Origin: Patescibacteria group bacterium
GTDB taxonomy: Bacteria > Patescibacteriota > Patescibacteriia > Magasanikbacterales > GWA2-37-8
Assembly: GCA_022710645.1 (NCBI GenBank)
Contig: JAKLGL010000001.1
Coordinates: 274,712 to 338,711, forward strand
Direction of reading: 5' to 3'
Length of the DNA: 64,000 nt
Within the stretch, counting starts at the first letter, position 1, and every line of letters begins with the position of its first letter. The notes beneath the pieces were generated by a model. That model worked only from the letters and a program-made list of their open reading frames with translations, was not told the origin of the DNA and did no database searches. A program made the translations under genes and the position numbers. Below are positions 1 to 64,000 of this stretch, one piece after another.

Positions 1-137
1 AAGTTTACAAGTTGTTAACGTCCATTAAGTAATATATAAAGAAGACAGTTGAACTGACAGACCTAATTTACTTTTTTCTTTTTACCTAGCTATTTTCCAA
101 AATTATTTATTATCATCATTTTATAGGGAGACCTACC

Positions 138-710
138 ATGAACGCCAAGAACATCGCCTTTATCGCCTTCTTTGCTTTCGTTTCCATCGTCTTCATCGCC
201 TGCGGCGGTGAGGGTCCGGACGACCCCGTTGATACCGATCCTGTCGATGACACTGTCGTTGTTGACGACAATGAACCGGTGGACAACGATGTTGAGCCGA
301 CTGACGATGCTTCCGATTCCGAACCGACGGATGATCTTACTGATGAGAATCCAGATGATGATGGGCTCATAGATAACGAGCCCACTGACGACGATACCAC
401 TCCCCTGAACTGTGAAGATGACGAGAATTGCAAGGAGATTTGTAAAAATTTCCTTGATATTCAGGGTCATTGGAATAATATCGATCCCGAAGATGTCGGA
501 TCAGTCGATATTACCCTTGCAGTCAAGGATGCGAAGTGCGAGATCAAGATGGTCGGACAATGGACTTTGATGTGGTACGGATTAGACTACCCCCTTGACC
601 CCTGTAATGAAGGATACCTTCTCTACCTCAGTAAAAAAGGGCAGAATCTACTAGTGGAGAGAAAGGACACCGATGGTTCATTAATGGAAACCAAAGAATT
701 CTCCAGATGA
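138..710 (+). CDS. Putative secreted lipoprotein with a highly acidic D/P/T/E-rich linker and a small Cys-containing C-terminal domain
   Basis: N-terminal signal peptide ending in a FIAC-GG lipobox-like site. A long Asp/Pro/Thr low-complexity stretch follows. A rho-independent terminator lies downstream at 729-760. There is no family-level match by eye. Confidence 0.5.
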   Translation: MNAKNIAFIAFFAFVSIVFIACGGEGPDDPVDTDPVDDTVVVDDNEPVDNDVEPTDDASDSEPTDDLTDENPDDDGLIDNEPTDDDTTPLNCEDDENCKEICKNFLDIQGHWNNIDPEDVGSVDITLAVKDAKCEIKMVGQWTLMWYGLDYPLDPCNEGYLLYLSKKGQNLLVERKDTDGSLMETKEFSR

Positions 711-728
711 AAACACATACTCTTAACA

Positions 729-760
729 AAAAGCCGGGACAATAGTCTCGGCTTCTTTTT
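729..760. terminator. Bidirectional rho-independent terminator between convergent genes
   Basis: Hairpin AAGCCGGGAC-AATA-GTCTCGGCTT (one G.U pair) followed by a T-run. It sits between the stop of the + gene (710) and the stop of the giant minus-strand gene (789). Confidence 0.6.
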
Positions 761-788
761 ATTCAAAAACTTCCTTAATTTTAACTAT

Positions 789-3700
789 TTATTTTACTGA
801 TATACCTCCATTATATTCTTTCCACGCTTTATTTGAAGAATCACAATCATTAAAAGTATTAGAACCAAAAACTATTTCACTATAACATCCAATTCCATTA
901 TATCCTGCTGGATAATTAGTTGTATTATCACATTTTCCACTACACCACCCCCAATTATCTTTCACCTGAACAGCGGGTTTATATGTAATATTGGTATTGG
1001 CGATGTTAAGATAAAATTCATAATAATCAGCGCGACAGCCTTCTCCTCTGTTGTTTCCAAAACCTTCCGGATCATCATCAAGCGCCTGATTTTGAGGTTG
1101 ACATTTACCTTCTACTAAATTATCGGAAGATTCGTTATAAAAGACACAATCCCAATCTCCGTCGCAAGGAATTTGATATTTATAATCATCCGCGTTTGAC
1201 CAATTGGTTCCGCTTCCACCGACACAATAACCAAAATTGGTACATTTTGGTTTGCGGTTGCCCATACTCTCGGCTTCCACTTTTACAAAATCAACGTCAG
1301 AAATATTCTTTTTAACCCAAATACTGCGAAGAGGCATTTGCGCCGGATCGGCCCAAGCGTAAAATCGCAAGATAAGCGGTTGGCCGTAAGCTATTTGGAT
1401 ATCTTTACCCGTAACATTATCTCCAGTCACACTCATTTGATCAAGGACAAAAGAATTGCAAACTTTTTCCGCCTCGCATCCGAATTTATTGGCAGCCGCG
1501 GAATCTTTGCATTTTTGAATTTTAATATCACAATCTTCTTTTGACATTTTTACCGGAGCGGCGATTACCGGCGGACGGATTTTGATACCTAAATCTTTAG
1601 CTGCTTTAGGGGAAGCAAAATCAACTTTTAATCCTGCAGATCCAACCCACCCTTTAACAAACATTTTTCTGAACATGTTGCATATTGGAGAATCGTTCTT
1701 TTTAGAATTATCGCCATCTGGTAAAACATTTTCAAAAGGTATATTCTTTGAACAATCTGCCGCGATTTGATTTAAAGGAATGCGATATTTATAGGTATAT
1801 ATTTCTCCGTTTTCATAAGTACCATAATCCATCAAGTCGTTTTGCTTAGCTTCTTTAGAATCATAGTTAATTAATGCTACACCTCCATTTAAACTACCGC
1901 TATTACCCAATAAACCAAATGGTTGTTGATTGTCAGCATCCCAAAAATTAAAATATTTTCTAAAAGAATTTAAGAATTTCGGGTCTTCACCGTTTGTTAA
2001 ACCATAATACAATGAAGGGACGGCTTCTCTGCGAGCATAAATAGTTCTATATTTATAACTATTTGAATAAGCCGCAGATGAAGGTTGGTTATCATTAGAA
2101 TTATTAAAAAGAAATACCTTGTCCTTAATCAAACGCCAGGTTACAGGCTTTATGGAAAAAACATCTGTGTTGTCTCTAACAATGATTTTATCACTATTAT
2201 CCGCAGAACATGTCCCGTCAGAATAATGAACTATAAATATAAAAGCATTACCTCTTGACCCGTTTTCATCACCACCATCTATAGTGTTACAATTTGTAAT
2301 ATCACCAGAATGTTTTTCGTAAGTACCCCTAACATCTTTTGTTTCAACAGATAAACCGTCCAAAATTCCGTTTTCTGTCCATTTTATTTTCACAGTAAAT
2401 CCATTACTACCCTCTTTATATTTATCTTCTTCACAATTTATATTTCCATTAACACCCCAAATTTGCAGACCCCAATCGTTGCCGGTTAATTTTTGATAAC
2501 ATGTATTTGAAGGCTTAAAATAAGTTGAGGAAACAAAATACCCGCCATCACTATCTTTAAAAGCATCTGGCAAATTGTCATTTTTTGTGTTTAATTCAAA
2601 AAATTCTCCATTATAAAAAGTAAAGCGATTATTATCAAAATTATTTTCTATTCCTTCTTTAACCGAATCTGATACCAATACTTCTATTTTGGTAATTGAT
2701 TTTCTATCTATCTTTTCAAAAACGACATCAGAATCAGAGGAAGGAATACTATAATCTTCATTATCATCTGATGCATAAATATAATATGCTGTAGAATTAG
2801 GTGATAAATTTTTAATTAAAAGCTCCTGTCCGTTAACACCTTCGATCCCGGCATCATCATTATTTCTTTCACAGCCGAATTTTTTACCTTGAATATAATA
2901 AGGGTACATATAATTTCCTTGCCAGGAAATTTTTTGACCATTATCCGAATTTGAACACAATTCAGGAGAAGGGTTTTCACATTTTCCATTTATGTCATTT
3001 CCACAAATTTGCGTTGTACCACCAAAAGAATTAAGTGGTTCCAACTTTTCTCCCTCACCCCTAAAATCACTTCCTTTTACATACCACTCTCTCACAGGAT
3101 CCCCACTAGCATGGCTGATATATGAATTTAATTTTTGCGCATATTTATATGGTTCTATATTTGAAGCAGAACATGCCCAACTTGTATTATTAATACTATT
3201 TTTTACCGGATTATTATAAGCACATACTTCCAGAGGTGTTTTTTCTGTAACTCTCCACCCTGCTGTATCATCATAAACATACAAATCCGTAGCTCCTTCC
3301 ACTGATTCCACCGGCCACCAGGTCAAACAGGTATTATCCGTACCTCCGGCTGTGTAAAACGGATTTCTGACATCTTTTTCTACACAATAACCTTCCCAAC
3401 CAAGCAAAGCATTGATGGATTTCAAAGGAGAACAAATACCGCCACTGTTTTCATCTCCACAAGAATTGACAACTGTGGGATCACACCCTTTTCCTTCTTC
3501 CAATCCTCCCAAACAAACACCTTTGGCATAATCACCTTCAACAGCATTGCTTCCCAAATAAACATTTTGACTTTTATAATTGTATTTTTTATAACTGCAA
3601 TCACAATCTCCTCCAGAACACAGATTAACTTTATCGCTAAATCCTTTTTTAAACTCTCGATTAACTCCCGTAGCAGTACTATCTCGCAAAACCCAAAGAT

Positions 3701-6700
3701 TGAAAGGACTGTCCTGTTCCGGATATCCGCGACAGGATAACCCCGGAGATGCTTTGGGGTCTTCCATAACATCTGTTTTTTCCGTAGCATCCAAATCATA
3801 ACTTGAATAAGGCATTGCCGGGAATACGCATTCTTCTCCAGAGCAATAACCTTTTAAGCCTGGCATTTTGGCGCTTGAACATTCTTTCTTGGATGAAATA
3901 ACATCATTGACATTGCACACCGTAGTTGTAACTTCAGTATGAACAAGTTTATTTTCCGGAAGAATTATAAGTGGAATTCCATTTAAACCTGACACAGACG
4001 GATATTTTATTTCTCTAACTTGTAAATCGTAAATTTGATAAGAATTAAACAGAGAATATCCAGTAAACTCTTCGGCGTTCCAAGCCGTGGACCTGCTTTG
4101 ATAAACTTTTTTGGTAAGCGGAATATCTTTTTCCGAAGTCGAAGTGACTATATCCACACACTGTCCGTCACTGGTCGCACCGGCCTGGGCTTTGGTACAT
4201 AAACCCAAACGATAACAACGACTACTGAGTTGTCCCGTATCCCCGTCTCTATTGGTCATATATTCACTACAATAAGACCAGAGAGAACAAGTTCTATCCA
4301 ACATCACTTTCATGACAATATTGGCGTCATTGGTTGAAGCGTTATTTATCGGATCTACCAGGGCTCCGCCTTTTGCATTTGAAGCCGCGTAAGTTGCAGC
4401 CGTATCCCATGTTTTAGTCGGATTATCGGTTTTATCAAACAAAACACAACCGCTATTTAAACTTACTTTTCCCGAGCAATCTTTTTGCGCGTCGGAAATT
4501 TTACTGTTATTTATCAAATAGTATTCTTTATCCGGATCAGAACAAACATCTTTGGCATCACTAGTGCAATCTTTATCAAATTGACATTTTTTGCCGCTGA
4601 CGGCGCATTTCTTGCTTTGCGATTCTGAATATCTGTCGGTAAACAAAGTACAATCAGATTGATCAGCTGGACAAACACCGGTGTAATTCGCATAATTATC
4701 CGAACCGTAAGACGGTAAATAGCTTCCATTTACTGCCGAATTGTCCGCATAACAAATCGTGCTAGTAGTTCCTTTCATTAACCATTTATAAACGCCAGTA
4801 TCGTCTTTTTTCCATTCACAAATCAAATTGCCGTAAATCTCCGGATCTTTGAAATAATAATTGCTTGAACCGGATTTCCAAGAATCACAACCTTCGGCTT
4901 TATCATTACAAATAGAATTATCAAAATCTGAAGTATTAGGTTTGATTTTCAAATAAACATCTTGATATTTACGACTATCATCGGAAAGTAAAACAGAAGA
5001 ACCCAGAGCCGTACAACCTTTTTCCGCTTCCGCACATGAAACATTTTGATCTTTGAGCACCAGATAAATCGGTGATTCCGATCTTGGCGGAATAACTATG
5101 GTGGCAGTGGTGTAATATTCCGATAAAGCGCTCAATGCTCCGGACGGAGCGACTATTTTTTCTACATAACAACCATTTTCTTCTTTGGCGGCAAAACATT
5201 TCAAAGACACTCCGCCGACAGTCGTAGACAATTCTCCGCTTACGCCCGGTGTGCCAAATTCTGATTTTTTCAACCACAAATTATAGACAATATATTTTTT
5301 ACTGTCCGTACCGGCAAGTTCCCTATTGTTCGTATCGTAAACTTTGGTACACCCCTGTGCTCCATCACGGCAAAGATAACTAAAATTGTGCAAATATACG
5401 GGATTTAAACTTGCAGTGGTTTTGTAAGCGCGGCAACCCAAAGCTTGACCCGGTAAATTGTCTGTCTGGTCGGCATCGCACAAAGACGGCACTGTTAATT
5501 TATCTTTTACCAAATAAACAATATCGGAAACCAATTCAACTTTCACATTATCAACATACAAAATTTGACTTTGAACAGTGTTTGGTTTTAAAACCAATTG
5601 AGCTGTCAATTTATTTTGAGCGTCAGCATTGGCATCTTTTACAGCTTCAAAAACATATTCGTATCTCTTCCAATTATCCGTTAATGTAAAATCGGCAACA
5701 TTATTATTCAATAAATGCCAGAATCGTAAACCCCAAGATCCCGATCCTTTGGCCAAGAAAGAAACACGATAGCTTTTGCCCGGCGTCAAAGGTAGAGCAT
5801 AATATTTTGTCCCACTGGCTCCGCCGGCGTTTACCACTACTTTGAGAGAATGACCGTTATTTATCAAGCTTTCAGTAGAAACAGACAATGAAGTAAAAGA
5901 ATCCGCCGGATTGGCTTTTCCCCAAGTTTGAGTTTGGTTATCAGTGCCAAATACAACACTACCTTCAAAAGTTTGATTCATTAATGTATTGGAATAATTT
6001 CCAGTATTACCTTTATAAGGACGGCAAGAAACTTTTTCTTTGGCGCAAGCAAAACTGCCTCCGGCTGTCGTTTGTATTCCAGAAGGCAAACCGTTATAAA
6101 CACAATAACCAGTATTTACATCATAAAAAACCACCTTGTCTCCCCCGTCGTTTATACTTCCCAAGCAATCGGTACCAGTATCAAATTCAGGTTTAACTGC
6201 CCGATAAGAAGTACATTTGTCGGAAACCGCCACTGTTTTATTCAAGAAAACATAATATTTTTTACCCGTATCGTCTATCAATTCACGACATTGTTCTCCA
6301 TCGTCGGTTCTAAAATTGAAATCTTGAGCGGTTTGACTGCATTTTGAACGTAGCAAATCTCTTTCCGCAGTATCACGATACATTTGTTTCGGAGCGCCGG
6401 AACTTTCTTTTAATAAAACATAACTTATCAATTGATAACCACCGGCATCTCTGCCTTCATAAGTATAGAAATTCTTTTGTCTGTTTTTATCCGGCAAAAT
6501 ACAAGTTCGCAAATCAGTGAAATATTCCGTTTGTTCCAGGTTATTGCTAACCGTGGAAAGATTTACAAACGCGCTACAACCAGATTCTGAAGCACTGCAA
6601 CTCGCTTCTTTTTGCGGAATTATATAAGCCAAATCCGTCCCTTTACCGTATTTTGTCGGCATCTCTTTGTAAGAATTATAACCGACACAAGACGCATCGC

Positions 6701-9050
6701 ACTGATCATTCCAAGCAGTTACCACATTACTACTATTAACCGTGGCCGGAACAAATTTTCCAGTCACACTTTCTCCTGTCAAAAGACCGTCAAAATTAAG
6801 CGTCTGATACAATCCGCATCTTTCTTCTTCCGGCAAACAAACCGGAGAGTAATTTTTACAAGCGTCAGTACTGACTGGTTTTATTTTGTTGAAATCCGCT
6901 AAATTTTGTGGCCACTGCACGCCGTTACTGCGATTGTTATCACTATCATAACAACCTAAATAATCCGGCGCTTTTTTGAAATAAACAACATTTGATTCTG
7001 TCGAAGTATTCAGAGCCAAGGCCGTACAACCGGCATCTTTAGCTTGGCAAGTCTCTGTTTTTTTATTCAAATAAAAACCTTTTCCTTTGCCGTAATCCCA
7101 AGTTCCGCTGGCAAAATTACTGTTGGGATAAGTTTTGAAATTACTATAAAAAATACAACCAACATTATCACTGTCACACATCTCGCTATTGAGCGTTCTA
7201 GTTAAATAAGAAGAAGTTTTTCCTTTACTATTGGTTAAAACTTTACAAGTCGCATATTGACTATCGCAATAGTCAGCATCAAAACGCCAAACGCTTTTTT
7301 CTTTCAAACAATAACCGTAAGCCAAACATTTTCCGTTTTTGTCATAATCCACACAGGTTTGCAAATCAGCGCATTCTTCTTGACGAACCGGAGTATCTTT
7401 ATCTACAAGCTGAGTTCCGTAAACCAGAGATTTGCAACGAGCCGGCGGAATTTTCAAAACCCAATTCGGATTTATCAAGTGATAATAAGGAGAACGCACA
7501 TTATCAAAATTTTCCAAAATTTCTTTCAATGTCGGCGGACCGGAAACAAAAACATTTACCCCATTTGCATAAGCGGTGTTGGTAGCATTCACCTCGGTCA
7601 AAGAAGCTATTTCAAAACCAAGAGGTAGCACTCCGGCTTTGCGAAGAAGTTTGATATTTTTGTAACAAAAAGCTCCGGCATAACAATCTTTTTCACTATG
7701 TTGACGCTCAGTGGCTTCACCGGGGCCTATCAATTTCCAATTTTCATCCAAATAACCTTTTTCAATAGCGCCTCGAATAGTTAAAGGCTGACCTAATTCC
7801 GCCGATCTTATAGCTTGAGCAAACTGTTCATCAATCACGCAATTTTCAACTCCAGGATTATCCGGACAAGAAGAAAATTTTGATAAAAGATCATATTTGC
7901 TAATTTCTCTGGATTTGGCCACCAATAACAATTCGGCAAAAAGCGAAGCTGCTTCTTGTTTATAGGAAGATTCCCCGCCGGCATAATAATTTCCTTCAGC
8001 ATCGTATTTACTTTCCACGCAAGTATCTATGCTCAAACCGCCGATCTTGAGGTAACTCGGAACACATTTAACTTTTCCTAAACCAAAAGGAAACATGCCT
8101 TTGGTAAGAAAATTATCCATAGCCGTACCAGCGAAAGTATCTATAAAAGTAGAAGCCGCGTTCATCAAAACTTGTATAGAGCCTTTTTGTAAAGCCGCAG
8201 CCATATATTCTTGAGTGCTTTGTTTTTTACCCTCAACTTGTGCTCCTTTGCCGGCTTTTACTAACATATCTTTATTAACTTCAGCTGGAGTAATAATGTC
8301 GCCGGAAATAGCCGTGGTCAAAGATTTTACTCCCCCACCTTCGGTTCTTTCAGCCTTAGCAGCAGCCTCAGCATCGAGCGCATAACTATCCATTTTGCTT
8401 TTGGCTTCTATACCTATACCTAAATCAGTGTCGGAAATTTCCAAAGAAGTATTAAATCTCTTACTAAAACCTTCGCCGTTTTCCCCCCAATATTTACTTT
8501 TGATATTTTCCGCACTATAAGTATCTTTGAGCTGTTGAAAAGAACAGGTAGGTTTTGGTTCGGAGTAAGCCAAGTGCAAACCCATTTTCAAAGCCAAATC
8601 AAGTTTCGGATCAGGTAAACTACAAAGATTAAAACCGACACCTTTGGCAAAACTGTCCAAAGCCGTACCTAAAGCATCACCAGCCACTCCGGCCCAATAA
8701 TCACCCATGCTCTTGGTATTGAAAAGCGGAGATTGTCCCCAATTACCGGAAGCCAAACTCACAGCCATATCATATGCGACTTTATTTAAAAGAAAATCTA
8801 AACCTTTCATCGCACCAACCATTACCGAATCAATAAAATTATCTTCCACCTTATTCCAATTTTCTTCTAATTGAGCTTTTGTTTCATTCCATGTGTTCCA
8901 CATGTTTTGAGTATTGTCATAAGTTGGCAAGCCCTGAGCCATGGCCGGTGAGGCAAAAACAAAAGAAAAAGAAAAAATAACCAGAAGAAGGACTGGAAAT
9001 AGTTTAGGTTTAAGACGGGGAAAAAGGGACATAAAATATATAATTTTCAA
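789..9050 (-). CDS. Giant (2,753 aa) secreted Cys-rich extracellular protein; function unknown (candidate surface or adhesin protein)
   Basis: Single uninterrupted ORF. N-terminal signal peptide MKIIYFMSLFPRLKPKLFPVLLLVIFSFSFVFASPAMA. Composition is N/S/T/G/D/Y/C-rich with many paired Cys throughout. No catalytic motif was recognised. It is the last gene of a minus-strand operon. Confidence 0.6.
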   Translation of the reverse strand: MKIIYFMSLFPRLKPKLFPVLLLVIFSFSFVFASPAMAQGLPTYDNTQNMWNTWNETKAQLEENWNKVEDNFIDSVMVGAMKGLDFLLNKVAYDMAVSLASGNWGQSPLFNTKSMGDYWAGVAGDALGTALDSFAKGVGFNLCSLPDPKLDLALKMGLHLAYSEPKPTCSFQQLKDTYSAENIKSKYWGENGEGFSKRFNTSLEISDTDLGIGIEAKSKMDSYALDAEAAAKAERTEGGGVKSLTTAISGDIITPAEVNKDMLVKAGKGAQVEGKKQSTQEYMAAALQKGSIQVLMNAASTFIDTFAGTAMDNFLTKGMFPFGLGKVKCVPSYLKIGGLSIDTCVESKYDAEGNYYAGGESSYKQEAASLFAELLLVAKSREISKYDLLSKFSSCPDNPGVENCVIDEQFAQAIRSAELGQPLTIRGAIEKGYLDENWKLIGPGEATERQHSEKDCYAGAFCYKNIKLLRKAGVLPLGFEIASLTEVNATNTAYANGVNVFVSGPPTLKEILENFDNVRSPYYHLINPNWVLKIPPARCKSLVYGTQLVDKDTPVRQEECADLQTCVDYDKNGKCLAYGYCLKEKSVWRFDADYCDSQYATCKVLTNSKGKTSSYLTRTLNSEMCDSDNVGCIFYSNFKTYPNSNFASGTWDYGKGKGFYLNKKTETCQAKDAGCTALALNTSTESNVVYFKKAPDYLGCYDSDNNRSNGVQWPQNLADFNKIKPVSTDACKNYSPVCLPEEERCGLYQTLNFDGLLTGESVTGKFVPATVNSSNVVTAWNDQCDASCVGYNSYKEMPTKYGKGTDLAYIIPQKEASCSASESGCSAFVNLSTVSNNLEQTEYFTDLRTCILPDKNRQKNFYTYEGRDAGGYQLISYVLLKESSGAPKQMYRDTAERDLLRSKCSQTAQDFNFRTDDGEQCRELIDDTGKKYYVFLNKTVAVSDKCTSYRAVKPEFDTGTDCLGSINDGGDKVVFYDVNTGYCVYNGLPSGIQTTAGGSFACAKEKVSCRPYKGNTGNYSNTLMNQTFEGSVVFGTDNQTQTWGKANPADSFTSLSVSTESLINNGHSLKVVVNAGGASGTKYYALPLTPGKSYRVSFLAKGSGSWGLRFWHLLNNNVADFTLTDNWKRYEYVFEAVKDANADAQNKLTAQLVLKPNTVQSQILYVDNVKVELVSDIVYLVKDKLTVPSLCDADQTDNLPGQALGCRAYKTTASLNPVYLHNFSYLCRDGAQGCTKVYDTNNRELAGTDSKKYIVYNLWLKKSEFGTPGVSGELSTTVGGVSLKCFAAKEENGCYVEKIVAPSGALSALSEYYTTATIVIPPRSESPIYLVLKDQNVSCAEAEKGCTALGSSVLLSDDSRKYQDVYLKIKPNTSDFDNSICNDKAEGCDSWKSGSSNYYFKDPEIYGNLICEWKKDDTGVYKWLMKGTTSTICYADNSAVNGSYLPSYGSDNYANYTGVCPADQSDCTLFTDRYSESQSKKCAVSGKKCQFDKDCTSDAKDVCSDPDKEYYLINNSKISDAQKDCSGKVSLNSGCVLFDKTDNPTKTWDTAATYAASNAKGGALVDPINNASTNDANIVMKVMLDRTCSLWSYCSEYMTNRDGDTGQLSSRCYRLGLCTKAQAGATSDGQCVDIVTSTSEKDIPLTKKVYQSRSTAWNAEEFTGYSLFNSYQIYDLQVREIKYPSVSGLNGIPLIILPENKLVHTEVTTTVCNVNDVISSKKECSSAKMPGLKGYCSGEECVFPAMPYSSYDLDATEKTDVMEDPKASPGLSCRGYPEQDSPFNLWVLRDSTATGVNREFKKGFSDKVNLCSGGDCDCSYKKYNYKSQNVYLGSNAVEGDYAKGVCLGGLEEGKGCDPTVVNSCGDENSGGICSPLKSINALLGWEGYCVEKDVRNPFYTAGGTDNTCLTWWPVESVEGATDLYVYDDTAGWRVTEKTPLEVCAYNNPVKNSINNTSWACSASNIEPYKYAQKLNSYISHASGDPVREWYVKGSDFRGEGEKLEPLNSFGGTTQICGNDINGKCENPSPELCSNSDNGQKISWQGNYMYPYYIQGKKFGCERNNDDAGIEGVNGQELLIKNLSPNSTAYYIYASDDNEDYSIPSSDSDVVFEKIDRKSITKIEVLVSDSVKEGIENNFDNNRFTFYNGEFFELNTKNDNLPDAFKDSDGGYFVSSTYFKPSNTCYQKLTGNDWGLQIWGVNGNINCEEDKYKEGSNGFTVKIKWTENGILDGLSVETKDVRGTYEKHSGDITNCNTIDGGDENGSRGNAFIFIVHYSDGTCSADNSDKIIVRDNTDVFSIKPVTWRLIKDKVFLFNNSNDNQPSSAAYSNSYKYRTIYARREAVPSLYYGLTNGEDPKFLNSFRKYFNFWDADNQQPFGLLGNSGSLNGGVALINYDSKEAKQNDLMDYGTYENGEIYTYKYRIPLNQIAADCSKNIPFENVLPDGDNSKKNDSPICNMFRKMFVKGWVGSAGLKVDFASPKAAKDLGIKIRPPVIAAPVKMSKEDCDIKIQKCKDSAAANKFGCEAEKVCNSFVLDQMSVTGDNVTGKDIQIAYGQPLILRFYAWADPAQMPLRSIWVKKNISDVDFVKVEAESMGNRKPKCTNFGYCVGGSGTNWSNADDYKYQIPCDGDWDCVFYNESSDNLVEGKCQPQNQALDDDPEGFGNNRGEGCRADYYEFYLNIANTNITYKPAVQVKDNWGWCSGKCDNTTNYPAGYNGIGCYSEIVFGSNTFNDCDSSNKAWKEYNGGISVK

Positions 9051-9080
9051 TTTTTAATTTTCATTAAATTTTCAATCATC
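9040..9080. repeat. Left inverted-repeat arm (family B, ATTTTCAAT units) flanking a four-helix-bundle gene
   Basis: Sequence 'aattttcaatttttaattttcattaaattttcaatcatcaatttacaatttc'. Its reverse complement matches 9455-9510 and the gene-less copy at 22095-22200. Confidence 0.6.
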
Positions 9081-9483
9081 AATTTACAATTTCTTTATCA
9101 TTGCCTTTTCTGCTAGTCATGCCTATTTTTTGAAATATCATAGTTAGCTCCTGTGCTTCTGACCAGTATATCCTGAGTTCTTTTTTTAAATCTTCGTTAC
9201 AAACTGCTAACATTCTTAACCAGTGTTTTGTTTCTTGCGCTTCTTTTTTGCAAATAAATATTTTGTTTATAAAATCTTTTTTTGATGCCGCCCCATTGGC
9301 TTCCATATAATTAGCTCCCACACTAGTAGCTGATCGAATAATTTGACCAATCAAAGATTTGTTATATTCATTAATTCTTATTCTTTGACACAATTTAATA
9401 ATGTCTTCACCAAACTTTGCAGTCCTCTCTTCCAAATCATAACCAGATACCATATTTTGAAAATTAAAATATTGAAAATTCAA
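9079..9483 (-). CDS. Four-helix-bundle protein (PF05635/TIGR02436-like, '23S rRNA intervening-sequence protein' family)
   Basis: Motif ...SATSVGANYMEANGAASKKDFINKIFICKKEAQETKHWL... is typical of the family. The track ORF starts at a TTG; the probable true start is the ATG at 9453 (MVSGYDLE...). The gene is flanked by inverted repeats. Confidence 0.6.
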   Translation of the reverse strand: MNFQYFNFQNMVSGYDLEERTAKFGEDIIKLCQRIRINEYNKSLIGQIIRSATSVGANYMEANGAASKKDFINKIFICKKEAQETKHWLRMLAVCNEDLKKELRIYWSEAQELTMIFQKIGMTSRKGNDKEIVN

Positions 9484-9510
9484 TGAAAATTGTAAATTGT
9501 AAATTTTATT
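9455..9510. repeat. Right inverted-repeat arm (family B, ATTGAAAAT units)
   Basis: Sequence 'aaattaaaatattgaaaattcaatgaaaattgtaaattgtaaatttt'. Its reverse complement resembles 9040-9080 and 22105-22140. Confidence 0.6.
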
Positions 9511-10413
9511 TTACACTCCCCATTCAAATTTTCCCGTCGCTTCATTGTAATAATAAAGCTCTTTGATTTTTTCATCATTGTATTTGGCGGCAGTTTTTTC
9601 CAAAACTTCAAAAACACCTTCGCTATCTATAATTTCACTGGCTTCATTTTTAGGGAAAAATTGAATGATTTTTGATTTTATTTCCGAATATGACGGAACC
9701 GGCAAAGATTTACCGCCCGCCTTTTCTTCTTTTTGTGAAACAACATTATCTCCGATTTTCAAATTTCCGGTGCGAGCATATTCATCGGCAATTCTAAAAA
9801 TATCTTTTTTTTCAGAACCGAACATAAAATCTGTAAATTTATAGACATTTTCGACAAAAACCCCTTTATCATTCAAAAAATATTCGTTAAAATATTCATC
9901 TTTTGTTTGCAAATCTTCAAAAAGAACGTTTAAATATTTTTTAAATTCTTCTTTATTTTGAATTTGTCGAAATTTCACGATTACTTCCGAAAAAGCTATA
10001 CTTTTCTCTCCGATTTTCCCGATAATCGCTCCGGAATTTTTCATCGATTCTTTACAGGCGTTAAAATCTCCCAAAACTTCATCTTGGCTTTTCAAATAGT
10101 AATTTGAAGCTACATACAATAAAAATCTATCCAAAACATCGTATCCAAGCAAAAAAGACATGGCTATTTCTTTTTTAAAAAAAATGTCCTTGAGAAAATT
10201 TATAGGTAAATTCAAAAATCTTCTGAAACTTATCTCTGTAAACCAGCGCAAATATGATTTTCTCATTTCATAATCTTCTTCAAAATCGGTCGATGAAAAA
10301 ACATTTATCAAATCGCCAAAAAAAACATCCGCCTGTTCATTGGTAAACAAATCTATTTCAGCTTGCATTTTTTCCAATTGGCTATCATCCAAATTTAGCT
10401 GTGTTTTGATCAT
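9511..10413 (-). CDS. Hypothetical cytoplasmic protein (300 aa), middle gene of the giant-protein operon
   Basis: Intact ORF lying 8 nt downstream of the 1,054-aa gene. No TM segment or signal peptide. No recognisable family. Confidence 0.45.
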   Translation of the reverse strand: MIKTQLNLDDSQLEKMQAEIDLFTNEQADVFFGDLINVFSSTDFEEDYEMRKSYLRWFTEISFRRFLNLPINFLKDIFFKKEIAMSFLLGYDVLDRFLLYVASNYYLKSQDEVLGDFNACKESMKNSGAIIGKIGEKSIAFSEVIVKFRQIQNKEEFKKYLNVLFEDLQTKDEYFNEYFLNDKGVFVENVYKFTDFMFGSEKKDIFRIADEYARTGNLKIGDNVVSQKEEKAGGKSLPVPSYSEIKSKIIQFFPKNEASEIIDSEGVFEVLEKTAAKYNDEKIKELYYYNEATGKFEWGV

Positions 10414-10421
10414 ATGTCTTT

Positions 10422-13400
10422 TTATTTTTTATTTTTTCCTTGTTGTTTAGCGCCTTGTTCTACTCCTTTTTTAACAGCATCAGCTATTTTCTCGCTGGAT
10501 TTTGACAAAGCTTGGGCGACTTCTTTGGGAATTTTGGATAAAACCGCCTGAGCCGATCTCGAATTGTTTTCTATCATTTTCTCAAAAGTATTTACAAAAT
10601 CCTTGCCTAAATCCAAGTTTTTGAAACTTCCTGTCTTGGAATCAAGTAAATTCAAAAGTTCCGTGGAAAGACGGCCGTGGATACGTCCTTGGAAAGTGAA
10701 GTTTCTCAATGTTTGTATGATCATATTTTGAGCATGTTCATCCAAACCGACCATTTCTCCACTACTGTTAATTGAAGCTATACCGGACAAGCTCTCTAGG
10801 TCTCCGACTTTATTGGAAAGCGGGCCGGTAAAATATTTTTGACCTTCTAAAATTTTATTTTTATTTGTCTGTAATTTATATTCGGCTAAGCCATTCTTTC
10901 CCAAAGAAGTACCGTCGTAAATGGAAACCGTGTGCGAAAAACCGGAGGGCGCCGCAGCTCTGGCGGAAATATCGTTATTACGCAAAACTGTTTGCCAACT
11001 CTCGGCACCCATTTTTTCTTGACCAATTTTAAACATTTTTTTAGTTTCGTCCAACAACATTCTATCTCTTGTTTTTCCATATTCTTCGGCAAAAGCTTGA
11101 TCATAATCTTCATCTTTTAGAGGACCATACTTTTCTTCAATGTCTTTATCTGTTTCTGCTGATACCTTTTTGCTGTCAAGAATATCTTGCAAATCTATTT
11201 TTTCGCCAGCCATCCTTGCAGTTTCAACCAATTGATGAGCAAACGCATCTCCAGAATCGAGTTTGTCATATTTTATACCATAAGCTTCGTTAATGGATTT
11301 TTGTACCGCAGCAATACCGTCGGAACCGAAATTTTTAGCAGCCACGGATTCCATAGCAGCTTGATTGGATAATAAAGCTTTTCTTTCTCTTTCATAACTT
11401 TCTTTAGGCATAGCGGCTTTATTTTTATCCAATTCTATGACTTTATTGGCATTTTGAGCTGACATAGCTACCAATTCAGCATACTGTAAATTACCAAAAC
11501 TTTTCTCGCGTCCGGACTGTAACTCCGCCCAATAAGCAGCTTCGTTTGTCTTTGGTATAAATCTTTTTTCAGCTTGTTCATCTTTGGCTTTGGCAATTTC
11601 CAATTTTTTCTCATCTTCAACAATCATTTTGAGGGTTTCCGCACTGGCCTGTTGTCTATACACTTCATTTTGTTTTTCTCTGAATTTTTTATCTTGTTTT
11701 AATAATTCTTCTATTTTTTTGAGTTCTCTTATAGATTCTCTGGAACCGACTTCTTCTTTGAGTTGTTGTGTTTCAAGTTTAGTTTTAACAGTTTCTTCTT
11801 TCATGGTTCTGAAACGACTTTCTGATCTCAATTTTTCCTCAGCCGCTATTTTTTCTTGTTGTGCGGCAGTAAATTTTTTATAATCTTCAGATTCGCTTTT
11901 TAATCTTTCCAATTCTTTTTGTCTTTCCACATAACCGGCTTCACCCATTTTCAATTTAGCCATTTGATCCTTTATACGATCTTCTCTGGCTTGTTTCAAA
12001 CCTCCGGCTTGCGTTCCTTCCAATTCTTTTGCGAGAGTTTCTTCCATAATACCGGGCGCTTCAGTTTCAACCCAAGCTTGAGCATTTTCTTTAACACCAA
12101 TACCTCCAGCTTCTTTTCGTCTTTTTAATAATTCAGCATATGCTTTTACTCTTTCGTTTTGATTTTTTTGATTCCAGTTAGCTTTGGTTCCGGATAAATC
12201 ATCCAAAACACTATCCCATGCTTCGTTTTCTCCTTTGAGCTGTTTATTTAGTCTTTCATTCTTAACGGAACGATTATACATTTCGCCTACAAAACCACCT
12301 TCTCTGAGACTTCTGGCTGTAAATCTTTTTAAACCTGTTTTTGCGCCTTCATATCGATTCATCCAAGCATAACCGCCGATTCCCGGTGCATTCATAGCAA
12401 TACCCTTGGTAATACCAAGAGCAGCTCCTTTTGCTTTTTCCCCCGCCCAACCGGCCAATCTAACACCGGTAGCAACAGTAGCAATTTTCTTGGCCGTACT
12501 CATTGCCGAGCTTAAAGCGCTGGCACCAGTAACTCCAAGTTCCTGAGTTTTTTTAACACCGGTAATAAGCAAAGCAATAGCTATGGCAAAAGAAGCCATT
12601 TTACCCCATTCCATAGCCTGGGAAATACCGGTAGCCGTGCTACCAAATAACGCATTAGTTTCGTAACGTTTTGCCTGGTCAGTCGGCAAGACTTCATTAA
12701 AAGAATCTCCTCCACCAACTATGGCAAATGACAACCAGAAAAAGAAAGCTAAGATAGGACCAGCCATTACGTGATTGTTAAATTCTTTCCACCACTCAGA
12801 AGCGTATTTTTGGGTGTTTGGTAAAACACTACTCATAAACGCTATTGGCGAAAGAACTATCAAAGTCCACAAGGCTACAACACGAGCGATAACCACCAAT
12901 AAATAAGCTCCTATAACAAAAAAACTGATAACGGAAAAAAATACAGCAGCTACTCCGGTCACAAAAACATCCGTAGCGCTGGCGGCTTTTTGAGCCAATT
13001 CCTGATCCGGACTTAAATTGTAAATAGTATCTAAATTCAAACCTTTTATCACATTCCCTCCAGCAGTAGCGGCAAAGCCATTTACAAAAGTCATCATAAA
13101 AACCTGAGAAACATCGATAATCACACCGCAAATAACTCTGCTAAAATTCACCAACACGGCGGCGAAAACCAATTTTACTAAAAGTTTTTTCCATTCATAT
13201 TGTTCAATACCGAGAACCGTACCAAAAGCTATCACCAAAAGAATCAAAACAAAAAACATGTTCACTACATCGCGAACCAAAACCCAGCCCAGAATAACAG
13301 CTTGGGAGTTGATAAAATTATTATATGAAGCTATGACAATGAAAAGTTGCGACGCCCAAACCGTCAATTTGATAAAAAACTGGGCAATAAGCAACAACAT

Positions 13401-13586
13401 CCAAGTAATAATCGAGGCTATGCCCATAGAAATTTCTTCCGTAGTCGGCCAACCCCAAGCCAAAGCATACCCGGCAGTCAAAATCCCGCTAAAAACAAAT
13501 ACAAAAAATAACACAACCAGAAGTTTGTTTTTCTTGTTTTTTCCAAATCTGAATTTCTCCTTAATTTTCCCAAAAAAAGACGACAT
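10422..13586 (-). CDS. Polytopic membrane protein with a TrbL/VirB6-like N-terminal multi-TM domain (~330 aa) and a ~700-aa charged coiled-coil C-terminal extension
   Basis: At least 6 hydrophobic helices within residues 20-330, with a layout and Trp/Pro pattern reminiscent of TrbL/VirB6 (PF04610). The remainder is E/K/Q/A-rich predicted coiled coil. It is the first gene of the operon, with promoter at 13667-13695. Family assignment is by eye only. Confidence 0.4.
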   Translation of the reverse strand: MSSFFGKIKEKFRFGKNKKNKLLVVLFFVFVFSGILTAGYALAWGWPTTEEISMGIASIITWMLLLIAQFFIKLTVWASQLFIVIASYNNFINSQAVILGWVLVRDVVNMFFVLILLVIAFGTVLGIEQYEWKKLLVKLVFAAVLVNFSRVICGVIIDVSQVFMMTFVNGFAATAGGNVIKGLNLDTIYNLSPDQELAQKAASATDVFVTGVAAVFFSVISFFVIGAYLLVVIARVVALWTLIVLSPIAFMSSVLPNTQKYASEWWKEFNNHVMAGPILAFFFWLSFAIVGGGDSFNEVLPTDQAKRYETNALFGSTATGISQAMEWGKMASFAIAIALLITGVKKTQELGVTGASALSSAMSTAKKIATVATGVRLAGWAGEKAKGAALGITKGIAMNAPGIGGYAWMNRYEGAKTGLKRFTARSLREGGFVGEMYNRSVKNERLNKQLKGENEAWDSVLDDLSGTKANWNQKNQNERVKAYAELLKRRKEAGGIGVKENAQAWVETEAPGIMEETLAKELEGTQAGGLKQAREDRIKDQMAKLKMGEAGYVERQKELERLKSESEDYKKFTAAQQEKIAAEEKLRSESRFRTMKEETVKTKLETQQLKEEVGSRESIRELKKIEELLKQDKKFREKQNEVYRQQASAETLKMIVEDEKKLEIAKAKDEQAEKRFIPKTNEAAYWAELQSGREKSFGNLQYAELVAMSAQNANKVIELDKNKAAMPKESYERERKALLSNQAAMESVAAKNFGSDGIAAVQKSINEAYGIKYDKLDSGDAFAHQLVETARMAGEKIDLQDILDSKKVSAETDKDIEEKYGPLKDEDYDQAFAEEYGKTRDRMLLDETKKMFKIGQEKMGAESWQTVLRNNDISARAAAPSGFSHTVSIYDGTSLGKNGLAEYKLQTNKNKILEGQKYFTGPLSNKVGDLESLSGIASINSSGEMVGLDEHAQNMIIQTLRNFTFQGRIHGRLSTELLNLLDSKTGSFKNLDLGKDFVNTFEKMIENNSRSAQAVLSKIPKEVAQALSKSSEKIADAVKKGVEQGAKQQGKNKK

Positions 13587-13666
13587 GTATTTGTTTTTTT
13601 AGTCGCCTAAATCAATCCTAAAAATCAAATTAAACTAAAATTTTCAGGATCGCTTTGGACAATTAG

Positions 13667-13695
13667 ATTATAACACATTTTGGCTAAACTTACAA
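13667..13695 (-). promoter_or_regulatory. Sigma70-type promoter for the giant-protein operon (minus strand)
   Basis: Reverse complement reads TTGTAA-17 nt-TATAAT with an extended -10 (TGtgTTATAAT). It lies about 75 nt upstream of the start at 13586. Confidence 0.5.
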
Positions 13696-13856
13696 AATTA
13701 AAACTATCCACAGGGTTTATAAAATTAAAAAGATTGAAAAATTAAAAAATTAAAAGATTAAAGAACTAACAAAATCAACAAAACAAGCTTTGAAAAAACT
13801 GTAAAATTTATAAACCTTATAAACTATTTTTAACTAATTTTAGCTAAAATATACCC

Positions 13857-13903
13857 TTGACAAAACTGCTAAAATGTGCTATAATAATCTGTTCTTTAAC
13901 AAT
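13857..13903 (+). promoter_or_regulatory. Consensus sigma70 promoter (TTGACA-17-TATAAT, extended -10) plus conserved leader motif GTTCTTTAACAAT
   Basis: TTGACA at 13857-13862, a 17-nt spacer, TATAAT at 13880-13885, leader motif at 13891-13903, GGAG RBS at 13911, ATG at 13921. Confidence 0.65.
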
Positions 13904-13920
13904 CAAAAAAGGAGAAAGAA

Positions 13921-14160
13921 ATGGTTAATTTTGGAGAAAAGATAAATTCCAAACCGGCTGAAAAGCACAAAATCCTGCAAAACTTGCAAAAAGATACGGT
14001 AAAAGAGTTTTTTGGAAAAAAGGATGCTTTTGCCAAAAAAACCTTTTTTATCGCCATGGTGATTTTTATCACAGCGGGATTGGTCGCCTGGTTTTCCAGT
14101 TCACTGGTGCCAATAGGTATTTTCGCCTTTTTGGCATTCATGAGCACATTTCTCATTTAA
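13921..14160 (+). CDS. Small membrane protein (79 aa), unknown function
   Basis: Has its own promoter and RBS. Contains two hydrophobic helices. Confidence 0.4.
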   Translation: MVNFGEKINSKPAEKHKILQNLQKDTVKEFFGKKDAFAKKTFFIAMVIFITAGLVAWFSSSLVPIGIFAFLAFMSTFLI

Positions 14161-14178
14161 AAAGGGGGAGGAAAAAAG

Positions 14179-15042
14179 ATGAACGAAAGATATGAAAAGA
14201 TCAGAGAGGAAATCAGAAATTTCAAACTGTGTGTCGGAAAAGAAAAATATCCGACCATGACAGTACATGAATACACCGGATTTGAAAACATTTTGAAGGA
14301 GATGGAAAAGGAGAAAGAGATAACGGACAGTGCGGTTAATATACTGGAACAGAACTGGCTCAAAACTCTTCTGTTTAATCTCGGAAAAGAGATTGAGCGG
14401 TATGAAACCGCTCTGGATATTGAATATGTTCAGAACTTGAACGCGGAAAAGTATGTCTCTCTCAACAGAGAGGACTACTACCGCGTAGTAGAAGATTACA
14501 ATCGTCTGGTTGAAAAAGCGCATCTGAGGCGAGAAGAGCTCAACGCTCTGGCGAAAAGCTGGAGAGATGACGAGGAAGTAAAAGCCTTCGACAAAGGTGA
14601 GTTGAAAGTCGCATGGTCCTACCGCATGAAGGAAGAAATGCGAGAACAAAAACGAGAAGCCACTGAAAAAAATTACCAAGAGAGATGGGCCGCGATATGG
14701 CACGATATATTCGCGGTAATCTGTTTCGTGGTAGGAATCTGTCTAGGCTTTTTCACAAAAAGTCTCATTACTACCTTGTTTGTCACTTTCACTTCGCTAT
14801 TGGTTATGAAGGAGGCTTTTGAAACCTCCAATATTACCGTAGCGCCACGCAGTGCCAACGCTTATCTGTTTTCCTACACTGCCTATTCGGTCGTCGTGGG
14901 TGTGGGCAGTTCCCTTTGGACATTATACCTTTCTCTTTTCAGCAAGGTTGGTGGAAACTCGTTGATAGTTTTTGTCATCACAATGCTGGCGCTTTTATTG
15001 ATCCTATCTTCTTACAATAAGAAGATATTCAAAAAAGCATAG
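14179..15042 (+). CDS. Membrane protein: N-terminal cytoplasmic coiled-coil domain plus 3-4 C-terminal TM helices, unknown function
   Basis: GGAGG RBS upstream. Terminator hairpin at about 15054-15085. Confidence 0.5.
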   Translation: MNERYEKIREEIRNFKLCVGKEKYPTMTVHEYTGFENILKEMEKEKEITDSAVNILEQNWLKTLLFNLGKEIERYETALDIEYVQNLNAEKYVSLNREDYYRVVEDYNRLVEKAHLRREELNALAKSWRDDEEVKAFDKGELKVAWSYRMKEEMREQKREATEKNYQERWAAIWHDIFAVICFVVGICLGFFTKSLITTLFVTFTSLLVMKEAFETSNITVAPRSANAYLFSYTAYSVVVGVGSSLWTLYLSLFSKVGGNSLIVFVITMLALLLILSSYNKKIFKKA

Positions 15043-15053
15043 TCGTTCTTTTC

Positions 15054-15085
15054 ACAGAGACCCTTTCAGAGGGTCTCTTTTTATT
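15054..15085 (+). terminator. Rho-independent terminator
   Basis: Hairpin GAGACCCT-TTCAG-AGGGTCTC followed by a T-run. Confidence 0.65.
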
Positions 15086-15095
15086 TAAAAAAATC

Positions 15096-15147
15096 TTGAC
15101 CAAATTTAAAAATTAAGATAAACTAACACGATTGGTTCTTTAACAAT
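15096..15147 (+). promoter_or_regulatory. Sigma70 promoter (TTGACC-17-TAAACT) plus conserved leader CACGATTGGTTCTTTAACAAT
   Basis: -35 at 15096-15101, -10 at 15119-15124, leader at 15125-15147, AAGGAGG RBS at 15160, ATG at 15172. Confidence 0.6.
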
Positions 15148-15171
15148 TTTTACAACATAAAGGAGGTTATC

Positions 15172-16395
15172 ATGGAAGACTGGCAAAGAAACGGCATGGT
15201 GAAATGGGACGCCTGGCAATACATGTTTGTCGGGGAGGCTTTCAAATTTCAGGCTAATGCCCTTGATGAATCGTTGAGTAAACATCGTGAGCTGGTTTGT
15301 CGGGAATATTTAAAAAATACCGATCGACTCATTGCCAGCCAAGAAACTGTTTATGAAATCATTGACGGAATCGTAGAAAAAATCAGCAACAAACAAAACC
15401 CGTCAGCTATCATTGCAAACAGTAACAGCCAATTGTCAGAAACTTTTATTCGCGGCACCAGTCAAGTTTTATCTAGTTTATCTTTTCTGCAGGAGGATAT
15501 TAACAACGGATTTTCCAATATCAGTGATAAACTTGAAGACATCAGTGACGCAATTGGTAATTTAGGAGCTTCTTTTAACTGGGGTGTAGACAGATTGGTT
15601 TGGCATCTGAGCGACATCAAAAAAACCATTCAAATGCCGATTGACAATAAAGCGCTAAACTATCGTATGCGTGGCATTAATGCTTATCAAAACGGTTGGT
15701 TTGACGAAGCCCTGAAAGAATTTATCCAGGCTAACTCTTACTACGAATACGATTTCATCACTCATCAGTACTTGGGAGATCTTTATCTTTACTACAAGAA
15801 AGATCTGAATAGAGCGCTTGAACATTTTCGCCGCGCGGCGAAATATTCAATGGTAAAAAACGCTTCGGTAGAACACAAAAAAATCAGTAGCTGGGCAGAA
15901 CTGCACATCGGTCTTGTCTTCTACAAAAAAAATGATTTCGAAGAAGCAGCTCAAGCCGCTTATCGTGCCGCCACCAAAAACCCTAGTCCGGAAGCTATGT
16001 ATCAGATAGGACACTATATGTCTTTGACCAAACAAAAGGATGAGAGATTAAAAAATATTCTCAGTGCTTTCGAGCAAGCCATCCGCGAAGATCCTGTTTA
16101 TTTTCTCAAAATAGACATGGATCATAATCTTTTTGAAAGAGACCTTTATAAAATCAGAAATGAAATGAAAGCACTCAAAGAATCGCTTTTTAGAGAAGAA
16201 CGGGAAAAAGCTTGGCAAAAAATCTCTAAACTCAAGCATATTTTTGAATCGACCAAATGGCATTATAACGCCAGCACAATAACCGAGATAGATAAAATGA
16301 AAGAAGACCTGCGTTTAGTGGAAGAAATGTTCAAAAACCGCCAAAGTTATCTTGATTTCAGAATAATCCAAGAAATATGCGGAAAAAACATATAA
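15172..16395 (+). CDS. TPR-repeat protein (407 aa), cytoplasmic
   Basis: Several 34-aa TPR-like units (for example ALNYRMRGINAYQNGWFDEALKEFIQA and WAELHIGLVFYKKNDFEEAAQAAYRAA). Confidence 0.55.
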   Translation: MEDWQRNGMVKWDAWQYMFVGEAFKFQANALDESLSKHRELVCREYLKNTDRLIASQETVYEIIDGIVEKISNKQNPSAIIANSNSQLSETFIRGTSQVLSSLSFLQEDINNGFSNISDKLEDISDAIGNLGASFNWGVDRLVWHLSDIKKTIQMPIDNKALNYRMRGINAYQNGWFDEALKEFIQANSYYEYDFITHQYLGDLYLYYKKDLNRALEHFRRAAKYSMVKNASVEHKKISSWAELHIGLVFYKKNDFEEAAQAAYRAATKNPSPEAMYQIGHYMSLTKQKDERLKNILSAFEQAIREDPVYFLKIDMDHNLFERDLYKIRNEMKALKESLFREEREKAWQKISKLKHIFESTKWHYNASTITEIDKMKEDLRLVEEMFKNRQSYLDFRIIQEICGKNI

Positions 16396-16423
16396 AAAAC
16401 TAAACATGTTGTGAAGCGTTAAT

Positions 16424-16452
16424 GAGCGAGTCTTATATGACTCGCTTTTTTA
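16424..16452 (+). terminator. Rho-independent terminator
   Basis: Hairpin GAGCGAGTC-TTATAT-GACTCGCTC followed by TTTTTTA. Confidence 0.65.
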
Positions 16453-16470
16453 TTTAATAATTTACGACTC

Positions 16471-16523
16471 TTGACTGAACTTCAAAATTAAGCTATATTA
16501 GCACGATTAGTTCTTTAACAATT
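16471..16523 (+). promoter_or_regulatory. Sigma70 promoter (TTGACT-17-TATATT) plus conserved leader CACGATTAGTTCTTTAACAAT
   Basis: -35 at 16471-16476, -10 at 16494-16499, leader at 16500-16523. Confidence 0.6.
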
Positions 16524-16530
16524 TTATATA

Positions 16531-17166
16531 ATGGAGATTAAAATGAATGGTAAAGGCAGAGAGACTCCGCTTTCAGAACGCTTAGAAAATTTAAAAAAAT
16601 TATCGGAATCAGAGAGAGCAAAGGATGAAGCTGAGGCTAAGAGAAAAAAAGAAGAAGAGGAAAGAAAAAGAAAAGAGGAGGAAGAAAGAAAAAAAGAAGA
16701 AGAGGAAAGAAAAAAACGAAGACAACTATCTGAAGAATACAAAAAACTAGCAGAAGAAAAAGAGAGAAAAGAAAAGATAGAAGAAGAAGAAAGAAAAAGA
16801 ATTTATCATGAAATCATCGATATTCATAAAACCAGGAACATTGCTGCCGTTGTTTTAAGTATTATTGGTACGATTATCGCTCTTTCTGTTGCGGGTATGG
16901 ATGAAAGTAACTCAATGAAAGAAATGTTTGGACTTTTGATAGTCGGGGGCCTGGTGGCTATTGTATTTCCTCCAGCCATCGTTGTTGCCGGAATCGCCCT
17001 TATCATTATTCTGTTAGTCTTAGCAATAATCATAATTCCTGTTGTTTTGGGAGTGGTAATTATCATATTCATGATAGCGGAAATTTATTGTAATGCAAAT
17101 TATGGCTGGGGTTATCGAAAATACATACAATATCATTCAGCCAAAAATAATTATTACGACGATTAA
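16531..17166 (+). CDS. Membrane protein with an E/R/K-rich single-alpha-helix-like N-terminal region and 3 C-terminal TM helices
   Basis: EEEERKRKEEEERKKEEEERKK low-complexity charged helix followed by hydrophobic helices. The likely true start is the ATG at 16545, 7 nt after GGAG. Terminator at 17194-17222. Confidence 0.5.
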   Translation: MEIKMNGKGRETPLSERLENLKKLSESERAKDEAEAKRKKEEEERKRKEEEERKKEEEERKKRRQLSEEYKKLAEEKERKEKIEEEERKRIYHEIIDIHKTRNIAAVVLSIIGTIIALSVAGMDESNSMKEMFGLLIVGGLVAIVFPPAIVVAGIALIIILLVLAIIIIPVVLGVVIIIFMIAEIYCNANYGWGYRKYIQYHSAKNNYYDD

Positions 17167-17193
17167 TCTCATTTGACTAAAAAGTTTTGTTAT

Positions 17194-17222
17194 TAAGCGG
17201 GCTAATTAAGCTCGCTTTTTTA
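17194..17222 (+). terminator. Rho-independent terminator
   Basis: Hairpin AAGCGGGC-TAATTA-GCTCGCTT (one G.U pair) followed by a T-run. The sequence is similar to the terminator at 16424. Confidence 0.6.
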
Positions 17223-17259
17223 TTTAATTTAAGCTGTTTTTAAACCCTATTTTCCCCTC

Positions 17260-17288
17260 TTGACATCTTCTTTCTCATATAATATAAT
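17260..17288 (+). promoter_or_regulatory. Consensus sigma70 promoter (TTGACA-17-TATAAT)
   Basis: TTGACA at 17260-17265, TATAAT at 17283-17288. It drives the DHH gene at 17335. Confidence 0.6.
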
Positions 17289-17334
17289 GATTGGTTCCTG
17301 AATAACCGGAGAGAGAAGGGACGAAAAGAAAGAT

Positions 17335-18465
17335 ATGCTAAACACCGTTGAACAATTTAAAAAACTAATAGATAGCAGTCGTAGTGTACTGATTGTTTTT
17401 GCTAACAAAAATAGCGAAGATTGCGCCGCCGGAGCTAATGCTTTGAAAAAATACATCAAGAAAATGAATAAGTTTTCCGAAATAGTGGCTGAGGATTTCA
17501 AAACTCCGAAGCAACTTTCCTTTTTGTCTGAAATAGAAAAAATAAAACCAGCCATCACCAATCTGCAAAAGATGATCATCAAAGTGGATATTTCCAGAAC
17601 AAAATTGGAAACCATAAGTTATGATGTCAAAGATAGCACTCTATCTATTTTTCTAACACCCAAAGAAGGCTTCATAACCAAAAACGATTTACGTACCGCG
17701 CAATCAACTTACAAATACGATTTGATAATCACTATCGGTGTTTCTGATTTAGAAGCATTGGGACAAACTTTTTTCAACAACACCGATCTTTTTTATCGCA
17801 CACCTATAGTAAATTTTGACAATCATGCCGGCAACGAAAATTTCGGACAGATAAACTTCAATGAAATAACCGCTACTTCCAATTGCGAAGTTATTTTCAA
17901 TACTTTAACCAAAATCAACGAAACTTTGATAGATAAAGATATTGCTACTTCCCTACTTACGGGCATGATAGCTCAAACCAAAAGTTTCAAAACGCCGAAT
18001 GTCACTCCTTATACGTTGAACTTGGCAAGTAAACTGATGAATTTGGGAGCTGATCGCGAACTTATCGTGCAAAATCTTTATCGCACCAAAACTTTATCAA
18101 TTTTAAAACTTTGGGGTCAGGCTCTCACCAAATTACAAAACATCCATGATATCGGATTGTTTTGGACCGCTATTACGATTGAAGATTTCAACAAAGCGGG
18201 AGCTCGCGAAGACGATCTCAAAGATATTATCGGAGAACTCATCAGTAATTCTCCAGAAGCAAAAGCCGTTTTGTTGCTCTACGAAAATAAAGATAATGAA
18301 ATAAGCGGAATATTAAATACGGAAAAAGAATTTGACGCGATGAATCTGCTACAAAAATTTACACCCACTGGTAATCGCAAACAAGCTAATTTCAAAATCT
18401 CCGGTAAAAATATCAAACAGGCCGAAAATGAAGTTATTGAAGAATTAAAAAAGAAAATGAAATAG
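17335..18465 (+). CDS. DHH/DHHA1-family phosphoesterase-like protein (NrnA-like architecture) with non-canonical catalytic motifs
   Basis: Length and motif order resemble NrnA. By-eye alignment shows motif III as DNH rather than DHH and motif IV GDTG replaced by AQTK. The DHHA1 GGGH motif is not evident. Confidence 0.5.
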   Translation: MLNTVEQFKKLIDSSRSVLIVFANKNSEDCAAGANALKKYIKKMNKFSEIVAEDFKTPKQLSFLSEIEKIKPAITNLQKMIIKVDISRTKLETISYDVKDSTLSIFLTPKEGFITKNDLRTAQSTYKYDLIITIGVSDLEALGQTFFNNTDLFYRTPIVNFDNHAGNENFGQINFNEITATSNCEVIFNTLTKINETLIDKDIATSLLTGMIAQTKSFKTPNVTPYTLNLASKLMNLGADRELIVQNLYRTKTLSILKLWGQALTKLQNIHDIGLFWTAITIEDFNKAGAREDDLKDIIGELISNSPEAKAVLLLYENKDNEISGILNTEKEFDAMNLLQKFTPTGNRKQANFKISGKNIKQAENEVIEELKKKMK

Positions 18466-18466
18466 C

Positions 18467-18507
18467 GAGTCTATAAAGTCCTTAATGTCTGTAATGTCTA
18501 TAAAGTC
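18467..18507. repeat. Left inverted-repeat arm (family A, GACTTTAYRGAC units) flanking the second four-helix-bundle gene
   Basis: Sequence 'gagtctataaagtccttaatgtctgtaatgtctataaagtc'. Its terminal 15-mer is the reverse complement of GGACTTTATAGACTC at 18926-18940. Confidence 0.6.
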
Positions 18508-18533
18508 AAAAAATCCGCATATTGCGGATTTTT

Positions 18534-18884
18534 TTAGTCTTTTAATGCTTTTATTAATCCTGAAAGCAACCTCGAAATTTCTATCGATAACTGATAACAA
18601 TTATCGTAATCACACTGCTGGATAATCTTTAAACTGAAAGCTAAATCAAGCATTGACCTCACTTCACCACAAGAACCCTTGGCAATAAACAGAAATTTTT
18701 TAAACTCCTTATCCCCTCTTCTTTCAAAACCTTCAGCAATATTATTCATTATAGAAACGCTTGCTCGTTGAATTTGGTCTTTAAACGAATAATCTCGTGA
18801 TGGTTCAAAAATCTTAAATATTATTATTGTTATTTGTTTGGCTTTTTGCCAAGCAATAATATCTTCAAACTTTTCGATTTTCAT
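18534..18884 (-). CDS. Four-helix-bundle protein (PF05635/TIGR02436 family)
   Basis: Motif ...ASVSIMNNIAEGFERRGDKEFKKFLFIAKGSCGEVRSML... is canonical for the family. Confidence 0.7.
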   Translation of the reverse strand: MKIEKFEDIIAWQKAKQITIIIFKIFEPSRDYSFKDQIQRASVSIMNNIAEGFERRGDKEFKKFLFIAKGSCGEVRSMLDLAFSLKIIQQCDYDNCYQLSIEISRLLSGLIKALKD

Positions 18885-18945
18885 AAATTTAACTTTACGG
18901 ACTTTAAAGACTTTACGGACTTTATAGACTCACACTAGACTTCTT
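18885..18945. repeat. Right inverted-repeat arm (family A)
   Basis: Sequence 'aactttacggactttaaagactttacggactttatagactc'. Confidence 0.6.
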
Positions 18946-20507
18946 CCATTCATCTCTTCGGGTTGGGGTAAGCCCAACAGTCTCAAAACAGTCGGCGCAA
19001 CGTCGGCCAACATCCCGACCGGAGAAAGTAAACTCAAATCTCCTTCAGGAGCATCTCCGCCGGGTCCAGCCTGTCCCATCAAATCTTTACTCACAATATA
19101 AATCGGAACCGGATTGGTGGAATGTTCTTTATCCATGCCGCCGGTTTGTAAATTGAAAATTTCTTCAGCATTTCCATGGTCGGAAGTTATAACCAAAGCG
19201 CCATTTTTCAATAAAACTTTATCAACTATTTCACCTAAACACTCGTCAATGTTTTCCGCTGATTTTACCGTGGCTTCTAAGTTTCCAGTGTGTCCAACCA
19301 TATCGCCGTTGGCAAAATTAACAGCGATGAAGCCATACTTTTCTTCCTCCACCGCTTCAAGAACTTTTTTGGTTATTTCTTTTGCCGCCATCTCCGGAAC
19401 TTCGTCAAAAGAAGAAACTTTGGGAGAAACAGCTATAAACCTATCTTCTCCGGGAAACGGTTCTTCAACAGTTCCGTTCAAAAAAAATGTTATATGCGCA
19501 TATTTTTGGGTTTCCGCGACATGCAATTGTTTTAACCCGGCTTTACTAACCACTTCAGCCAAAACATTTCGCAAAACCACGGGTTTATAAGCGACTTCAA
19601 CCGGCAATTCCTTTTCATATTCGGTCATGGTAACAAAAAATAAATTATTTATTTTTTTTCGCGGAAATTTTTCAAATGCCGGCAAAACAAAAGCCTTGGT
19701 CAATTGTCTGGCTCTGTCCGGACGAAAATTAAAAAATATAACAGCGTCATTTTCCTCTATCAAGCCGACAGGTTTATCTTTTTCTGTGATCAATGTCGGG
19801 AAAAACTCCTCATCATAATTTTTTTCCGCATACGAAGAATCAATAGCTTTGAGAGGGTCTTCGTTTTTTCTTTCAGATATCCCTTCGGTCAACATTTTAT
19901 AAGTTTTTTCCGTTCGATCCCATTGATTATCTCTGTCCATAGCCCAATAACGCCCGGTCAAACTGGCTATTTTTCCTATTTTTAATTCTTTGATCTGCGC
20001 TTGTAATTTTTCCGTAAAATATTTCCCGGAATTATAAATAGAATCTCTACCATCCAAAAAAGCATGGATAAACACATCGTTTTTTAACCCGTTTTGTTTA
20101 GCTATTTTTAACAAAGCAAACAGATGTTCTTCATTACTATGAACTTTTCCACCTATCAATCCCATGATATGTAATTTTGATTTATTTTTTTTCACATGTT
20201 CCATCGCTTGCAAAAAAACAGGGTTATTCAAAAATTTCCCCGTTTCTATTTCGTTATCTATGCGAGGTAGAGTTTGATAATATACCCGCCCGGCTCCGAT
20301 ATTCAAATGTCCAACTTCGCTATTCCCCATTTCTCCAAAACTCAAACCGACTTCCGTACCGGAAGCATGCAAAGTCGCAACAGGATAATTTTTACCCAAA
20401 CGATCCAGAACCGGAGTCTTTGCCAAAGTAATGGCGTTTCCCGGGCCTTTTGGCGCCACCCCCCAACCATCCAATATAATCAATACAACTGGTCTGTATT
20501 TATACAT
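18930..20507 (-). CDS. gpmI: 2,3-bisphosphoglycerate-independent phosphoglycerate mutase (iPGM)
   Basis: Motifs DGWG, GNSEVGH (catalytic Ser), TSDHGNAEE. Length is 525 aa. Confidence 0.85.
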   Translation of the reverse strand: MYKYRPVVLIILDGWGVAPKGPGNAITLAKTPVLDRLGKNYPVATLHASGTEVGLSFGEMGNSEVGHLNIGAGRVYYQTLPRIDNEIETGKFLNNPVFLQAMEHVKKNKSKLHIMGLIGGKVHSNEEHLFALLKIAKQNGLKNDVFIHAFLDGRDSIYNSGKYFTEKLQAQIKELKIGKIASLTGRYWAMDRDNQWDRTEKTYKMLTEGISERKNEDPLKAIDSSYAEKNYDEEFFPTLITEKDKPVGLIEENDAVIFFNFRPDRARQLTKAFVLPAFEKFPRKKINNLFFVTMTEYEKELPVEVAYKPVVLRNVLAEVVSKAGLKQLHVAETQKYAHITFFLNGTVEEPFPGEDRFIAVSPKVSSFDEVPEMAAKEITKKVLEAVEEEKYGFIAVNFANGDMVGHTGNLEATVKSAENIDECLGEIVDKVLLKNGALVITSDHGNAEEIFNLQTGGMDKEHSTNPVPIYIVSKDLMGQAGPGGDAPEGDLSLLSPVGMLADVAPTVLRLLGLPQPEEMNGRSLV

Positions 20508-20529
20508 AAAAAGTTAAAAATTAAAATTT

Positions 20530-22113
20530 TTAAATCAGGCTTTTCCCTGTCATTTCTTTGGGTTTTTTCAAATTAAATAATTTTAAAATTGTCGGCGCAA
20601 CATCGGCTAATCTTCCTTTTTTTAACTGTTTTTTCTTTTTATAAAAATCATTGTTCATCAATATCAGAGGTACTGGGTTGGTAGAATGTTCGGTATCGAC
20701 TTCACCTGTTTTGAGATTTATCATCGCTTCCACATTTCCATGGTCAGCTGTCACCAACACGGTACAATCTTTTTTCAAAGCCGTTTTTATCAATCTATCA
20801 ACTTCCGTATCCACGGTTTTGACGGCCATAACTCCGGCAATCAAATCTCCGGTATGACCTACCATGTCCGGGTTTGGATAATTGACGCAAATAAAATCAT
20901 ATTCTTTTTTTTCCAAATTTTTTATCAAAATATCAGTCATTTGTTTTGAACTCATTTGCGGACACGCGACATAACTGTCCACAACTTTTGATTCCACTTT
21001 TATCCAACGATCATCACAAAAATGTTTGGCGTAACCTCCGTTAAAAAAGTAAGTTACATGGGCGAATTTTTCGGTTTCGGATATATAAAGTTGTTTCATC
21101 GGACAAAGTACTTGGGTCAAACTATTAACAACATCGCGAGAAGGAAAAGCCGTCAATACACCGGGGAGATCGGGTCCAAAATCGGTCATGGCTACAAAAC
21201 GGGTGTTTTTGGGAACGCGAGAACGACGAAAAGAATCGGGATTAACTTTTTCAAAATCAGGTTGTACAAAAGCTTTGGTTAATTGCCTGGCTCTGTCAGA
21301 TCTTAAGTTAAAGAAAAAAATCGCATCATTATCGTTTATCTTGGCAATAGCTTTATTTTTTTCAACAATCACTGTCGGTACTATAAATTCATCTGTCTCT
21401 CCCGAATTGTAAGCCAGAGTCAAAGCATCTTCCGCCGATTCAGCGGTTCGGCAACTTTTACATTCAACCAAAGCATCGTAGGCCTTTTTTATCCTTTCCC
21501 AATTTTTACCCCTATCCATACCGTAAAACCTTCCCAAAACAGTAGCGATTTTTTCATTACCATGAAATTTTTCTTTTAATAATTTCAAATGTTTTGGAGC
21601 GTCATGTTGCCCGGAATCACGACCGTCGGTAAAAAGATGCAGATAAACTTTTTGAATTTTTTCTTGATAAAAGTAATCCAATAACGCGTATAAATGCTCC
21701 GGACAAGAATGGGCGCTGTTATGGTTTGATAATAATCCTATCAAATGAACGGCGGTATTATATTTTTTTATATGATGAACAGCTTGATCAAAAGCCGGAT
21801 TTTTGAAAAAAGTCCCATCTTTGATAGCATCGGAAATATATACCGCATCTTGTTTTACCACACGTCCCGCTCCCAAATTCATATGCCCGGCTTCACTATT
21901 ACCTTCTTCATCTTTAAAAAGACCTACTGCTTCTCCACTAGCTTCAAGTTTAGTATTGGGAAAATCTTTGAGCCAACGAAAATAATTCGGCGCATTCTCC
22001 GGAGTTATCGGATTGCCTTTATTTTTTGGACTAGCTATTCCCCAGCCATCCATAATGACGAGCATGACTGGGTTCTTTTTATTAGTCGGCATACAGAAAA
22101 AACAAATTTTCAA
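20530..22113 (-). CDS. gpmI: Second, divergent iPGM paralog arranged in tandem
   Basis: Motifs MDGWG, GNSEAGH, TADHGNVEA. Length is 527 aa. Only 22 nt separate it from the downstream paralog. The track start is a TTG; the probable ATG is at 22092 (MPTNKKNPVMLVIMDGWG). Confidence 0.8.
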   Translation of the reverse strand: MKICFFCMPTNKKNPVMLVIMDGWGIASPKNKGNPITPENAPNYFRWLKDFPNTKLEASGEAVGLFKDEEGNSEAGHMNLGAGRVVKQDAVYISDAIKDGTFFKNPAFDQAVHHIKKYNTAVHLIGLLSNHNSAHSCPEHLYALLDYFYQEKIQKVYLHLFTDGRDSGQHDAPKHLKLLKEKFHGNEKIATVLGRFYGMDRGKNWERIKKAYDALVECKSCRTAESAEDALTLAYNSGETDEFIVPTVIVEKNKAIAKINDNDAIFFFNLRSDRARQLTKAFVQPDFEKVNPDSFRRSRVPKNTRFVAMTDFGPDLPGVLTAFPSRDVVNSLTQVLCPMKQLYISETEKFAHVTYFFNGGYAKHFCDDRWIKVESKVVDSYVACPQMSSKQMTDILIKNLEKKEYDFICVNYPNPDMVGHTGDLIAGVMAVKTVDTEVDRLIKTALKKDCTVLVTADHGNVEAMINLKTGEVDTEHSTNPVPLILMNNDFYKKKKQLKKGRLADVAPTILKLFNLKKPKEMTGKSLI

Positions 22114-22200
22114 TTTACAATTTTCATTGAATTTTCAATGACGTAATTTACAAAATAGCCATTGATAATTGAAAATTGATAATTGATTGAAAATTAAAAA
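22095..22200. repeat. Gene-less copy of the family-B inverted-repeat element (MITE-like) between gpmI and eno
   Basis: 'attttcaatttacaattttcattgaattttcaatga' ... 'cattgataattgaaaattgataattgattgaaaatt'. The first part nearly matches the reverse complement of 9487-9520. Confidence 0.55.
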
Positions 22201-23448
22201 TTAAAAATTCTTTAGTTCACCCTCTATCTCCATCAATCTATTGTATTTTTCAACTCTCTCAGAACGAGATAATGAGCCGGTTTTTATCATGTCCGCATTT
22301 ACCGCCACCGCCAAATCGGCTATAAAAGTATCGGAAGTTTCTCCACTACGATGTGAAACATTAATTTTATAATTGGCTGCTTTAGCCATTTTAATAGTTT
22401 CTATCGTTTCACTCAAAGTGCCTATTTGATTAACCTTGATCAACACGGCATTACCTATTCCTTGTTTAATGCCTTCGGCAAAAATTTCAGGATTAGTTAC
22501 AAAAATATCGTCTCCGACTAAAATTAATTTTTCATCGGTTTTAGCAGTTAAAATCTTCCAACCCTGCCAGTCTTGTTCCGCCAAACCGTCTTCTACCAAA
22601 ATAAGAGGATATTTTTTTATCCATTCTTCATAGATTTTAATCATCGCATCAGCCGTAATATTCTTTCCTTTTTCAAATTGATATTTACCATTTTCAAAAA
22701 ATTCAGAAGCGGCCACATCTAAACCCAAAAACACATCTTTACCGGGTTTATATCCAGCGGAAATAATGGCTTTTACAATAGTTTTTAGCGCTTCTTCATT
22801 ATTTTTAAGATGCGGAGCAAAACCACCTTCATCCCCCACCGAAGTTGCCAATTTCTCCGTTTTCAAAATTTTCTTCAAACTATGGAATACTTCAGCTCCC
22901 ATTCTGACTCTTTCGCTCATTAATTTATGTTGCGGAATAATCATAAACTCCTGAATAGACAAACCACTGTCAGCATGAGCTCCACCATTGATAATATTCA
23001 TTGTCGGTACCGGTAAAAGAAATTTATTTTCTTTAATAGAAAAAACTTTACGTAAATATTTATAAAGAGGCATTTTTGCATTTTCCGCTCCGGCACGAGC
23101 AACCGCCATAGATACGGACAAAATAGCATTAGCTCCCAATTTCTCTTTATTTTTTGTTCCATCCATTTTTATCATTTTTGCATCTATTTCTTGGATTTTA
23201 TCCACGTCCATTCCGATGATAGTTTTAGCTATTTTTTCATTAACATTTTTTACCGCTTTAAGCACTCCTTTACCTCCGTATCTTTTTCCGCCATCGCGCA
23301 ATTCCAAAGCTTCTCGACTGCCTGTCGAAGCTCCGGATGGAACTTTGGCAACACCAATAACGCCGTTTTGCAAAACAACTTTGGTTTCAACCGTCGGATT
23401 ACCGCGAGAATCAAGAATTTCCCTGGCAATTATTTTTTTTATCTTCAT
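22201..23448 (-). CDS. eno: Enolase
   Basis: Canonical enolase sequence throughout (SGETED-like [27 protein letters not shown]). Confidence 0.95.
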
Positions 23449-23621
23449 AAATAAAAATTCTATTAAATTATTGTTTATTGTTTATTAATTATTTAAAATT
23501 AAACACAAAAATCATCAAAAATAATCAACAAACAATAACTAATAATCGCCGTTATCATAACATAAATTTTAATAAAACAAAAGACCCTTAGAATATTCTA
23601 AGGGTCTTTATTATTTTTCTT

Positions 23622-24473
23622 TTATCTCAGTATTTCGTAAGTAACACTGACATTCATAACCACATCTTTACTACCACCAGCTGTAGATTCCGGCGAATAA
23701 CCTCCGCCGATTCCACCACCTTCAGCTCCGGTAAAATATTTCGGAGCGTAATAGTCGTTACTGGCTTCGTATTCACTATAATACATGACGCCGCCCAATT
23801 TTACTCCAAGTTTATCGGCCAAAATTTGAGCTTTTTCTTTGGCATCAGCCAAAGCTTTTTCTCTGGCTTGTTTTTTCAAATTTTCCGGATCATCAATGGT
23901 AAAATTCAGTCCGCTTACTTCATTGGCTCCGTATTTTCCCGCTAAATTCAAGACATCGTTAACTTTACTCAAATCACGAACCTTGACGGTAATATTGTTA
24001 GTAACTTTATACCCTTTAAGTTCAGTACCTTTATTTTGAGTATAATTATACTCCGGATAAATCATATAATTACTTTGAAGATCTTTGTCTTCAATACCCA
24101 TTTTTTGTAAATCAACCATGACCTGATCCATAACTTTTTTATTGGCCAATTGAGCGGTTGAAACCTCTTTATCCGTATTACTAAAACCGATAGTGGTTAC
24201 GGCAATATCATTACGACCGGTAATTTTTCCATAACCGTTAATGGAAATACTGCGTTCATTTTGTGGCGCTTTCCCAATAAAATTATACCCTTTGATGGTA
24301 TTGCGGGAGATAGCTCCGATATAAAAAATACCATAAAGCAATAAAACCGCCAATATTACCATAATTATTTTTTTGCCGTAAGTATACCCGCAACGGCAGC
24401 AGACGCAACCTGTTCCGCAAGCTTTTTTATCAAGCTCGGAAGAAGGTGTCGCGATTTTTGGATTGATAGGCAT
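23622..24473 (-). CDS. SIMPL-domain (DUF541/BP26-like) membrane-anchored protein with an N-terminal Cys cluster
   Basis: N-terminal CGTGCVCCRCGYTYG segment, one TM helix, and a C-terminal SIMPL-like region. A strong palindromic hairpin lies at 23582-23607. Confidence 0.55.
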   Translation of the reverse strand: MPINPKIATPSSELDKKACGTGCVCCRCGYTYGKKIIMVILAVLLLYGIFYIGAISRNTIKGYNFIGKAPQNERSISINGYGKITGRNDIAVTTIGFSNTDKEVSTAQLANKKVMDQVMVDLQKMGIEDKDLQSNYMIYPEYNYTQNKGTELKGYKVTNNITVKVRDLSKVNDVLNLAGKYGANEVSGLNFTIDDPENLKKQAREKALADAKEKAQILADKLGVKLGGVMYYSEYEASNDYYAPKYFTGAEGGGIGGGYSPESTAGGSKDVVMNVSVTYEILR

Positions 24474-24558
24474 AAAACCCTCCGATTATCCTTACGTCGT
24501 CCGACGCAAAGAAAAATTAATAAATAAATTTTGTATTTTGAATTATATCACTTTTTCG

Positions 24559-25797
24559 TTATTTTGTCACAATTTTTACTCCGGGTAATTTTTTCCCGCT
24601 CAAAAATTCCAACATGGCTCCTCCGCCGGTACTGACCAAATCAATATCTTCCATTAAATCGAGTTTTTTCAAAACTTCCACTGTTTCTCCTCCGCCGCAA
24701 ACTCCGAAAGCTCTGCCTTTGGCTCGAGTGGCAAACAATCTGGCAACCGCATAAGTACCGTATTCATAAGGGTGTTGTTCAAAATATCCCAAAGCCCCGT
24801 TCCAAACCAAAGTCTTAGCATTTTTGATAATTTTGGCAAAATAAGTAATCGTCTTCGGCCCGATATCAAAAATAGCTTCATTATTTTTTAAATTTATTTT
24901 TTCATCAACATCAACTATATGACATTTTTGACCTTTTTCCGTACCAACAATAAAATCAAGCGGCATAATGACATTTTTCTTTTTACCGTAAAAAAGAGCT
25001 TCTTTTTTATGATCTTTATCTATCAACGATTTGCCAATTCGGGCGCCCTTGGCAAAGTAATACGTATTCGCTATTCCTCCCCCTACCAATATATAATGCG
25101 CTTTGGAGGCAAATTGTTTCAAAAGAGGTATTTTGGTTTCCATCTTTGAACCGCCAAGAACTACCACAAAAGGTTTTTTCGGTTTTTGCATTATTTTATT
25201 CAAACCGTTAATTTCTTCTTCCATCAACAAACCGGCTACCGTTGGTAAATGTTTGGCTATACCGGTAACGGTTACCGCATCACGATGAGCCACAGCAAAA
25301 CCGTCCAAAACAAAAATATCTCCCAGAGCGGCGAATTTTTTTGCCACAACTTTGTCATTTTTTTCTTCACCTTTGATAAAACGAACGTTTTCCAAAACAA
25401 CCACTTCTCCGTTTTTCATATTGTCTGTCAAATTTTTCGCTTCTACCCAATAACTTTCCGGATTTTTTTTGATTTTTTCAAAATTAATTATTTTTACTTC
25501 TTTTTCCAATTTATTTTCCAAAGCCGCGGCTACCGGTTTCAAACTTAATTCTTTTTCTATTTTTTCCGGACGACCCAAATGACTCAACAAAATAACTTTC
25601 GCTCCTTTTGCTAATAAAAATTTTATTGTCGGTAAACTTTTTTCAATTTTATACAATTCTTTGATTTCTCCTTTTTTCAAAGGCACGTTAAAATCGGCGC
25701 GAAGCAAAACATGCTTACCTTTCCAATTTTTGATTGATTTTAAAGTTTTGAGTTGCATAATAATTTTAATTTCAAATATATAGTCATTATACCACAC
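24559..25797 (-). CDS. pgk: Phosphoglycerate kinase
   Basis: N-terminal LRADFNVPL and C-terminal GGGA...STGGGA motifs. Confidence 0.9.
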   Translation of the reverse strand: MWYNDYIFEIKIIMQLKTLKSIKNWKGKHVLLRADFNVPLKKGEIKELYKIEKSLPTIKFLLAKGAKVILLSHLGRPEKIEKELSLKPVAAALENKLEKEVKIINFEKIKKNPESYWVEAKNLTDNMKNGEVVVLENVRFIKGEEKNDKVVAKKFAALGDIFVLDGFAVAHRDAVTVTGIAKHLPTVAGLLMEEEINGLNKIMQKPKKPFVVVLGGSKMETKIPLLKQFASKAHYILVGGGIANTYYFAKGARIGKSLIDKDHKKEALFYGKKKNVIMPLDFIVGTEKGQKCHIVDVDEKINLKNNEAIFDIGPKTITYFAKIIKNAKTLVWNGALGYFEQHPYEYGTYAVARLFATRAKGRAFGVCGGGETVEVLKKLDLMEDIDLVSTGGGAMLEFLSGKKLPGVKIVTK

Positions 25798-25818
25798 TAA
25801 AGACAGGCCTCCAAAAGA

Positions 25819-26847
25819 CTACTTATCAAGTTCGTTATAACCAATTTCGTCCGGCCAAACATATTGATGAAAAATCCAATTCCCCAAATCCCTTGCTTCC
25901 AAAAATCTAGCCTCATTGCTCGCCGCACCCAAAACTACCACTATGATTTGGTGTTTTTTTTCATCAGTCAAACGAACAACAAAATTATAACCGGAATCAT
26001 TGATAAAACCCGTTTTGCCGGCTATACAGTTGGCAGCATATTGATTTGGTATCCAATCAGTTAACAACCAGTTGGTGCTATAAATTTTTCGAGGCTTTTC
26101 ATTATTCAAAGGTTTGGTAAAATATTCCCCTATTTGTAAACTCTTCAATATCTTTTCCGATTTTAAAGATTCTTTCAATAAACCGGCGATATCTTTGGCG
26201 TTGCCTATATTTTTAGAACTCAAACCTGTCGGTTCGGAAAACGACAGTGAAGCTAATTTTAATTCTTTGGCTTTTTTATTCATTAAGGCCGCGAAGTTTT
26301 CCTCACTAAAACCACTATTACGAACCAACGTCTTTATAGCGCTATTGGAAGAACCGACCAAAGCAACATTCCAAAGATCGCTTAATTTCAGATTATCTCC
26401 GGCTTTCAATTGGTGCGAGGAAGAATCGCAATCTTCTTCTATGATTATGGTGGAGGTATTCCAATCGATAGGCAAATCCAACAATGTCATAGCGGTCATA
26501 AGTTTGGTAATACTGGCCAAAGGCCTTAATTCTTCGCTTTTTTTCTCAAAAAGAACTCTGTCGGTTTGAACATCGATTGCCAAAAGAGCCGCGGCAGTAC
26601 TGGTGCCGCTAAAATTATTTTCTTCTTTTTTCAAAGGCCAAACCGGTCGGCTGTCAGGAAACTTTTCAGATGTCGAAGCGGTAAGAAAATATTCTTTTCT
26701 TTCCGCCGCTTTCGGAAAAAAATTCTGTTCGGTTTTTTTGTTTTCAATCGTCACAGAAAAAATAAAAAGCAAAAATAACCCGATAAACATCAAGCCGAAA
26801 GAAAAGAAAAAATCTTGAAATTTTTGAGAAAATTTTAACACAAACAT
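25819..26847 (-). CDS. D-alanyl-D-alanine carboxypeptidase (S11 peptidase, PBP5/6-like)
   Basis: SxxK motif (SITK), SxN motif (SSNS), KTG motif (KTGF). N-terminal TM/signal anchor. Confidence 0.7.
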   Translation of the reverse strand: MFVLKFSQKFQDFFFSFGLMFIGLFLLFIFSVTIENKKTEQNFFPKAAERKEYFLTASTSEKFPDSRPVWPLKKEENNFSGTSTAAALLAIDVQTDRVLFEKKSEELRPLASITKLMTAMTLLDLPIDWNTSTIIIEEDCDSSSHQLKAGDNLKLSDLWNVALVGSSNSAIKTLVRNSGFSEENFAALMNKKAKELKLASLSFSEPTGLSSKNIGNAKDIAGLLKESLKSEKILKSLQIGEYFTKPLNNEKPRKIYSTNWLLTDWIPNQYAANCIAGKTGFINDSGYNFVVRLTDEKKHQIIVVVLGAASNEARFLEARDLGNWIFHQYVWPDEIGYNELDK

Positions 26848-26848
26848 T

Positions 26849-27394
26849 TTATTTTTCCGTCGTTTCTCCCAAAGCTTTCAGAATATATTCATGATTATGC
26901 AAGGATTCATAATCAGGAAGCTCCCTGATATCATTCAAGCCCAGATGACGCAAATATTCTATAGTAACTTCATATTTAGGCAATAACCCCGTAGGGTCTT
27001 CATGTTCTTTCACTAAACCGCGCATCAATAAATTTCGCAAAATCAAACTGCAGTTTACTCCGCGTATTTGTTCTATTTCCGGTTTGGTCAAAGGACCGCG
27101 ATAAGAAATAACCGTTAAAGTTTCCAATTGCGGTCGTGTTAATTCTCCACCTATTTCCGCTTTAACAAATTTTTCAGCAGCTTCCTTATTTTCACTGGAA
27201 CTTGCCATTTGATAATCTCCGTTATTGGAAATAATCACCACTCCCGATTCGGGAACATTATATTTATTAATCAAATTTTCCAAAGCGGTTTGTACTTCTT
27301 GTTCATCACAAGATAAAACTTTGGAAATTTTTTTCGTATTTAACGGCTTTCCAGCTACAAACAAAATAGATTCGATTTGAGAAATCAAGGACAT
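26849..27394 (-). CDS. scpB: Segregation and condensation protein B
   Basis: ScpB-like winged-helix repeats (IESILFVAGKPL). Adjacent to scpA. Confidence 0.75.
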   Translation of the reverse strand: MSLISQIESILFVAGKPLNTKKISKVLSCDEQEVQTALENLINKYNVPESGVVIISNNGDYQMASSSENKEAAEKFVKAEIGGELTRPQLETLTVISYRGPLTKPEIEQIRGVNCSLILRNLLMRGLVKEHEDPTGLLPKYEVTIEYLRHLGLNDIRELPDYESLHNHEYILKALGETTEK

Positions 27395-27398
27395 AAGA

Positions 27399-28088
27399 TT
27401 ATATTTTATTTATTTCAATATCTTCGAAGGAATTATTTTGAGTAATAAAAATTTTTTCCGCTTTTATTAATTCCAACAAAGCTAAAAAATTTACAATCAC
27501 TTCGGTACGCGAACCGGAACCTTTGATTATTTCCGAAAAACTGACTTTTTTGGTTGTCTTTAATAAATTATAGATACTCTCAATTTGTTTTTTTACAGAA
27601 ATTGATCTGTCTATTTTTACTTGAGGCAACGGATCCGCGGGTTTCAATCTTTTCAATAAATTCAGATAAAAAATTCTAAGATTTTCCAAATCAGCATTTT
27701 GAGGTAAAACAAATTCTAAGGGACGAATCGGCGGTTCAAAACGACCATAGGCCAATTTATCACCGTTCCACATTTCATCTATTTTAACACTGGCTTTTAC
27801 AAACATTTTATACAAACGAAGTTGGTCGGCCAAATCCGGACCCTCATCTTCTTCAGGCAAGAGATATGGCAATAAATTTTTGGATTTGAGATAAACCAAA
27901 CGCGTAGCCACCACCAAAAAATCCGATAATTCTTCGGGGCATTTTTCTTCCAAAGCATTGAGATAAACAAAAAACTGTTCCGTCACTTGAGAGATGGATA
28001 CTTCGGAGATTTCCATTTTCTCTTCTTCTATCAAACCCAAAAGCAAATCCAACGGACCGGTAAATTTTTCAAGTTTTACCTCTTTCAT
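27399..28088 (-). CDS. scpA: Segregation and condensation protein A
   Basis: ScpA-like N-terminal segment (FTGPLDLLLGLIEEEKMEISEVSISQV). Position is immediately upstream of scpB. Confidence 0.7.
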   Translation of the reverse strand: MKEVKLEKFTGPLDLLLGLIEEEKMEISEVSISQVTEQFFVYLNALEEKCPEELSDFLVVATRLVYLKSKNLLPYLLPEEDEGPDLADQLRLYKMFVKASVKIDEMWNGDKLAYGRFEPPIRPLEFVLPQNADLENLRIFYLNLLKRLKPADPLPQVKIDRSISVKKQIESIYNLLKTTKKVSFSEIIKGSGSRTEVIVNFLALLELIKAEKIFITQNNSFEDIEINKI

Positions 28089-28089
28089 T

Positions 28090-29511
28090 TTATTTTAATT
28101 TTATATGGGCATCGTCCAGCGCTTTGGGAGAAACCGACGAAGGGGCGCCCATCATTAAATCCCGAGCATCGCTGGTCTTCGGAAAAGCCATCACCTCGCG
28201 AATATTTTCTTCACCTTGTAACAACATCACCAATCTGTCCAAACCCAAAGCCAAACCTCCGTGCGGAGGCGGAGAAAAAGTAAAAGCTTCCAAAATATGA
28301 CCGAAACGAGATTCTATTTCTTCTTTGGTCAAACCCAATAATTCAAAAATTTTATTTTGTAAATCACGTTCATGTATTCTCATACTACCACCACCGACTT
28401 CAAAACCGTTAAGCACTAAATCGTACGCGACGGCTCTGGCTTTGAGAGGTTCTTTTTCAAGCAAAGACAAATCTTCTTCTTGAGGACGAGTAAAAGGATG
28501 GTGCACGGCTACCAATTTTTTTTCTTCTTCACTATATTCAAACATTGGAAAGTCCACTACCCAAGCAAAAGCCAATTCATTTTTATCGGTTTTATCTTGA
28601 CGTAAATCCGGTTTGTCGGAATCATATTTATCTTTGGCTTCTTGCCAAGTCAAACGCGGAAAAGGTTTTTGCATTATCTTTTTTTCCGGATAATATTCTT
28701 CTACCAATTTTATCATGGCTTCTTCCAATAAATTCAGAATTTCTTCCTGATTTGTAAAAGACATTTCCATATCAAATTGCGTAAATTCCGGTTGTCTGTC
28801 TCCGCGCTGATCCTCATCTCTGAAACATCTGGCAATTTGAAAATAACGTTCCAATCCGGCTACCATCAAAAGCTGTTTAAATTGTTGCGGAGATTGAGGT
28901 AAAACGTAAAATTCGCCTTTGTAAATACGAGATGGCACCAAAAATTCGCGGGCTCCTTCAGGTGTTCCTTTGGTCAAATAAGGAGTTTCAATTTCAGTAA
29001 AACCTTTGGCTGAAAAATAATTTCGTAAAAATAAATTTATTTTGTGACGATTAAAAATATTTTTTTTCATTCTTTCACTACGTAGATCAAGATAGCGATA
29101 CTTCATGCGAAGCGGTTCGGAAAATTCACGCGTATCTCCACTAATTTCAAACGGCAAAGCGACAGTTTCGTTGATAACTTTGATTTCTTTGGCCAAAATT
29201 TCCACTGTTCCGGTCGGCATATCCGGATTGATTTGTTTGGCTCCGCGAGTTTGAACCACACCGCGCAATTCAACCAGATCCTCAAGACGAACTTTCTTCA
29301 ACTCTTCATTGGATTGTTCATCCAATTCAGAAGGCACTCCGACAACTTGTAAAATACCGTCTTTATCGCGCAAATCCAAGAAAGCAATCTTACCCATATT
29401 GCGTCGAGCATTAACCCATCCTTTTAACACCACTTCCTCCCCTATTTTATTTACCGTTTCGATAGAAAAAATTCTATTCATAATTATTTTATTAATGTAG
29501 ATTCGTGTCAA
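28090..29511 (-). CDS. aspS: Aspartyl-tRNA synthetase, bacterial-type core lacking the GAD insertion domain
   Basis: Class II motifs FRDEDQRGDRQPEFTQFDME and GGGSMRIH. SDKPDLR is followed directly by WVVDFPMFE with no ~130-aa GAD insert. Length is about 460 aa. Confidence 0.85.
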   Translation of the reverse strand: MTRIYINKIIMNRIFSIETVNKIGEEVVLKGWVNARRNMGKIAFLDLRDKDGILQVVGVPSELDEQSNEELKKVRLEDLVELRGVVQTRGAKQINPDMPTGTVEILAKEIKVINETVALPFEISGDTREFSEPLRMKYRYLDLRSERMKKNIFNRHKINLFLRNYFSAKGFTEIETPYLTKGTPEGAREFLVPSRIYKGEFYVLPQSPQQFKQLLMVAGLERYFQIARCFRDEDQRGDRQPEFTQFDMEMSFTNQEEILNLLEEAMIKLVEEYYPEKKIMQKPFPRLTWQEAKDKYDSDKPDLRQDKTDKNELAFAWVVDFPMFEYSEEEKKLVAVHHPFTRPQEEDLSLLEKEPLKARAVAYDLVLNGFEVGGGSMRIHERDLQNKIFELLGLTKEEIESRFGHILEAFTFSPPPHGGLALGLDRLVMLLQGEENIREVMAFPKTSDARDLMMGAPSSVSPKALDDAHIKLK

Positions 29512-29523
29512 AATTTGTGTTTT

Positions 29524-30528
29524 CTATTTTCCCATTCCAAACAATTCCGCCATTTCCACCAATCTTCCGGCATAACCGTATTCATTATCATACCAAGCAA
29601 CGATTTTTACCAAATCACCGCCGACTACGTTGGTTAATTTCAAATCCACAATAGAAGAATATGGATTACCTATAAAATCGGCCGAAACCAATTCTTCTTC
29701 GGTTGCATCAAGTACTCCGGCAAATCTTTTACTCTTGGCGGCTTTAACAAAAGCGGTATTAATTTCTTCTTTGGTAACTTTCTTTTTGAGAACAGCGGTA
29801 ATATCGGAAAGAGAGACAGTAACTACAGGTACGCGCAAAGCTACTCCGTCAAAAATACCTTTCATTGCCGGAATCGTCTCTGCTACGGCTTTGGCCGCGC
29901 CGGTTGTAGTCGGCACTATACTTTCCGCGGCTGCGCGAGCGCGACGAAGATCTTTGTGCGGACCGTCTTGAATATTTTGATCTGCAGTATATGCATGAAC
30001 CGTACTCATCATAGCTTTTTCAATACCAAATTCTTCTTCCAAAACCGCCATTACCGGAGCAATACAATTGGTAGTACAAGAAGCATTACTGATAACTTTT
30101 GCTTCCTCATTTTTTACTTCACCACAATTAACTCCGCGAACATAAGTTGGTACACCTTCACCTTTAGCCGGCGCGGAAAGCACAACTTTCTTAGCCCCCG
30201 CTTTTATATGAAGTTCAGCCCCTTCTTTTTTGGTAAAATGTCCGGTACATTCCAAAACCACATCTATTTCCATATCTTTCCAAGGTAATAAAGCCGGATC
30301 TTTTTCCGCAAATACCGGAATTTTTACTCCGTCAACGATAATATTTTTTTCATCATAACCAATTTCTTTGTTATAGGTAGGATAAGCAGTGTCGTATTTG
30401 AGTAAATGCGCCAAAGTCTTGGTATCAGTCAAATCATTTATAGCTACGATATTAAAATTTTTCCTCCCAAAACCGGCCTTGAAAGAATGACGGCCGATAC
30501 GGCCAAAGCCGTTGATTGCTATATTCAT
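29524..30528 (-). CDS. gap: Glyceraldehyde-3-phosphate dehydrogenase
   Basis: NGFGRIGR Rossmann motif. SCTTNC active site. Confidence 0.9.
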   Translation of the reverse strand: MNIAINGFGRIGRHSFKAGFGRKNFNIVAINDLTDTKTLAHLLKYDTAYPTYNKEIGYDEKNIIVDGVKIPVFAEKDPALLPWKDMEIDVVLECTGHFTKKEGAELHIKAGAKKVVLSAPAKGEGVPTYVRGVNCGEVKNEEAKVISNASCTTNCIAPVMAVLEEEFGIEKAMMSTVHAYTADQNIQDGPHKDLRRARAAAESIVPTTTGAAKAVAETIPAMKGIFDGVALRVPVVTVSLSDITAVLKKKVTKEEINTAFVKAAKSKRFAGVLDATEEELVSADFIGNPYSSIVDLKLTNVVGGDLVKIVAWYDNEYGYAGRLVEMAELFGMGK

Positions 30529-30548
30529 ACAAAATTTATAAATAATAA

Positions 30549-30866
30549 TTATTTAAGATGTAATATTACCATGATTAATAAAAAGAAAATAAAAAACATC
30601 GCAAACCAACCGATCATATAACCCAAAAAAGAAAAGGCTTCTTTCTTTTGGTTGTCCAAATACAGTTGCACCGGACGACCAAAAAATAAAATCGCCATAA
30701 TCGCCGCCGACAATACGAGCAACATCAATGCAATAACGGGCGAGAAAAAATTATCTTCTCTCCCCAAAAGAAATTCGGCATTTTGGAAAAAAGCGGCTAC
30801 GCAAAAAATATACGCGATTGCCAAAACAACATGCAAAAGCGATTGTTTAATCAATTTTTTATTCAT
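30549..30866 (-). CDS. Small membrane protein (105 aa, 3 TM), unknown
   Basis: Hydrophobic helices. Lies between gap and the methyltransferase gene. Confidence 0.4.
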   Translation of the reverse strand: MNKKLIKQSLLHVVLAIAYIFCVAAFFQNAEFLLGREDNFFSPVIALMLLVLSAAIMAILFFGRPVQLYLDNQKKEAFSFLGYMIGWFAMFFIFFLLIMVILHLK

Positions 30867-30891
30867 ATGTTTTGTGATTATTATACATTTT

Positions 30892-32076
30892 TTATGTCAC
30901 TAACGCAAATATAACTTTGAGGTATTCTCCTTCGGTATAAGCGGCTATTTCCGGATGATCTATACCATGGGTAAAAGTTTCTAAAATTTGTAATTTTCTC
31001 CCCGCCCGACCAGCTGCATTGGCTAACATTCGCCGAAAATCTGATAAGTTCAAATGAGCCGAACACGAAGCGCTAACCAATATTCCTCCAGGTGGCAGTA
31101 AACGCATTGCCGCTTCATTGATTTTACGATAACCGTTTAACCCTTCTTGAATTTTGTGACGGTCTTTGATAAAAGCCGGCGGATCAAGAATTATGACATC
31201 GAAATTTTCATCTTTTATTTCCGAACCGTTCAAATAATTTTTAACATCATCAGCAATAAACTCCGCTTTTTTAAAATCCAACTTATTTAATTTAAAATTT
31301 TCTTTTGCCAATTCTATTGCCGGAACGCTGGCGTCTACACTCACGGTTTTTGTTGCCCCCGCAGCAGCCGCATATACGCTAAATCCTCCGGTATACGAAA
31401 AACAATTTAAAACTTTTTTATTTTTGACATACTTTTGCAATGCCAATCTTTTGTCGCGTTGATCCAAGAAAAATCCGGTCTTCTGCCCGTTTATTATATC
31501 AACCCAAAATTTATAACCGTTTTCTTTAATCTCCACTTTATTGGGAACTTTACCAAAAAGCAAACCGCTTTTCTTTTCCGCACCTTCTATACCACGGACT
31601 TTAACATCAGATCTTTCATAAACTCCTTTTGGTTTTAATGTTTTTATCAAAGCGGTTAAAATTTGATCTTTCCAAAATTCAATCCCTCGATTATGAAATT
31701 GCACGGACAAATAATCGGCGTATTTATCCACTATCAAACCGGGAAGAAAATCGTTTTCACCGTAAATAAGACGACATGAATCCGTATTTTTGTCTAAAAC
31801 AAACTTATCGCGCAATCCTAACGCATTTTTTACTCGCTTATTGAAAAAATCTTGATTCACTTCTTCTTTTTCATCAAAACTCCATAAACGCACCGCGATT
31901 TGAGAATAAGAATTGAAATATCCCTGTCCCAAAAATTTACCCTGTTCATCAACCAAAGCTACCGGCATACCACAATCCAAACCTTCGGGAATTTGCTTTA
32001 TTGCTCCGGAAAAAACCCATGGATGACGAGCCAAAACCGGCCCCAAACGTTTGGTATTAATAATCAATTTAATCAT
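30892..32076 (-). CDS. PUA-domain class I SAM-dependent rRNA methyltransferase (RlmI/RlmK-like)
   Basis: N-terminal PUA-like segment (ARHPWVFSGAI). MTase motifs (LNCFSYTGGFSVYAA, ILDPPAF). Confidence 0.65.
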   Translation of the reverse strand: MIKLIINTKRLGPVLARHPWVFSGAIKQIPEGLDCGMPVALVDEQGKFLGQGYFNSYSQIAVRLWSFDEKEEVNQDFFNKRVKNALGLRDKFVLDKNTDSCRLIYGENDFLPGLIVDKYADYLSVQFHNRGIEFWKDQILTALIKTLKPKGVYERSDVKVRGIEGAEKKSGLLFGKVPNKVEIKENGYKFWVDIINGQKTGFFLDQRDKRLALQKYVKNKKVLNCFSYTGGFSVYAAAAGATKTVSVDASVPAIELAKENFKLNKLDFKKAEFIADDVKNYLNGSEIKDENFDVIILDPPAFIKDRHKIQEGLNGYRKINEAAMRLLPPGGILVSASCSAHLNLSDFRRMLANAAGRAGRKLQILETFTHGIDHPEIAAYTEGEYLKVIFALVT

Positions 32077-32170
32077 AAAAAATTATAGTTTAGGTCCCTT
32101 TATTCTAAAGCAAAAACAAAATAAAAACAACCCCGTAGAAAAACGAGGTTGTTTTTTAACTTTTTTGATT

Positions 32171-33055
32171 TTATTGACCCATCTGTTCAGCCACTTCAGC
32201 GGCAAAATCATTGGTTTTCTTAGCTAAACCTTCACCAAGTTCATATCGGACAAAAGTTTCCACTTTAATATCAGTCCCTTTGCCAGCCAAATAAGCGGTA
32301 ATACTTTTTTCTTCGTCTTTGATAAAAGGTTGTTCAAGCAAACAAACTTCGCTGTAAAATTTATCCATTTTACCTTTGAGAATGTTTTCAATGATATTTT
32401 CCGGTTTACCTTGGGCACGTAATTGCTCAGCGTAAATTTCTTTTTCTTTATTGAGAGTTTCAACATCTACCATTTCACGATTCAAAAATTTCGGATTAGC
32501 GGCGGCAGCCTGCATGGAAATATCACGAGCCAAAGCTTCATCATCGGTATTTTTAAGCATGGACAAGACGGCAATTTTTCCACCCATATGCAAATACGGA
32601 CCAAAAACATCTTTATCGCCTTTTTCTAAAATAGCAAATCTGCGAAAAGAAATTTTTTCTCCGATTTTTGCCACAGCATTACTGATAAATTCATTCAAAG
32701 TAATATTACCGATGGTTCCATTTAAAGCATCTTCCAAAGAAGACGGTTTTTTTACCAATAGAAAATCGGCAATCTCGTCAACCATCTTTTTGAAATCATC
32801 GTTTTTGGCGACAAAATCGGTTTCAGAATTAACTTCCAAGACTACTCCGATATTACCTTGAGTTTTAACGGCAACCAAACCTTCTGCGGCGATTTTATCT
32901 CCGCGTTTAGCAGCTTTCACAATACCTTTTTTACGCAATATTTCCGCGGCAGCATCCATATCTCCATTGGCTTCTTCCAAAGCTTTTTTGCAATCCATCA
33001 TACCTGCGCCGGTTTGTTCGCGTAATTTGGCTATATCATTTGCGGTTATACTCAT
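32171..33055 (-). CDS. tsf: Elongation factor Ts
   Basis: N-terminal LREQTGAGMMDCKKAL UBA-like signature. Confidence 0.9.
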   Translation of the reverse strand: MSITANDIAKLREQTGAGMMDCKKALEEANGDMDAAAEILRKKGIVKAAKRGDKIAAEGLVAVKTQGNIGVVLEVNSETDFVAKNDDFKKMVDEIADFLLVKKPSSLEDALNGTIGNITLNEFISNAVAKIGEKISFRRFAILEKGDKDVFGPYLHMGGKIAVLSMLKNTDDEALARDISMQAAAANPKFLNREMVDVETLNKEKEIYAEQLRAQGKPENIIENILKGKMDKFYSEVCLLEQPFIKDEEKSITAYLAGKGTDIKVETFVRYELGEGLAKKTNDFAAEVAEQMGQ

Positions 33056-33075
33056 AATATTAACAAATTAACTTT

Positions 33076-33858
33076 TTATAAAGATTCTTCTTTTTTAATT
33101 ATGCGACGAGGTGTTTTTTTAACAATCGCGGAAACAGGTTTTTCTTCTTTTACTTCCGCTTTTTTCTTTTCCCATTCTTTTTTACCTTCATTAACAGCTT
33201 CAGCCATTAATTCGGCGATTATTTTGATGGCGTTTATAGCATCATCATTAGCCGGTATCACATAATCGGCTTTTTCCGGGTTTACATTACTATCGCATAC
33301 TCCCACAATCTTCACACCTGTTCTTTGAGCTTCGGCAATAGCTGTTTTTTCTACACGCATATCAGCGACATAAATAGCTTCCGGCATTTTATCCAATTTT
33401 ACCAAACCGCTCAAATAAGAACCCATTTTTTCCAATTCTTTTTTAAATTCTATCTGTTCTTTTTTGGTATATTTTTCAACTTCGCCGGTTTTAACTTCTT
33501 CTTGCATTTGCAAATATTTTTTGATGCGTTTTTTCACTTCATCAAAATTAGTAAGCAAACCGCCAATCCAACGTTCTACGGTAAAAGGCATACCGCAACT
33601 TTCCGCGGCGGCTTTTACGAGATCGCGAGATTGTCTTTTGGTAGCTACAAACAAAATAAGCTTGCCGTTGGCCGCCAAACTTTTTACATATTCGTAAGCT
33701 TTTTCCAATTCTACCAAAGATTTTTCCAAATCAATGATATGCACGCCATTTCTGCTACCGAAAAGGTATGTAGCCATTTTCGGATGCCAGCGTGATTTTT
33801 GATGGCCGAAATGTGCCCCGGCCTTAAGCATTTCCAACAATGTTGGCATTTTTGACAT
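33076..33858 (-). CDS. rpsB: 30S ribosomal protein S2
   Basis: MLKAGAHFGHQ start. Canonical uS2. Sits upstream of tsf. Confidence 0.9.
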   Translation of the reverse strand: MSKMPTLLEMLKAGAHFGHQKSRWHPKMATYLFGSRNGVHIIDLEKSLVELEKAYEYVKSLAANGKLILFVATKRQSRDLVKAAAESCGMPFTVERWIGGLLTNFDEVKKRIKKYLQMQEEVKTGEVEKYTKKEQIEFKKELEKMGSYLSGLVKLDKMPEAIYVADMRVEKTAIAEAQRTGVKIVGVCDSNVNPEKADYVIPANDDAINAIKIIAELMAEAVNEGKKEWEKKKAEVKEEKPVSAIVKKTPRRIIKKEESL

Positions 33859-34061
33859 ATATTTTCCTTATTACTACCTCCTCGTCTATACCCCTTGAAT
33901 GGTCAAAGGGAGGAAAAATGGCTAATTTTAGCCAAAACGAGTGAGTGATAAAAAACAAATTTTATTTGTGGAAATACTATAACCGATTTTTTGGCTACTG
34001 TCAAGTAAAAAAACAATCAAATCAATAAACGTTCTTCAATTTTACGGTCAATACCCTACTC

Positions 34062-34090
34062 TTGACAAAAAAATACAATTCGGTTAGAAT
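34062..34090 (+). promoter_or_regulatory. Sigma70 promoter for rpmE (TTGACA-17-TAGAAT)
   Basis: TTGACA at 34062-34067, TAGAAT at 34085-34090. Confidence 0.55.
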
Positions 34091-34121
34091 AAACGCACTA
34101 ACAGTTGAAAAATAATATTTT

Positions 34122-34415
34122 ATGAAAAAAGAAATTCATCCTGAATTTTACAATGACTGCAAAGTCACTTGTGCTTGCGGCAATACCTTTGTTACCGGAG
34201 GTACAATGAAAGAAATCCGTGTGGAATTGTGCAATCAATGCCATCCTTTTTATACCGGAAAACAAAAATTCGTTGACACCGCTCGTCGCGTAGAAAAATT
34301 TCAAGAACGCTTTGAAAAGAAAGCGGCCGCCGCGACTGTTCGCAAAGGCAAAAAAGCCAAAAAAGCCGCGACTGTAGCCAAAAAGAAAGCAACCAAAACC
34401 AAAAAAGAAGCTTAG
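34122..34415 (+). CDS. rpmE: 50S ribosomal protein L31 (Zn-ribbon type A) with a Lys/Ala-rich C-terminal extension
   Basis: CxxC...CxxC (CACGN, CNQCHP). About 30 extra K/A-rich residues at the C-terminus. Confidence 0.85.
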
Positions 34416-34495
34416 ATAAAATAAATTAAAAACAGACCAGGTATTTTAACCGAGTCTGTTTTTTATTTTAATTTTATAAATAATACCAAACTTTT

Positions 34496-35581
34496 ATGCT
34501 GAAAAATTTTATTGAGATTAAAGATAAGTTTTTAAAATTAGAAAACGATCTGTCCGACCCCGTTATTCTTAACGATACAAAAAAACTAAAGGAGGTTTCT
34601 CAAGAGTATAATGAATTGAAACCGGTAGCTGAAAAAATAGAAGAATTGAATAAATACGAAAAAAATTTACAATCAACCAAAGAAGTGTTGGAAAAAGAAA
34701 CCGACGAAGAGGTAAAACAAATGGCCAAAAACGAAATCCAAGAACTTGCGGAAAAAACCGAAAAACTAACTAAAGAATTGGAAGAATTAACCAGGCCGAA
34801 AGATCCGATGGATAAAAAAGATGTTATCGTGGAAATTAGAGCAGCTGCCGGCGGAGACGAATCAGCGCTTTTTGCCGCCGAGCTTTACCGTATGTACAAC
34901 AAATATTCAGAAAGCAAAGGGTGGAAAACTTCGCTTATAGATTCTAATATTATCGGAATAGGCGGATTCAAAGAGGTTATTTTTTCGGTAAAAGGACAAA
35001 ACGTATACAAGGATTTGAAATACGAAATGGGTGTTCATAGAGTACAACGGGTTCCGGAAACGGAAAAAGCCGGACGCGTTCATACTTCTACCGTCACGGT
35101 TGCGGTAATGCCGGAAATCGAGGAAACAGAATTCAAAATAGAAGCCAAAGATTTACGTATTGATACTTTCTGCGCCGGCGGACACGGGGGTCAAAGTGTG
35201 AATACCACTTATAGCGCCGTGCGTATCGTTCATGTTCCGACCAATACTATAGTTCAGTGTCAAGACGAAAGATCGCAAGCCGCCAACCGTGAAAAAGCCA
35301 TGGCGGTTTTACGTTCTCGTCTTTATGAAATAGAACGCGAAAAACAACAAAAAGAAATGTCTGATAAAAGAAAAAATCAAATCGGTTCCGGCGATCGCAG
35401 TGAGAAAATTCGCACTTACAATTTCCCGCAAGACAGAATAACCGATCATCGAATTCATCAAAGCTGGAACAATATCGGGACCATTTTGAACGGTGATTTA
35501 TCAACCATTATCGAAGCTTTACGTAAAGCGGATTATGAAGGTGTAACCGCTTCGGATTTTAACGATGAAGATGAAGAATAA
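34496..35581 (+). CDS. prfA: Peptide chain release factor 1
   Basis: GGQ motif ([10 protein letters not shown]). PxT-type recognition region. Confidence 0.9.
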
Positions 35582-36458
35582 AATGTTTAAAATAAATAAT
35601 AACGAAGAGCTCCTGCTACTTTGCCAGGCCACCGGCAAGACCAAAGAATGGCTTTTGGCACATCCTGAATATAAAAATTTTTGGGCGCTTTTGAAATATA
35701 AACATTATCTGAACAAATTAAAAAAAGGAACTCCTGTCGCTTATATCTTGGGACATAAAGAATTTTTTAATTTGGATTTTTTGGTCAATAAACATACCCT
35801 CATCCCCCGCCCAGACACGGAAATACTCGTTGATATGACCATCAACGAAATTTACAATTTCCTCCGCCTAGGCGGACCAATTTCCAATTCATTACTAATA
35901 GACATTGGTACAGGAACAGGGTGTATACCTATTACAATATTACAAAAATTACAAGATTGTAAAATGAACACAAGTGCCATAGATATTTCTAAAGGAGCTT
36001 TAAAAATTGCAAAAAAGAATGCCAAAAAATATAATGTTGATATTAAATTTATTCAAGGTAACCTTTTAACACCCGTTGTTAAATCTCTGCAATTTCTGCA
36101 ATCTTTGAAATCTCTTCAATTCATTGTAATCACCGCCAATTTGCCGTATTTGAAAGAAGAATGGTGGAAAAAAGAACCTTCAATTCAAAAAGAACCAAAA
36201 TTGGCTTTAGTATCTGATAATGAAACAGGTTTAAATATTTACGAACAACTCTTAATACAAATCGTCATTCTAAAATCTAAAACCTTGCCTACCGGCAGGC
36301 AGGTCAAAAATCAAAAATTGTTAATCTTACTCGAAATCGATCCTCGCCAAAGCACGCAAATTTTTCCTTTAATACAAAAATACCTGCCGTCGGCAAGTAT
36401 TGAAATCATCAAAGATTTATCGGGTTTTGATCGAGTTGTTAAAATCAATTTATTGTAA
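35565..36458 (+). CDS. prmC: Release-factor glutamine N5-methyltransferase (HemK/PrmC); NPPY degenerated to NLPY; contains repeat-derived in-frame insertions
   Basis: Overlaps prfA by 17 nt. GTGTGCI SAM motif. ANLPY motif. Extra tandem-repeat and palindrome-derived segments at 36080-36125 and 36264-36304. Confidence 0.7.
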
Positions 36459-37476
36459 TTTCTTTTTCCGTAGGTACGGACATAAACCAAATTTTACCCG
36501 GTGGCACGGATAATTCCGCGCCGAAATCATCATAAAAACGAGTACGAAATTCGGCTTTACTTTTTCGCCATTGACCCTTTATCATCCTTCCGCCGGATAA
36601 AATATAAGCATCGCCGGAGCCGATGTTATAAATAGACAAACGGCCAACTTCATCCAAAACTTTTGTCTTATTTTTTACAATAATAATAGTTTGCGCAAAA
36701 ATAGGATCATTTTTATCATCCAAAAATTTTTCTCCGCGAAAATATCTTTCGTAATTTTTTTTCAAATAATTATATTTCCAGCCGACTTTAAAATTACCCG
36801 AATAAGCCACTTCGATTTCAACAGCCGGTGTAGTTGAATTGTTTTGCCCGAAAGTAAAAGATTGCCAAAAAGATTCTTTTCCATATTTTTCCCAAGCCGA
36901 TTGCCATAAAGAACTCGATGTATATAAATTATGCGGAGCCAGACGAGTAGAATCGCGCCAAAAATAAGAACCGTTATAAAATTCATTAAAATCGATAAGT
37001 CCGCGTTCGGTTTTGAGACGGGACAAAGCATCCGGAGAACCGCCGCAATGCATATACAAAGGAATACCGTATTCTTGCGCCCAGTCTAAATAATCAGGCC
37101 GTGCGCTTCTGACAGGTCCGACTTTATTCGCAGTTTGATTTTGAGCAAATATAGCCATGAACCTGGTCATATTTCCTTCAACAGGCGCTTCATAAATCAC
37201 TTTAGCTTCATTAAGACCGCTTATGGGAAAAGCTTCAGGGTGGTTATCTATCATAATAGCCAAAGGGACGGGATTGGAATCTTCAAAATTGTCCGTACCT
37301 ATTCCTGTTAACTTATCTATATAAGCCGGTTTTTTTTCAGCCGATTTTTCCTCGGTTTTTTCTGACGAAAACCAAGTGGTACTATCGGAACCGAATTGCC
37401 AAAACAAAAAACCGACCAAACATAAACTGGTAAAGATAAAGACTAAATCCAAAATTTTGTAAGTTCTTTTTTGCAT
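36445..37476 (-). CDS. DUF3048 (YerB-like) domain protein with N-terminal membrane anchor
   Basis: PLAIMIDNHPEA...ISGLNEAKVIYEAPVEG signature of DUF3048. Confidence 0.55.
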   Translation of the reverse strand: MQKRTYKILDLVFIFTSLCLVGFLFWQFGSDSTTWFSSEKTEEKSAEKKPAYIDKLTGIGTDNFEDSNPVPLAIMIDNHPEAFPISGLNEAKVIYEAPVEGNMTRFMAIFAQNQTANKVGPVRSARPDYLDWAQEYGIPLYMHCGGSPDALSRLKTERGLIDFNEFYNGSYFWRDSTRLAPHNLYTSSSLWQSAWEKYGKESFWQSFTFGQNNSTTPAVEIEVAYSGNFKVGWKYNYLKKNYERYFRGEKFLDDKNDPIFAQTIIIVKNKTKVLDEVGRLSIYNIGSGDAYILSGGRMIKGQWRKSKAEFRTRFYDDFGAELSVPPGKIWFMSVPTEKEITIN

Positions 37477-37538
37477 ACCACCCTATTATATCACAAAACC
37501 CGTCCACTTGCGCGGAACGGGTTTTGAAAATAAGCAAA

Positions 37539-38204
37539 TTATTTTTTCTCTTCTCCGGCTTCTCCTTCTTCAGCTTCTTCTTTCTTCTTGCCGGCTGTTT
37601 CAATTTTACTCAAATCTACAGGCTCGGAAGTAGATTCCATAGCTTTGATTTGTTCTTCAGTTAACGGAGCCAACACTTTGGCCAAAATCTGATCACCATG
37701 AGATTCCGTAATTTTTACACCCTGCGGCAATTTCAAATCGGAAACTTTAACGGCATCATCAAAAGTTTTCAAAGAAGCTAAATCGATATCCAAATGAGAA
37801 ATCAAATCTTTCGGTAAACATTCGATTTCAATTTCTTCAACATTACGAACTAAAGTGCCACCCAATTCTTTAACAGCCGGGGCTTCTCCAACAAACACTA
37901 ATTTTACAGTGGCTGTAATAGCCTTATTCATGTCTACTTTTTTCAAATCAGCATGAATAATTTTACCTTTGACAGGTTCGACATCCACTTGATAAATCAA
38001 AACTTTACCAAAATCTTTATTGTCCAAAACCAAATCAATCAAGCTGGCTTCGCCGGCTTCATTATAAATTTTTTCAAATTCTTTCAAAGAAAGAGAAATA
38101 GATTCGGTCGGAGAACCTGCGCCATAAACAACGGCCGGGATTTTTCCTTCCGCTCTTACTTTGGTGCTTTTTTGTTCTCTCTTTTCAGCGTTAAGTTTAA
38201 ACAT
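37539..38204 (-). CDS. rplY: 50S ribosomal protein L25/general stress protein Ctc (bL25) with acidic C-terminal tail
   Basis: MFKLNAEKRE...GKIPAVVYG N-terminus. E/K-rich C-terminal extension. Confidence 0.8.
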   Translation of the reverse strand: MFKLNAEKREQKSTKVRAEGKIPAVVYGAGSPTESISLSLKEFEKIYNEAGEASLIDLVLDNKDFGKVLIYQVDVEPVKGKIIHADLKKVDMNKAITATVKLVFVGEAPAVKELGGTLVRNVEEIEIECLPKDLISHLDIDLASLKTFDDAVKVSDLKLPQGVKITESHGDQILAKVLAPLTEEQIKAMESTSEPVDLSKIETAGKKKEEAEEGEAGEEKK

Positions 38205-38222
38205 AACTTCGTTATTTAAAAT

Positions 38223-38555
38223 TTAAATTATTATTTTATTATTTTGAATGTCATTATGATATCCAATCACTTCATCTAAAGTTATTTCCGGCAACGTAAT
38301 TTTGTTTTTCGCATCTTCAAAATCCAAATCCGAAACCAAACCGATAGTGCTCAAACCATGATTCATAGACATAACCATGGCGATGAAATTTCCTTGACAA
38401 TTTTCGCAAGCAAAATGAATCATTTGCGCTTTTTCTTTTTGCGCGAACAATCTGGCTTTTTGCGTATTGTAAACAGACCCGCATACCGGACAACGGCTGA
38501 TAACATTTAAAACATCTTTCCAAGAATGCGAATGATCTTTTTTGGGACCCATCAT
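38223..38555 (-). CDS. Small zinc-ribbon protein (CPVCG...CENCQG), unknown
   Basis: Two Cys pairs. No family recognised. Confidence 0.4.
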   Translation of the reverse strand: MMGPKKDHSHSWKDVLNVISRCPVCGSVYNTQKARLFAQKEKAQMIHFACENCQGNFIAMVMSMNHGLSTIGLVSDLDFEDAKNKITLPEITLDEVIGYHNDIQNNKIII

Positions 38556-38602
38556 AAAGTAGCGTTATACTAACGAAAAAACCGCTTTTTGTCAAGATTA
38601 AC

Positions 38603-38884
38603 TTATTCCTTGTCGTTTTTACTCAAAAATTTGGCTAAAAATACGGTAAATATTGTCAAACCGACGGTAATTATCAAAGCATAAACAAATTTCGCCCATA
38701 CCCCCGAAGCTGTGGCCGGATAAATATGATCAATAAGACCTTTTATGGCTTCATTCCAAGACAAACCGGCTATTAGACTGAAAGCGCCCATGATGTAGCC
38801 TAATGTTTTTTCCCGCACTTCTTTTTTCAGTGCCACAGTTTCATTTTTGAGATTATCCAATTTTTGGTTTATTTCATTGTTCAT
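38603..38884 (-). CDS. Small membrane protein (93 aa), unknown
   Basis: Coiled N-terminus followed by 2 TM helices. Confidence 0.4.
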   Translation of the reverse strand: MNNEINQKLDNLKNETVALKKEVREKTLGYIMGAFSLIAGLSWNEAIKGLIDHIYPATASGVWAKFVYALIITVGLTIFTVFLAKFLSKNDKE

Positions 38885-39022
38885 ATTTTTGCAAAATTAA
38901 GAAATAATACACTTTGATTTTAGCACACAAATAATCTGAATTCAAATCCGCTAAATCTTGACTAAACACCGATAAACAGGGTAAAATAAAATCGGTTATA
39001 ATTTAATACTAACCAATATTTT

Positions 39023-39409
39023 ATGGACGAACAAAACAACGGCGCTCCGATACAAAACGAAGCTCCACAGCCACAAGTAACAAACAACAACTCCGATGTC
39101 GATAGCGGTAAAGTATGCGCTATTTTATCATACTTGTTTATCGGTATCGTCTGGTTTTTTATCGATGAAAACATGAAGAAAAATGCTTTTGCAAAATTTC
39201 ATGTTAAACAAAGTTTAGTGCTTTTGGTTGTTTCTTTGATTTTACAAATCGTCGGAACAATTCTACCAATCATCGGTTGGTTCTTGATTTTGCCTTTATC
39301 CGGACTTTTCAGTTTAATCTGGATGTTGTTGGGCATATTAAACGCCTTTAACGGAGAATCAAAAGAATTACCTATTATCGGTAAATATTCTTCAAAATTC
39401 AATTTCTAA
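39023..39409 (+). CDS. DUF4870-family membrane protein
   Basis: YLFIGIVWFF...FAKFHVKQSLVL motif is typical of DUF4870. A TTGACT-17-TAAAAT promoter lies upstream. Confidence 0.5.
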   Translation: MDEQNNGAPIQNEAPQPQVTNNNSDVDSGKVCAILSYLFIGIVWFFIDENMKKNAFAKFHVKQSLVLLVVSLILQIVGTILPIIGWFLILPLSGLFSLIWMLLGILNAFNGESKELPIIGKYSSKFNF

Positions 39410-39585
39410 AAAATTTCAAACAAAAAACGATCCGTTTATACGGGTCGTTTTTTTTGTTGTTATAAATATTATTATATTACTACAAAACCAATCCTACAAT
39501 TGTAAACTGTATTCATTATATATAAAATGCTTTTTCTTGAACCGTATATTGTGCCGTCATATAACACATGACGCAATAAAAGAGC

Positions 39586-40074
39586 TTATTTTCTAATCTT
39601 ATCTAACCAATCATTAAAACCCTTATAGAATTCTCCATTAATTTTTAGGTCTTTATTGATTATTTCTTCATTTTGATTGTTTACAATTTCTAAACTTTTT
39701 TGTGGATTGAAAATTTTGGTTGGTTTTACAGCAATTTCTGTATCTGATTTTCCATCCCATTTGTTAATATGGAAAATCTCTTTCAAACCACCATCCCATG
39801 TAGCATCTAAAATTTTCCATTCATTGTTAATCTTTATTTCCAAATAAGTATGGGTACAATCTTCGTCATGAGGAATTTTTTCCAATTCTAGAGGAAGTTT
39901 TAAATCACTCCACAAAAAAACACAAACACGATATCTAACCTTATAACCATTATTCTTTAATAAATTGAATAACTTTTCATGTTTGCCGCTACAACAATTA
40001 TCTTCCTCTCCCCACTTCAAGGGAATTCTATAAGGCATATCTCTGATGGATTCAAAAATTGAAATTAAGTCCAT
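39586..40074 (-). CDS. Transglutaminase-like (Cys-His-Asp) superfamily protein
   Basis: Candidate catalytic Cys in CCSGKH. HTYLEI...ILDATWD resembles the transglutaminase-like core. Confidence 0.45.
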   Translation of the reverse strand: MDLISIFESIRDMPYRIPLKWGEEDNCCSGKHEKLFNLLKNNGYKVRYRVCVFLWSDLKLPLELEKIPHDEDCTHTYLEIKINNEWKILDATWDGGLKEIFHINKWDGKSDTEIAVKPTKIFNPQKSLEIVNNQNEEIINKDLKINGEFYKGFNDWLDKIRK

Positions 40075-40193
40075 AAAATTAGATTGTATATAAATTTATT
40101 ATAAAGCTCTTGCCCGAGTAATATTACACACAACTTATTGTTATACAAATAAAATTTAAATATCTGTTTTATTGCTTATTCGTTTATCAGCTT

Positions 40194-41951
40194 TCAGACT
40201 TCAATCGTATATACATTCACCTCTTCATTTTTCCCTTTCACTTTCACCGCGCCCAAAAATTTAAAAATGTATTTTCCTTGCGCTTTTTTCATCACACTTT
40301 CACCAACAATTATTTGCGTGCCGTATTCTTTATTGAGTCCTTCCAAACGCGAAGCAGTGTTTACCGTATCGCCCATAGCTGTATAATTCAATCTTTCAAA
40401 TGAACCGATATTACCAACCACCGCTTTGCCATGAAATAAACCAATACCGATTTTGATTTCCGGCAAGCCTTCTTTCAATAATTCTTTATTCAATTCTTTC
40501 AAATTATTCAACATGCTCATTGATGTTTTTAAAGCGTTTTCCACTTGATTTTCATCTGCCAGCGGAGCGCCCCAAAAAGCCATGATAGCATCGCCGATAT
40601 ATTTATCCAGAGTTCCGCGATTTTTGATAATTTCTTCGGTCATCAGAGTAAAATAACGATTCAACATAGAAACCAATTTTACCGAACTCATACTTTCGGA
40701 AATTGTGGTAAAACCGCGAATATCGGAAAAAAACACGGTGATTTCTCTTTCTTCTCCGCCAAGCGTTATCGCGTCCGGATTTTTCATGATTTCCCCCACC
40801 ACTTCCTTGCTGACATATCGAGAAAAAATATTACGAAGTTGTCTTTTTTCTTTTTCTACAATCAAATAACGATAAACAAACAATATAATCGCGGAAAAAA
40901 TGATGGAAAAAATAATATTGCTTAACGGCAAAATATAACCGAGGTCAAAAAGCGCCATGGCCAGAAAATAAAAAATCACGGTCAAAATAGTGGCGCAAAA
41001 AACCGACCAAACTATTTTTTTGAAACGTTGAAAGAAAAAAGCCGTCAATAATACGCAGAAAAAAATCAAAATGATGTTTAAATTTTTCGGCAAAACTGTA
41101 AGTTTATCGCCGCTTAGAAGAGCGTTAGCAATATTGGCTTGAATTTCCACTCCGGCCATCGGTTTTTCTTTACTAAACGGAGTTATCTGATAATCATGCA
41201 AATCCGGAGCTGTCACACCCATAAAAACTATTTTATCCTTCCAAAAATTCGCTTTCTCTTCAAAAATTCTATAAAAAGAAATCGTGCGTATGCTTTGCGC
41301 CGGACCGGAATAAACGATTTTTTCCGTTAAATCGAGGTTATCTTCATTTTTTATTTTCAATCCGCTTCTTGAAATCGTCTCGTAAGCCAGAGAACGAATT
41401 TCGATCTTACCAAAAATTTCATCAATAAATATTTTTGTCGGATATGAACGCGCCACTTTATCGGAATCCAAAACAATATTAGCGTGTCCCAAACTTACTT
41501 GAGAAGCTGTTTGAAAAACAGAAAGAGGTTTGATCAAAAAATCCGCAATATTTTCTTTTTGTAAAAAAACTTTATTTCCTTCAACCGCCAAAATAATCGG
41601 ATAATTTATTTTATTTAAAACTTCCGCCAATTTAGCGTCATCTTCCGCGCCGACACGAGAATTTTCCGCCAACATCAAATCCAGAGCCACTGCTTTGGGT
41701 TTTTCTTCATTCATTTTTGATAACGCCGAAGCCAAAGCCTCTCTATTCCACGGCCATTGTCCGTATTTTTGCAAATCAACATTATCAATACCTATAATCA
41801 AAATATCCGCGCTCTTTGGTTTTACGGTAAAAAAAGAATCATTGATAAAATTATCCAAACCGGAAAAAAATCCAAAATAAACTCCAGCGGAAAAAATCAA
41901 ACCGATAATAAGACTCAAAAAGAAATAAATTCCGTTGGTTATTTTTTTCAT
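40194..41951 (-). CDS. CHASE2-domain class III adenylate/guanylate cyclase
   Basis: N-terminal TM, periplasmic CHASE2-like region, further TM helices, and cyclase motifs (FSDIRGFTTISE, YIGDAIMAFWGAP). Confidence 0.75.
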   Translation of the reverse strand: MKKITNGIYFFLSLIIGLIFSAGVYFGFFSGLDNFINDSFFTVKPKSADILIIGIDNVDLQKYGQWPWNREALASALSKMNEEKPKAVALDLMLAENSRVGAEDDAKLAEVLNKINYPIILAVEGNKVFLQKENIADFLIKPLSVFQTASQVSLGHANIVLDSDKVARSYPTKIFIDEIFGKIEIRSLAYETISRSGLKIKNEDNLDLTEKIVYSGPAQSIRTISFYRIFEEKANFWKDKIVFMGVTAPDLHDYQITPFSKEKPMAGVEIQANIANALLSGDKLTVLPKNLNIILIFFCVLLTAFFFQRFKKIVWSVFCATILTVIFYFLAMALFDLGYILPLSNIIFSIIFSAIILFVYRYLIVEKEKRQLRNIFSRYVSKEVVGEIMKNPDAITLGGEEREITVFFSDIRGFTTISESMSSVKLVSMLNRYFTLMTEEIIKNRGTLDKYIGDAIMAFWGAPLADENQVENALKTSMSMLNNLKELNKELLKEGLPEIKIGIGLFHGKAVVGNIGSFERLNYTAMGDTVNTASRLEGLNKEYGTQIIVGESVMKKAQGKYIFKFLGAVKVKGKNEEVNVYTIEV

Positions 41952-41952
41952 A

Positions 41953-43152
41953 TTAACGAATAAGATTGGTAGTTCGTAATTTGGTGGTTGTAGTGGAGGT
42001 CGTGGAAGAAGTCGGGGCTGTAACCGGAGTCAGACTTGATCTGTTGGTAATAGTCGGATTATTTATAACCTCTGAAGGAGCGGTAGCGGTAACATCGGTT
42101 TCGTTTTGATTGCTAACCGAAGTGTCTGAAGGAGTAACCGCGCCGGTAGGATCGACGCTTTGACTTGTGTCCGGTTCAATATTTGTTTCATCGCTTTCAA
42201 CACTGCTGTAAAAATCATTTGTCGTATCGCTTGTCGTCGGATTATCCGATACTGTCTCGGAGTTTTGACTTGGAGAAATCACAGCGGAATTTCCTCCGTC
42301 AGATACTGGCGCGGTTGAAGAAACAACCGAACCAACTCCGGGTTTTTCTATCGGTTTAGTAGTTAATTCTTCATCAACTTCCGGTTTAGTAATAGTTGTA
42401 GTCGCAGTTTGTCCGTCCAATTTTTCATCCTGCGTTTTGGCGTTTATAATCCAAGGATCATTTTCTACGGCTTTGGAATAAGGTTTGACTTTGGAAGTTA
42501 ATTTAATTCCGTTTAACAAACCTTTGATATCCTGATCGTTAATCTTGACATATTGATCATTGCCGACATAAGCTGTGTTATTTTCAACAATTTTACCGGT
42601 TTGTGGATCTTTGGCATTTACATTTATCAGATGTATGGAGCCGATAATCGTAGTTTGACCGGGAACATATACGACACCAAAAGAAGTTCCGCGTACTGCC
42701 GCGACCGCGTTGGCTGTTTCCACTTCCCAATAAGACTGCGTTGTCATGAGCGCTTTTATTCGCGACCAAACACGGCCGGTTTGTAAAAATATTTTTACTT
42801 TCAATGTTTTATTACCGGGAAAATATTCAAAATCTTTCAAATCAATTTTGGTTTGCGTTTCCAAACGCGCCACTGAACCGTCGGAAAAATAAAGATTTGC
42901 CAAACCGGTATTATCCGTCATCACAGTTTGTCCGCCGGTTATCTCATCTCCGGTTTTTAACTCACTGCCAAGCGTGCCGTCGGAATTTACCAAATATACT
43001 CCCCTGTTTAAAACTTCTATCCAGCCCTTTTCCGCAGTTTCAGAATTTTTTCCTTCCGGAGCCGTAACCGGAATTTGTTTTTGCCAAAAGAAAAACCAAA
43101 TTAAACCGGCGATGATTAAAATAGAAATAAGACCTAAAAATATTTTCTTCAT
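41953..43152 (-). CDS. FecR-domain protein with Ser/Thr-rich C-terminal low-complexity tail
   Basis: FecR-like core (ANAVAAVRGTSFGVVY). N-terminal TM. A 1-nt gap to the cyclase gene suggests co-transcription. Confidence 0.6.
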   Translation of the reverse strand: MKKIFLGLISILIIAGLIWFFFWQKQIPVTAPEGKNSETAEKGWIEVLNRGVYLVNSDGTLGSELKTGDEITGGQTVMTDNTGLANLYFSDGSVARLETQTKIDLKDFEYFPGNKTLKVKIFLQTGRVWSRIKALMTTQSYWEVETANAVAAVRGTSFGVVYVPGQTTIIGSIHLINVNAKDPQTGKIVENNTAYVGNDQYVKINDQDIKGLLNGIKLTSKVKPYSKAVENDPWIINAKTQDEKLDGQTATTTITKPEVDEELTTKPIEKPGVGSVVSSTAPVSDGGNSAVISPSQNSETVSDNPTTSDTTNDFYSSVESDETNIEPDTSQSVDPTGAVTPSDTSVSNQNETDVTATAPSEVINNPTITNRSSLTPVTAPTSSTTSTTTTKLRTTNLIR

Positions 43153-43257
43153 AAGAAATAAATTTTTAATTTTAGTTCTACTATTTTAAACTTTTACTGT
43201 AAAAAAAGCAAATAAAAAACCCCGATTTCGTATCGGGATTTTTTTATTCAATTTAAA

Positions 43258-43914
43258 TTAATCTAAAAACTTAACCACCAAGATAAAAATAATAGACATA
43301 AAAAACAGCACACCCCAAGGTTTCCATTCATTTTGTATTTCATTAAATTTAGCTACGCTCTCCCATTTTTTAGCTCTCCATGCCAATTCACTACCTTTCA
43401 TTCCCAAATATATCCAGAAAACAAAATTTATAATCGGAACGAAAGATAAAAGAGAAATCCAAACTCTATTAGACGCTCCCCAAATCCAAAACAAACCAGC
43501 CGCTCCCCAATTCCACCCTTTTATTTCTTCCGGAATTGTTGAATCTTTTCCTTTACCGGAACGATTATCAAAAGTTAAATCGGGAAAAATATTTTTATTT
43601 TTAAAAGTTACAATTAATATCAAAATACCTGTGATAATTCCCAAAAAAGAACTTAACCCTAAAATACCTAATAGTCTTCTTAATATTATCGCAATTAATT
43701 CTAAATTATAACTTCTACTTTCACCGGGCACAGAACCAGCTTCTACCATTGGATTAATAGAATAAATTGTTATTGTAAAAATAAACAAAACAAAAATTAA
43801 AATAAAAAACGGAACCCAAAAACAATATTTGCCTATTTTTTTATTTATTCTTTTAATTTCCTCACGTTCCTCTTCACTCATTTTACTAATATATTGTTCA
43901 TTGTCGGTAATCAT
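43258..43914 (-). CDS. Membrane protein (218 aa, 4-5 TM), unknown
   Basis: Hydrophobic helices. A 5-nt gap to the upstream band-7 gene. Confidence 0.4.
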   Translation of the reverse strand: MITDNEQYISKMSEEEREEIKRINKKIGKYCFWVPFFILIFVLFIFTITIYSINPMVEAGSVPGESRSYNLELIAIILRRLLGILGLSSFLGIITGILILIVTFKNKNIFPDLTFDNRSGKGKDSTIPEEIKGWNWGAAGLFWIWGASNRVWISLLSFVPIINFVFWIYLGMKGSELAWRAKKWESVAKFNEIQNEWKPWGVLFFMSIIFILVVKFLD

Positions 43915-43919
43915 ATTTT

Positions 43920-44672
43920 TTACACTGTCGGTTTATTATTACCACTTACTTTTTCAAACGCTCGTAAAACTTCGAGCGGTACAGCGAATAAAATCGTATT
44001 TGATTGATCTGTGGAAACATCCGAAATTGTGCTCAAAGTACGAAGATGCAGGGCGCCTGGAGCGCTATTCAAAACTGTAGCAGCTTTGGCCAAGTTTTCC
44101 GAAGCGATTACTTCACCGGTGGATTTGATGATCACCGCGCGTTTTTCACGTTCAGCTTCCGCTTGTTGAGCAATCACACGTTGCATATTATCCGGTAAAA
44201 TAATATCTTTGAGTTCCACGCTTTCCACTTTGATTCCCCACGGATCAGTGGCTTTATCCACGATATTTTTTATTTTTTGCGCAGCTTCTTCACGATTTGC
44301 CAAGAGTTCATCCAATTCCATTTGACCAACTACATTTCTCATTGTGGTTTGTGCCAATTGAGAAGTCGCATTCCAAAAATTTTCCACTTCCAACACAGCT
44401 TTGGCCGCATCAACGATTTTGTAATAAATTACCGCATTGATTTTTGCGGAAACATTGTCGCGAGTGATAGCTTCTTGAAAAGGCACATCCACGGCTTTGA
44501 CGCGAATATCCACTTTTTTCATTCCTTGGATTATCGGGATAACCAAACGCCAACCCGGTTCCACGGTTTTGACATATTTTCCAAGTAAAAACTTTACCCC
44601 TCTTTCATATTGATCCACCTGACGAATGCTGGCGATAATCAATACCGCCAAAATGATCCAAAATATAGGCAT
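43920..44672 (-). CDS. SPFH/band-7 (stomatin/HflC-like) protein
   Basis: N-terminal TM. The SPFH core is alignable to stomatin/prohibitin. Confidence 0.75.
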   Translation of the reverse strand: MPIFWIILAVLIIASIRQVDQYERGVKFLLGKYVKTVEPGWRLVIPIIQGMKKVDIRVKAVDVPFQEAITRDNVSAKINAVIYYKIVDAAKAVLEVENFWNATSQLAQTTMRNVVGQMELDELLANREEAAQKIKNIVDKATDPWGIKVESVELKDIILPDNMQRVIAQQAEAEREKRAVIIKSTGEVIASENLAKAATVLNSAPGALHLRTLSTISDVSTDQSNTILFAVPLEVLRAFEKVSGNNKPTV

Positions 44673-44718
44673 ACGAATTATTTATTTAAATGATTTAAAA
44701 AATTTAAAAGATTTATCT

Positions 44719-44794
44719 GTCATTCTGAGCGTAGCGAAGAATCTGCAAGCAAAATTATTGCTTTTTACAGATCCTTCACTGCGTTCAGGATGAC
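44719..44794. repeat. GC-rich inverted-repeat element (family C): GTCATTCTGAGCGTAGCGAAGAATCTG ... CAGATCCTTCACTGCGTTCAGGATGAC
   Basis: Imperfect 27-nt arms; most arm differences are transitions, several giving G.U wobbles in RNA. Lies between the methyltransferase stop and the band-7 start. Confidence 0.6.
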
Positions 44795-44798
44795 ATTT

Positions 44799-45548
44799 TT
44801 AGTTTGCCTTTGCTTGTATAAACAGAAACAACGGGAATTCCGCTCTAGCTCTATCAATCGCTACTGCCCTCGGTCCTGGTGTGGTCTTCTTTTCCGATAC
44901 CCACTCCTCTATTCTTTCTACCGCAAAACCGGATTTTTGTAAATGTTTGAAATAATATTGAAGCGGACGATGAAAAGAAGATGTTGTTTCGCTGTTTTTT
45001 TCTCCCGGATGCATCACAATTTTATTTTTACTTTCGGATAAATACGCATCCATGCGACGATATTGAATTTTATTTTTTTCATCCCAATCCCAACTGCTTT
45101 TTCCCGGAATTCTGAAACATGGGTGGTTCATAACTATGTATAGATTTCCGCCTTTCTTGATTTTCTTGGCGCACTCTTTGATAACCAAATCCGCCTTTTC
45201 CATATTTTGCAAAGACAAGACCATGATTATTTTGTCAAAAGTTTCTTTGAGAAAAGAAAGATTGTCAGCCGAACCGACTTGATAAGAAATGCTTTTGGGA
45301 GAGTTTTCTTTCGCCAAAGTTATCAACTTTACACTATTATCCACGCCATATAGTTTTGCTCCGCCTTTTTCCAACTCCCGACTGAAAAATCCTTGTCCGC
45401 AACCCAAATCCAAAATCTTTTCTCCGGGTTTAGAAGTTATCAAACGCAACAAATTCGGTAAAATCAAATCTTTTTGATAAGTACCGTCAGTGTTTAAAAG
45501 TTCATTATACCAATCCGCGCTTTTGTTCCAAGAAGTGTCGTTCGCCAT
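44799..45548 (-). CDS. Class I SAM-dependent methyltransferase
   Basis: Motif I ILDLGCGQGFFS. Confidence 0.7.
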   Translation of the reverse strand: MANDTSWNKSADWYNELLNTDGTYQKDLILPNLLRLITSKPGEKILDLGCGQGFFSRELEKGGAKLYGVDNSVKLITLAKENSPKSISYQVGSADNLSFLKETFDKIIMVLSLQNMEKADLVIKECAKKIKKGGNLYIVMNHPCFRIPGKSSWDWDEKNKIQYRRMDAYLSESKNKIVMHPGEKNSETTSSFHRPLQYYFKHLQKSGFAVERIEEWVSEKKTTPGPRAVAIDRARAEFPLFLFIQAKAN

Positions 45549-45594
45549 AATTTTAGATTTATGATTTATGATTTTAGATTGATAAGTTATTTAT

Positions 45595-45707
45595 GTCATT
45601 CCCGCGGGCCAACGGCCTCCCTTTGGGAAAGACGGAAACCTGCCTGCCGGCAGGCAGGTCCAGTGGCTATCTTACTTTTCCTGGATCCCCGCCTTCGCGG
45701 GGATGAC
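45595..45707. repeat. Composite palindromic element (family C variant): GTCATTCCCGCG ... CCTGCCTGCCGGCAGGCAGG ... CGCGGGGATGAC
   Basis: Terminal inverted repeats GTCATYCCCGCG. Internal perfect 20-bp palindrome at 45639-45658. Two additional GC hairpins. Confidence 0.6.
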
Positions 45708-45711
45708 AACT

Positions 45712-46425
45712 TTAATAATTAACCGCTAGAAATGAAGCGACGATTCCTGCGGTTTCTCCACGTAAAATATTTTTTCCGATTCCGGTTATTTTCATATTAT
45801 TTTCTTTGGCTAAAACCAATTCTTCCGTACTCCAACCGCCTTCCGGACCGATAAATAAACCGACATTTTTAGAATTTCTGTCAATTGTTTTTCCCGGAGA
45901 AAATTCCGTGCCACCCGGAGCAAAAAATAAATTTACATCATTATTTTTTACTTCCAAAATCGCTTCTTTAAATTTTATCATCTTTACGACTTCCATCAAA
46001 GTCCCTCGCCCGGAAAGTTCACAAGCTTCTTTACTTATTTTATTCAGTCTTTCCAAATTAATTCCGGTTTTGATAGTTCTGTCGGTAATTATCGGCACCA
46101 ATTTATTCACCCCGATTTCCGCCGCTTTTTGCACAGCGAGTTCAAAATTCTCGCGTTTCAAAACAGCTAAATACAATATAATATTTCTACCTTCGGTTGA
46201 AAATTCTTTGTATTCCACAACTTTCAAAATCAATTCTTTTTTATCAATACCTTCCAATACACAAATAATCTCCTTGCCTTTTCCGTCACAAAGCGCCAAT
46301 TGTTCGCCTATTTTCAATTTCAAAACTTTTACAATTTGATGGACAATCTCTTTATCGGACAATTTGATTGATTTTTCTTTTTCATCCAAAACCAAATTGG
46401 ATAAGAAAAAACGATGAATTTTCAT
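45712..46425 (-). CDS. rsmE: 16S rRNA (uracil1498-N3)-methyltransferase
   Basis: RsmE-like N-terminal PUA-like region. C-terminal LRGETAGIVA motif. Confidence 0.7.
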   Translation of the reverse strand: MKIHRFFLSNLVLDEKEKSIKLSDKEIVHQIVKVLKLKIGEQLALCDGKGKEIICVLEGIDKKELILKVVEYKEFSTEGRNIILYLAVLKRENFELAVQKAAEIGVNKLVPIITDRTIKTGINLERLNKISKEACELSGRGTLMEVVKMIKFKEAILEVKNNDVNLFFAPGGTEFSPGKTIDRNSKNVGLFIGPEGGWSTEELVLAKENNMKITGIGKNILRGETAGIVASFLAVNY

Positions 46426-47681
46426 ATTTTTCTTTTACTTCTATTAAATTTTATCGCAAACCGATGCGCTTCATCGCGCACGCGGATGAGTAATTCTTGA
46501 TGACCGAAAACCCAAGCCACAAATTCCGGATTTTTTTCACCTAAGATAAATTCGTTTTTCTTTCGCGCCGGTCCTTTGGCAATACCCACAACCGGAAGAG
46601 AAATGTTTTTTTCTTCCAAAATAGTTTTTACCGCATTCACTTGTCCTCTGCCCCCGTCAATCAATAATAAATCCGGTCTCCCCCATTCACTGTGCGTAAA
46701 ACGACGAGAAATAATTTCTTTGAGACAGTCTACATCGCTCTGACCGACAACGCCTTTGATATTAAATTTTTTATATCCGCTTTTTTTGGGGATCCCGTTT
46801 TGGAATAATACCAAACTCCCCACTTTGTCGCTACTGCCCAAATTGGAAATATCATAACCCTCAATTCGCGAATATTTTTCTTTGAGTTTTTTACCCGCGT
46901 CTTTTTCCAAAAATAATTCGTCTTCAAAAAAACTACGATTGATGAGCGTGATGTCTTGAATTTTTTTCAATTGATAAAGTTGATTTCGCAAAAGCGTCGC
47001 TTGTTCAAAATTTTCTTTTTCCGATGCTTGTTTCATCTTTTTTTCAAAATCTCGCATCACTTGTTTTTTCTGACCGAGCAAAAACAAAGTTAGAGGTTTG
47101 ATAACTCTGCTTTCATATTCCTCTGCGCTGATTTCACCCGTACATACGCCCAAACATTGATCCAATTGATAATAAAAACAAGGCTTGTCGCTGTTTGGTT
47201 CGCAGTCCGACCAAAAAAACATTTTTCGCAATACTGTCATTGCTTCTTTGGTATTGAGTCCCGGATACGGACCGAAAATCGCTTTTATTTTACCTTTATC
47301 AATTTTACTTAATTCATGCTGACGTAAAGATTGCAACTTTGGAAATCTGTCTTTGGTCAAATATAGATAGTTCCAACTTTTGTCGTCCTTACCCAAAACA
47401 TTATATTTGGGATTAAACTTTTTGATATAATCGGCCTCCAAAATAATCGCTTCCAAAACCGACTCGGTTTCCACCCAAGCGATATCCTCTACTTGATAAA
47501 TCATTTCTTCTATCGGACGAGGATTTCTTTGTTTTTGCCAATAACTTTTTACTCGTTGTTTTAACGAGGTGGCCTTGCCAACATAAAGCAAAGCGTTGTT
47601 TGCGCCATAAAACAAATAAACTCCGGGGTTATCGGGTAAATTGGCTAATTTTAGAGATATTTTTGACTCGACTCTTGACAT
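46422..47681 (-). CDS. uvrC: Excinuclease ABC subunit C, short form lacking the C-terminal (HhH)2 domain
   Basis: GIY-YIG (PGVYLFYG...LYVGKA). C-terminal endonuclease region (RIEGYDISN...RDEAHRFAI). Length is 419 aa. Confidence 0.75.
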   Translation of the reverse strand: MSRVESKISLKLANLPDNPGVYLFYGANNALLYVGKATSLKQRVKSYWQKQRNPRPIEEMIYQVEDIAWVETESVLEAIILEADYIKKFNPKYNVLGKDDKSWNYLYLTKDRFPKLQSLRQHELSKIDKGKIKAIFGPYPGLNTKEAMTVLRKMFFWSDCEPNSDKPCFYYQLDQCLGVCTGEISAEEYESRVIKPLTLFLLGQKKQVMRDFEKKMKQASEKENFEQATLLRNQLYQLKKIQDITLINRSFFEDELFLEKDAGKKLKEKYSRIEGYDISNLGSSDKVGSLVLFQNGIPKKSGYKKFNIKGVVGQSDVDCLKEIISRRFTHSEWGRPDLLLIDGGRGQVNAVKTILEEKNISLPVVGIAKGPARKKNEFILGEKNPEFVAWVFGHQELLIRVRDEAHRFAIKFNRSKRKI

Positions 47682-47703
47682 TTTAGCTAAAATATGCTAT
47701 TAT
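47675..47703 (+). promoter_or_regulatory. Consensus sigma70 promoter (TTGACA-17-TATTAT, extended -10)
   Basis: Shares the spacer core GCTAAAATATGCTA with the promoters at 13857 and 48764. Its -35 overlaps the uvrC start codon on the opposite strand. Confidence 0.55.
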
Positions 47704-47757
47704 ATTCTGTTATAGATCTTTATAAATTTGTTTCCCTGAATAAGGGAGGAGGAAGTT

Positions 47758-48027
47758 ATGGATGAGGTTTTGAAAAAAATTGTCTCCGAAGATACGGAGA
47801 TGAAAAAGCTCTTTGCCGAACTTTATGTCGATATGGGGGCTGAAAAAGCCTGCAATGATCTCCAGATCACCGAGGAAAATAAAAAGAGCATTATTCCGAT
47901 TCCGGTGAAAGACCAGATTACCGAGATAATAAAGAATCTGGCATGGAGAAACATCAATATTGCCGAAGAGGAAGTGATTAAATTTGCCAAAGAATTCGGC
48001 AGAGAGAACTTCAACTTTCTCAAATAA
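47758..48027 (+). CDS. Small hypothetical protein (89 aa)
   Basis: GGAGG RBS. Own promoter, and a terminator at 48035-48062. Confidence 0.4.
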   Translation: MDEVLKKIVSEDTEMKKLFAELYVDMGAEKACNDLQITEENKKSIIPIPVKDQITEIIKNLAWRNINIAEEEVIKFAKEFGRENFNFLK

Positions 48028-48034
48028 CCTCCAC

Positions 48035-48062
48035 CCGGGCCCTATGCGGCCCGGTTTTTTTA
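48035..48062 (+). terminator. Rho-independent terminator
   Basis: CCGGGCC-CTATGC-GGCCCGG followed by a T-run. Confidence 0.65.
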
Positions 48063-48683
48063 TTTCAAAACATCAGTCAATTTGATAGCCCAAGCGCCGA
48101 GAGATTTTCTATCATCCAAATTTACATCATCCGGACAAATAATATTTTTAGGAAATTTAATTCTTTTGACATCCAAAACCATATTTCCTCTTTCTTCTTG
48201 TTCTTCTTCCCATTTATCCAAAAGATTACGATTGATGTCGCCAAAATTAAAATTTATGTACCTGATAGTTTTTTTGATAGCATCCAGCAAAACATTATGG
48301 CTTGCAGTGCGAGATTTTCCCAATCTTTCATGTTCTTCCTGATATTCCTTAATATCATCTTTTGAATTGCTCTTGGTCATACCCACAGCTTCATGTTGTT
48401 TCTTTAAATACATTATAGTTTTTTTATAGTCCGAAGTTTTTTTGATAATTTCAGCCAGAAGTCTGTTGACTTCTTCTTTTCTTTTTTCAAATTCAGCCAA
48501 TTCCTGTTCATCACCACTTTTTAATTCCGCATCCATAATCATTTTTTTAACACTCACCAAATGTTTAGTTTCCGGAGATTGATCTATATTTTCATATTTT
48601 TCCTTATTCATACATTCTTGTGCATGACTGGTGATTTCACCTTCTTCTCCAAATTGACTTCGAAACTCTCTTAGAAAAGACAT
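48060..48683 (-). CDS. Hypothetical protein (207 aa), charged and coiled
   Basis: Intact ORF with no recognisable family. Confidence 0.4.
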   Translation of the reverse strand: MSFLREFRSQFGEEGEITSHAQECMNKEKYENIDQSPETKHLVSVKKMIMDAELKSGDEQELAEFEKRKEEVNRLLAEIIKKTSDYKKTIMYLKKQHEAVGMTKSNSKDDIKEYQEEHERLGKSRTASHNVLLDAIKKTIRYINFNFGDINRNLLDKWEEEQEERGNMVLDVKRIKFPKNIICPDDVNLDDRKSLGAWAIKLTDVLK

Positions 48684-48763
48684 ACTATAAAAAAATTAAA
48701 ATTTACTCTTTTAATTTACCACATTTTCGGCTTTTTTTCAAGTATTTCGTAATGTAGCGACTA

Positions 48764-48792
48764 TTGACAAAATCGTTAAAATATGCTACAAT
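48764..48792 (+). promoter_or_regulatory. Consensus sigma70 promoter (TTGACA-17-TACAAT, extended -10)
   Basis: TTGACA at 48764-48769, TACAAT at 48787-48792. Confidence 0.55.
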
Positions 48793-48824
48793 TCTTTGTT
48801 GTTCCTTAAAATTTTAACTGCTTT

Positions 48825-49076
48825 TTGGAGGATATCATGAGAAATGCAATAGCTCTAGCTATCGCTACTGAGCCAAGAATTGAACAAACTATCAAACTTC
48901 TCGTCTTGAAAATCTTAACGGAGAAAATATCTCCAAAAGATGTTGCCAAAGTAGTTGAGGCTTTGGTCAATTTATTCAAACGGAAAAAAATCGACGATAT
49001 TACGCAGGATGAAGTTCAAAAAATCGTCGAGGAGTGGACTGTGGTCAAAATCAACCGAATATTGAAGGGAGGCTAA
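48825..49076 (+). CDS. Small hypothetical protein (83 aa)
   Basis: GGAGG RBS. Terminator at 49109-49132. Confidence 0.4.
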   Translation: MEDIMRNAIALAIATEPRIEQTIKLLVLKILTEKISPKDVAKVVEALVNLFKRKKIDDITQDEVQKIVEEWTVVKINRILKGG

Positions 49077-49108
49077 AATGCCGAATCCTCCCAAAAGAAA
49101 AACTTATT

Positions 49109-49132
49109 AGCCCCGCTCAGGGGCTTTTTTTA
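49109..49132. terminator. Rho-independent terminator shared by convergent genes
   Basis: AGCCCC-GCTCA-GGGGCT followed by a T-run. Confidence 0.6.
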
Positions 49133-51715
49133 TTTCAAAACTCTTTTTAAGTAAGCCCCCGTATAACTCCCTGCTTTTCGCGCGACTTCCTCCGGTGTAC
49201 CGCTGGCAACTATTTTTCCGCCTTTATCCCCGCCTTCAGGTCCGAGATCTATTATCCAATCCGCGCATTTGATAACATCCAGGTTATGTTCAATCACCAT
49301 CACCGTATTTCCAACAGATACCAGACGTTGTAAAACTATCAATAATTTTTTTACATCTTCATAATGCAAACCAGTAGTCGGTTCATCCAACAAATAAAGT
49401 GTTTTGGTATTTCCCGGACGCGCCAATTCACGCGACAGTTTGATACGTTGTGCCTCTCCGCCGGAAAGTGTGGTGGCAGATTGTCCGAGAGTCAAGTAAT
49501 CCAAACCGACTTCGTTGAGTATTTTCAATTTATCGTGAATAAACGGAATATCTTTGAAAAATTGTTCCGCTTCCGCCACAGTCATGTCTAGCACATCGGC
49601 AATATTTTTTCCTTTGTAATGCACTTGCAAAGTTTCGGAAGTAAAACGCTTGCCTTTGCAAACATCACAAACCACTTCTACACTTGGTAAAAAATGCATT
49701 TCAATTTCCAGCACTCCTTTACCTTCGCAATGTTCGCAACGTCCGCCCGGCACATTAAAACTGAATCGACTGTTTTTATAACCGCGCATGCGCGCTTCCG
49801 GAGTAGTAGCAAAAATTTCTCGAATATGATCAAAAGCTTTGGTGTAAGTGGCGGGATTACTGCGTGAAGTGCGACCGATAGCGCTCTGATCGATAGAGAT
49901 AACTCTTTCTATATATTCGGTGCCAGTCAAATTTTTATAATTCGGTTCGTGTTTTTTTATTCTGTTTAATCTTTCAAACAACGCGCGATAAAGCACATCG
50001 TGCATCAAGGTGGATTTGCCCGAACCTGATACGCCGGTCAAACAAACAAAACGACGAAGCGGAATTTCCACATCAACATTTTTCAAATTATGTTCCACTG
50101 CGCCTTTGATTTTGATTTTTGGTGTAGAAGAATCCACACTGCGATATTTTTCGGGAATTTCTATTTTTTCCTCCCCGCGCAAATATTTTCCAGTCAGAGA
50201 TTTTTGCGTGGAACCCAACACTTTACAATCAAATTCTTTGGATTTCCCTATTTTATTATTCAGCATGTCTTGCAAAGGTCCGGAATAAATCACTTCTCCC
50301 CCGTGTTTACCGGCCATAGGTCCGATATCTACCAACCAATCGCTTTCCAAAATAGTATCTTCATCATGTTCTACTACGATAATAGTATTTCCAACATTGC
50401 AAAGATTGCGTAAAGTTTTTATCAATTGATCATTATCTTTTTGGTGCAATCCGATAGTCGGTTCATCCAATACATAAAGAGCGCCGACCAATTTAGTGCC
50501 GACTTGCGACGCTAGACGGATACGTTGTGCTTCCCCGCCGGATAATGTGCCGGCGCGACGCTCTAGTGTGAGATAATGAAGCCCGACATTAAACATAAAA
50601 TCCAAACGATTGCTGATTTCACGCAAAACTACAGCGCTGATTTCCAATTCTTTGGGTGTTAATTTTTTTGTTAAATCGTTGAAAAATTCTCGCGATTGTG
50701 AAATTGTTTGTTTGGTGACTTCATAAATATTTTTTCCACCAATTTTCACACTCAACGCGGTTTCGTTTAATCTTTTACCGTGACATTTCGGACAAACTTC
50801 TTCGGAGAACAAACTTTCTGTGCCCAAACCCGTACATTTTTCACAATAACCATAAGGACTGTTGAAACTGAATAATCGCGGTTCAATTTCGGGAAAAGAA
50901 AAACCGTCGTGAGGACAAGAATAAAGCGTAGAATAAATTTGTTCGGTTTTATCCGGATAAATTATCGTTACCAAACCGTTACTCAGATCAATCGCGCTCT
51001 CCAGCGCTTCGGACAATCTTTGTAGCTCTTCTTTTTCCGTCATTTTTTCCGCGCTGTTCAAAAACAATCTATCCGTCACCACTTCAATATCGTGTTTTTT
51101 GTTTTTTGACAAAATCAAAGTTTCTTTGAGTTCTTTATAAACTCCGTCCACGCGAACTTGCGCAAATCCGGAATTATAAAAATCATAAAGCATCTGATAA
51201 TACTCCCCTTTTCTTCCACGCACTACGGGAGACAAAATCACCAATTCTTTTATACTTTTTTTATTATCTTTGAAATTTTCAATGAGTTTGTCCAAGATAT
51301 GACTTTTGATTTCATCTGTGCTCATCCGGTCAATTTTGGTTCCACATTGCGGACAATATGGTTTGCCTACGCGCGCGTAAAGCACACGTAAATAATCATA
51401 AATTTCCGTGATAGTTGCGACTGTGGATCTCGGGTTGGCAGTATGAGCTTTTTGATCAATAGAAATAGCCGGTGACAAACCTTCTATTTCATCAACATCA
51501 GGTTTTTGCATCCCGCCCAAAAATTGTCGCGCGTAAGCGGACAAACTTTCAATGTATCGGCGTTGGCCTTCGGCAAAAATGGTATCAAAAGCCAGAGACG
51601 ATTTGCCCGAACCGGACAGTCCCGTGAAAACTATCATTTTATTGCGCGGAATTTCCAAAGAAATATTTTTCAAATTATGTTCTCGCGCGCCTTTGATAAC
51701 AATTTTTTCTTGCAT
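49130..51715 (-). CDS. uvrA: Excinuclease ABC subunit A
   Basis: Two ABC ATPase modules ([22 protein letters not shown]). Zn-finger Cys pairs. Length is 861 aa. Confidence 0.95.
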
Positions 51716-51836
51716 AATAATTGTAATATAGGAAAATGCCCTCCAGTTGGTTTACTAGGGGGGTATAGTGAAAAGTTTACTATAAAATTAACGAAAAGTC
51801 AACCGTGTTTTAATAACCAAATCCTAATGTCCAATT

Positions 51837-51940
51837 GTCATCCTGAACGAAGTGAAGGATCTGCAAAAGGCAATAATCTTTTTTACAGACCTACCTGCCG
51901 GTAGGCAGGTTCTTCTCCGCCTGAGGCGGATCAGAATGAC
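51837..51940. repeat. Composite family-C element: GTCATCCTGAACGAAGTGAAGGATCTG ... CCTACCTGCCGGTAGGCAGG ... CCGCCTGAGGCGG-ATCAGAATGAC
   Basis: Lies upstream of the uvrA start, between divergent genes. A spurious track ORF (51506-51904) translates it as ...CHPERSEGS.... Confidence 0.6.
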
Positions 51941-52011
51941 AGATTATTGACAAACTCCCCAATCTCCTATTAAATAACTTTATAAGTCCTTTATATTATT
52001 AATTTCCTATA

Positions 52012-52326
52012 TTGGAGGAAAATATGGATTGGTTAGAAAAAGCCAAAGATGAAGCCAAAAAAAATCTGGAAAAAATCCAACAGATCATCCAGGAGAGATA
52101 TGACTACAGCGAAAAAGTGGAAGAACTCCGAGAAATCTGCACAAAATCGGAAAAGGAAAAGGTTTGTAATCTTTTTTCTGATGCGGATTATTGTTTGAAA
52201 GAGTGGCAAAACGGTCCTGTTCTGGGACTGAATTCTCCAGGACTAATAATTTCAGCAGCGGAAAACTACAAAAAAACCTTGGATAAACTGATTGCAGAAA
52301 TTAACAAAGAACTTTTTCCTTGTTAA
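52012..52326 (+). CDS. Hypothetical protein (about 100 aa)
   Basis: GGAGG RBS. Probable ATG at 52024. Terminator at 52339-52366. Confidence 0.4.
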   Translation: MEENMDWLEKAKDEAKKNLEKIQQIIQERYDYSEKVEELREICTKSEKEKVCNLFSDADYCLKEWQNGPVLGLNSPGLIISAAENYKKTLDKLIAEINKELFPC

Positions 52327-52338
52327 TCCACACTTCAA

Positions 52339-52366
52339 GCGGTTCTACACAGAATCGCTTTTTTTA
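52339..52366 (+). terminator. Rho-independent terminator
   Basis: GCGGTTCT-ACAC-AGAATCGC followed by TTTTTTTA. Confidence 0.6.
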
Positions 52367-52432
52367 TTGACAAAAAACATCAATTATAATAAATTAAACT
52401 TATACTAAATAACAATTAATTTATATAAAAAT

Positions 52433-52846
52433 ATGTCAAAAAAGCTACTTTCGCTTTTCGCAATTTTCGCCTTGGTTATTCTCATGGGAGCCGGATGTCA
52501 AAAAACGACTGTTGAAGAAAACAACAGTGAAATTGATGATTTATCTGTTTTGGAAGAAGAAGATTTGACTGAAGAAAATGATAATGAACTTATTTTGTCC
52601 GTGGAAGATTTGGGAAGTGGTCAAGTAAAATTTATTTGGAATACTTCCAATAACCCGGAAGGTTATCGTATGCTTCACAGCGCGCGCAAAAACGCTGAAA
52701 ATCCTTTTTGGCAATTTGTAGGAACAAATAATGATGAAGGGATATTTTATCAAGTCCCGACTGGCACAAGATTTTTCCGCGTTTGCGAATTATTGGATAA
52801 AAAATGTGTGAATTATTCAAATGAGGTGGAACTTGAAGTAAAGTAA
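52433..52846 (+). CDS. Putative lipoprotein (137 aa)
   Basis: Signal peptide ending LILMGAGC. Terminator at 52866-52897. Confidence 0.45.
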   Translation: MSKKLLSLFAIFALVILMGAGCQKTTVEENNSEIDDLSVLEEEDLTEENDNELILSVEDLGSGQVKFIWNTSNNPEGYRMLHSARKNAENPFWQFVGTNNDEGIFYQVPTGTRFFRVCELLDKKCVNYSNEVELEVK

Positions 52847-52918
52847 ATCTATCTAAAAAAATAAAAGACACATCAAACTTGGTGTGTCTTTTTTTTGTTT
52901 TAATATTAAATACTGAAT

Positions 52919-52940
52919 ACCTGCCTGCCGGCAGGCAGGT
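52919..52940. repeat. Solo copy of the 20-bp palindrome CCTGCCTGCCGGCAGGCAGG (family-C core)
   Basis: Identical to 45639-45658. Lies between two terminator hairpins. Confidence 0.55.
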
Positions 52941-52966
52941 TGGAGATATTGTTTTAAATATCATAA

Positions 52967-52988
52967 AACCTCGGCCGAAGCCGAGGTT
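52967..52988 (-). terminator. Rho-independent terminator for the minus-strand gene ending at 53008
   Basis: AACCTCGGC-CGAA-GCCGAGGTT, with a T-run on the minus strand. Confidence 0.55.
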
Positions 52989-53007
52989 ATAAAAGGAACA
53001 AAACTTA

Positions 53008-53547
53008 TTATTCAAGCAACCATCCTGAAAATCCTTTAAAGATTTTGCTCAGAAAAACCAAGCAATCTTTAAAAAATTCTTTTCTAAAAATGGTTAACAG
53101 AATTAGAAACAGTGACTCAATGCTTAAAAAAACAAAAAGGGCAACGGTAACACTAGAGTAAGTGGCAATAGAAATACTCATCTGAAAGCCAAAAAATATC
53201 GAAAACGAAAAACTTATCAAAAATAACAAGCCAAAAATAAAGCCTATATCCGTTTCTATTTTTCTGAAATCTTGTAATCGGTCGAGAGTCTTAGTAGATA
53301 CAATGATAGTACAGTATAACAATGGTCCTGCAAATAAATCCCACCATCTGGTTATGCTGAATGACAAATCATAATAAGCATCAGAAAAAAAATAAATACG
53401 ATTTGTAGTTGGTACACTGCCTTTGGTAAAGAAATATATCCCCCAATAAATCCCAATCGGAACTGAAAATGCCAAAAAGAATTTAAAAAAAACCTTTGTT
53501 AATCTTTTCATTTTAATCTCCGGTCGTATTTGGCCCGACTCCGGCAC
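53008..53547 (-). CDS. Membrane protein (179 aa, about 5 TM), unknown
   Basis: Hydrophobic profile only. Confidence 0.4.
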   Translation of the reverse strand: MPESGQIRPEIKMKRLTKVFFKFFLAFSVPIGIYWGIYFFTKGSVPTTNRIYFFSDAYYDLSFSITRWWDLFAGPLLYCTIIVSTKTLDRLQDFRKIETDIGFIFGLLFLISFSFSIFFGFQMSISIATYSSVTVALFVFLSIESLFLILLTIFRKEFFKDCLVFLSKIFKGFSGWLLE

Positions 53548-53686
53548 TATTTCAATAAATTGTAAGGAACATAAACTAACTGCACATTATAGCACATTTT
53601 AGCCTTTTTGTCAAGATTTAAATGTGGCTAATTTAAGCCATTTTTCTAAACAAAAAACCGCCGTTTTTGGCGATTTTACTATTTTT

Positions 53687-53767
53687 GTCATTCTGAGGAG
53701 CTTAGCGACGAAGAATCTGTAAAAGCAACTATCTTACTTGCAGATCCTTCACTACGTTCAGGATGAC
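53687..53767. repeat. Family-C inverted-repeat element: GTCATTCTGAGGAGCTTAGCGACGAAGAATCTG ... CAGATCCTTCACTACGTTCAGGATGAC
   Basis: Lies just downstream of uvrB. Its arms are homologous to 44719-44794 and 51837-51863. Confidence 0.6.
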
Positions 53768-53852
53768 AACCGGTCTTATTATTCAATCCGCCTTCGCCCA
53801 AAAAGGGCTACGGACGGACAAGTATCCAATATCCAATATTTAATATTTTTTA

Positions 53853-55937
53853 CTACTTATCCGCTTTGCGTCCTTTCAACTCTCTCACCTCATCTCGCAA
53901 AATCGCCGCTAATTCAAACTCCAAATGTTCCGCAGCCTCGCGCATTAATTTTTCTTTTTCTTTGATAATAACTTCAAGCGGTCTGCCATCCCCTATCAAA
54001 TCCAAATCCGTGACTGATAATTTTTTCGCTTTGTTTCTTAATTTGCCTTTTTGTTTTTCTTCGTTGAGTGTCAATCCGAAATCCGCCAAAATATTTTTGA
54101 TAGTTTTTTCAATAGTCTTTGGCGTAATGCCGTGTTTTTTATTGTAAGCAAGTTGAATTTCTCGGCGACGAGCGGTTTCATCTATCGCCTTTTGGATAGA
54201 ACCGGTGATATTATCCGCATACAAAACCACTTGACCGTTCGCATTGCGCGCCGCGCGTCCGATAGTTTGGATGAGCGAAGTGCTACTGCGCAAAAATCCT
54301 TCTTTGTCAGCATCAAGAATTGCGACAAGTGATACTTCCGGCATATCCAAACCTTCACGCAATAAATTCACACCAACCAAAACATCAGTTTTGCCTTTGC
54401 GCAAATCTGTAATAATTTGGATACGTTCCAAAGTTTCTATATCACTATGTAAATAAGTAACTTTTATTTTTTTCTCTTTCAAATACTCGGACAAATCTTC
54501 GGCCATTTTTTTGGTCAAAGTTGTCACCAAAGTTCTTTCGTTATTTTTGATTCTTTCTTCAATACGAACCAGCAAATCCTCAATCTGGCTTTTAACTCCG
54601 ACTTTGCCTGTAACTGGCGCGATAATAACTTCCGGATCAATAAGACCGGTCGGACGCACGATTTGTTCCACGACCTGGTCGCTCAATTTCATCTCATAAT
54701 CATCCGGCGTAGCGGAAACATAAATCACTTGTTTGGTTCTTTCATCAAATTCTTCGTAAGTGAGCGGACGGTTGTCACGCGCTGAGGGAAGTCGGAAACC
54801 ATGTTCAATCAAAGTGTCTTTTCTTGATCTATCGCCGGCAAACATCCCGCGTAATTGCGGAATAGTCACGTGCGATTCGTCAATCACAGTCAAAAAATCC
54901 CCTGCTCCATAATGGAAATAATCCAGCAGTGTAAACGCCGGTTCGCCAGCTTTGCGTTCTTCAAAAAATCTGGAATAATTTTCTATCCCGTTGCAATAAC
55001 CGATGTGTTCTATCAATTCCAAATCATAATTTGTTTTGCGTTTCAATCTTTCCGCTTCCAATAATTTTCCGTGTCGCATCAATTCATCATAACGAACTTT
55101 GAGTTCGTCGCGAATTGCTTGCAAAGCATTGTTTTTTGTTTCTTGCGACACCACATAGTGTTTAGCCGGAAAAAGCCACATATCGGGACTTTCTCCGATT
55201 CGTTTACGGGTCAGCGCATCAAAAATTTCAATAGAATCTATTTTATCGCTAAGTCCGAAACGATAAATTTTTTCTTCATTTACCGGAACCAATTCCAAAA
55301 CTTGTCCGCGTAACAAAAATGTCCCACGTTTGAGTTCACCATTGGTGCGTTCAAATTTCATTTCCACGAGTTTTTCCATCAAACCGCGACGATCCAATTT
55401 TTGCCCGACTTCCAAATGTAAAATCGTGCGTTCATATTCTTTTGGTGAACCAAGGTTATAAATCGCAGAAACAGACGCCACGATTATCACATCTTTGCGA
55501 GTGAGTAGTGCTTGGGTGCAAGCATGGCGTAATCTGTCTATTTCTTCATTGATTTGCGCTTCTTTTTCAATATAGGTGTCGGTATGGGGCATGTAGGCTT
55601 CCGGTTGATAATAATCATAAAAAGAAACAAAATATTCCACCGCGTTATTGGGAAAAAATTCCCGAAATTCATTGCAAAGTTGAGCAGCCAAAGTTTTGTT
55701 GTGTGCTATTACCAAAGTTGGCTTCTGGGTTTTTTCTATCACATTGGCAACGGTAAAAGTTTTACCCGAACCGGTCACACCGAGTAAAGTCTGACGACGC
55801 ATATCACAAGAGATACCATCTACTAATTTAGCAATGGCCTCTGGCTGATCCCCGGCGGGTTTATATTTTGAAACTAATTTAAATTTCATCTGAATAAACT
55901 TTATGAACTTTATAACTTTACAAACTTTATAACTCAA
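53853..55937 (-). CDS. uvrB: Excinuclease ABC subunit B
   Basis: Begins at residue 17 of the track ORF (MKFKLVSKYKPAGDQPEAI, about 55889). Helicase motifs GVTGSGKT and DESH. C-terminal UVR domain. Confidence 0.95.
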   Translation of the reverse strand: MSYKVCKVIKFIKFIQMKFKLVSKYKPAGDQPEAIAKLVDGISCDMRRQTLLGVTGSGKTFTVANVIEKTQKPTLVIAHNKTLAAQLCNEFREFFPNNAVEYFVSFYDYYQPEAYMPHTDTYIEKEAQINEEIDRLRHACTQALLTRKDVIIVASVSAIYNLGSPKEYERTILHLEVGQKLDRRGLMEKLVEMKFERTNGELKRGTFLLRGQVLELVPVNEEKIYRFGLSDKIDSIEIFDALTRKRIGESPDMWLFPAKHYVVSQETKNNALQAIRDELKVRYDELMRHGKLLEAERLKRKTNYDLELIEHIGYCNGIENYSRFFEERKAGEPAFTLLDYFHYGAGDFLTVIDESHVTIPQLRGMFAGDRSRKDTLIEHGFRLPSARDNRPLTYEEFDERTKQVIYVSATPDDYEMKLSDQVVEQIVRPTGLIDPEVIIAPVTGKVGVKSQIEDLLVRIEERIKNNERTLVTTLTKKMAEDLSEYLKEKKIKVTYLHSDIETLERIQIITDLRKGKTDVLVGVNLLREGLDMPEVSLVAILDADKEGFLRSSTSLIQTIGRAARNANGQVVLYADNITGSIQKAIDETARRREIQLAYNKKHGITPKTIEKTIKNILADFGLTLNEEKQKGKLRNKAKKLSVTDLDLIGDGRPLEVIIKEKEKLMREAAEHLEFELAAILRDEVRELKGRKADK

Positions 55938-57028
55938 TACTTCTTCTCCACCATACTCTGCACTATTCCGATAAGTAATAAATTCATTATTAAAGAAGAT
56001 CCACCGTAACTTACAAAAGGAAGAGTAACACCGGTAACAGGTAAAATACCTATATTTGCTCCTATATTTATAAAAAACTGGGTAAAAAATAAAGCTGCGG
56101 TTCCGGAAACCGTCAAAGCGATAAAATCATTGCTTGTTTTGGAGGCCAAAGAAAGCAAACGCCAAAAAACTATTAAAAATAATATCAAAATCACTCCGAC
56201 TCCCAAAAAACCCATTTCTTCGGCAATAACGGAAAAAATAAAATCAGTTTGTGTTTCCGGTAAAAAGCGCAATTGGCTTTGCGAACCAAATCCCAAGCCT
56301 CGACCAAAAATATTTCCCGAACCAACGGCAATAGTCGCTTGCATTACATTATATCCCGAACCCAAAGGATCATGACTCGGATCAATAAATGTCATCAGGC
56401 GATCTTTTTGATAATCTTGCAATAAGAAAAACCAACTAAAAATCGCACCAGTGACAAAAAGCATTATAAAACCGAAAATTAAAGATTTTTTGGCGCCGGT
56501 TAAAAGCATCAAAGAAAACCAGATAGTCCCCACTAAAACAGCCGAACCTAAATCAGGTTGGATCATGATAAGAAAAATCGGCAATAAAGTCAAAAATAAA
56601 GTCCAAAAGAAAAATTTCGGTTTTTCAAACTGTCGTCCGAAATTGGAAATAGTATAAGCAAGCATTAAAATCACTCCGACCTTAGCCAACTCCACCGGTT
56701 GAAAAGAAAAACCTCCGAAAGAAAACCACCCCGTAGTACCGCGAATATTATGTCCCAAAATCAAAACAGCCAAAAGAGCAAAAAGTGAAGCATAGTAAAA
56801 CCAACGGGCGTAAGTTCTGAAAAAAGTATATTGGGTCAAACTCCCGGCAAACAAAATTCCGAGACCTATAGCCAATGCTATAACCTGTTTTTTGAAATAA
56901 ATAAGCTCACTACCGCGAGATAAATCCACACTATAAATAGCCATCAATCCAAAAGCAATCAGAAAAAACACAGCCGAAAAAAGAAGCCAGTCAAAACTCC
57001 TCCCTGAGAATTTGGCCAAATTAAACAT
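55934..57028 (-). CDS. SEDS-family peptidoglycan glycosyltransferase (FtsW/RodA)
   Basis: 10-TM profile. Conserved PETHTDFIF-like segment (LPETQTDFIFSVIAEE). Overlaps the uvrB start by 4 nt. Confidence 0.8.
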   Translation of the reverse strand: MFNLAKFSGRSFDWLLFSAVFFLIAFGLMAIYSVDLSRGSELIYFKKQVIALAIGLGILFAGSLTQYTFFRTYARWFYYASLFALLAVLILGHNIRGTTGWFSFGGFSFQPVELAKVGVILMLAYTISNFGRQFEKPKFFFWTLFLTLLPIFLIMIQPDLGSAVLVGTIWFSLMLLTGAKKSLIFGFIMLFVTGAIFSWFFLLQDYQKDRLMTFIDPSHDPLGSGYNVMQATIAVGSGNIFGRGLGFGSQSQLRFLPETQTDFIFSVIAEEMGFLGVGVILILFLIVFWRLLSLASKTSNDFIALTVSGTAALFFTQFFINIGANIGILPVTGVTLPFVSYGGSSLIMNLLLIGIVQSMVEKKY

Positions 57029-57029
57029 A

Positions 57030-57989
57030 TTATCTCACCGGTTCAAAATATTCTCCTCGTTCAAAATAATTTATAGAAGGATACACAACAACTTCATCAA
57101 CAAAAAGATTGTCGGCAAAACTTCGCAAGTCCACGTTTTTTGTTTGTAATGATTCGAATTTTTCTATTTTAATTTCAGCCATACCAACTTCAATTCCACC
57201 GTTTCTGAATTCTACTATAAAATGCGGTTCATAAAAATGAAACGGACTGCCGTTCTTCAAATCAAATTTTATAATATTGGCGTTGGCCCCTTCCGGATGT
57301 AAAACGCTTTTATATTCGAAATTTTCAACTTCAAACATATTTCTTTCCGCCATATAAGAGATCGGATCTGCATAAAGATGAGCGTTGATACGTTTGTAAA
57401 CGATATTTTCCAAAACCAAGACCCCGCCAATACCGTCTTTTAAGCCAAATTCAACCACGGGCTTGGTTTCTTGCGGTAAAATAAAACCCGATCTTTTTTC
57501 GGTTTTCAGACCTCCTTGATCAAAATAATAATCAAAATACGCTATATGTTTTTGATTTGGATTGGTTACTTTGGTAAAAGCATCGTATTTATCTACTCCG
57601 GCCGGAATTACCACAGTTTCATCTACCGCTAAATTCTGAGGAGATAGGGCTCTGTTGATTCTTTCGTAATCATCCACCTCTGTCATTTGGACAAATAATT
57701 TTTCATCGCGAGGCACTTCTACTATCAAAATCCATGCTGCTTTAATCACGGTATATATCACTGTGTAGGCTGAAAATAAAATCAAAAAACCGACTAAAAG
57801 ACGGTAAAGTAAAATCCTGTTATTTACATACCAAGCGGCAAATTTAAACTGTCCCGCAGTCATCGTGCCGGTAGGATCTTCGTATTTGGATAATCCGTTT
57901 TTCACGACTTTTTTGGCAGTAGGCAAACTTGATGCGATAGTACCGGTCTTCCTTTGAGTTAAATTATTTTTTTGAGTATAGAAATCCAT
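57030..57989 (-). CDS. Membrane-anchored hypothetical protein (319 aa), translationally coupled to the SEDS gene
   Basis: Single TM near the N-terminus. A 1-nt gap to the downstream SEDS gene. No recognisable family. Confidence 0.45.
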   Translation of the reverse strand: MDFYTQKNNLTQRKTGTIASSLPTAKKVVKNGLSKYEDPTGTMTAGQFKFAAWYVNNRILLYRLLVGFLILFSAYTVIYTVIKAAWILIVEVPRDEKLFVQMTEVDDYERINRALSPQNLAVDETVVIPAGVDKYDAFTKVTNPNQKHIAYFDYYFDQGGLKTEKRSGFILPQETKPVVEFGLKDGIGGVLVLENIVYKRINAHLYADPISYMAERNMFEVENFEYKSVLHPEGANANIIKFDLKNGSPFHFYEPHFIVEFRNGGIEVGMAEIKIEKFESLQTKNVDLRSFADNLFVDEVVVYPSINYFERGEYFEPVR

Positions 57990-58029
57990 ATATAAAAATT
58001 TTATAAACTTAAAAGTATTTTATCATTCT

Positions 58030-58614
58030 TTGACTTTTTTTACAACAAAAGACAGGGTGAGTTTGACTTTTGAAACTTTTCATTGTAAACTCCGACACGC
58101 AGTACTTTATAATCTCTCAACGGAGAAAAACATGGCCCCTTATTTGACCGTCTTTTTTCCTTTTCGTTTACCGATTCACTTTGAAAACAACTTGCCCGCT
58201 CTTTTTATTTACGAAAAAAAAGAGCTTGATCGAGAAAATCTTATCAGTCTCCTTGCCGAACACAGAGAAAAATATTTATTTGTGTTCACTGAAAAAAAAG
58301 ACGACTTCGGAAAATTCAAAAATCCGAGAGTCAAAATCAATCCGGAACAAGTAATGGTTAGCGGTTTTAAACCCGTTATACTCCTCAAAACAACTCTTGA
58401 GGTATCTGAACTGACCGATGGTATATTAACCGTCAGTCAAAAAATGATACCTGGAAAAAAAGAAAAAATTTATGGGATGAAAGATAAATTATTCCATAAA
58501 ATAAGCCTATGGAGTATAAATTCCAACCCTACAGAATTGAAGAACATCTTAATTTCTTTTTTCGGCTTTTTACTACTGCCAGAAGAGAAATTTTTCTCCG
58601 ATCAATGGAGATAA
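58030..58614 (+). CDS. Hypothetical protein; probable start at 58132 (MAPYLTVFF...)
   Basis: Followed by a terminator at 58629-58652 (AACCCCGC-CAAT-GCGGGGTT plus T-run). Confidence 0.4.
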   Translation: MTFFTTKDRVSLTFETFHCKLRHAVLYNLSTEKNMAPYLTVFFPFRLPIHFENNLPALFIYEKKELDRENLISLLAEHREKYLFVFTEKKDDFGKFKNPRVKINPEQVMVSGFKPVILLKTTLEVSELTDGILTVSQKMIPGKKEKIYGMKDKLFHKISLWSINSNPTELKNILISFFGFLLLPEEKFFSDQWR

Positions 58615-58683
58615 ATCAGTAGGATTCCAACCCCGCCAATGCGGGGTTTTTTATTTTTTATACACTTGCTTGTCTCTTTTTAA

Positions 58684-60786
<2,103 letters not shown>

Positions 60787-60881
60787 AGATAATAAAAAAT
60801 AAAACAAAAAAACTTCGCTATTACGGCGAAGTTTTTTAAATAAAAAAGACGGGTTTTAACCGTCTTAAAAATATTATAGAA

Positions 60882-61634
60882 CTAAGCACTGGCGGTTTTT
60901 CCGCCTGATATTTCAACTTTTTCAAGATAAAGTCCGGTTTTGAACACGCTCGCCGGTTCAAAGTTCGGATCTTTATTCAAACAGAGATCCAATTGTTTCA
61001 AACAAGATTCACTATCCCCCATCTGGTGAAGAATAACAGCGTAATAATAACGCAGCATCAAATAGTGAGGAAAACGAACCAAGATATTTTCAGCATAAGC
61101 GCGAGCCTCTGTTAAACTTTTCATCCGAACAACAATCGCGGCATGGAAAAAAGGATCTTCAGCAAACAAGAGTCCTTGTTTACTATATTTGACCACTTGT
61201 TCTTCTTTTTCAAGAAGAACGCAACACCCAACAGCCAATTTTGCAATCTCGACTTTCGTCTGATTGTCGGAAAACTGATGTCTCAAAGCCGCATCAAAAT
61301 GCTTCAGAGCCTTTTCTGGCTCATTGCGTTGATACAATAAATTCCCGATATCAAAATGGATATTGTGTCGAACAAACATTTCCGGTATCCTCACTAACAA
61401 AAGACACTGCTCCAGATCTGAAAGGGTTTGGTCGATTTTTTTCTGAAATCTGAATGCCAAACTTCTACCAAGAAAAGCTTGAACAGCCATACCAACACTA
61501 GCTTCTTCTTTGGAAAAAGCTTCGATAATTTTACCAAAGAACCGTTCTGCGGTGATAAATTCCTTTTTGTCAATACACCCATAACCTTGTTGAAGATTTT
61601 CAAAACATTTGTTGTCGTCCATGGCTATCCCCAT
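60882..61634 (-). CDS. TPR-like helical-repeat protein
   Basis: Helical-repeat pattern only. Confidence 0.45.
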   Translation of the reverse strand: MGIAMDDNKCFENLQQGYGCIDKKEFITAERFFGKIIEAFSKEEASVGMAVQAFLGRSLAFRFQKKIDQTLSDLEQCLLLVRIPEMFVRHNIHFDIGNLLYQRNEPEKALKHFDAALRHQFSDNQTKVEIAKLAVGCCVLLEKEEQVVKYSKQGLLFAEDPFFHAAIVVRMKSLTEARAYAENILVRFPHYLMLRYYYAVILHQMGDSESCLKQLDLCLNKDPNFEPASVFKTGLYLEKVEISGGKTASA

Positions 61635-61839
61635 TAAAGAATGTTTTTAAGGAACTACGATAGCGCATAATATCACAAAATAAAATAATGTCAATCATCA
61701 AACAAGTTTTTTGGCTTTATTTAGCTATAAAAACAAGTGTATATTTACCTTGACTAATCTCTAACTTTATGCTAATATACTTAGCGTAAATCGGCTAACA
61801 GGCCGTTTTTAAATTCACCCGGTTAATAATTAAAAATCT

Positions 61840-62025
61840 ATGGACAAACTAATCCAATATTTCAAGGATTCTTACGCCGAGATGAAAAAAGTCACTTGGC
61901 CGACCAAAAAACAAACCATCAATTACAGCGCCCTGGTTATCGCTTTGAGCGTTGGAATGGCAGTGTTTTTTTCCGTTTTGGACTATGTGTTCAACCTGGG
62001 TTTAACCAAACTCATCACTCAGTAA
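61840..62025 (+). CDS. secE: Preprotein translocase subunit SecE
   Basis: 61 aa with a single C-terminal TM. Sits immediately upstream of nusG. Confidence 0.75.
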   Translation: MDKLIQYFKDSYAEMKKVTWPTKKQTINYSALVIALSVGMAVFFSVLDYVFNLGLTKLITQ

Positions 62026-62060
62026 TTTTTATCAGTAATCTATTTTAAGGAGATAATAAT

Positions 62061-62606
62061 ATGGCCAAACAAACAATGAATCTTGGTCGCCGCTGGTATG
62101 TACTGCATACTTATAGCGGTTATGAAGAAAATGTAAAACACAATTTGGAACAAAGAATCGCTTCTTTTGACATGCAGGATAAAATTTTCAATATTTTGGT
62201 ACCAAAAGAAAAGAAAATAAAAATCAAAAACGGCAAACGCACTACTGTGGAAGAAAAAATCTTTCCAGGTTATGTACTTTGCGAGATGATTGTTACCGAT
62301 GATTCTTGGTATGTAGTTCGCAACACTCCTAATGTTACCGGCTTTGTCGGTTCAGGTACAACCCCGACTCCGATAGATCAAAAAGAAATAGAAGGTCTGA
62401 TGAAAAGAGTTATGGCCGAACATGCACAACAAAAAATAGATATGGAAGTCAATGACATCGTTCGCATAGTAGACGGGCCTTTCAAAAATTTTGAAGGTAA
62501 AGTCAGTCATGTTGACGAGGAACGTGGCAAAATAAAAGTTATGGTTACCATGTTTGGTCGTGAAACTCCGGTGGAATTGGATGCCTTACAAGCAAAAAAG
62601 ATTTAA
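62061..62606 (+). CDS. nusG: Transcription termination/antitermination factor NusG
   Basis: RWYVLHTYSGYE NGN domain. C-terminal KOW. Confidence 0.9.
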   Translation: MAKQTMNLGRRWYVLHTYSGYEENVKHNLEQRIASFDMQDKIFNILVPKEKKIKIKNGKRTTVEEKIFPGYVLCEMIVTDDSWYVVRNTPNVTGFVGSGTTPTPIDQKEIEGLMKRVMAEHAQQKIDMEVNDIVRIVDGPFKNFEGKVSHVDEERGKIKVMVTMFGRETPVELDALQAKKI

Positions 62607-62671
62607 TAAAAAAATTTTCAAATTACCGCCCCGCTAAGCGGGGGCTTCTCGGTAGATATAAATAAACTAAT

Positions 62672-63094
62672 ATGGCAAAAAAAGTATTAACCCAAATCAA
62701 ATTGCAAATCATTGGTGGTGCGGCCAACCCAGCCCCGCCAGTCGGTCCGGCTCTCGGTCAACATGGTGTAAACATCGCCGGTTTTTGCAAAGAATTCAAT
62801 GACAAAACTCAAGATAAAAAAGGTGAGGTCGTCCCGGTAGTTATTACCGTTTATGATGATAGAAGTTTTTCTTTCATCACCAAAATCGCGCCTATGGCCG
62901 AATTAATCAAAAAAACCGCCAAACTTTCCAAAGGTTCTTCCAAACCTTTGCAAGAAAAAGTCGGTAAATTGACCAAAGCTCAAGTTCGCGAAATTGCTGA
63001 GAAAAAAATGCCCGATCTTAATGCCAATGATATCGAAGGCGCAATGAAATTGGTAGAAGGCACCGCCAGACAAATGGGAGTAACGATTGAATAA
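62672..63094 (+). CDS. rplK: 50S ribosomal protein L11
   Basis: [14 protein letters not shown] motif. Confidence 0.95.
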
Positions 63095-63097
63095 GCC

Positions 63098-63218
63098 GAA
63101 AGTCCATAAAGTCCGTAAAGTCAAAAAGAAAATTAAAAAACTTTCCCATTTGGGAAAGTTTTTTAATACTTTTTAAAAAGACTTTACAGACTTTAAGGAC
63201 TTTACGACTTTACAGACT
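63098..63218. repeat. Gene-less family-A inverted-repeat element enclosing the rplK terminator hairpin
   Basis: AGTCCATAAAGTCCGTAAAGTC ... [ACTTTCCCATTTGGGAAAGT-TTTTT] ... GACTTTACAGACTTTAAGGACTTTACGACTTTACAGACT. Confidence 0.55.
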
Positions 63219-64000
63219 AATATATCATCATCGCATCGCCAAAACTAAAAAACCTGTAATCTTCTTTTACCGCCTCTTCATAACATTTCAAAATAAATTC
63301 CCTATCTCTCGCAAAGGCGCACACAAGCATCAACAAAGTGCTTTTTGGTAAATGAAAATTAGTTATCAAAACATCTACGACTTTAAATTTAAAGCCGGGA
63401 ATAATAAATAAATTTATATCCCCCTGAAAAGGCTTGATAACTCTTTTTTCGTTTTGATCATCTTTAATCGTGCCGGCAACACCTTCCAAAGTTCGTACTG
63501 TGGTTGTACCGACCGCTATTATTCTTCTACCTTCGGCTTTGGCGTTATTTATCAAAGAAGCGTTTTTATCCGTAATTTCAACCCATTCATGATGCATTTT
63601 GTGAGATTCCAATTTTTCAGTTTTTACAGGTTGAAAAGTGCCCAAACCGACATGCAAAGTAACTTCAGCAAATTCAACTCCTTTTTGTTTTATTTTTTCA
63701 ATCAATTCAGGAGTAAAATGAAAACCTGCGGTAGGAGCTGCTACCGAACCTTCATTTTTAGCATAAACAGTTTGATATTTTTCCACCAATTCATCTTGAG
63801 TCGTGTTCATATTTTTAATATACGGCGGTGTCGGCACTTCTCCATATTTATTGGCTTTGGCTCGAATATTAACATCGCTATCGTTAAAATCAACTAAAAC
63901 AGTACCATCGCTATCTTTAAACAAAACTTCAGCGGAAAAATCCGGACCAAAAACTATTTTCATTCCTAAGCGCAAACGTTTGCCGGGTTTGGCCAACACT
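63217..64000 (-). CDS. queA: S-adenosylmethionine:tRNA ribosyltransferase-isomerase (C-terminal approx. 260 aa; N-terminus beyond the window)
   Basis: Conserved QueA C-terminal region (TAGFHFTPEL, HVGLGTFQPV). The ORF runs off the 3' edge. Confidence 0.85.
   Translation of the reverse strand, partial: VLAKPGKRLRLGMKIVFGPDFSAEVLFKDSDGTVLVDFNDSDVNIRAKANKYGEVPTPPYIKNMNTTQDELVEKYQTVYAKNEGSVAAPTAGFHFTPELIEKIKQKGVEFAEVTLHVGLGTFQPVKTEKLESHKMHHEWVEITDKNASLINNAKAEGRRIIAVGTTTVRTLEGVAGTIKDDQNEKRVIKPFQGDINLFIIPGFKFKVVDVLITNFHLPKSTLLMLVCAFARDREFILKCYEEAVKEDYRFFSFGDAMMIY

Follow-up and report, generated by a model that had tools for sequence, protein, structure and literature searches.

The 64-kb window (the whole stretch of DNA analysed) comes from an uncultured, Magasanikbacteria-like CPR bacterium. 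It encodes release factor 1 (prfA) and, directly after it, the release-factor N5-glutamine methyltransferase PrmC (prmC, also hemK), of which release factor 1 is the substrate. The translated prfA product contains the GGQ substrate motif. The prfA stop and the prmC start overlap by 17 nt, and the same gene order is found in orthologous loci. The features of the two genes, and of the related repeats elsewhere in the window, are collected in Table 1.

Table 1. Genes, motifs and repeat features of the prfA-prmC locus and palindrome copies elsewhere in the window
Feature	Position	Strand	Basis or remarks
prfA (release factor 1)	34496..35581	+	ORF/translation; TIGR00019, 480.4 bits, cut-off 423 (NCBIfam)
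prmC/hemK, release-factor N5-glutamine methyltransferase	35565..36458	+	Intact 297-codon ORF
15-nt in-frame insertion CTCCGCCTAGGCGGA, encodes LRLGG	35862..35876	+	Palindrome scan; codon alignment
SAM-binding motif I, IDIGTGTG, intact	35898..35921	+	Translation; orthologue alignment
AT-rich 9-nt tandem repeat (AATCTCTGC x4.3), encodes 13 residues	36082..36120	+	Tandem Repeats Finder (TRF); codon alignment
Motif IV NLPY, variant of NPPY across the lineage	36138..36149	+	Orthologue alignment; 261/262 relatives
Two TCTAAAA heptamer units directly 5' of the palindrome	36269..36282	+	Sequence; codon alignment
21-nt in-frame palindrome insertion CCTTGCCTACCGGCAGGCAGG	36283..36303	+	Pattern search; filled/empty comparison with P0002/P0016
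Two TCAAAAA heptamer units directly 3' of the palindrome	36304..36318	+	TRF, period 7, 2.1 copies
Canonical intergenic palindrome copy ACCTGCCTGCCGGCAGGCAGGT	45638..45659		Middle module within a 113-nt element bounded by GTCAT...ATGAC (45595-45707)
Intergenic palindrome copy CCTACCTGCCGGTAGGCAGG	51890..51909		Within a 104-nt GTCATCCTGA...TCAGAATGAC element (51837-51940)
Canonical intergenic palindrome copy	52919..52940		Between convergent genes, directly after a terminator-like hairpin

The prmC product and its motif IV

In the prmC product a class I SAM methyltransferase domain comes after a helical N-terminal PrmC_N domain (Pfam: PrmC_N, PF17827, 28.8 bits, cut-off 23.4; MTS, PF05175, 28.6, cut-off 23). 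Among NCBIfam models, the hemK family (TIGR00536) scores 157.8, above its cut-off of 115.5, and the model for the L3 methyltransferase PrmB scores just 81.6. The PrmC equivalog (TIGR03534) reaches 188.2 against a cut-off of 199.1, a narrow shortfall that the three loop insertions described below may explain. The AF2 model has a pLDDT of 91.4, and its best PDB matches by Foldseek are HemK/PrmC structures (1nv8, 1vq1, 2b3t, 1t43; TM 0.71-0.83, with 0.74-0.83 for 1nv8 and 2b3t). Alignment of 36 orthologues gave 47 invariant columns, which include motif I (D108, G110 and G112 invariant, T111 and G114 nearly so) and the acidic residue after strand beta2 (D135 of AIDIS). The dN/dS of prmC, 0.10-0.16, indicates purifying selection. 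Judged by conservation and predicted structure, the product is very likely a working release-factor glutamine methyltransferase. One other database entry only (P0001) is identical.

The textbook form of motif IV is NPPY, and the earlier note had taken NLPY as a degenerated version of it. This was not borne out. The motif keeps N, P and Y, with L for the first P; the corresponding residues of Thermotoga maritima HemK are NPPY. However, A-N-L-P-Y is invariant in the 36 aligned orthologues and present in 261 of 262 relatives, at identities down to ~40%. It is thus an old, selected motif and not a sign of decay here, and the comparison shows that, for the clade as a whole, NLPY is the conserved and ancestral form of motif IV.

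NLPY is generally regarded as catalytic in KsgA/Dim1 enzymes. The KsgA/Dim1/Erm rRNA adenine dimethyltransferases natively have N-L/I-P-Y as motif IV and share the Rossmann-fold N-methyltransferase class with PrmC, although they act on adenine N6 in rRNA and PrmC on glutamine N5 in protein. In DIMT1, an active N-methyltransferase, the native catalytic motif is N128-L-P-Y131, and mutation of NLPY to AAAA abolishes activity (PMC8463865). This precedent supports a capacity of NLPY for catalysis, without proving it for PrmC. NLPY should be counted among the natural PrmC motifs for a large CPR clade, and this bears on annotation rules that expect NPPY.

We consider it very improbable that prmC is decaying, with NLPY and the inserts as marks of an inactive or repurposed methyltransferase. 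The departure from the textbook motif and the equivalog score slightly below its cut-off would fit such decay, but the near-universal NLPY among relatives, the invariant columns with motif I and the post-I acidic residue, the low dN/dS, the intact ORF overlapping prfA and the catalytic NLPY of DIMT1 (PMC8463865) all argue against it.

Three changes of loop length in prmC

Codon alignment with orthologues revealed three loop-length changes: 21 nt, 15 nt and one 9-nt unit. The first, CCTTGCCTACCGGCAGGCAGG, encodes TLPTGRQ (TLPTGRQV with the flanking A/T) and differs from the canonical 20-mer by one additional base and one substitution. Where P0002 and P0016 read AAA TCT AAA ATC AAA, the query reads AAA TCT AAA A[21 nt]TC AAA. 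The insertion is clean, with all flanking bases kept and no target-site duplication. Within a tandem array rich in A and T, the 21 nt begin after the AA of one AAT-NNNN unit, a heptamer; the rule of insertion within a heptamer array and without duplication rests on two pairs of filled and empty sites. Both TCTAAAA units are present in P0002 and P0016 without the palindrome. We therefore rejected the flanking heptamers as a target-site duplication, since the empty sites already contain both units.

The strings quoted in the earlier note are all present where it placed them, and its claim that repeat DNA had been inserted in a housekeeping ORF and tolerated in-frame is upheld by the clean comparison with P0002 and P0016. 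The insert matches a family with several copies in the window, and orthologues carry the palindrome at other positions. The note had assigned the whole of 36264-36304 to the palindrome family; this is right for the 21 nt at 36283-36303 and wrong for GTCATTC (36264-36270). The latter was rejected as a terminal repeat of an element: it consists of ancestral codons, GTCAATC in P0002 and P0017, with one A-to-T change that dates after the insertion, and its likeness to an element end is thus coincidental. About eight extra residues had been counted relative to Escherichia coli PrmC; by codon alignment there are seven relative to the nearest orthologues.

The 15-nt insertion CTCCGCCTAGGCGGA, which the earlier note had missed, contains a perfect 14-nt palindrome (35863-35876). 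It lies in the loop before strand beta1 and motif I, flanked by AATTTCC-type heptamer repeats, at a site where orthologues read AAT ATC CAA TAT CCA ATA TCC AAT. The insert is not perfectly clean, since 6 nt of the repeat at this site are missing from the query. LRLGG is unique among the 262 relatives. Near-identical TCCGCCTGAGGCGGA occurs at 51916-51930, inside the 51837-51940 element, and in four unrelated genomes. The CTCCGCCTAGGCGGA palindrome belongs to a second family, distinct from that of the 21-nt insert.

The tandem repeat at 36082-36120 (TRF: period 9, 76% matches, score 50) is real, as had been proposed, but it is not an absorbed foreign repeat. It exceeds the P0016 repeat by one 9-nt unit, and P0002 and P0003 have the longer state in common. 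The change is slippage in a loop that consists of short repeats in every close orthologue. The window holds ~17 comparable AT-rich arrays with units of 7-9 nt, so this repeat is modest.

Both palindromes are in loops. The 9-nt repeat is modelled as a helix before strand beta4 (DSSP helix 170-178, pLDDT block 80). The loop with the 21-nt insert, between helix 219-233 and strand 246-252, is the lowest pLDDT block of the model (70). The predicted hairpin of the genic copy is -9.5 kcal/mol, compared with -15.6 kcal/mol for a canonical copy.

P0017 carries the palindrome at the same site as the query, with G for A. The two copies differ at 1 of 23 nt and their flanks at ~20% of positions (p ~0.04), a pattern left unexplained by one passive insertion of old date. 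P0017 also resembles a mosaic of P0006-like and query-like segments.

It is scarcely credible that the inserts are an assembly or sequencing artefact, or that the loop is ancestral and was deleted in other orthologues. The window does derive from a metagenome assembly, and identity is limited to the single database entry mentioned above. Against this, one of two independent assemblies of other samples has the 21-23-mer at the same site (P0017, Logan SRR6837582) and the second has the identical 21-mer at a different prmC site (P0004, GCA_020047475.1). The insert keeps the frame, and cultured Bacteroidota isolates carry the palindrome. Were the loop ancestral, many lineages would each have had to delete exactly the palindrome independently.

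The palindrome in the window, in PrmC orthologues and across phyla

A degenerate 20-mer pattern matches four places in the 64 kb (36284-36303 with one mismatch, 45639-45658, 51890-51909 and 52920-52939) and none in 100 shuffles. The intergenic GTCAT...ATGAC elements are 76-113 nt long and have inverted ends. Heptamers of the AATCT/ATCTAAA type border palindromes and GTCAT elements, both within the window and elsewhere among the phyla. We found no Rfam match at gathering thresholds, no tRNA and no GIY-YIG ORF (HMM search of all ORFs) in the window, and no Y1 (IS200/IS605-type) or other transposase among 40 window ORFs scanned with Pfam, a scan outside which lie 17 further long ORFs. The prmC copy is a solo palindrome; no GIY-YIG/tRNA cassette of the kind described below is present in the window, and that architecture comes from other genomes only.

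In other PrmC orthologues, alignment shows that the palindrome entered at least five other loop positions. Across these orthologues the same DNA is read in all three frames; other-frame copies at other sites give SACRQAG, PVCRQAG and PACRQAG (P0013, P0007, P0014). The palindrome has no stop codon in any frame.

Beyond prmC, at least 120 species genomes from many phyla hold the palindrome without a single base changed, and the flanks are unrelated; ~1 chance match to the exact sequence is expected by calculation. Long ORFs contain 15 of 120 copies, all 15 in frame, and other housekeeping genes are among the hosts, with FtsK-like and LeuRS-like products. The 21-nt 'T' variant lies in ORFs in 2/8 cases versus 13/112, numbers too small to support an enrichment. 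Direct repeats of at least 7 nt flank 18.6% of palindrome copies and 1.8% of controls. Intron-like removal of the palindrome from RNA would predict genes split by out-of-frame 20-nt copies. It was rejected, as deletion of the core rescued only 3 junk ORFs among the 120 copies and 15 copies are in frame. A phage vector was rejected too: the exact 22-mer is present in only 7 of 2.9 million viral contigs, none with a GIY-YIG ORF. Neither the sequence string nor the peptide LPAGRQ (in the palindrome sense) is described in the literature searched; concept searches gave general REP/RPE literature only, and such absence is no proof of novelty.

We consider it probable that this is a working PrmC whose variable surface loops were lengthened by selfish, copied palindromes and repeat DNA, with neutral inserts. 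The palindromes would be hairpin-forming repeat modules, repeatedly copied to new sites. Coding copies would survive selection if their length is a multiple of three (21 nt, versus the canonical 20/22), if they bring no stop codon and if they fall in a tolerant loop. From conservation and predicted structure, the inserts appear to be passengers and not adaptations. The case of prmC shows that proteins of reduced CPR genomes gain loop residues through capture of hairpin DNA, probably selfish, and through slippage in short tandem repeats.

An adaptive origin, in which TLPTGRQ, LRLGG or mRNA hairpins bring a new interaction or regulate translation, seems improbable. The insert at 36283 has been kept in two lineages (the query and P0017), where it is more conserved than its flanks, and a hairpin is predicted for it. 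Yet the loop position and the reading frame of the same DNA vary across orthologues, with all three frames in use, and it is found in unrelated proteins and intergenic DNA too. LRLGG is restricted to the query genome, model confidence is lowest at the insert, and the hairpin of the genic copy is predicted to be less stable than that of the canonical copy.

Proposed spread of the palindrome and likeness to known repeats

Under the preferred account of selfish, neutral inserts, we infer the route of spread as follows. Short tandem repeats would be favoured entry points. Our preferred guess, and the weakest step, is a hairpin- or single-strand-dependent cut-and-copy reaction, which may be linked to a small, tRNA-gene-associated GIY-YIG nuclease cassette that bears the exact palindrome. 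All seven strong GIY-YIG ORFs in ~0.86 Mb of palindrome loci adjoin the palindrome. In a protein-selected metagenome sample the palindrome lies no more than 300 nt upstream in 49/72 GIY-YIG cassettes (68%), most often between -35 and -65, or ~40 nt before the start codon. The ORF (PF01541) encodes ~80 aa with no recognisable DNA-binding domain. An intact tRNA follows the cassette in 49/68, and in 22 cassettes the palindrome lies within a duplicated 5' tRNA fragment. These fragments were rejected as interrupted genes: they are truncated 5' halves, for which ARAGORN makes no call even with the insert removed. Rfam searches of ten GIY-YIG loci gave nothing beyond tRNAs and one rRNA end.

Tentatively, CCTGCCTGCCGGCAGGCAGG may act in cis for a mobile system, pan-phylum and so far undescribed, in which a very small tRNA-invading GIY-YIG cassette disperses solo copies. 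The cassette would invade a tRNA gene, duplicate its 5' half and mark the displaced half with the palindrome, and the nuclease would disperse thousands of solo copies, including those in-frame in prmC, ftsK-like and leuS-like ORFs. However, 85% of sampled palindromes are away from any tRNA, so it may be that a repeat already present was simply recruited by the cassette. The cross-phylum identity of the palindrome and its regular place in the tRNA-linked cassette are undescribed in the literature searched. If the mobile-system reading is true, no smaller class of mobile DNA would be known in bacteria, and proteins of CPR bacteria, Bacteroidota, Planctomycetota and other phyla would generally owe loop insertions to it. 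Should the nuclease link prove causal, one small nuclease and one 20-nt site make a directly testable system. It could address the spread of short palindromic repeats, a question that extends to classical REPs without a dedicated transposase.

Copying without a dedicated enzyme, with short tandem repeats as partners in template switching or short-patch gene conversion, seems unlikely. A nascent strand whose end is a heptamer unit would jump to a different locus at which that unit adjoins a palindrome, copy the hairpin and return. Consistent with this, the palindrome is the exact difference between filled and empty sites, duplication is absent and the insert is inside a tandem heptamer array. 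Direct repeats flank palindromes across phyla far above the control level, similar heptamers lie beside palindromes and GTCAT elements of the window and of other phyla, and P0017 is mosaic-like. However, the flanking units vary by locus, so that a donor with matching flanks would be required each time. The identity of the 20-mer across phyla would be hard to maintain without a sequence-specific agent, and the fixed position upstream of GIY-YIG genes would be left unexplained.

In its arrangement, the cassette resembles free-standing GIY-YIG homing endonucleases. In both, a small GIY-YIG ORF lies in a conserved gene (here a tRNA gene) and partial duplication of the target leaves an intact copy. 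The cassette differs in its ORF of only ~80 aa and in the fixed 20-nt palindrome in the displaced tRNA fragment.

Rickettsia palindromic elements (RPEs), which Ogata and colleagues are said to have described in 2000, are reportedly selfish and inserted in-frame in housekeeping genes. RPEs share with the prmC palindrome in-frame insertion into ORFs at loop positions that vary between orthologues, and are tolerated because the added peptides are on the surface. They are ~100-150 bp long and restricted to Rickettsia, whereas the prmC unit is 20-22 nt (21 in ORFs), has a CPR host and is identical across phyla. The MJRE of Methanocaldococcus jannaschii, said to have been reported by Suyama, Lathe and Bork in 2005, are palindromic repeats with coding potential. 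They too are short, and a few lie within unbroken ORFs as here. Unlike the palindrome here, they are archaeal, their copies have low identity and they have no known associated enzyme.

REP sequences are 20-40-nt, GC-rich hairpin repeats (imperfect palindromes with many copies in a genome), mainly extragenic with some within genes, and the palindrome here is alike. REP/REPIN elements are mobilised by RAYT tyrosine transposases, and intragenic REPs are known (Di Nocera et al., 2013, PMC3733652). [quoted passage not shown] However, the REP partner is an IS200/IS605-type Y1 RAYT, whereas the gene that recurs beside the palindrome encodes a small GIY-YIG nuclease and lies in tRNA genes. Each REP family is confined to a species or genus, and the palindrome is pan-phylum. 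REPs have GTAG or CGTC at one end and RPEs end in CGTC (PMC3733652); the palindrome reads ACCT.../...AGGT, with neither GTAG nor CGTC, and flanks are unrelated between its copies.

Mobile GC clusters and palindromic repeats of fungal mitochondrial genomes likewise spread as GC-rich palindromes in an AT-rich genome, with homing-endonuclease genes alongside; unlike the palindrome, they are organellar, longer and lineage-specific (PMC7218506). MITEs have terminal inverted repeats and target-site duplications and measure 50-500 bp, whereas the solo copy in prmC spans 21 nt and lacks a duplication. In Rickettsia, RPEs add loop residues to proteins in the same way; the unit here is only 20-21 nt.

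The prmC gene and its catalytic motif

The window has a G+C content of ~36% and contains ordinary housekeeping genes. Several ORFs (e.g., 10422-13586, 14179-15042, 15172-16395) had no Pfam match at E<=1e-5. The prmC product combines the N-terminal domain of PrmC with a small methyltransferase domain. Against the HemK-family model the protein scores 157.8 bits, where the cut-off is 115.5, and against the PrmC equivalog model 188.2 bits, where it is 199.1. Its named database relatives are peptide chain release factor N(5)-glutamine methyltransferases of Candidatus Magasanikbacteria or Patescibacteria. We aligned the protein with 35 orthologues and threaded the DNA of seven orthologues, from independent assemblies, onto the alignment. 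We made a separate comparison with an eighth orthologue, P0017.

An earlier note, whose quoted strings were all found in place, took the motif IV sequence NLPY for a degenerated NPPY. This reading is wrong. A186-N-L-P-Y190 is invariant across the 36-sequence alignment, and NLPY occurs in 119 of the first 120 database matches and in 261/262 relatives, a set that extends to ~40% identity and takes in representatives of 50%-identity clusters. By this conservation, NLPY is an old, fixed motif IV variant of a large clade and has not degenerated in this gene. The aligned position in T. maritima HemK reads NPPY. N-L/I-P-Y is general in the KsgA/Dim1/Erm family. Human DIMT1 natively carries N128-L-P-Y131, and replacement by AAAA abolishes its activity (PMC8463865).

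Motif I is likewise invariant in the alignment, as is the acidic residue that follows strand 2, and dN/dS is 0.10-0.16 against five orthologues, with dS close to saturation. The AlphaFold model, for which the orthologue alignment served as input, has a mean pLDDT of 91.4 and a pTM of 0.88; it best matches the structures of HemK from T. maritima and PrmC from E. coli, among them the RF1 complex 2b3t (TM 0.71-0.83). Sequence and model together point to an intact enzyme.

Insertions in prmC

The idea that prmC absorbed repeats reflects a real observation: it holds for two palindromes and is loosely right for the tandem repeat, which gained a unit by slippage. Comparison with orthologues, one of the proposed checks, identified three length differences specific to this lineage (a 21-nt insertion, a 15-nt insertion and a 9-nt repeat). 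Structure modeling, another such check, placed the 7-residue insert in the block with the lowest confidence (residues 231-240, pLDDT 70; between helix 219-233 and strand 246-252), LRLGG before strand 1, and the repeat-encoded segment in a peripheral helix (170-178) before strand 4. The inserts would occupy surface loops, to judge by the secondary structure, by the confidence of the model and by what is known of the fold.

The 21-nt site is empty in orthologues P0002 and P0016 (...AAT CTA AAA TCT AAA ATC AAA AAT CAA AAA...), whereas here it reads ...ATT CTA AAA TCT AAA A[CC TTG CCT ACC GGC AGG CAG G]TC AAA AAT CAA AAA.... Exactly 21 nt were gained, with no base duplicated and none lost. The earlier note described a degenerate family-C copy at 36264-36304; the palindrome within it is real (36284-36303), but the upstream GTCATTC is GTCAATC in P0002 and in the insert-bearing P0017. 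It is therefore ancestral coding sequence, and was rejected as part of the element. The predicted folding energy of this hairpin is -9.5 kcal/mol, versus -15.6 kcal/mol for a canonical copy, and the copy has probably weakened as a hairpin since insertion.

P0017 carries the palindrome at the same site. The two copies differ at 1/23 nt and the adjacent codons at ~20% (p ~0.04, our own binomial estimate), which is explained neither by one old insertion nor by simple drift. P0017 resembles orthologue P0006 over its N-terminal two thirds and our prmC in the palindrome-bearing loop (compared with window 36240-36330). This mosaic appearance makes recombination or re-insertion likely, and the sequences suggest recombination between prmC alleles.

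Across 262 PrmC relatives, the palindrome occupies no fewer than five separate sites. In P0004 the identical 21-mer precedes motif I, as CCA A[...]TA inside an ATCCAAT-type heptamer array, and P0013 (SACRQAG), P0014 (PACRQAG) and P0007 (PVCRQAG) carry it in another reading frame in two other loops. The same four variable loops hold longer GC-rich inserts in other orthologues. Those after motif I are shared by orthologues that are not mutually closest relatives. More distant orthologues have further inserts (VIPTAKEESL, SDGVQSEGGF, DEMSGANFVT...).

The 15-nt insertion, missing from the earlier note, contains a perfect 14-nt palindrome. LRLGG is absent from all other of the 262 relatives, and three ATCCAAT-type heptamers occupy the site in orthologues. 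This second palindrome, TCCGCCT(N)AGGCGGA, occurs five times in ~0.86 Mb of unrelated palindrome loci. Three tRNA-like contexts were seen in unrelated genomes (GGTAGAGCACGA-palindrome-TGGGG; GTGGTTAGGACA-palindrome-CAATCGTGGGTT).

The tandem repeat reported just before the catalytic motif was recovered. It has one unit more than in P0016, a longer state common to P0002 and P0003. CAATCT-like short repeats build the entire loop in every close orthologue; the gain is therefore slippage rather than capture of foreign DNA. The window contains ~17 similar AT-rich arrays of period 7-9, that of prmC among them.

Coordinates of features in the window and in other loci
Feature	Location	Strand	Details
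prfA	34496-35581		directly 5' of prmC
prmC	35565-36458	+	297 codons; start overlaps prfA stop by 17 nt
15-nt insertion	35862-35876		prmC; CTCCGCCTAGGCGGA, encodes LRLGG; codon alignment
Tandem repeat	36082-36120		prmC; period 9, 4.3 copies, score 50
21-nt in-frame insertion	36283-36303		prmC; empty versus filled orthologue DNA
GC-rich in-frame inserts, loop after motif I	columns ~195-225 of the 36-sequence alignment		P0002, P0009, P0012, P0019 and P0004, P0015; SRDLQGRGD..VGLL.YARND (22-24 aa); SGEAGLPSAEFNGV (14 aa)
Second palindrome	window 35863, 51916; L100 2629, 2720; L124 5742; L075 4927; L060 1646		
Intergenic elements, 76-113 nt	44719-44794, 45595-45707, 51837-51940, 53687-53767		inverted ends GTCAT(T/C)C...G(A/G)ATGAC; palindrome in two; those at 44719 and 45595 adjoin AT-rich arrays
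AT-rich arrays, period 7-9	9042-9092, 18892-18930, 22161-22209, 44684-44715, 45550-45590, 55897-55934, 63179-63218		
PF05635 genes (23S rRNA intervening-sequence protein family)	9079-9483, 18534-18884		adjoin two AT-rich arrays
2753-codon ORF	789-9050	-	
GCCGGC outer-base variant	window 51890-51909, 36292; L008, L017, L025, L026, L035, L044 and others		
Cassette	L041 2070-2500; L104 2100-2570; L111, L100, L072, L107, L122; metagenome L136-L215		5' tRNA fragment interrupted by 20-nt palindrome, ~80-aa GIY-YIG ORF, intact same tRNA

The palindrome family and the tRNA-linked cassette

A degenerate 20-nt pattern matches the prmC copy and three intergenic copies (45639, 51890, 52920), with zero matches in shuffles of the window. 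Two of the intergenic copies form the centre of 104-113-nt elements with GTCAT...ATGAC boundaries, which are family C. GTCAT-type ends also flank it in other phyla (e.g., genome-scan loci L016, L081, L113, L114).

Scanning one genome per species identified at least 120 stretches of ACCT(N)GCCTRCCGGCAGGCAGG, where our own estimate of chance expectation is ~1. Carriers among the matches listed include cultured Bacteroidota (Winogradskyella, Olivibacter, Flagellimonas, Longitalea, Aquiflexum, Aestuariivivens), many Patescibacteria, Planctomycetota, Ignavibacteria, Nitrospirota/Thermodesulfovibrionales, Omnitrophota and Elusimicrobia, and some uncultured Gammaproteobacteria and Bdellovibrionales. 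Flanking sequences are unrelated between these loci. The one-base-longer prmC variant (ACCTTGCCT...) was also found in several phyla, and the exact 22-mer in only 7 viral contigs. Direct repeats of >=7 nt surround 18.6% of copies versus 1.8% of mismatched flank pairs, in agreement with placement inside tandem heptamer arrays in prmC. A recurrent variant in many phyla has an outer base of the central GCCGGC changed (CCTACCGG / CCGGTAGG); it may reflect frequent deamination of a methylated cytosine, or a sub-family in circulation.

The palindrome has zero stop codons in all frames. Fifteen of the 120 listed copies lie within long ORFs, all 15 in frame (mostly LPAGRQ). Deleting the core yields a long ORF in only three of the 120, none protein-like; genic copies are thus translated rather than spliced out.

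Several copies lie in apparent D-arms of truncated 5' tRNA halves upstream of an ~80-aa ORF for a GIY-YIG domain protein (PF01541), and the palindrome adjoins 7/7 strong GIY-YIG ORFs in palindrome loci. To remove selection bias, we picked 80 metagenome loci solely by similarity to the GIY-YIG protein; the seeds came from palindrome loci, and therefore the counts hold for that subfamily, not all GIY-YIG genes. The palindrome lies <=300 nt upstream of the ORF in 49/72 loci (68%) with enough upstream sequence, nearly always exact and mostly 35-65 nt before the start codon; in twelve loci it occurs just past the gene. An intact tRNA (Leu, Arg, Lys, Phe, Gly and others) follows by ~0-30 nt in 49/68 loci with enough downstream sequence. 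Its first 14 nt are repeated upstream of the ORF in 26/49, and the palindrome interrupts this fragment in 22 of the 26, mostly 22-23 nt in and always after A. The start of the ORF coincides with the anticodon-loop position or lies just beyond it. In L104 and L111, an additional palindrome is present in a downstream 3' tRNA fragment (T-arm). In L010 and L036, a palindrome-bearing 5' fragment directly precedes an intact copy of the tRNA it derives from, and the GIY-YIG gene is absent; such arrangements may be what is left of a cassette.

Only 15% of sampled palindromes lie <400 nt from an intact tRNA (3.6% expected), and therefore most copies are solo, as in prmC; no GIY-YIG ORF or tRNA was identified within the window. 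The insert in prmC is one solo copy of a 20-nt palindrome that spans phyla and regularly forms part of a small GIY-YIG cassette linked to tRNAs. We consider this link, which lies outside the originally noted coordinates, the most interesting outcome.

Insertion was clean and kept the frame, and it has recurred elsewhere; the family is multi-copy and pan-phylum. The palindromes sit in tolerant loops, and the host enzyme is conserved. They are probably selfish hairpin modules whose copying continues, with selection purging genic copies except those that keep frame and fold. Such selection would explain 21 nt in prmC, not 20 or 22. Candidate modes of copying are a nuclease-dependent reaction tied to the cassette and enzyme-free template switching via short tandem repeats.

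Comparison with known palindromic repeats

Housekeeping genes are already known to have taken up palindromic repeats in frame, namely Rickettsia RPEs and some REPs (PMC3733652). The literature searched yielded no description of this palindrome sequence, its peptide or the GIY-YIG cassette, which is not proof of novelty. By their defining tests, the family is neither RPE nor REP. Unlike REPs, it has no GTAG or CGTC tag and no RAYT gene among the 40 window ORFs scanned, and its unit in prmC is 21 nt, whereas RPEs span 100-150 bp. Unlike both, it is identical in sequence across phyla and is linked to a GIY-YIG gene in tRNA loci.

Follow-up and report, generated by a model that had tools for sequence, protein, structure and literature searches.

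Probable REP-type mobile hairpins with a TGTC tag, and an unrelated GC-rich palindrome, in a 64-kb stretch of a Patescibacteria genome

The 64-kb stretch of DNA analysed here (the window) probably carries hairpin DNA of the REP type, a known kind of element that is mobile but not autonomous, together with an unrelated GC-rich palindrome; we put the probability of this reading at roughly 75%. A preliminary description, made from the letters alone, had listed five copies of one GC-rich REP/MITE-like repeat family. All five (E1 to E5) were found again in their places, and the reading as structured repeats of the REP/MITE kind stands, but the single family does not. Two or more unrelated families, one nested in the other, had been merged. 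The inverted arms are hairpin units of about 24–27 nt with an unpaired TGTC tag (a variant of CGTC), paired head to head. The 20-bp palindrome CCTGCCTGCCGGCAGGCAGG, tag-less and without conserved flanks, is a second element unrelated to the TGTC units; it occurs inside two dimers (E2 and E3), alone in one spacer (E4) and, as an additional sixth copy, in frame in prmC. The features are as follows.

36283–36303, plus strand: 21-nt variant of the palindrome, CCTTGCCTACCGGCAGGCAGG, in frame within the prmC coding sequence (homologue comparison)
44719–44794, no strand: E1, head-to-head heterodimer of TGTC units, 76 nt (sequence, fold, detector)
44719–44742, plus strand: left unit of E1, ATTCT..AGAAT type (tag-plus-hairpin detector)
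44771–44794, minus strand: right unit of E1, ATCCT..AGGAT type (tag-plus-hairpin detector)
45595–45707, no strand: E2, head-to-head dimer of CGTC-1 type, 113 nt (sequence, fold, detector, relatives)
45639–45658, no strand: perfect 20-bp palindrome CCTGCCTGCCGGCAGGCAGG within E2, with A and T at its flanks; relative L130 lacks it in the orthologous dimer
45685–45707, minus strand: right unit of E2, intact, TGTC ATCCCCGC GAAG GCGGGGAT CCA
51837–51940, no strand: E3, dimer of head-to-head units, 104 nt, in the divergent spacer 5' of uvrA (sequence, fold, detector)
51837–51860, plus strand: left unit of E3, intact (tag-plus-hairpin detector)
52919–52940, no strand: E4, lone 20-bp palindrome (52920–52939) with flanking A and T (sequence match)
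53654–53677, minus strand: canonical terminator-like hairpin with T tract downstream of E5, outside the repeat family; kept in relatives L123 and L131
53687–53767, no strand: E5, head-to-head heterodimer, 81 nt, within the 3' untranslated region of uvrB (sequence, fold, detector)
53687–53719, plus strand: long-variant unit of E5, paired with a short unit at 53744–53767 (minus strand)
53789–53820, no strand: CCGCCTTCGCCC..GGGCTACGGACGG, from a third family of small repeats, located after the uvrB stop codon and before E5

Shuffle controls place these copies far above chance. The 13-nt head of the arm has 8 matches in the window against 2.8 expected, a number reached in 0 of 100 shuffles, and the 20-mer palindrome has 4 matches with up to 3 mismatches where 0 are expected. 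A tag-plus-hairpin detector returned 5 GC-type TGTC units in the window and 0.3 total hits in shuffles; one AT-rich match at 22113–22142 lies outside the TGTC family. The folds of E1, E2, E3 and E5 far exceed those of shuffled sequences on both strands (z from –3.8 to –9.3; for E1 –42.5 kcal/mol, z = –8.8). The described contrast in composition was also confirmed, with a GC content of 0.42–0.73 in the elements and 0.37 in the window, as was the translation of E3 as CHPERSEGS by a spurious ORF (51506–51904).

In every intact unit the tag TGTC is followed by AT, the hairpin also ends in AT, and a short tail comes after it. E2 represents a subtype with an 8-bp stem and a GAAG loop. Its left unit (from 45595) is interrupted by about 60 nt comprising the nested small hairpins GGCCAACGGCC and TCCCTTTGGGA and the palindrome. 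The hairpin of E1, E3 and E5 reads ATYCT-GA-RC-GNA-GY-GA-AGRAT, which contains a tandem G.A motif as well as GCGNAGC, a mini-hairpin of very high stability. In E1 the spacer between the units carries a small hairpin, AAGCAA..TTGCTT; in E3 the right unit has TCCGCCTGAGGCGGA (51916–51930) in place of the apical mini-hairpin, and a variant of the palindrome is inserted at 51890–51909.

The two arms of E1 differ at five positions, all by transitions. Such differences had been thought to preserve pairing between the arms partly as G.U; instead, four of the five make up two compensatory pairs, at positions 6/22 and 11/17 of each arm, with the free loop base as the fifth. Among 151 units from viral contigs, positions 6/22 are T-A in 95, C-G in 55, T.G in 1 and C/A in 0, positions 11/17 are G-C in 126, A-T in 22, G.T in 2 and A/C in 1, and the loop base varies freely. 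The hairpin is thus selected for pairing. Covariation across copies had been proposed as a sign of selection at the RNA level: the compensatory pairs are there, but RNA-level selection was not demonstrated, as the orientation of single units is not biased with respect to the flanking genes (16 same, 12 opposite).

Syntenic relatives with 84–91% protein identity permit a comparison of orthologous sites. In the spacer between rsmE and the methyltransferase gene, the 91% relative (L129/L130) has an undisrupted dimer at the E2 site, whereas in the 84–85% relatives L123 and L126 this spacer is element-free and measures 17 and 36 nt. The spacers between the methyltransferase and Band7 genes, 3' of uvrB and 5' of uvrA hold another subtype or nothing, varying by relative: the uvrA spacer orthologous to that of E3 is empty in L126 and contains other elements in L123 and L131, where the third-family motif CCGCCTTCGCCC..GGGCTACGGACGG also recurs. 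The place of E5 is taken in L123 and L131 by a different TGTC subtype (ATTGCGAG..), and the palindrome is absent from the spacer of L123 that corresponds to E4. From such empty sites and sites with a different subtype it follows that copies have been gained, lost and replaced at orthologous positions in close relatives, which bears out the suggestion of mobile elements. Two loci of L131 carry near-identical dimers. The repeated unit is the entire dimer together with its spacer.

The only insertion with a sequenced empty site is that of prmC. Its closest homologue (L169) is insert-free, with TCTAAAA directly followed by TCAAA; the gene in the window has exactly 21 additional nt at this junction of A and T, without target duplication, and the encoded protein gains the residues TLPTGRQ. 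The frequency of the 21-nt variant within open reading frames is about that of random positions, and the 20-nt form is depleted there. The papers searched contain no description of the 20–21-bp palindrome. In one orthologue a 69-nt dimer is read in frame as SSRDLQGRGD..YARND.

Both families extend, with unchanged sequence, well beyond this genome and the 10 kb first described. The arm was found on at least 120 viral contigs (GC 32–70%) and also on plasmids whose assigned hosts are Bacteroidota and Cyanobacteria, those of Planktothrix and Calothrix strains among them. Full-length dimers, with T-arm and C-arm again in the same arrangement, are on plasmids assigned to Phocaeicola and Planktothrix. 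The palindrome is at 120 or more genome loci in roughly ten phyla, and these include cultured isolates, for example Winogradskyella echinorum KCTC 22026. On viral contigs the units most commonly stand alone and often lie between structural genes, just 5' of ribosome-binding sites.

Could the elements be functional RNAs, intrinsic terminators or 3'-end stabilisers, repeated through convergent or conserved function and not through mobility? Their placement would fit. E1 and E2 begin 4 nt past the stop codons of the methyltransferase gene and rsmE, respectively (the Band7 gene starts 46 nt beyond E1), E5 is bracketed by the uvrB stop codon (53853) and the terminator-like hairpin 53677–53654, and the position of the viral units, the very stable folds and the compensatory changes that maintain pairing point the same way. 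The intergenic or 3'-terminal location first reported holds for E1 to E5, which are in 3' untranslated regions or spacers, but not for the copy in prmC. Nevertheless the elements are not the terminators that had been proposed. The long dimers E1, E2, E3 and E5 have no T tract behind them, and not one was called terminator-like; among the elements only E4 is touched by such a call, a weak half-stem of 5 pairs located at the palindrome's 3' edge. Separate canonical terminator-like hairpins are nearby, as just downstream of E5, and each of the two convergent genes that flank E4 has a terminator-like hairpin of its own. Furthermore, E3 lies between divergent promoters, close relatives have no element or another one at the same site, single units are not biased in orientation, copies occur in frame within proteins, and the suggested comparison with Rfam gave no match. 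We consider this explanation unlikely; stabilisation of mRNA by the elements is possible and they may have a host function.

Somewhat less likely still is the reading as classical MITEs that arose by deletion from a DDE-type insertion sequence, have TGTCAT..ATGACA as terminal inverted repeats and move by cut-and-paste with duplication of TA or another target. The inverted ends TGTCAT/ATGACA, the size of 76–113 nt, the presence/absence polymorphism and the flanking bases T and A agree with it. Yet direct repeats flank no copy, the T and A belong to the palindrome, and the prmC insertion occurred without duplication. Since lone units are the commonest form on viral contigs, the hairpin unit and not the pair of ends is the basic module. 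An insertion sequence with these ends was found neither in the window nor in the relatives nor at the 120 viral loci, and no transposase is among the approximately 50 ORFs of the window or beside the units at those loci.

IS110-family elements are reported to insert into REPs (PMC3733652; PMC12288879; bioRxiv 10.64898/2026.03.19.712850), and L126 has an IS110-family gene (PF02371) between uvrC and rsmE. The hairpins might therefore be kept mainly as landing sites for site-specific recombinases (IS110/IS1111-family bridge-RNA recombinases, phage integrases); such a role is known from the REPs of Pseudomonas and E. coli and from Neisseria dRS3. We regard this as very improbable, because a target role leaves the multiplication of the hairpins unexplained, the insertion sequence of L126 is flanked by a different repeat family and not by TGTC units, and the window holds no IS110-family gene. 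Local duplication, chance or an assembly artefact, to which the confinement of the copies to 36–54 kb of the window (about 17 kb) might point, is refuted by the shuffle controls, the distribution over plasmids and cultured isolates, and the apparent presence of the locus in independent ENA and NCBI assemblies, judged by an identical rsmE protein and gene spacing.

The REP-type reading has its closest parallel in the CGTC-tagged superfamily (Di Nocera, De Gregorio and Rocco 2013, BMC Genomics 14:522), to which Neisseria dRS3 and Rickettsia RPE-6 (both CGTC-1) and RPE-4 (CGTC-4) belong. According to that paper (PMC3733652), the repeats have a CGTC, often TGTC, tag, 8–9 bp stems starting with AT, 4–5 nt loops and a 3-nt tail with consensus CCA; head-to-head dimers predominate, heterodimers are common, intragenic copies are known and a transposase is not associated with them. 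The elements here share the unpaired CGTC/TGTC tag, the AT-initial stem, the head-to-head and often heterodimeric arrangement, the location mostly downstream of coding regions, in-frame genic copies, similar sequences across phyla and the absence of a linked transposase. E2, with its 8-bp stem, 4-nt loop and CCA tail, fits the description of CGTC-1 perfectly. E1, E3 and E5 depart from some published features, which counts against our reading: their tail is CTG or CTC and not CCA, the stem has two G.A mismatches, and the GNA triloop has 3 nt as we read it. They were placed in the superfamily by its published description and may belong to CGTC-2, -3 or -4. The dimers of the window differ also in carrying nested smaller palindromes.

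With the REPINs and BIMEs of E. coli and Pseudomonas, linked to RAYT transposases (Bertels and Rainey 2011), the elements have in common that two inverted hairpins and a spacer form one long hairpin, that the doublet is the replicating unit, that copies are intergenic and that target duplication is not seen. The tag is TGTC instead of GTAG, however, and no RAYT was seen here. A further point against our reading is the near-identical sequence across phyla and viruses, unlike the lineage-specific, vertically inherited REPINs. Rickettsia palindromic elements and other intragenic REPs likewise stand in frame in housekeeping proteins, as do the palindrome in prmC and the 69-nt dimer in the orthologue; the palindrome differs in being only 21 nt long, tag-less and identical in many phyla. 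Mobile GC clusters or double-hairpin elements, short GC-rich palindromes that are nested and sometimes within genes, are known from the AT-rich mitochondrial genomes of fungi and algae. Here the host belongs to another domain and the sequences are unrelated, so this is a resemblance only.

Each long element is built from two inverted units and a short spacer, the BIME/REPIN architecture of other bacteria. The elements would have multiplied as selfish DNA with the help of an enzyme that acts in trans and whose gene is not in the neighbourhood. This enzyme might act on single-stranded hairpin DNA beside the tag, as HUH/Y1 (RAYT-like) enzymes do on GTAG-tagged REPs; since the 64 kb of genome seen contain no identified mobilising enzyme, the single-strand/HUH mechanism is an analogy. 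A benefit, such as guarding the 3' end of the upstream mRNA, would be secondary, if there is any. Taken this way, CGTC/TGTC-tagged REP hairpins would probably be present in an ultra-small bacterium of the candidate phyla radiation (CPR), the Patescibacteria, outside the five phyla listed for CGTC repeats.

The five repeat copies reported in the preliminary description were all recovered at their positions when the sequence was read, and a further copy of the palindrome lies within a coding sequence. The elements, referred to as E1 to E5, are as follows:

44719-44794, E1, long dimer, starts 4 nt past a stop codon, apparently within one operon
45595-45707, E2, long dimer, starts 4 nt past a stop codon, apparently in the same operon as E1
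51837-51940, E3, long dimer, between divergent genes
52919-52940, E4, solitary 20-bp palindrome, between convergent genes
53687-53767, E5, long dimer, in the 3' untranslated region of uvrB
36283-36303, palindrome copy CCTTGCCTACCGGCAGGCAGG, within the coding sequence of prmC

These copies are not chance. The head of the arm is matched eight times in the window (2.8 expected), a number reached in no shuffle, and the 20-mer is found four times with up to three mismatches where none is expected. E1, E2, E3 and E5 fold far better than shuffled sequences on both strands (z from -3.8 to -9.3), and the elements are indeed GC-rich in an AT-rich setting (0.42–0.73, compared to 0.37 for the window). The genes near them are uvrA, uvrB, uvrC, rsmE, those for a class I methyltransferase and a Band7 protein, and three small unknown genes. 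The window belongs to a metagenome-assembled Patescibacteria (CPR) genome. An identical RsmE, with the same gene order and spacing, is also found on contigs of NCBI assembly GCA_035454185.1 and of one ENA assembly. The PrmC homologues are labelled Candidatus Magasanikbacteria, the methyltransferase homologues Patescibacteria or Parcubacteria.

E1 and E2 share the spacing to their neighbours, with 4 nt to the upstream stop codon (44794/44799 and 45707/45712) and 46 nt to the next start codon (44672/44719 and 45548/45595); in the relatives the downstream spacing is not conserved. At 45599-45571 on the reverse strand the terminal ATGACA of E2 resembles a -35 hexamer, followed after 17 nt by TAAAAT, which gives a promoter-like site directed toward the methyltransferase gene; thus, element ends could create outward promoters. 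All TGTC-tagged elements of the window cluster near uvrA, uvrB and uvrC (44.7–53.8 kb). According to the account in the 2013 survey of CGTC-tagged REPs (Di Nocera, De Gregorio and Rocco, BMC Genomics 2013, PMC3733652), intragenic REPs of other phyla are often located in uvrA, uvrB and further genes of repair or replication; the clustering seen here may be a coincidence.

The repeats had been described as a single family. They are structured, but they belong to two families, as the arm hairpin and the tag-less palindrome are separate elements. Each long copy starts with TGTCAT and ends with ATGACA, and every arm is itself a small hairpin. The window holds five intact and three degenerate units of this kind, and TGTC directly precedes all five intact ones. 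The intact arm of E2 reads TGTC ATCCCCGC GAAG GCGGGGAT CCA, with an 8 bp stem (ATCCCCGC/GCGGGGAT) that opens with an A-T and a T-A pair, a loop of 4 nt (GAAG) and the tail CCA. The arm of E1, E3 and E5 is TGTC AT[T/C]CT GA [G/A]C GNA G[C/T] GA AG[A/G]AT CTG. Its stem, ATYCTGARC/GYGAAGRAT, comprises nine positions, seven Watson-Crick and two G.A, and the loop is GNA (3 nt) when the inner C-G is taken as part of the stem, otherwise CGNAG (5 nt). In the window the tail reads CTG; on viral contigs the commonest tail of this type is CTC. The core of this arm, GCGNAGC, presumably forms a DNA mini-hairpin of high stability. Five GC-type units in the window were picked up by a detector for the tag next to an AT-closed hairpin, versus 0.3 hits in total in Markov shuffles; one additional match (22113-22142) is AT-rich and not of the TGTC GC-type family.

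The two arms of E1 differ at five positions, each time by a transition. Four of these make up both ends of the within-arm pairs 6/22 and 11/17; the remaining one is the base in the loop. Since the differences pair within each arm, the arms represent two alleles of a single hairpin, here called T-type (ATTCT..AGAAT) and C-type (ATCCT..AGGAT), and the previously suggested G.U pairing between arms is contradicted. Among 151 units from IMG/VR contigs matching the 25-nt arm pattern, positions 6/22 are T-A in 95, C-G in 55, T.G in one and C/A in none, while positions 11/17 are G-C in 126, A-T in 22, G.T in two and A/C in one. The two pairs vary independently of each other, the loop position accepts any base (C 61, A 51, G 25, T 14), and GTC is preceded by T in 131 units and by C in 13. 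Thus, covariation within the unit is clear, and the compensatory changes proposed as a check on the preliminary description are present inside it.

That description had also considered selection at the RNA level and a role as terminator or mRNA stabiliser. Relative to co-directional flanking ORFs, single units are not preferentially oriented (16 same, 12 opposite), so nothing ties the selection on the hairpin to the RNA sense strand. None of E1, E2, E3 and E5 was called terminator-like; the lone such call touching an element is a weak half-stem of five pairs at the 3' edge of the E4 palindrome. Terminator-like hairpins of canonical form stand apart from the elements, nearby:

53677-53654, terminator-like hairpin
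52863-52892, terminator-like hairpin
48035-48054, terminator-like hairpin
49109-49125, terminator-like hairpin

Because the dimers are not terminator-like and have terminator-like hairpins nearby, they are probably carried within transcripts as 3' untranslated or intercistronic hairpins, and the terminator role is not upheld. REPs of E. coli protect upstream mRNA, and by analogy the dimers might do the same.

The four long copies are all head-to-head. E1, E3 and E5 each join a T-type to a C-type arm and can be aligned end to end, spacer included, from which it follows that the doublet and not the arm alone is the copied unit. An excess of heterodimers among distinct viral dimers was considered and rejected: 26 of 41 are heterodimers, ten T/T and five C/C, which is not significant against about 20 expected in a set that includes nested duplicates. 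The viral contig L087 carries direct tandem arrays of TGTC units at 3716-3790 and 9434-9750, with a period of about 30–49 nt and up to three units consecutively; the head-to-tail arrangement is called rare in the 2013 survey (PMC3733652).

Confinement of the motif to a 10-kb stretch, which would have suggested a local duplication, is not what was found. The 25-nt arm pattern occurs on at least 120 IMG/VR contigs, with 32–70% GC among the matches listed, and the dimer reaches plasmids assigned to two phyla. Plasmids recorded under Phocaeicola (Bacteroidota) and Planktothrix contain full-length dimers with a T-type left and a C-type right arm, those of other Cyanobacteria (Calothrix, Oscillatoria) give partial matches, and the T-type/C-type dimer of the plasmids is found in viral contigs as well.

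Comparison with four syntenic relatives (methyltransferase identity 84–91%), read over 10-kb flanks, gives good evidence that the TGTC repeat system turned over recently. The spacer between rsmE and the methyltransferase gene contains E2 in the window and a clean head-to-head heterodimer, TGTCATCCCCGCGAAGGCGGGGATCCAGG..CCACTGGATTCCCGCCTTCGCGGGAATGACA, in the 91% relative; in two 84–85% relatives it measures 36 and 17 nt and is free of elements. In view of the clean dimer, E2 has arisen from such a dimer by later insertion, into one unit, of about 60 nt of small hairpins that include the palindrome. In the spacer between the methyltransferase and Band7 genes a TGTCA..TGACA hairpin dimer is located at the same position in each relative, a different one in every case. 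The 3' untranslated region of uvrB carries E5 in the window versus a ATTGCGAG-type dimer in two relatives, in all three upstream of the same conserved terminator. Upstream of uvrA, the spacer is empty in one relative and occupied by other elements in the rest; in one of these (L131) the dimer there is nearly identical, a few spacer bases apart, to its dimer between the methyltransferase and Band7 genes. Hence the reading as mobile elements gains from orthologous spacers that are empty or occupied by other subtypes.

The proposal of a REP/MITE-like structured family is borne out in a specific form: the system is one of CGTC/TGTC-tagged REP dimers, a known kind of repeat, in a phylum for which we found no report. 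As described in the 2013 survey (PMC3733652), these REPs have the tag CGTC, often TGTC, with CCTC as another variant, stems of 8–9 bp in which A-T pairs almost always come first, loops of 4–5 nt and a 3-nt tail, mostly CCA. They are predominantly head-to-head dimers, commonly heterodimers, located mainly downstream of ORFs and partly intragenic, in five phyla; CGTC-1 comprises Neisseria dRS3 and Rickettsia RPE-6, and the survey states that no dedicated transposase was found. Judged by this account, E2 matches CGTC-1 in every described feature. The subtype of E1, E3 and E5 agrees in its tag, in the AT closure of the stem and in the arrangement as dimers, and differs in its CTG/CTC tail and the two G.A mismatches. 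The window units, too, come without an associated transposase gene in 64 kb. The supplementary peptides DPGLRRDD (CGTC-1) and RHSELVSGS (CGTC-2) of the same survey are the same kind of read-through product as CHPERSEGS in the window.

The REPIN-RAYT system shares with E1, E3, E5 and the L131 copies the organisation of two inverted REPs and a spacer as one repeated unit. However, it has a GTAG-type tag and a single-copy RAYT gene (Y1 transposase) with the repeats on its flanks, whereas here the tag is TGTC and neither Y1_Tnp nor another transposase domain is present in the 64 kb; moreover, its sequences are lineage-specific and vertically inherited, unlike a 25-mer on contigs of 32–70% GC and on plasmids assigned to Bacteroidota and Cyanobacteria. 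A MITE would likewise have inverted ends, but flanking direct repeats are absent, a parent insertion sequence was found neither in the window nor in the relatives or 120 viral loci, and the expected target duplication is missing at the prmC palindrome. A hammerhead-like reading of CUGA..GAAG was dismissed, as part of the core is missing and Rfam has no match. The Rfam 15 search gave nothing at gathering score in the window; under permissive settings only the E1 hairpin had chance-level microRNA-like matches (24–26 bits versus gathering scores of 70–84). Literature searches by sequence or peptide found the arm, the palindrome and the typical junk peptides in no relevant paper, and of the papers listed by topic none linked REPs and Patescibacteria.

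The second, very small family is a palindrome that inserts in frame into genes and for which we found no description. The palindrome, CCTGCCTGCCGGCAGGCAGG, has neither a tag nor conserved flanks, the flanks being unrelated between copies; in the window, E2 and E3 each contain a nested copy, E4 is a copy by itself, and the prmC copy is translated. The exact 20-mer occurs on 35 viral contigs and at no fewer than 120 genome loci, the 21-nt variant at 120 metagenome loci at least, flanked by A in 78 and by T in 75 of 125 copies among the matches listed. Identical palindromes are shared by viral contigs and by genomes that include the following:

many classes of Patescibacteria
Bacteroidota, cultured isolates included
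Omnitrophota and Planctomycetota
Gamma- and Deltaproteobacteria, Bdellovibrionales
Thermodesulfovibrionales (Nitrospirota-like lineages)
Chloroflexi

When an open frame covering at least 40 codons on either side was taken as criterion, the 21-mer lay in an ORF in 57 of 121 cases (random positions 352 of 605) and the 20-mer in 29 of 116 (378 of 580), an odds ratio of 2.7 between the two (p = 4e-4). Genes tolerate the 21-nt variant, a multiple of three, and not the frameshifting 20-nt form. The frequency of the 21-mer in ORFs is close to that of random positions, in keeping with insertions in frame that add about seven residues. Such an insertion is seen in the window PrmC, where the seven residues TLPTGRQ are lacking from the closest homologue. 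The empty site TCTAAAA|TCAAA of that homologue corresponds to TCTAAAA[21 nt]TCAAA in the window, exactly +21 nt at A|T without target duplication. Orthologues of PrmC contain other inserts:

TLPTGRQV, at a site other than that of the window
SACRQAG or PVCRQAG, the same palindrome in other reading frames
SSRDLQGRGD..YARND, 23–25 residues, a 69-nt TGTC dimer
TPVKSGEAGLPSAEFNGV, another palindrome

One short variable region of PrmC has received at least four different palindromic in-frame inserts among genomes of the lineage, namely the 21-mer (two frames, two sites), the 69-nt TGTC dimer and the TPVKS..FNGVK palindrome (L169 and L170 among the loci). Close homologues range from 269 to 321 residues in length.

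Palindromes lie at the tips of pre-existing hairpins at 26 of 163 sites versus 172 of 1627 (p = 0.048), weak support for insertion there. Targeting of tRNA genes was dropped as a general rule. Several copies had seemed by eye to lie in D-loop-like sequence; after excision of the palindrome, ARAGORN called a tRNA at 2–3 of 167 sites versus 5 of 835 random positions, and several of the by-eye cases are partial 5' tRNA copies beside an intact gene. Such copies, directly upstream of the intact gene, hold the palindrome in two genomes (L203, ~3600-3800; L256, ~4400-4560), and on the viral contig L158 ARAGORN predicts a 92-nt tRNA-Met (2239-2330) whose long extra arm is the 20-bp palindrome. That the 20/21-bp palindrome represents an undescribed class of ultra-small mobile DNA is a tentative idea, which we consider rather doubtful.

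No transposase or HUH Pfam domain was found in about 50 ORFs of the 64-kb window, and clustering of the genes neighbouring units in 120 viral loci returned phage structural proteins only, without a transposase or nuclease family. In L126, a relative with an empty E2 site, an IS110-family transposase gene (PF02371, 6255-7556) is located between uvrC and rsmE. Its flanks (5830-6250 and 7560-8000) contain several inverted-repeat copies, AGAAGGGACA..CGTCCCTTCT and GGGAGGTGGGG..CCCCACC; as this is a different repeat family, the gene was ruled out as the mobiliser. The most likely mode of spread would be that of hairpin DNA mobilised in trans as a single strand. It is favoured by four parallels with GTAG REPs and IS200/IS605 single-strand transposition: a conserved unpaired tag beside the hairpin, what may be a mini-hairpin core of high stability as DNA, the lack of a target duplication at the lone palindrome insertion with a sequenced empty site, and no orientation bias relative to transcription.

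Other repeats are present as well. Two genes for 23S rRNA intervening-sequence proteins (PF05635; 9079-9483 and 18534-18884, both on the reverse strand) are bracketed by AT-rich inverted repeats of short heptamer-like motifs, AATTTTCAAT.. at 9040-9090/9455-9510 and TAAAGTC.. at 18470-18510/18890-18935. Inverted repeats of the same motifs without a PF05635 gene lie at 63099-63203 and 22096-22218; these repeats look like another family of hairpin-bounded cassettes. A third small GC-rich family, CCGCCTTCGCCC-N-GGGCTACGGACGG, occurs between genes both in the source and in relatives (window 53789-53820; L123 ~2895-2935; L131 ~5360-5400), sometimes within AT-rich CCCAATG-type inverted repeats. At 789-9050, 10422-13586 and 18930-22113, all on the reverse strand, there are ORFs of 2753 and 1054 residues without Pfam match, and two tandem paralogues of a cofactor-independent phosphoglycerate mutase.

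The elements yield spurious small ORFs, with peptides of the CHPERSEGS and VIPAKAGI type, and produce length variation in housekeeping proteins such as PrmC. CGTC-tagged REPs constitute one of two large REP superfamilies, and the enzyme moving them was not found in the published survey. Patescibacteria genomes are very small; one relative is represented by a single contig of 906 kb. In a lineage of this kind, active hairpin turnover leaves fewer places to look for the mobilising activity, and correlating the number of repeats with the genes present in these minimal genomes could lead to it. Should the palindrome prove to be a mobile element in its own right, it would rank with the smallest described. 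Taken with the identity of TGTC units across phyla, it would then indicate a trans-acting mechanism, host-shared or phage-carried, which copies bare hairpins between genomes.
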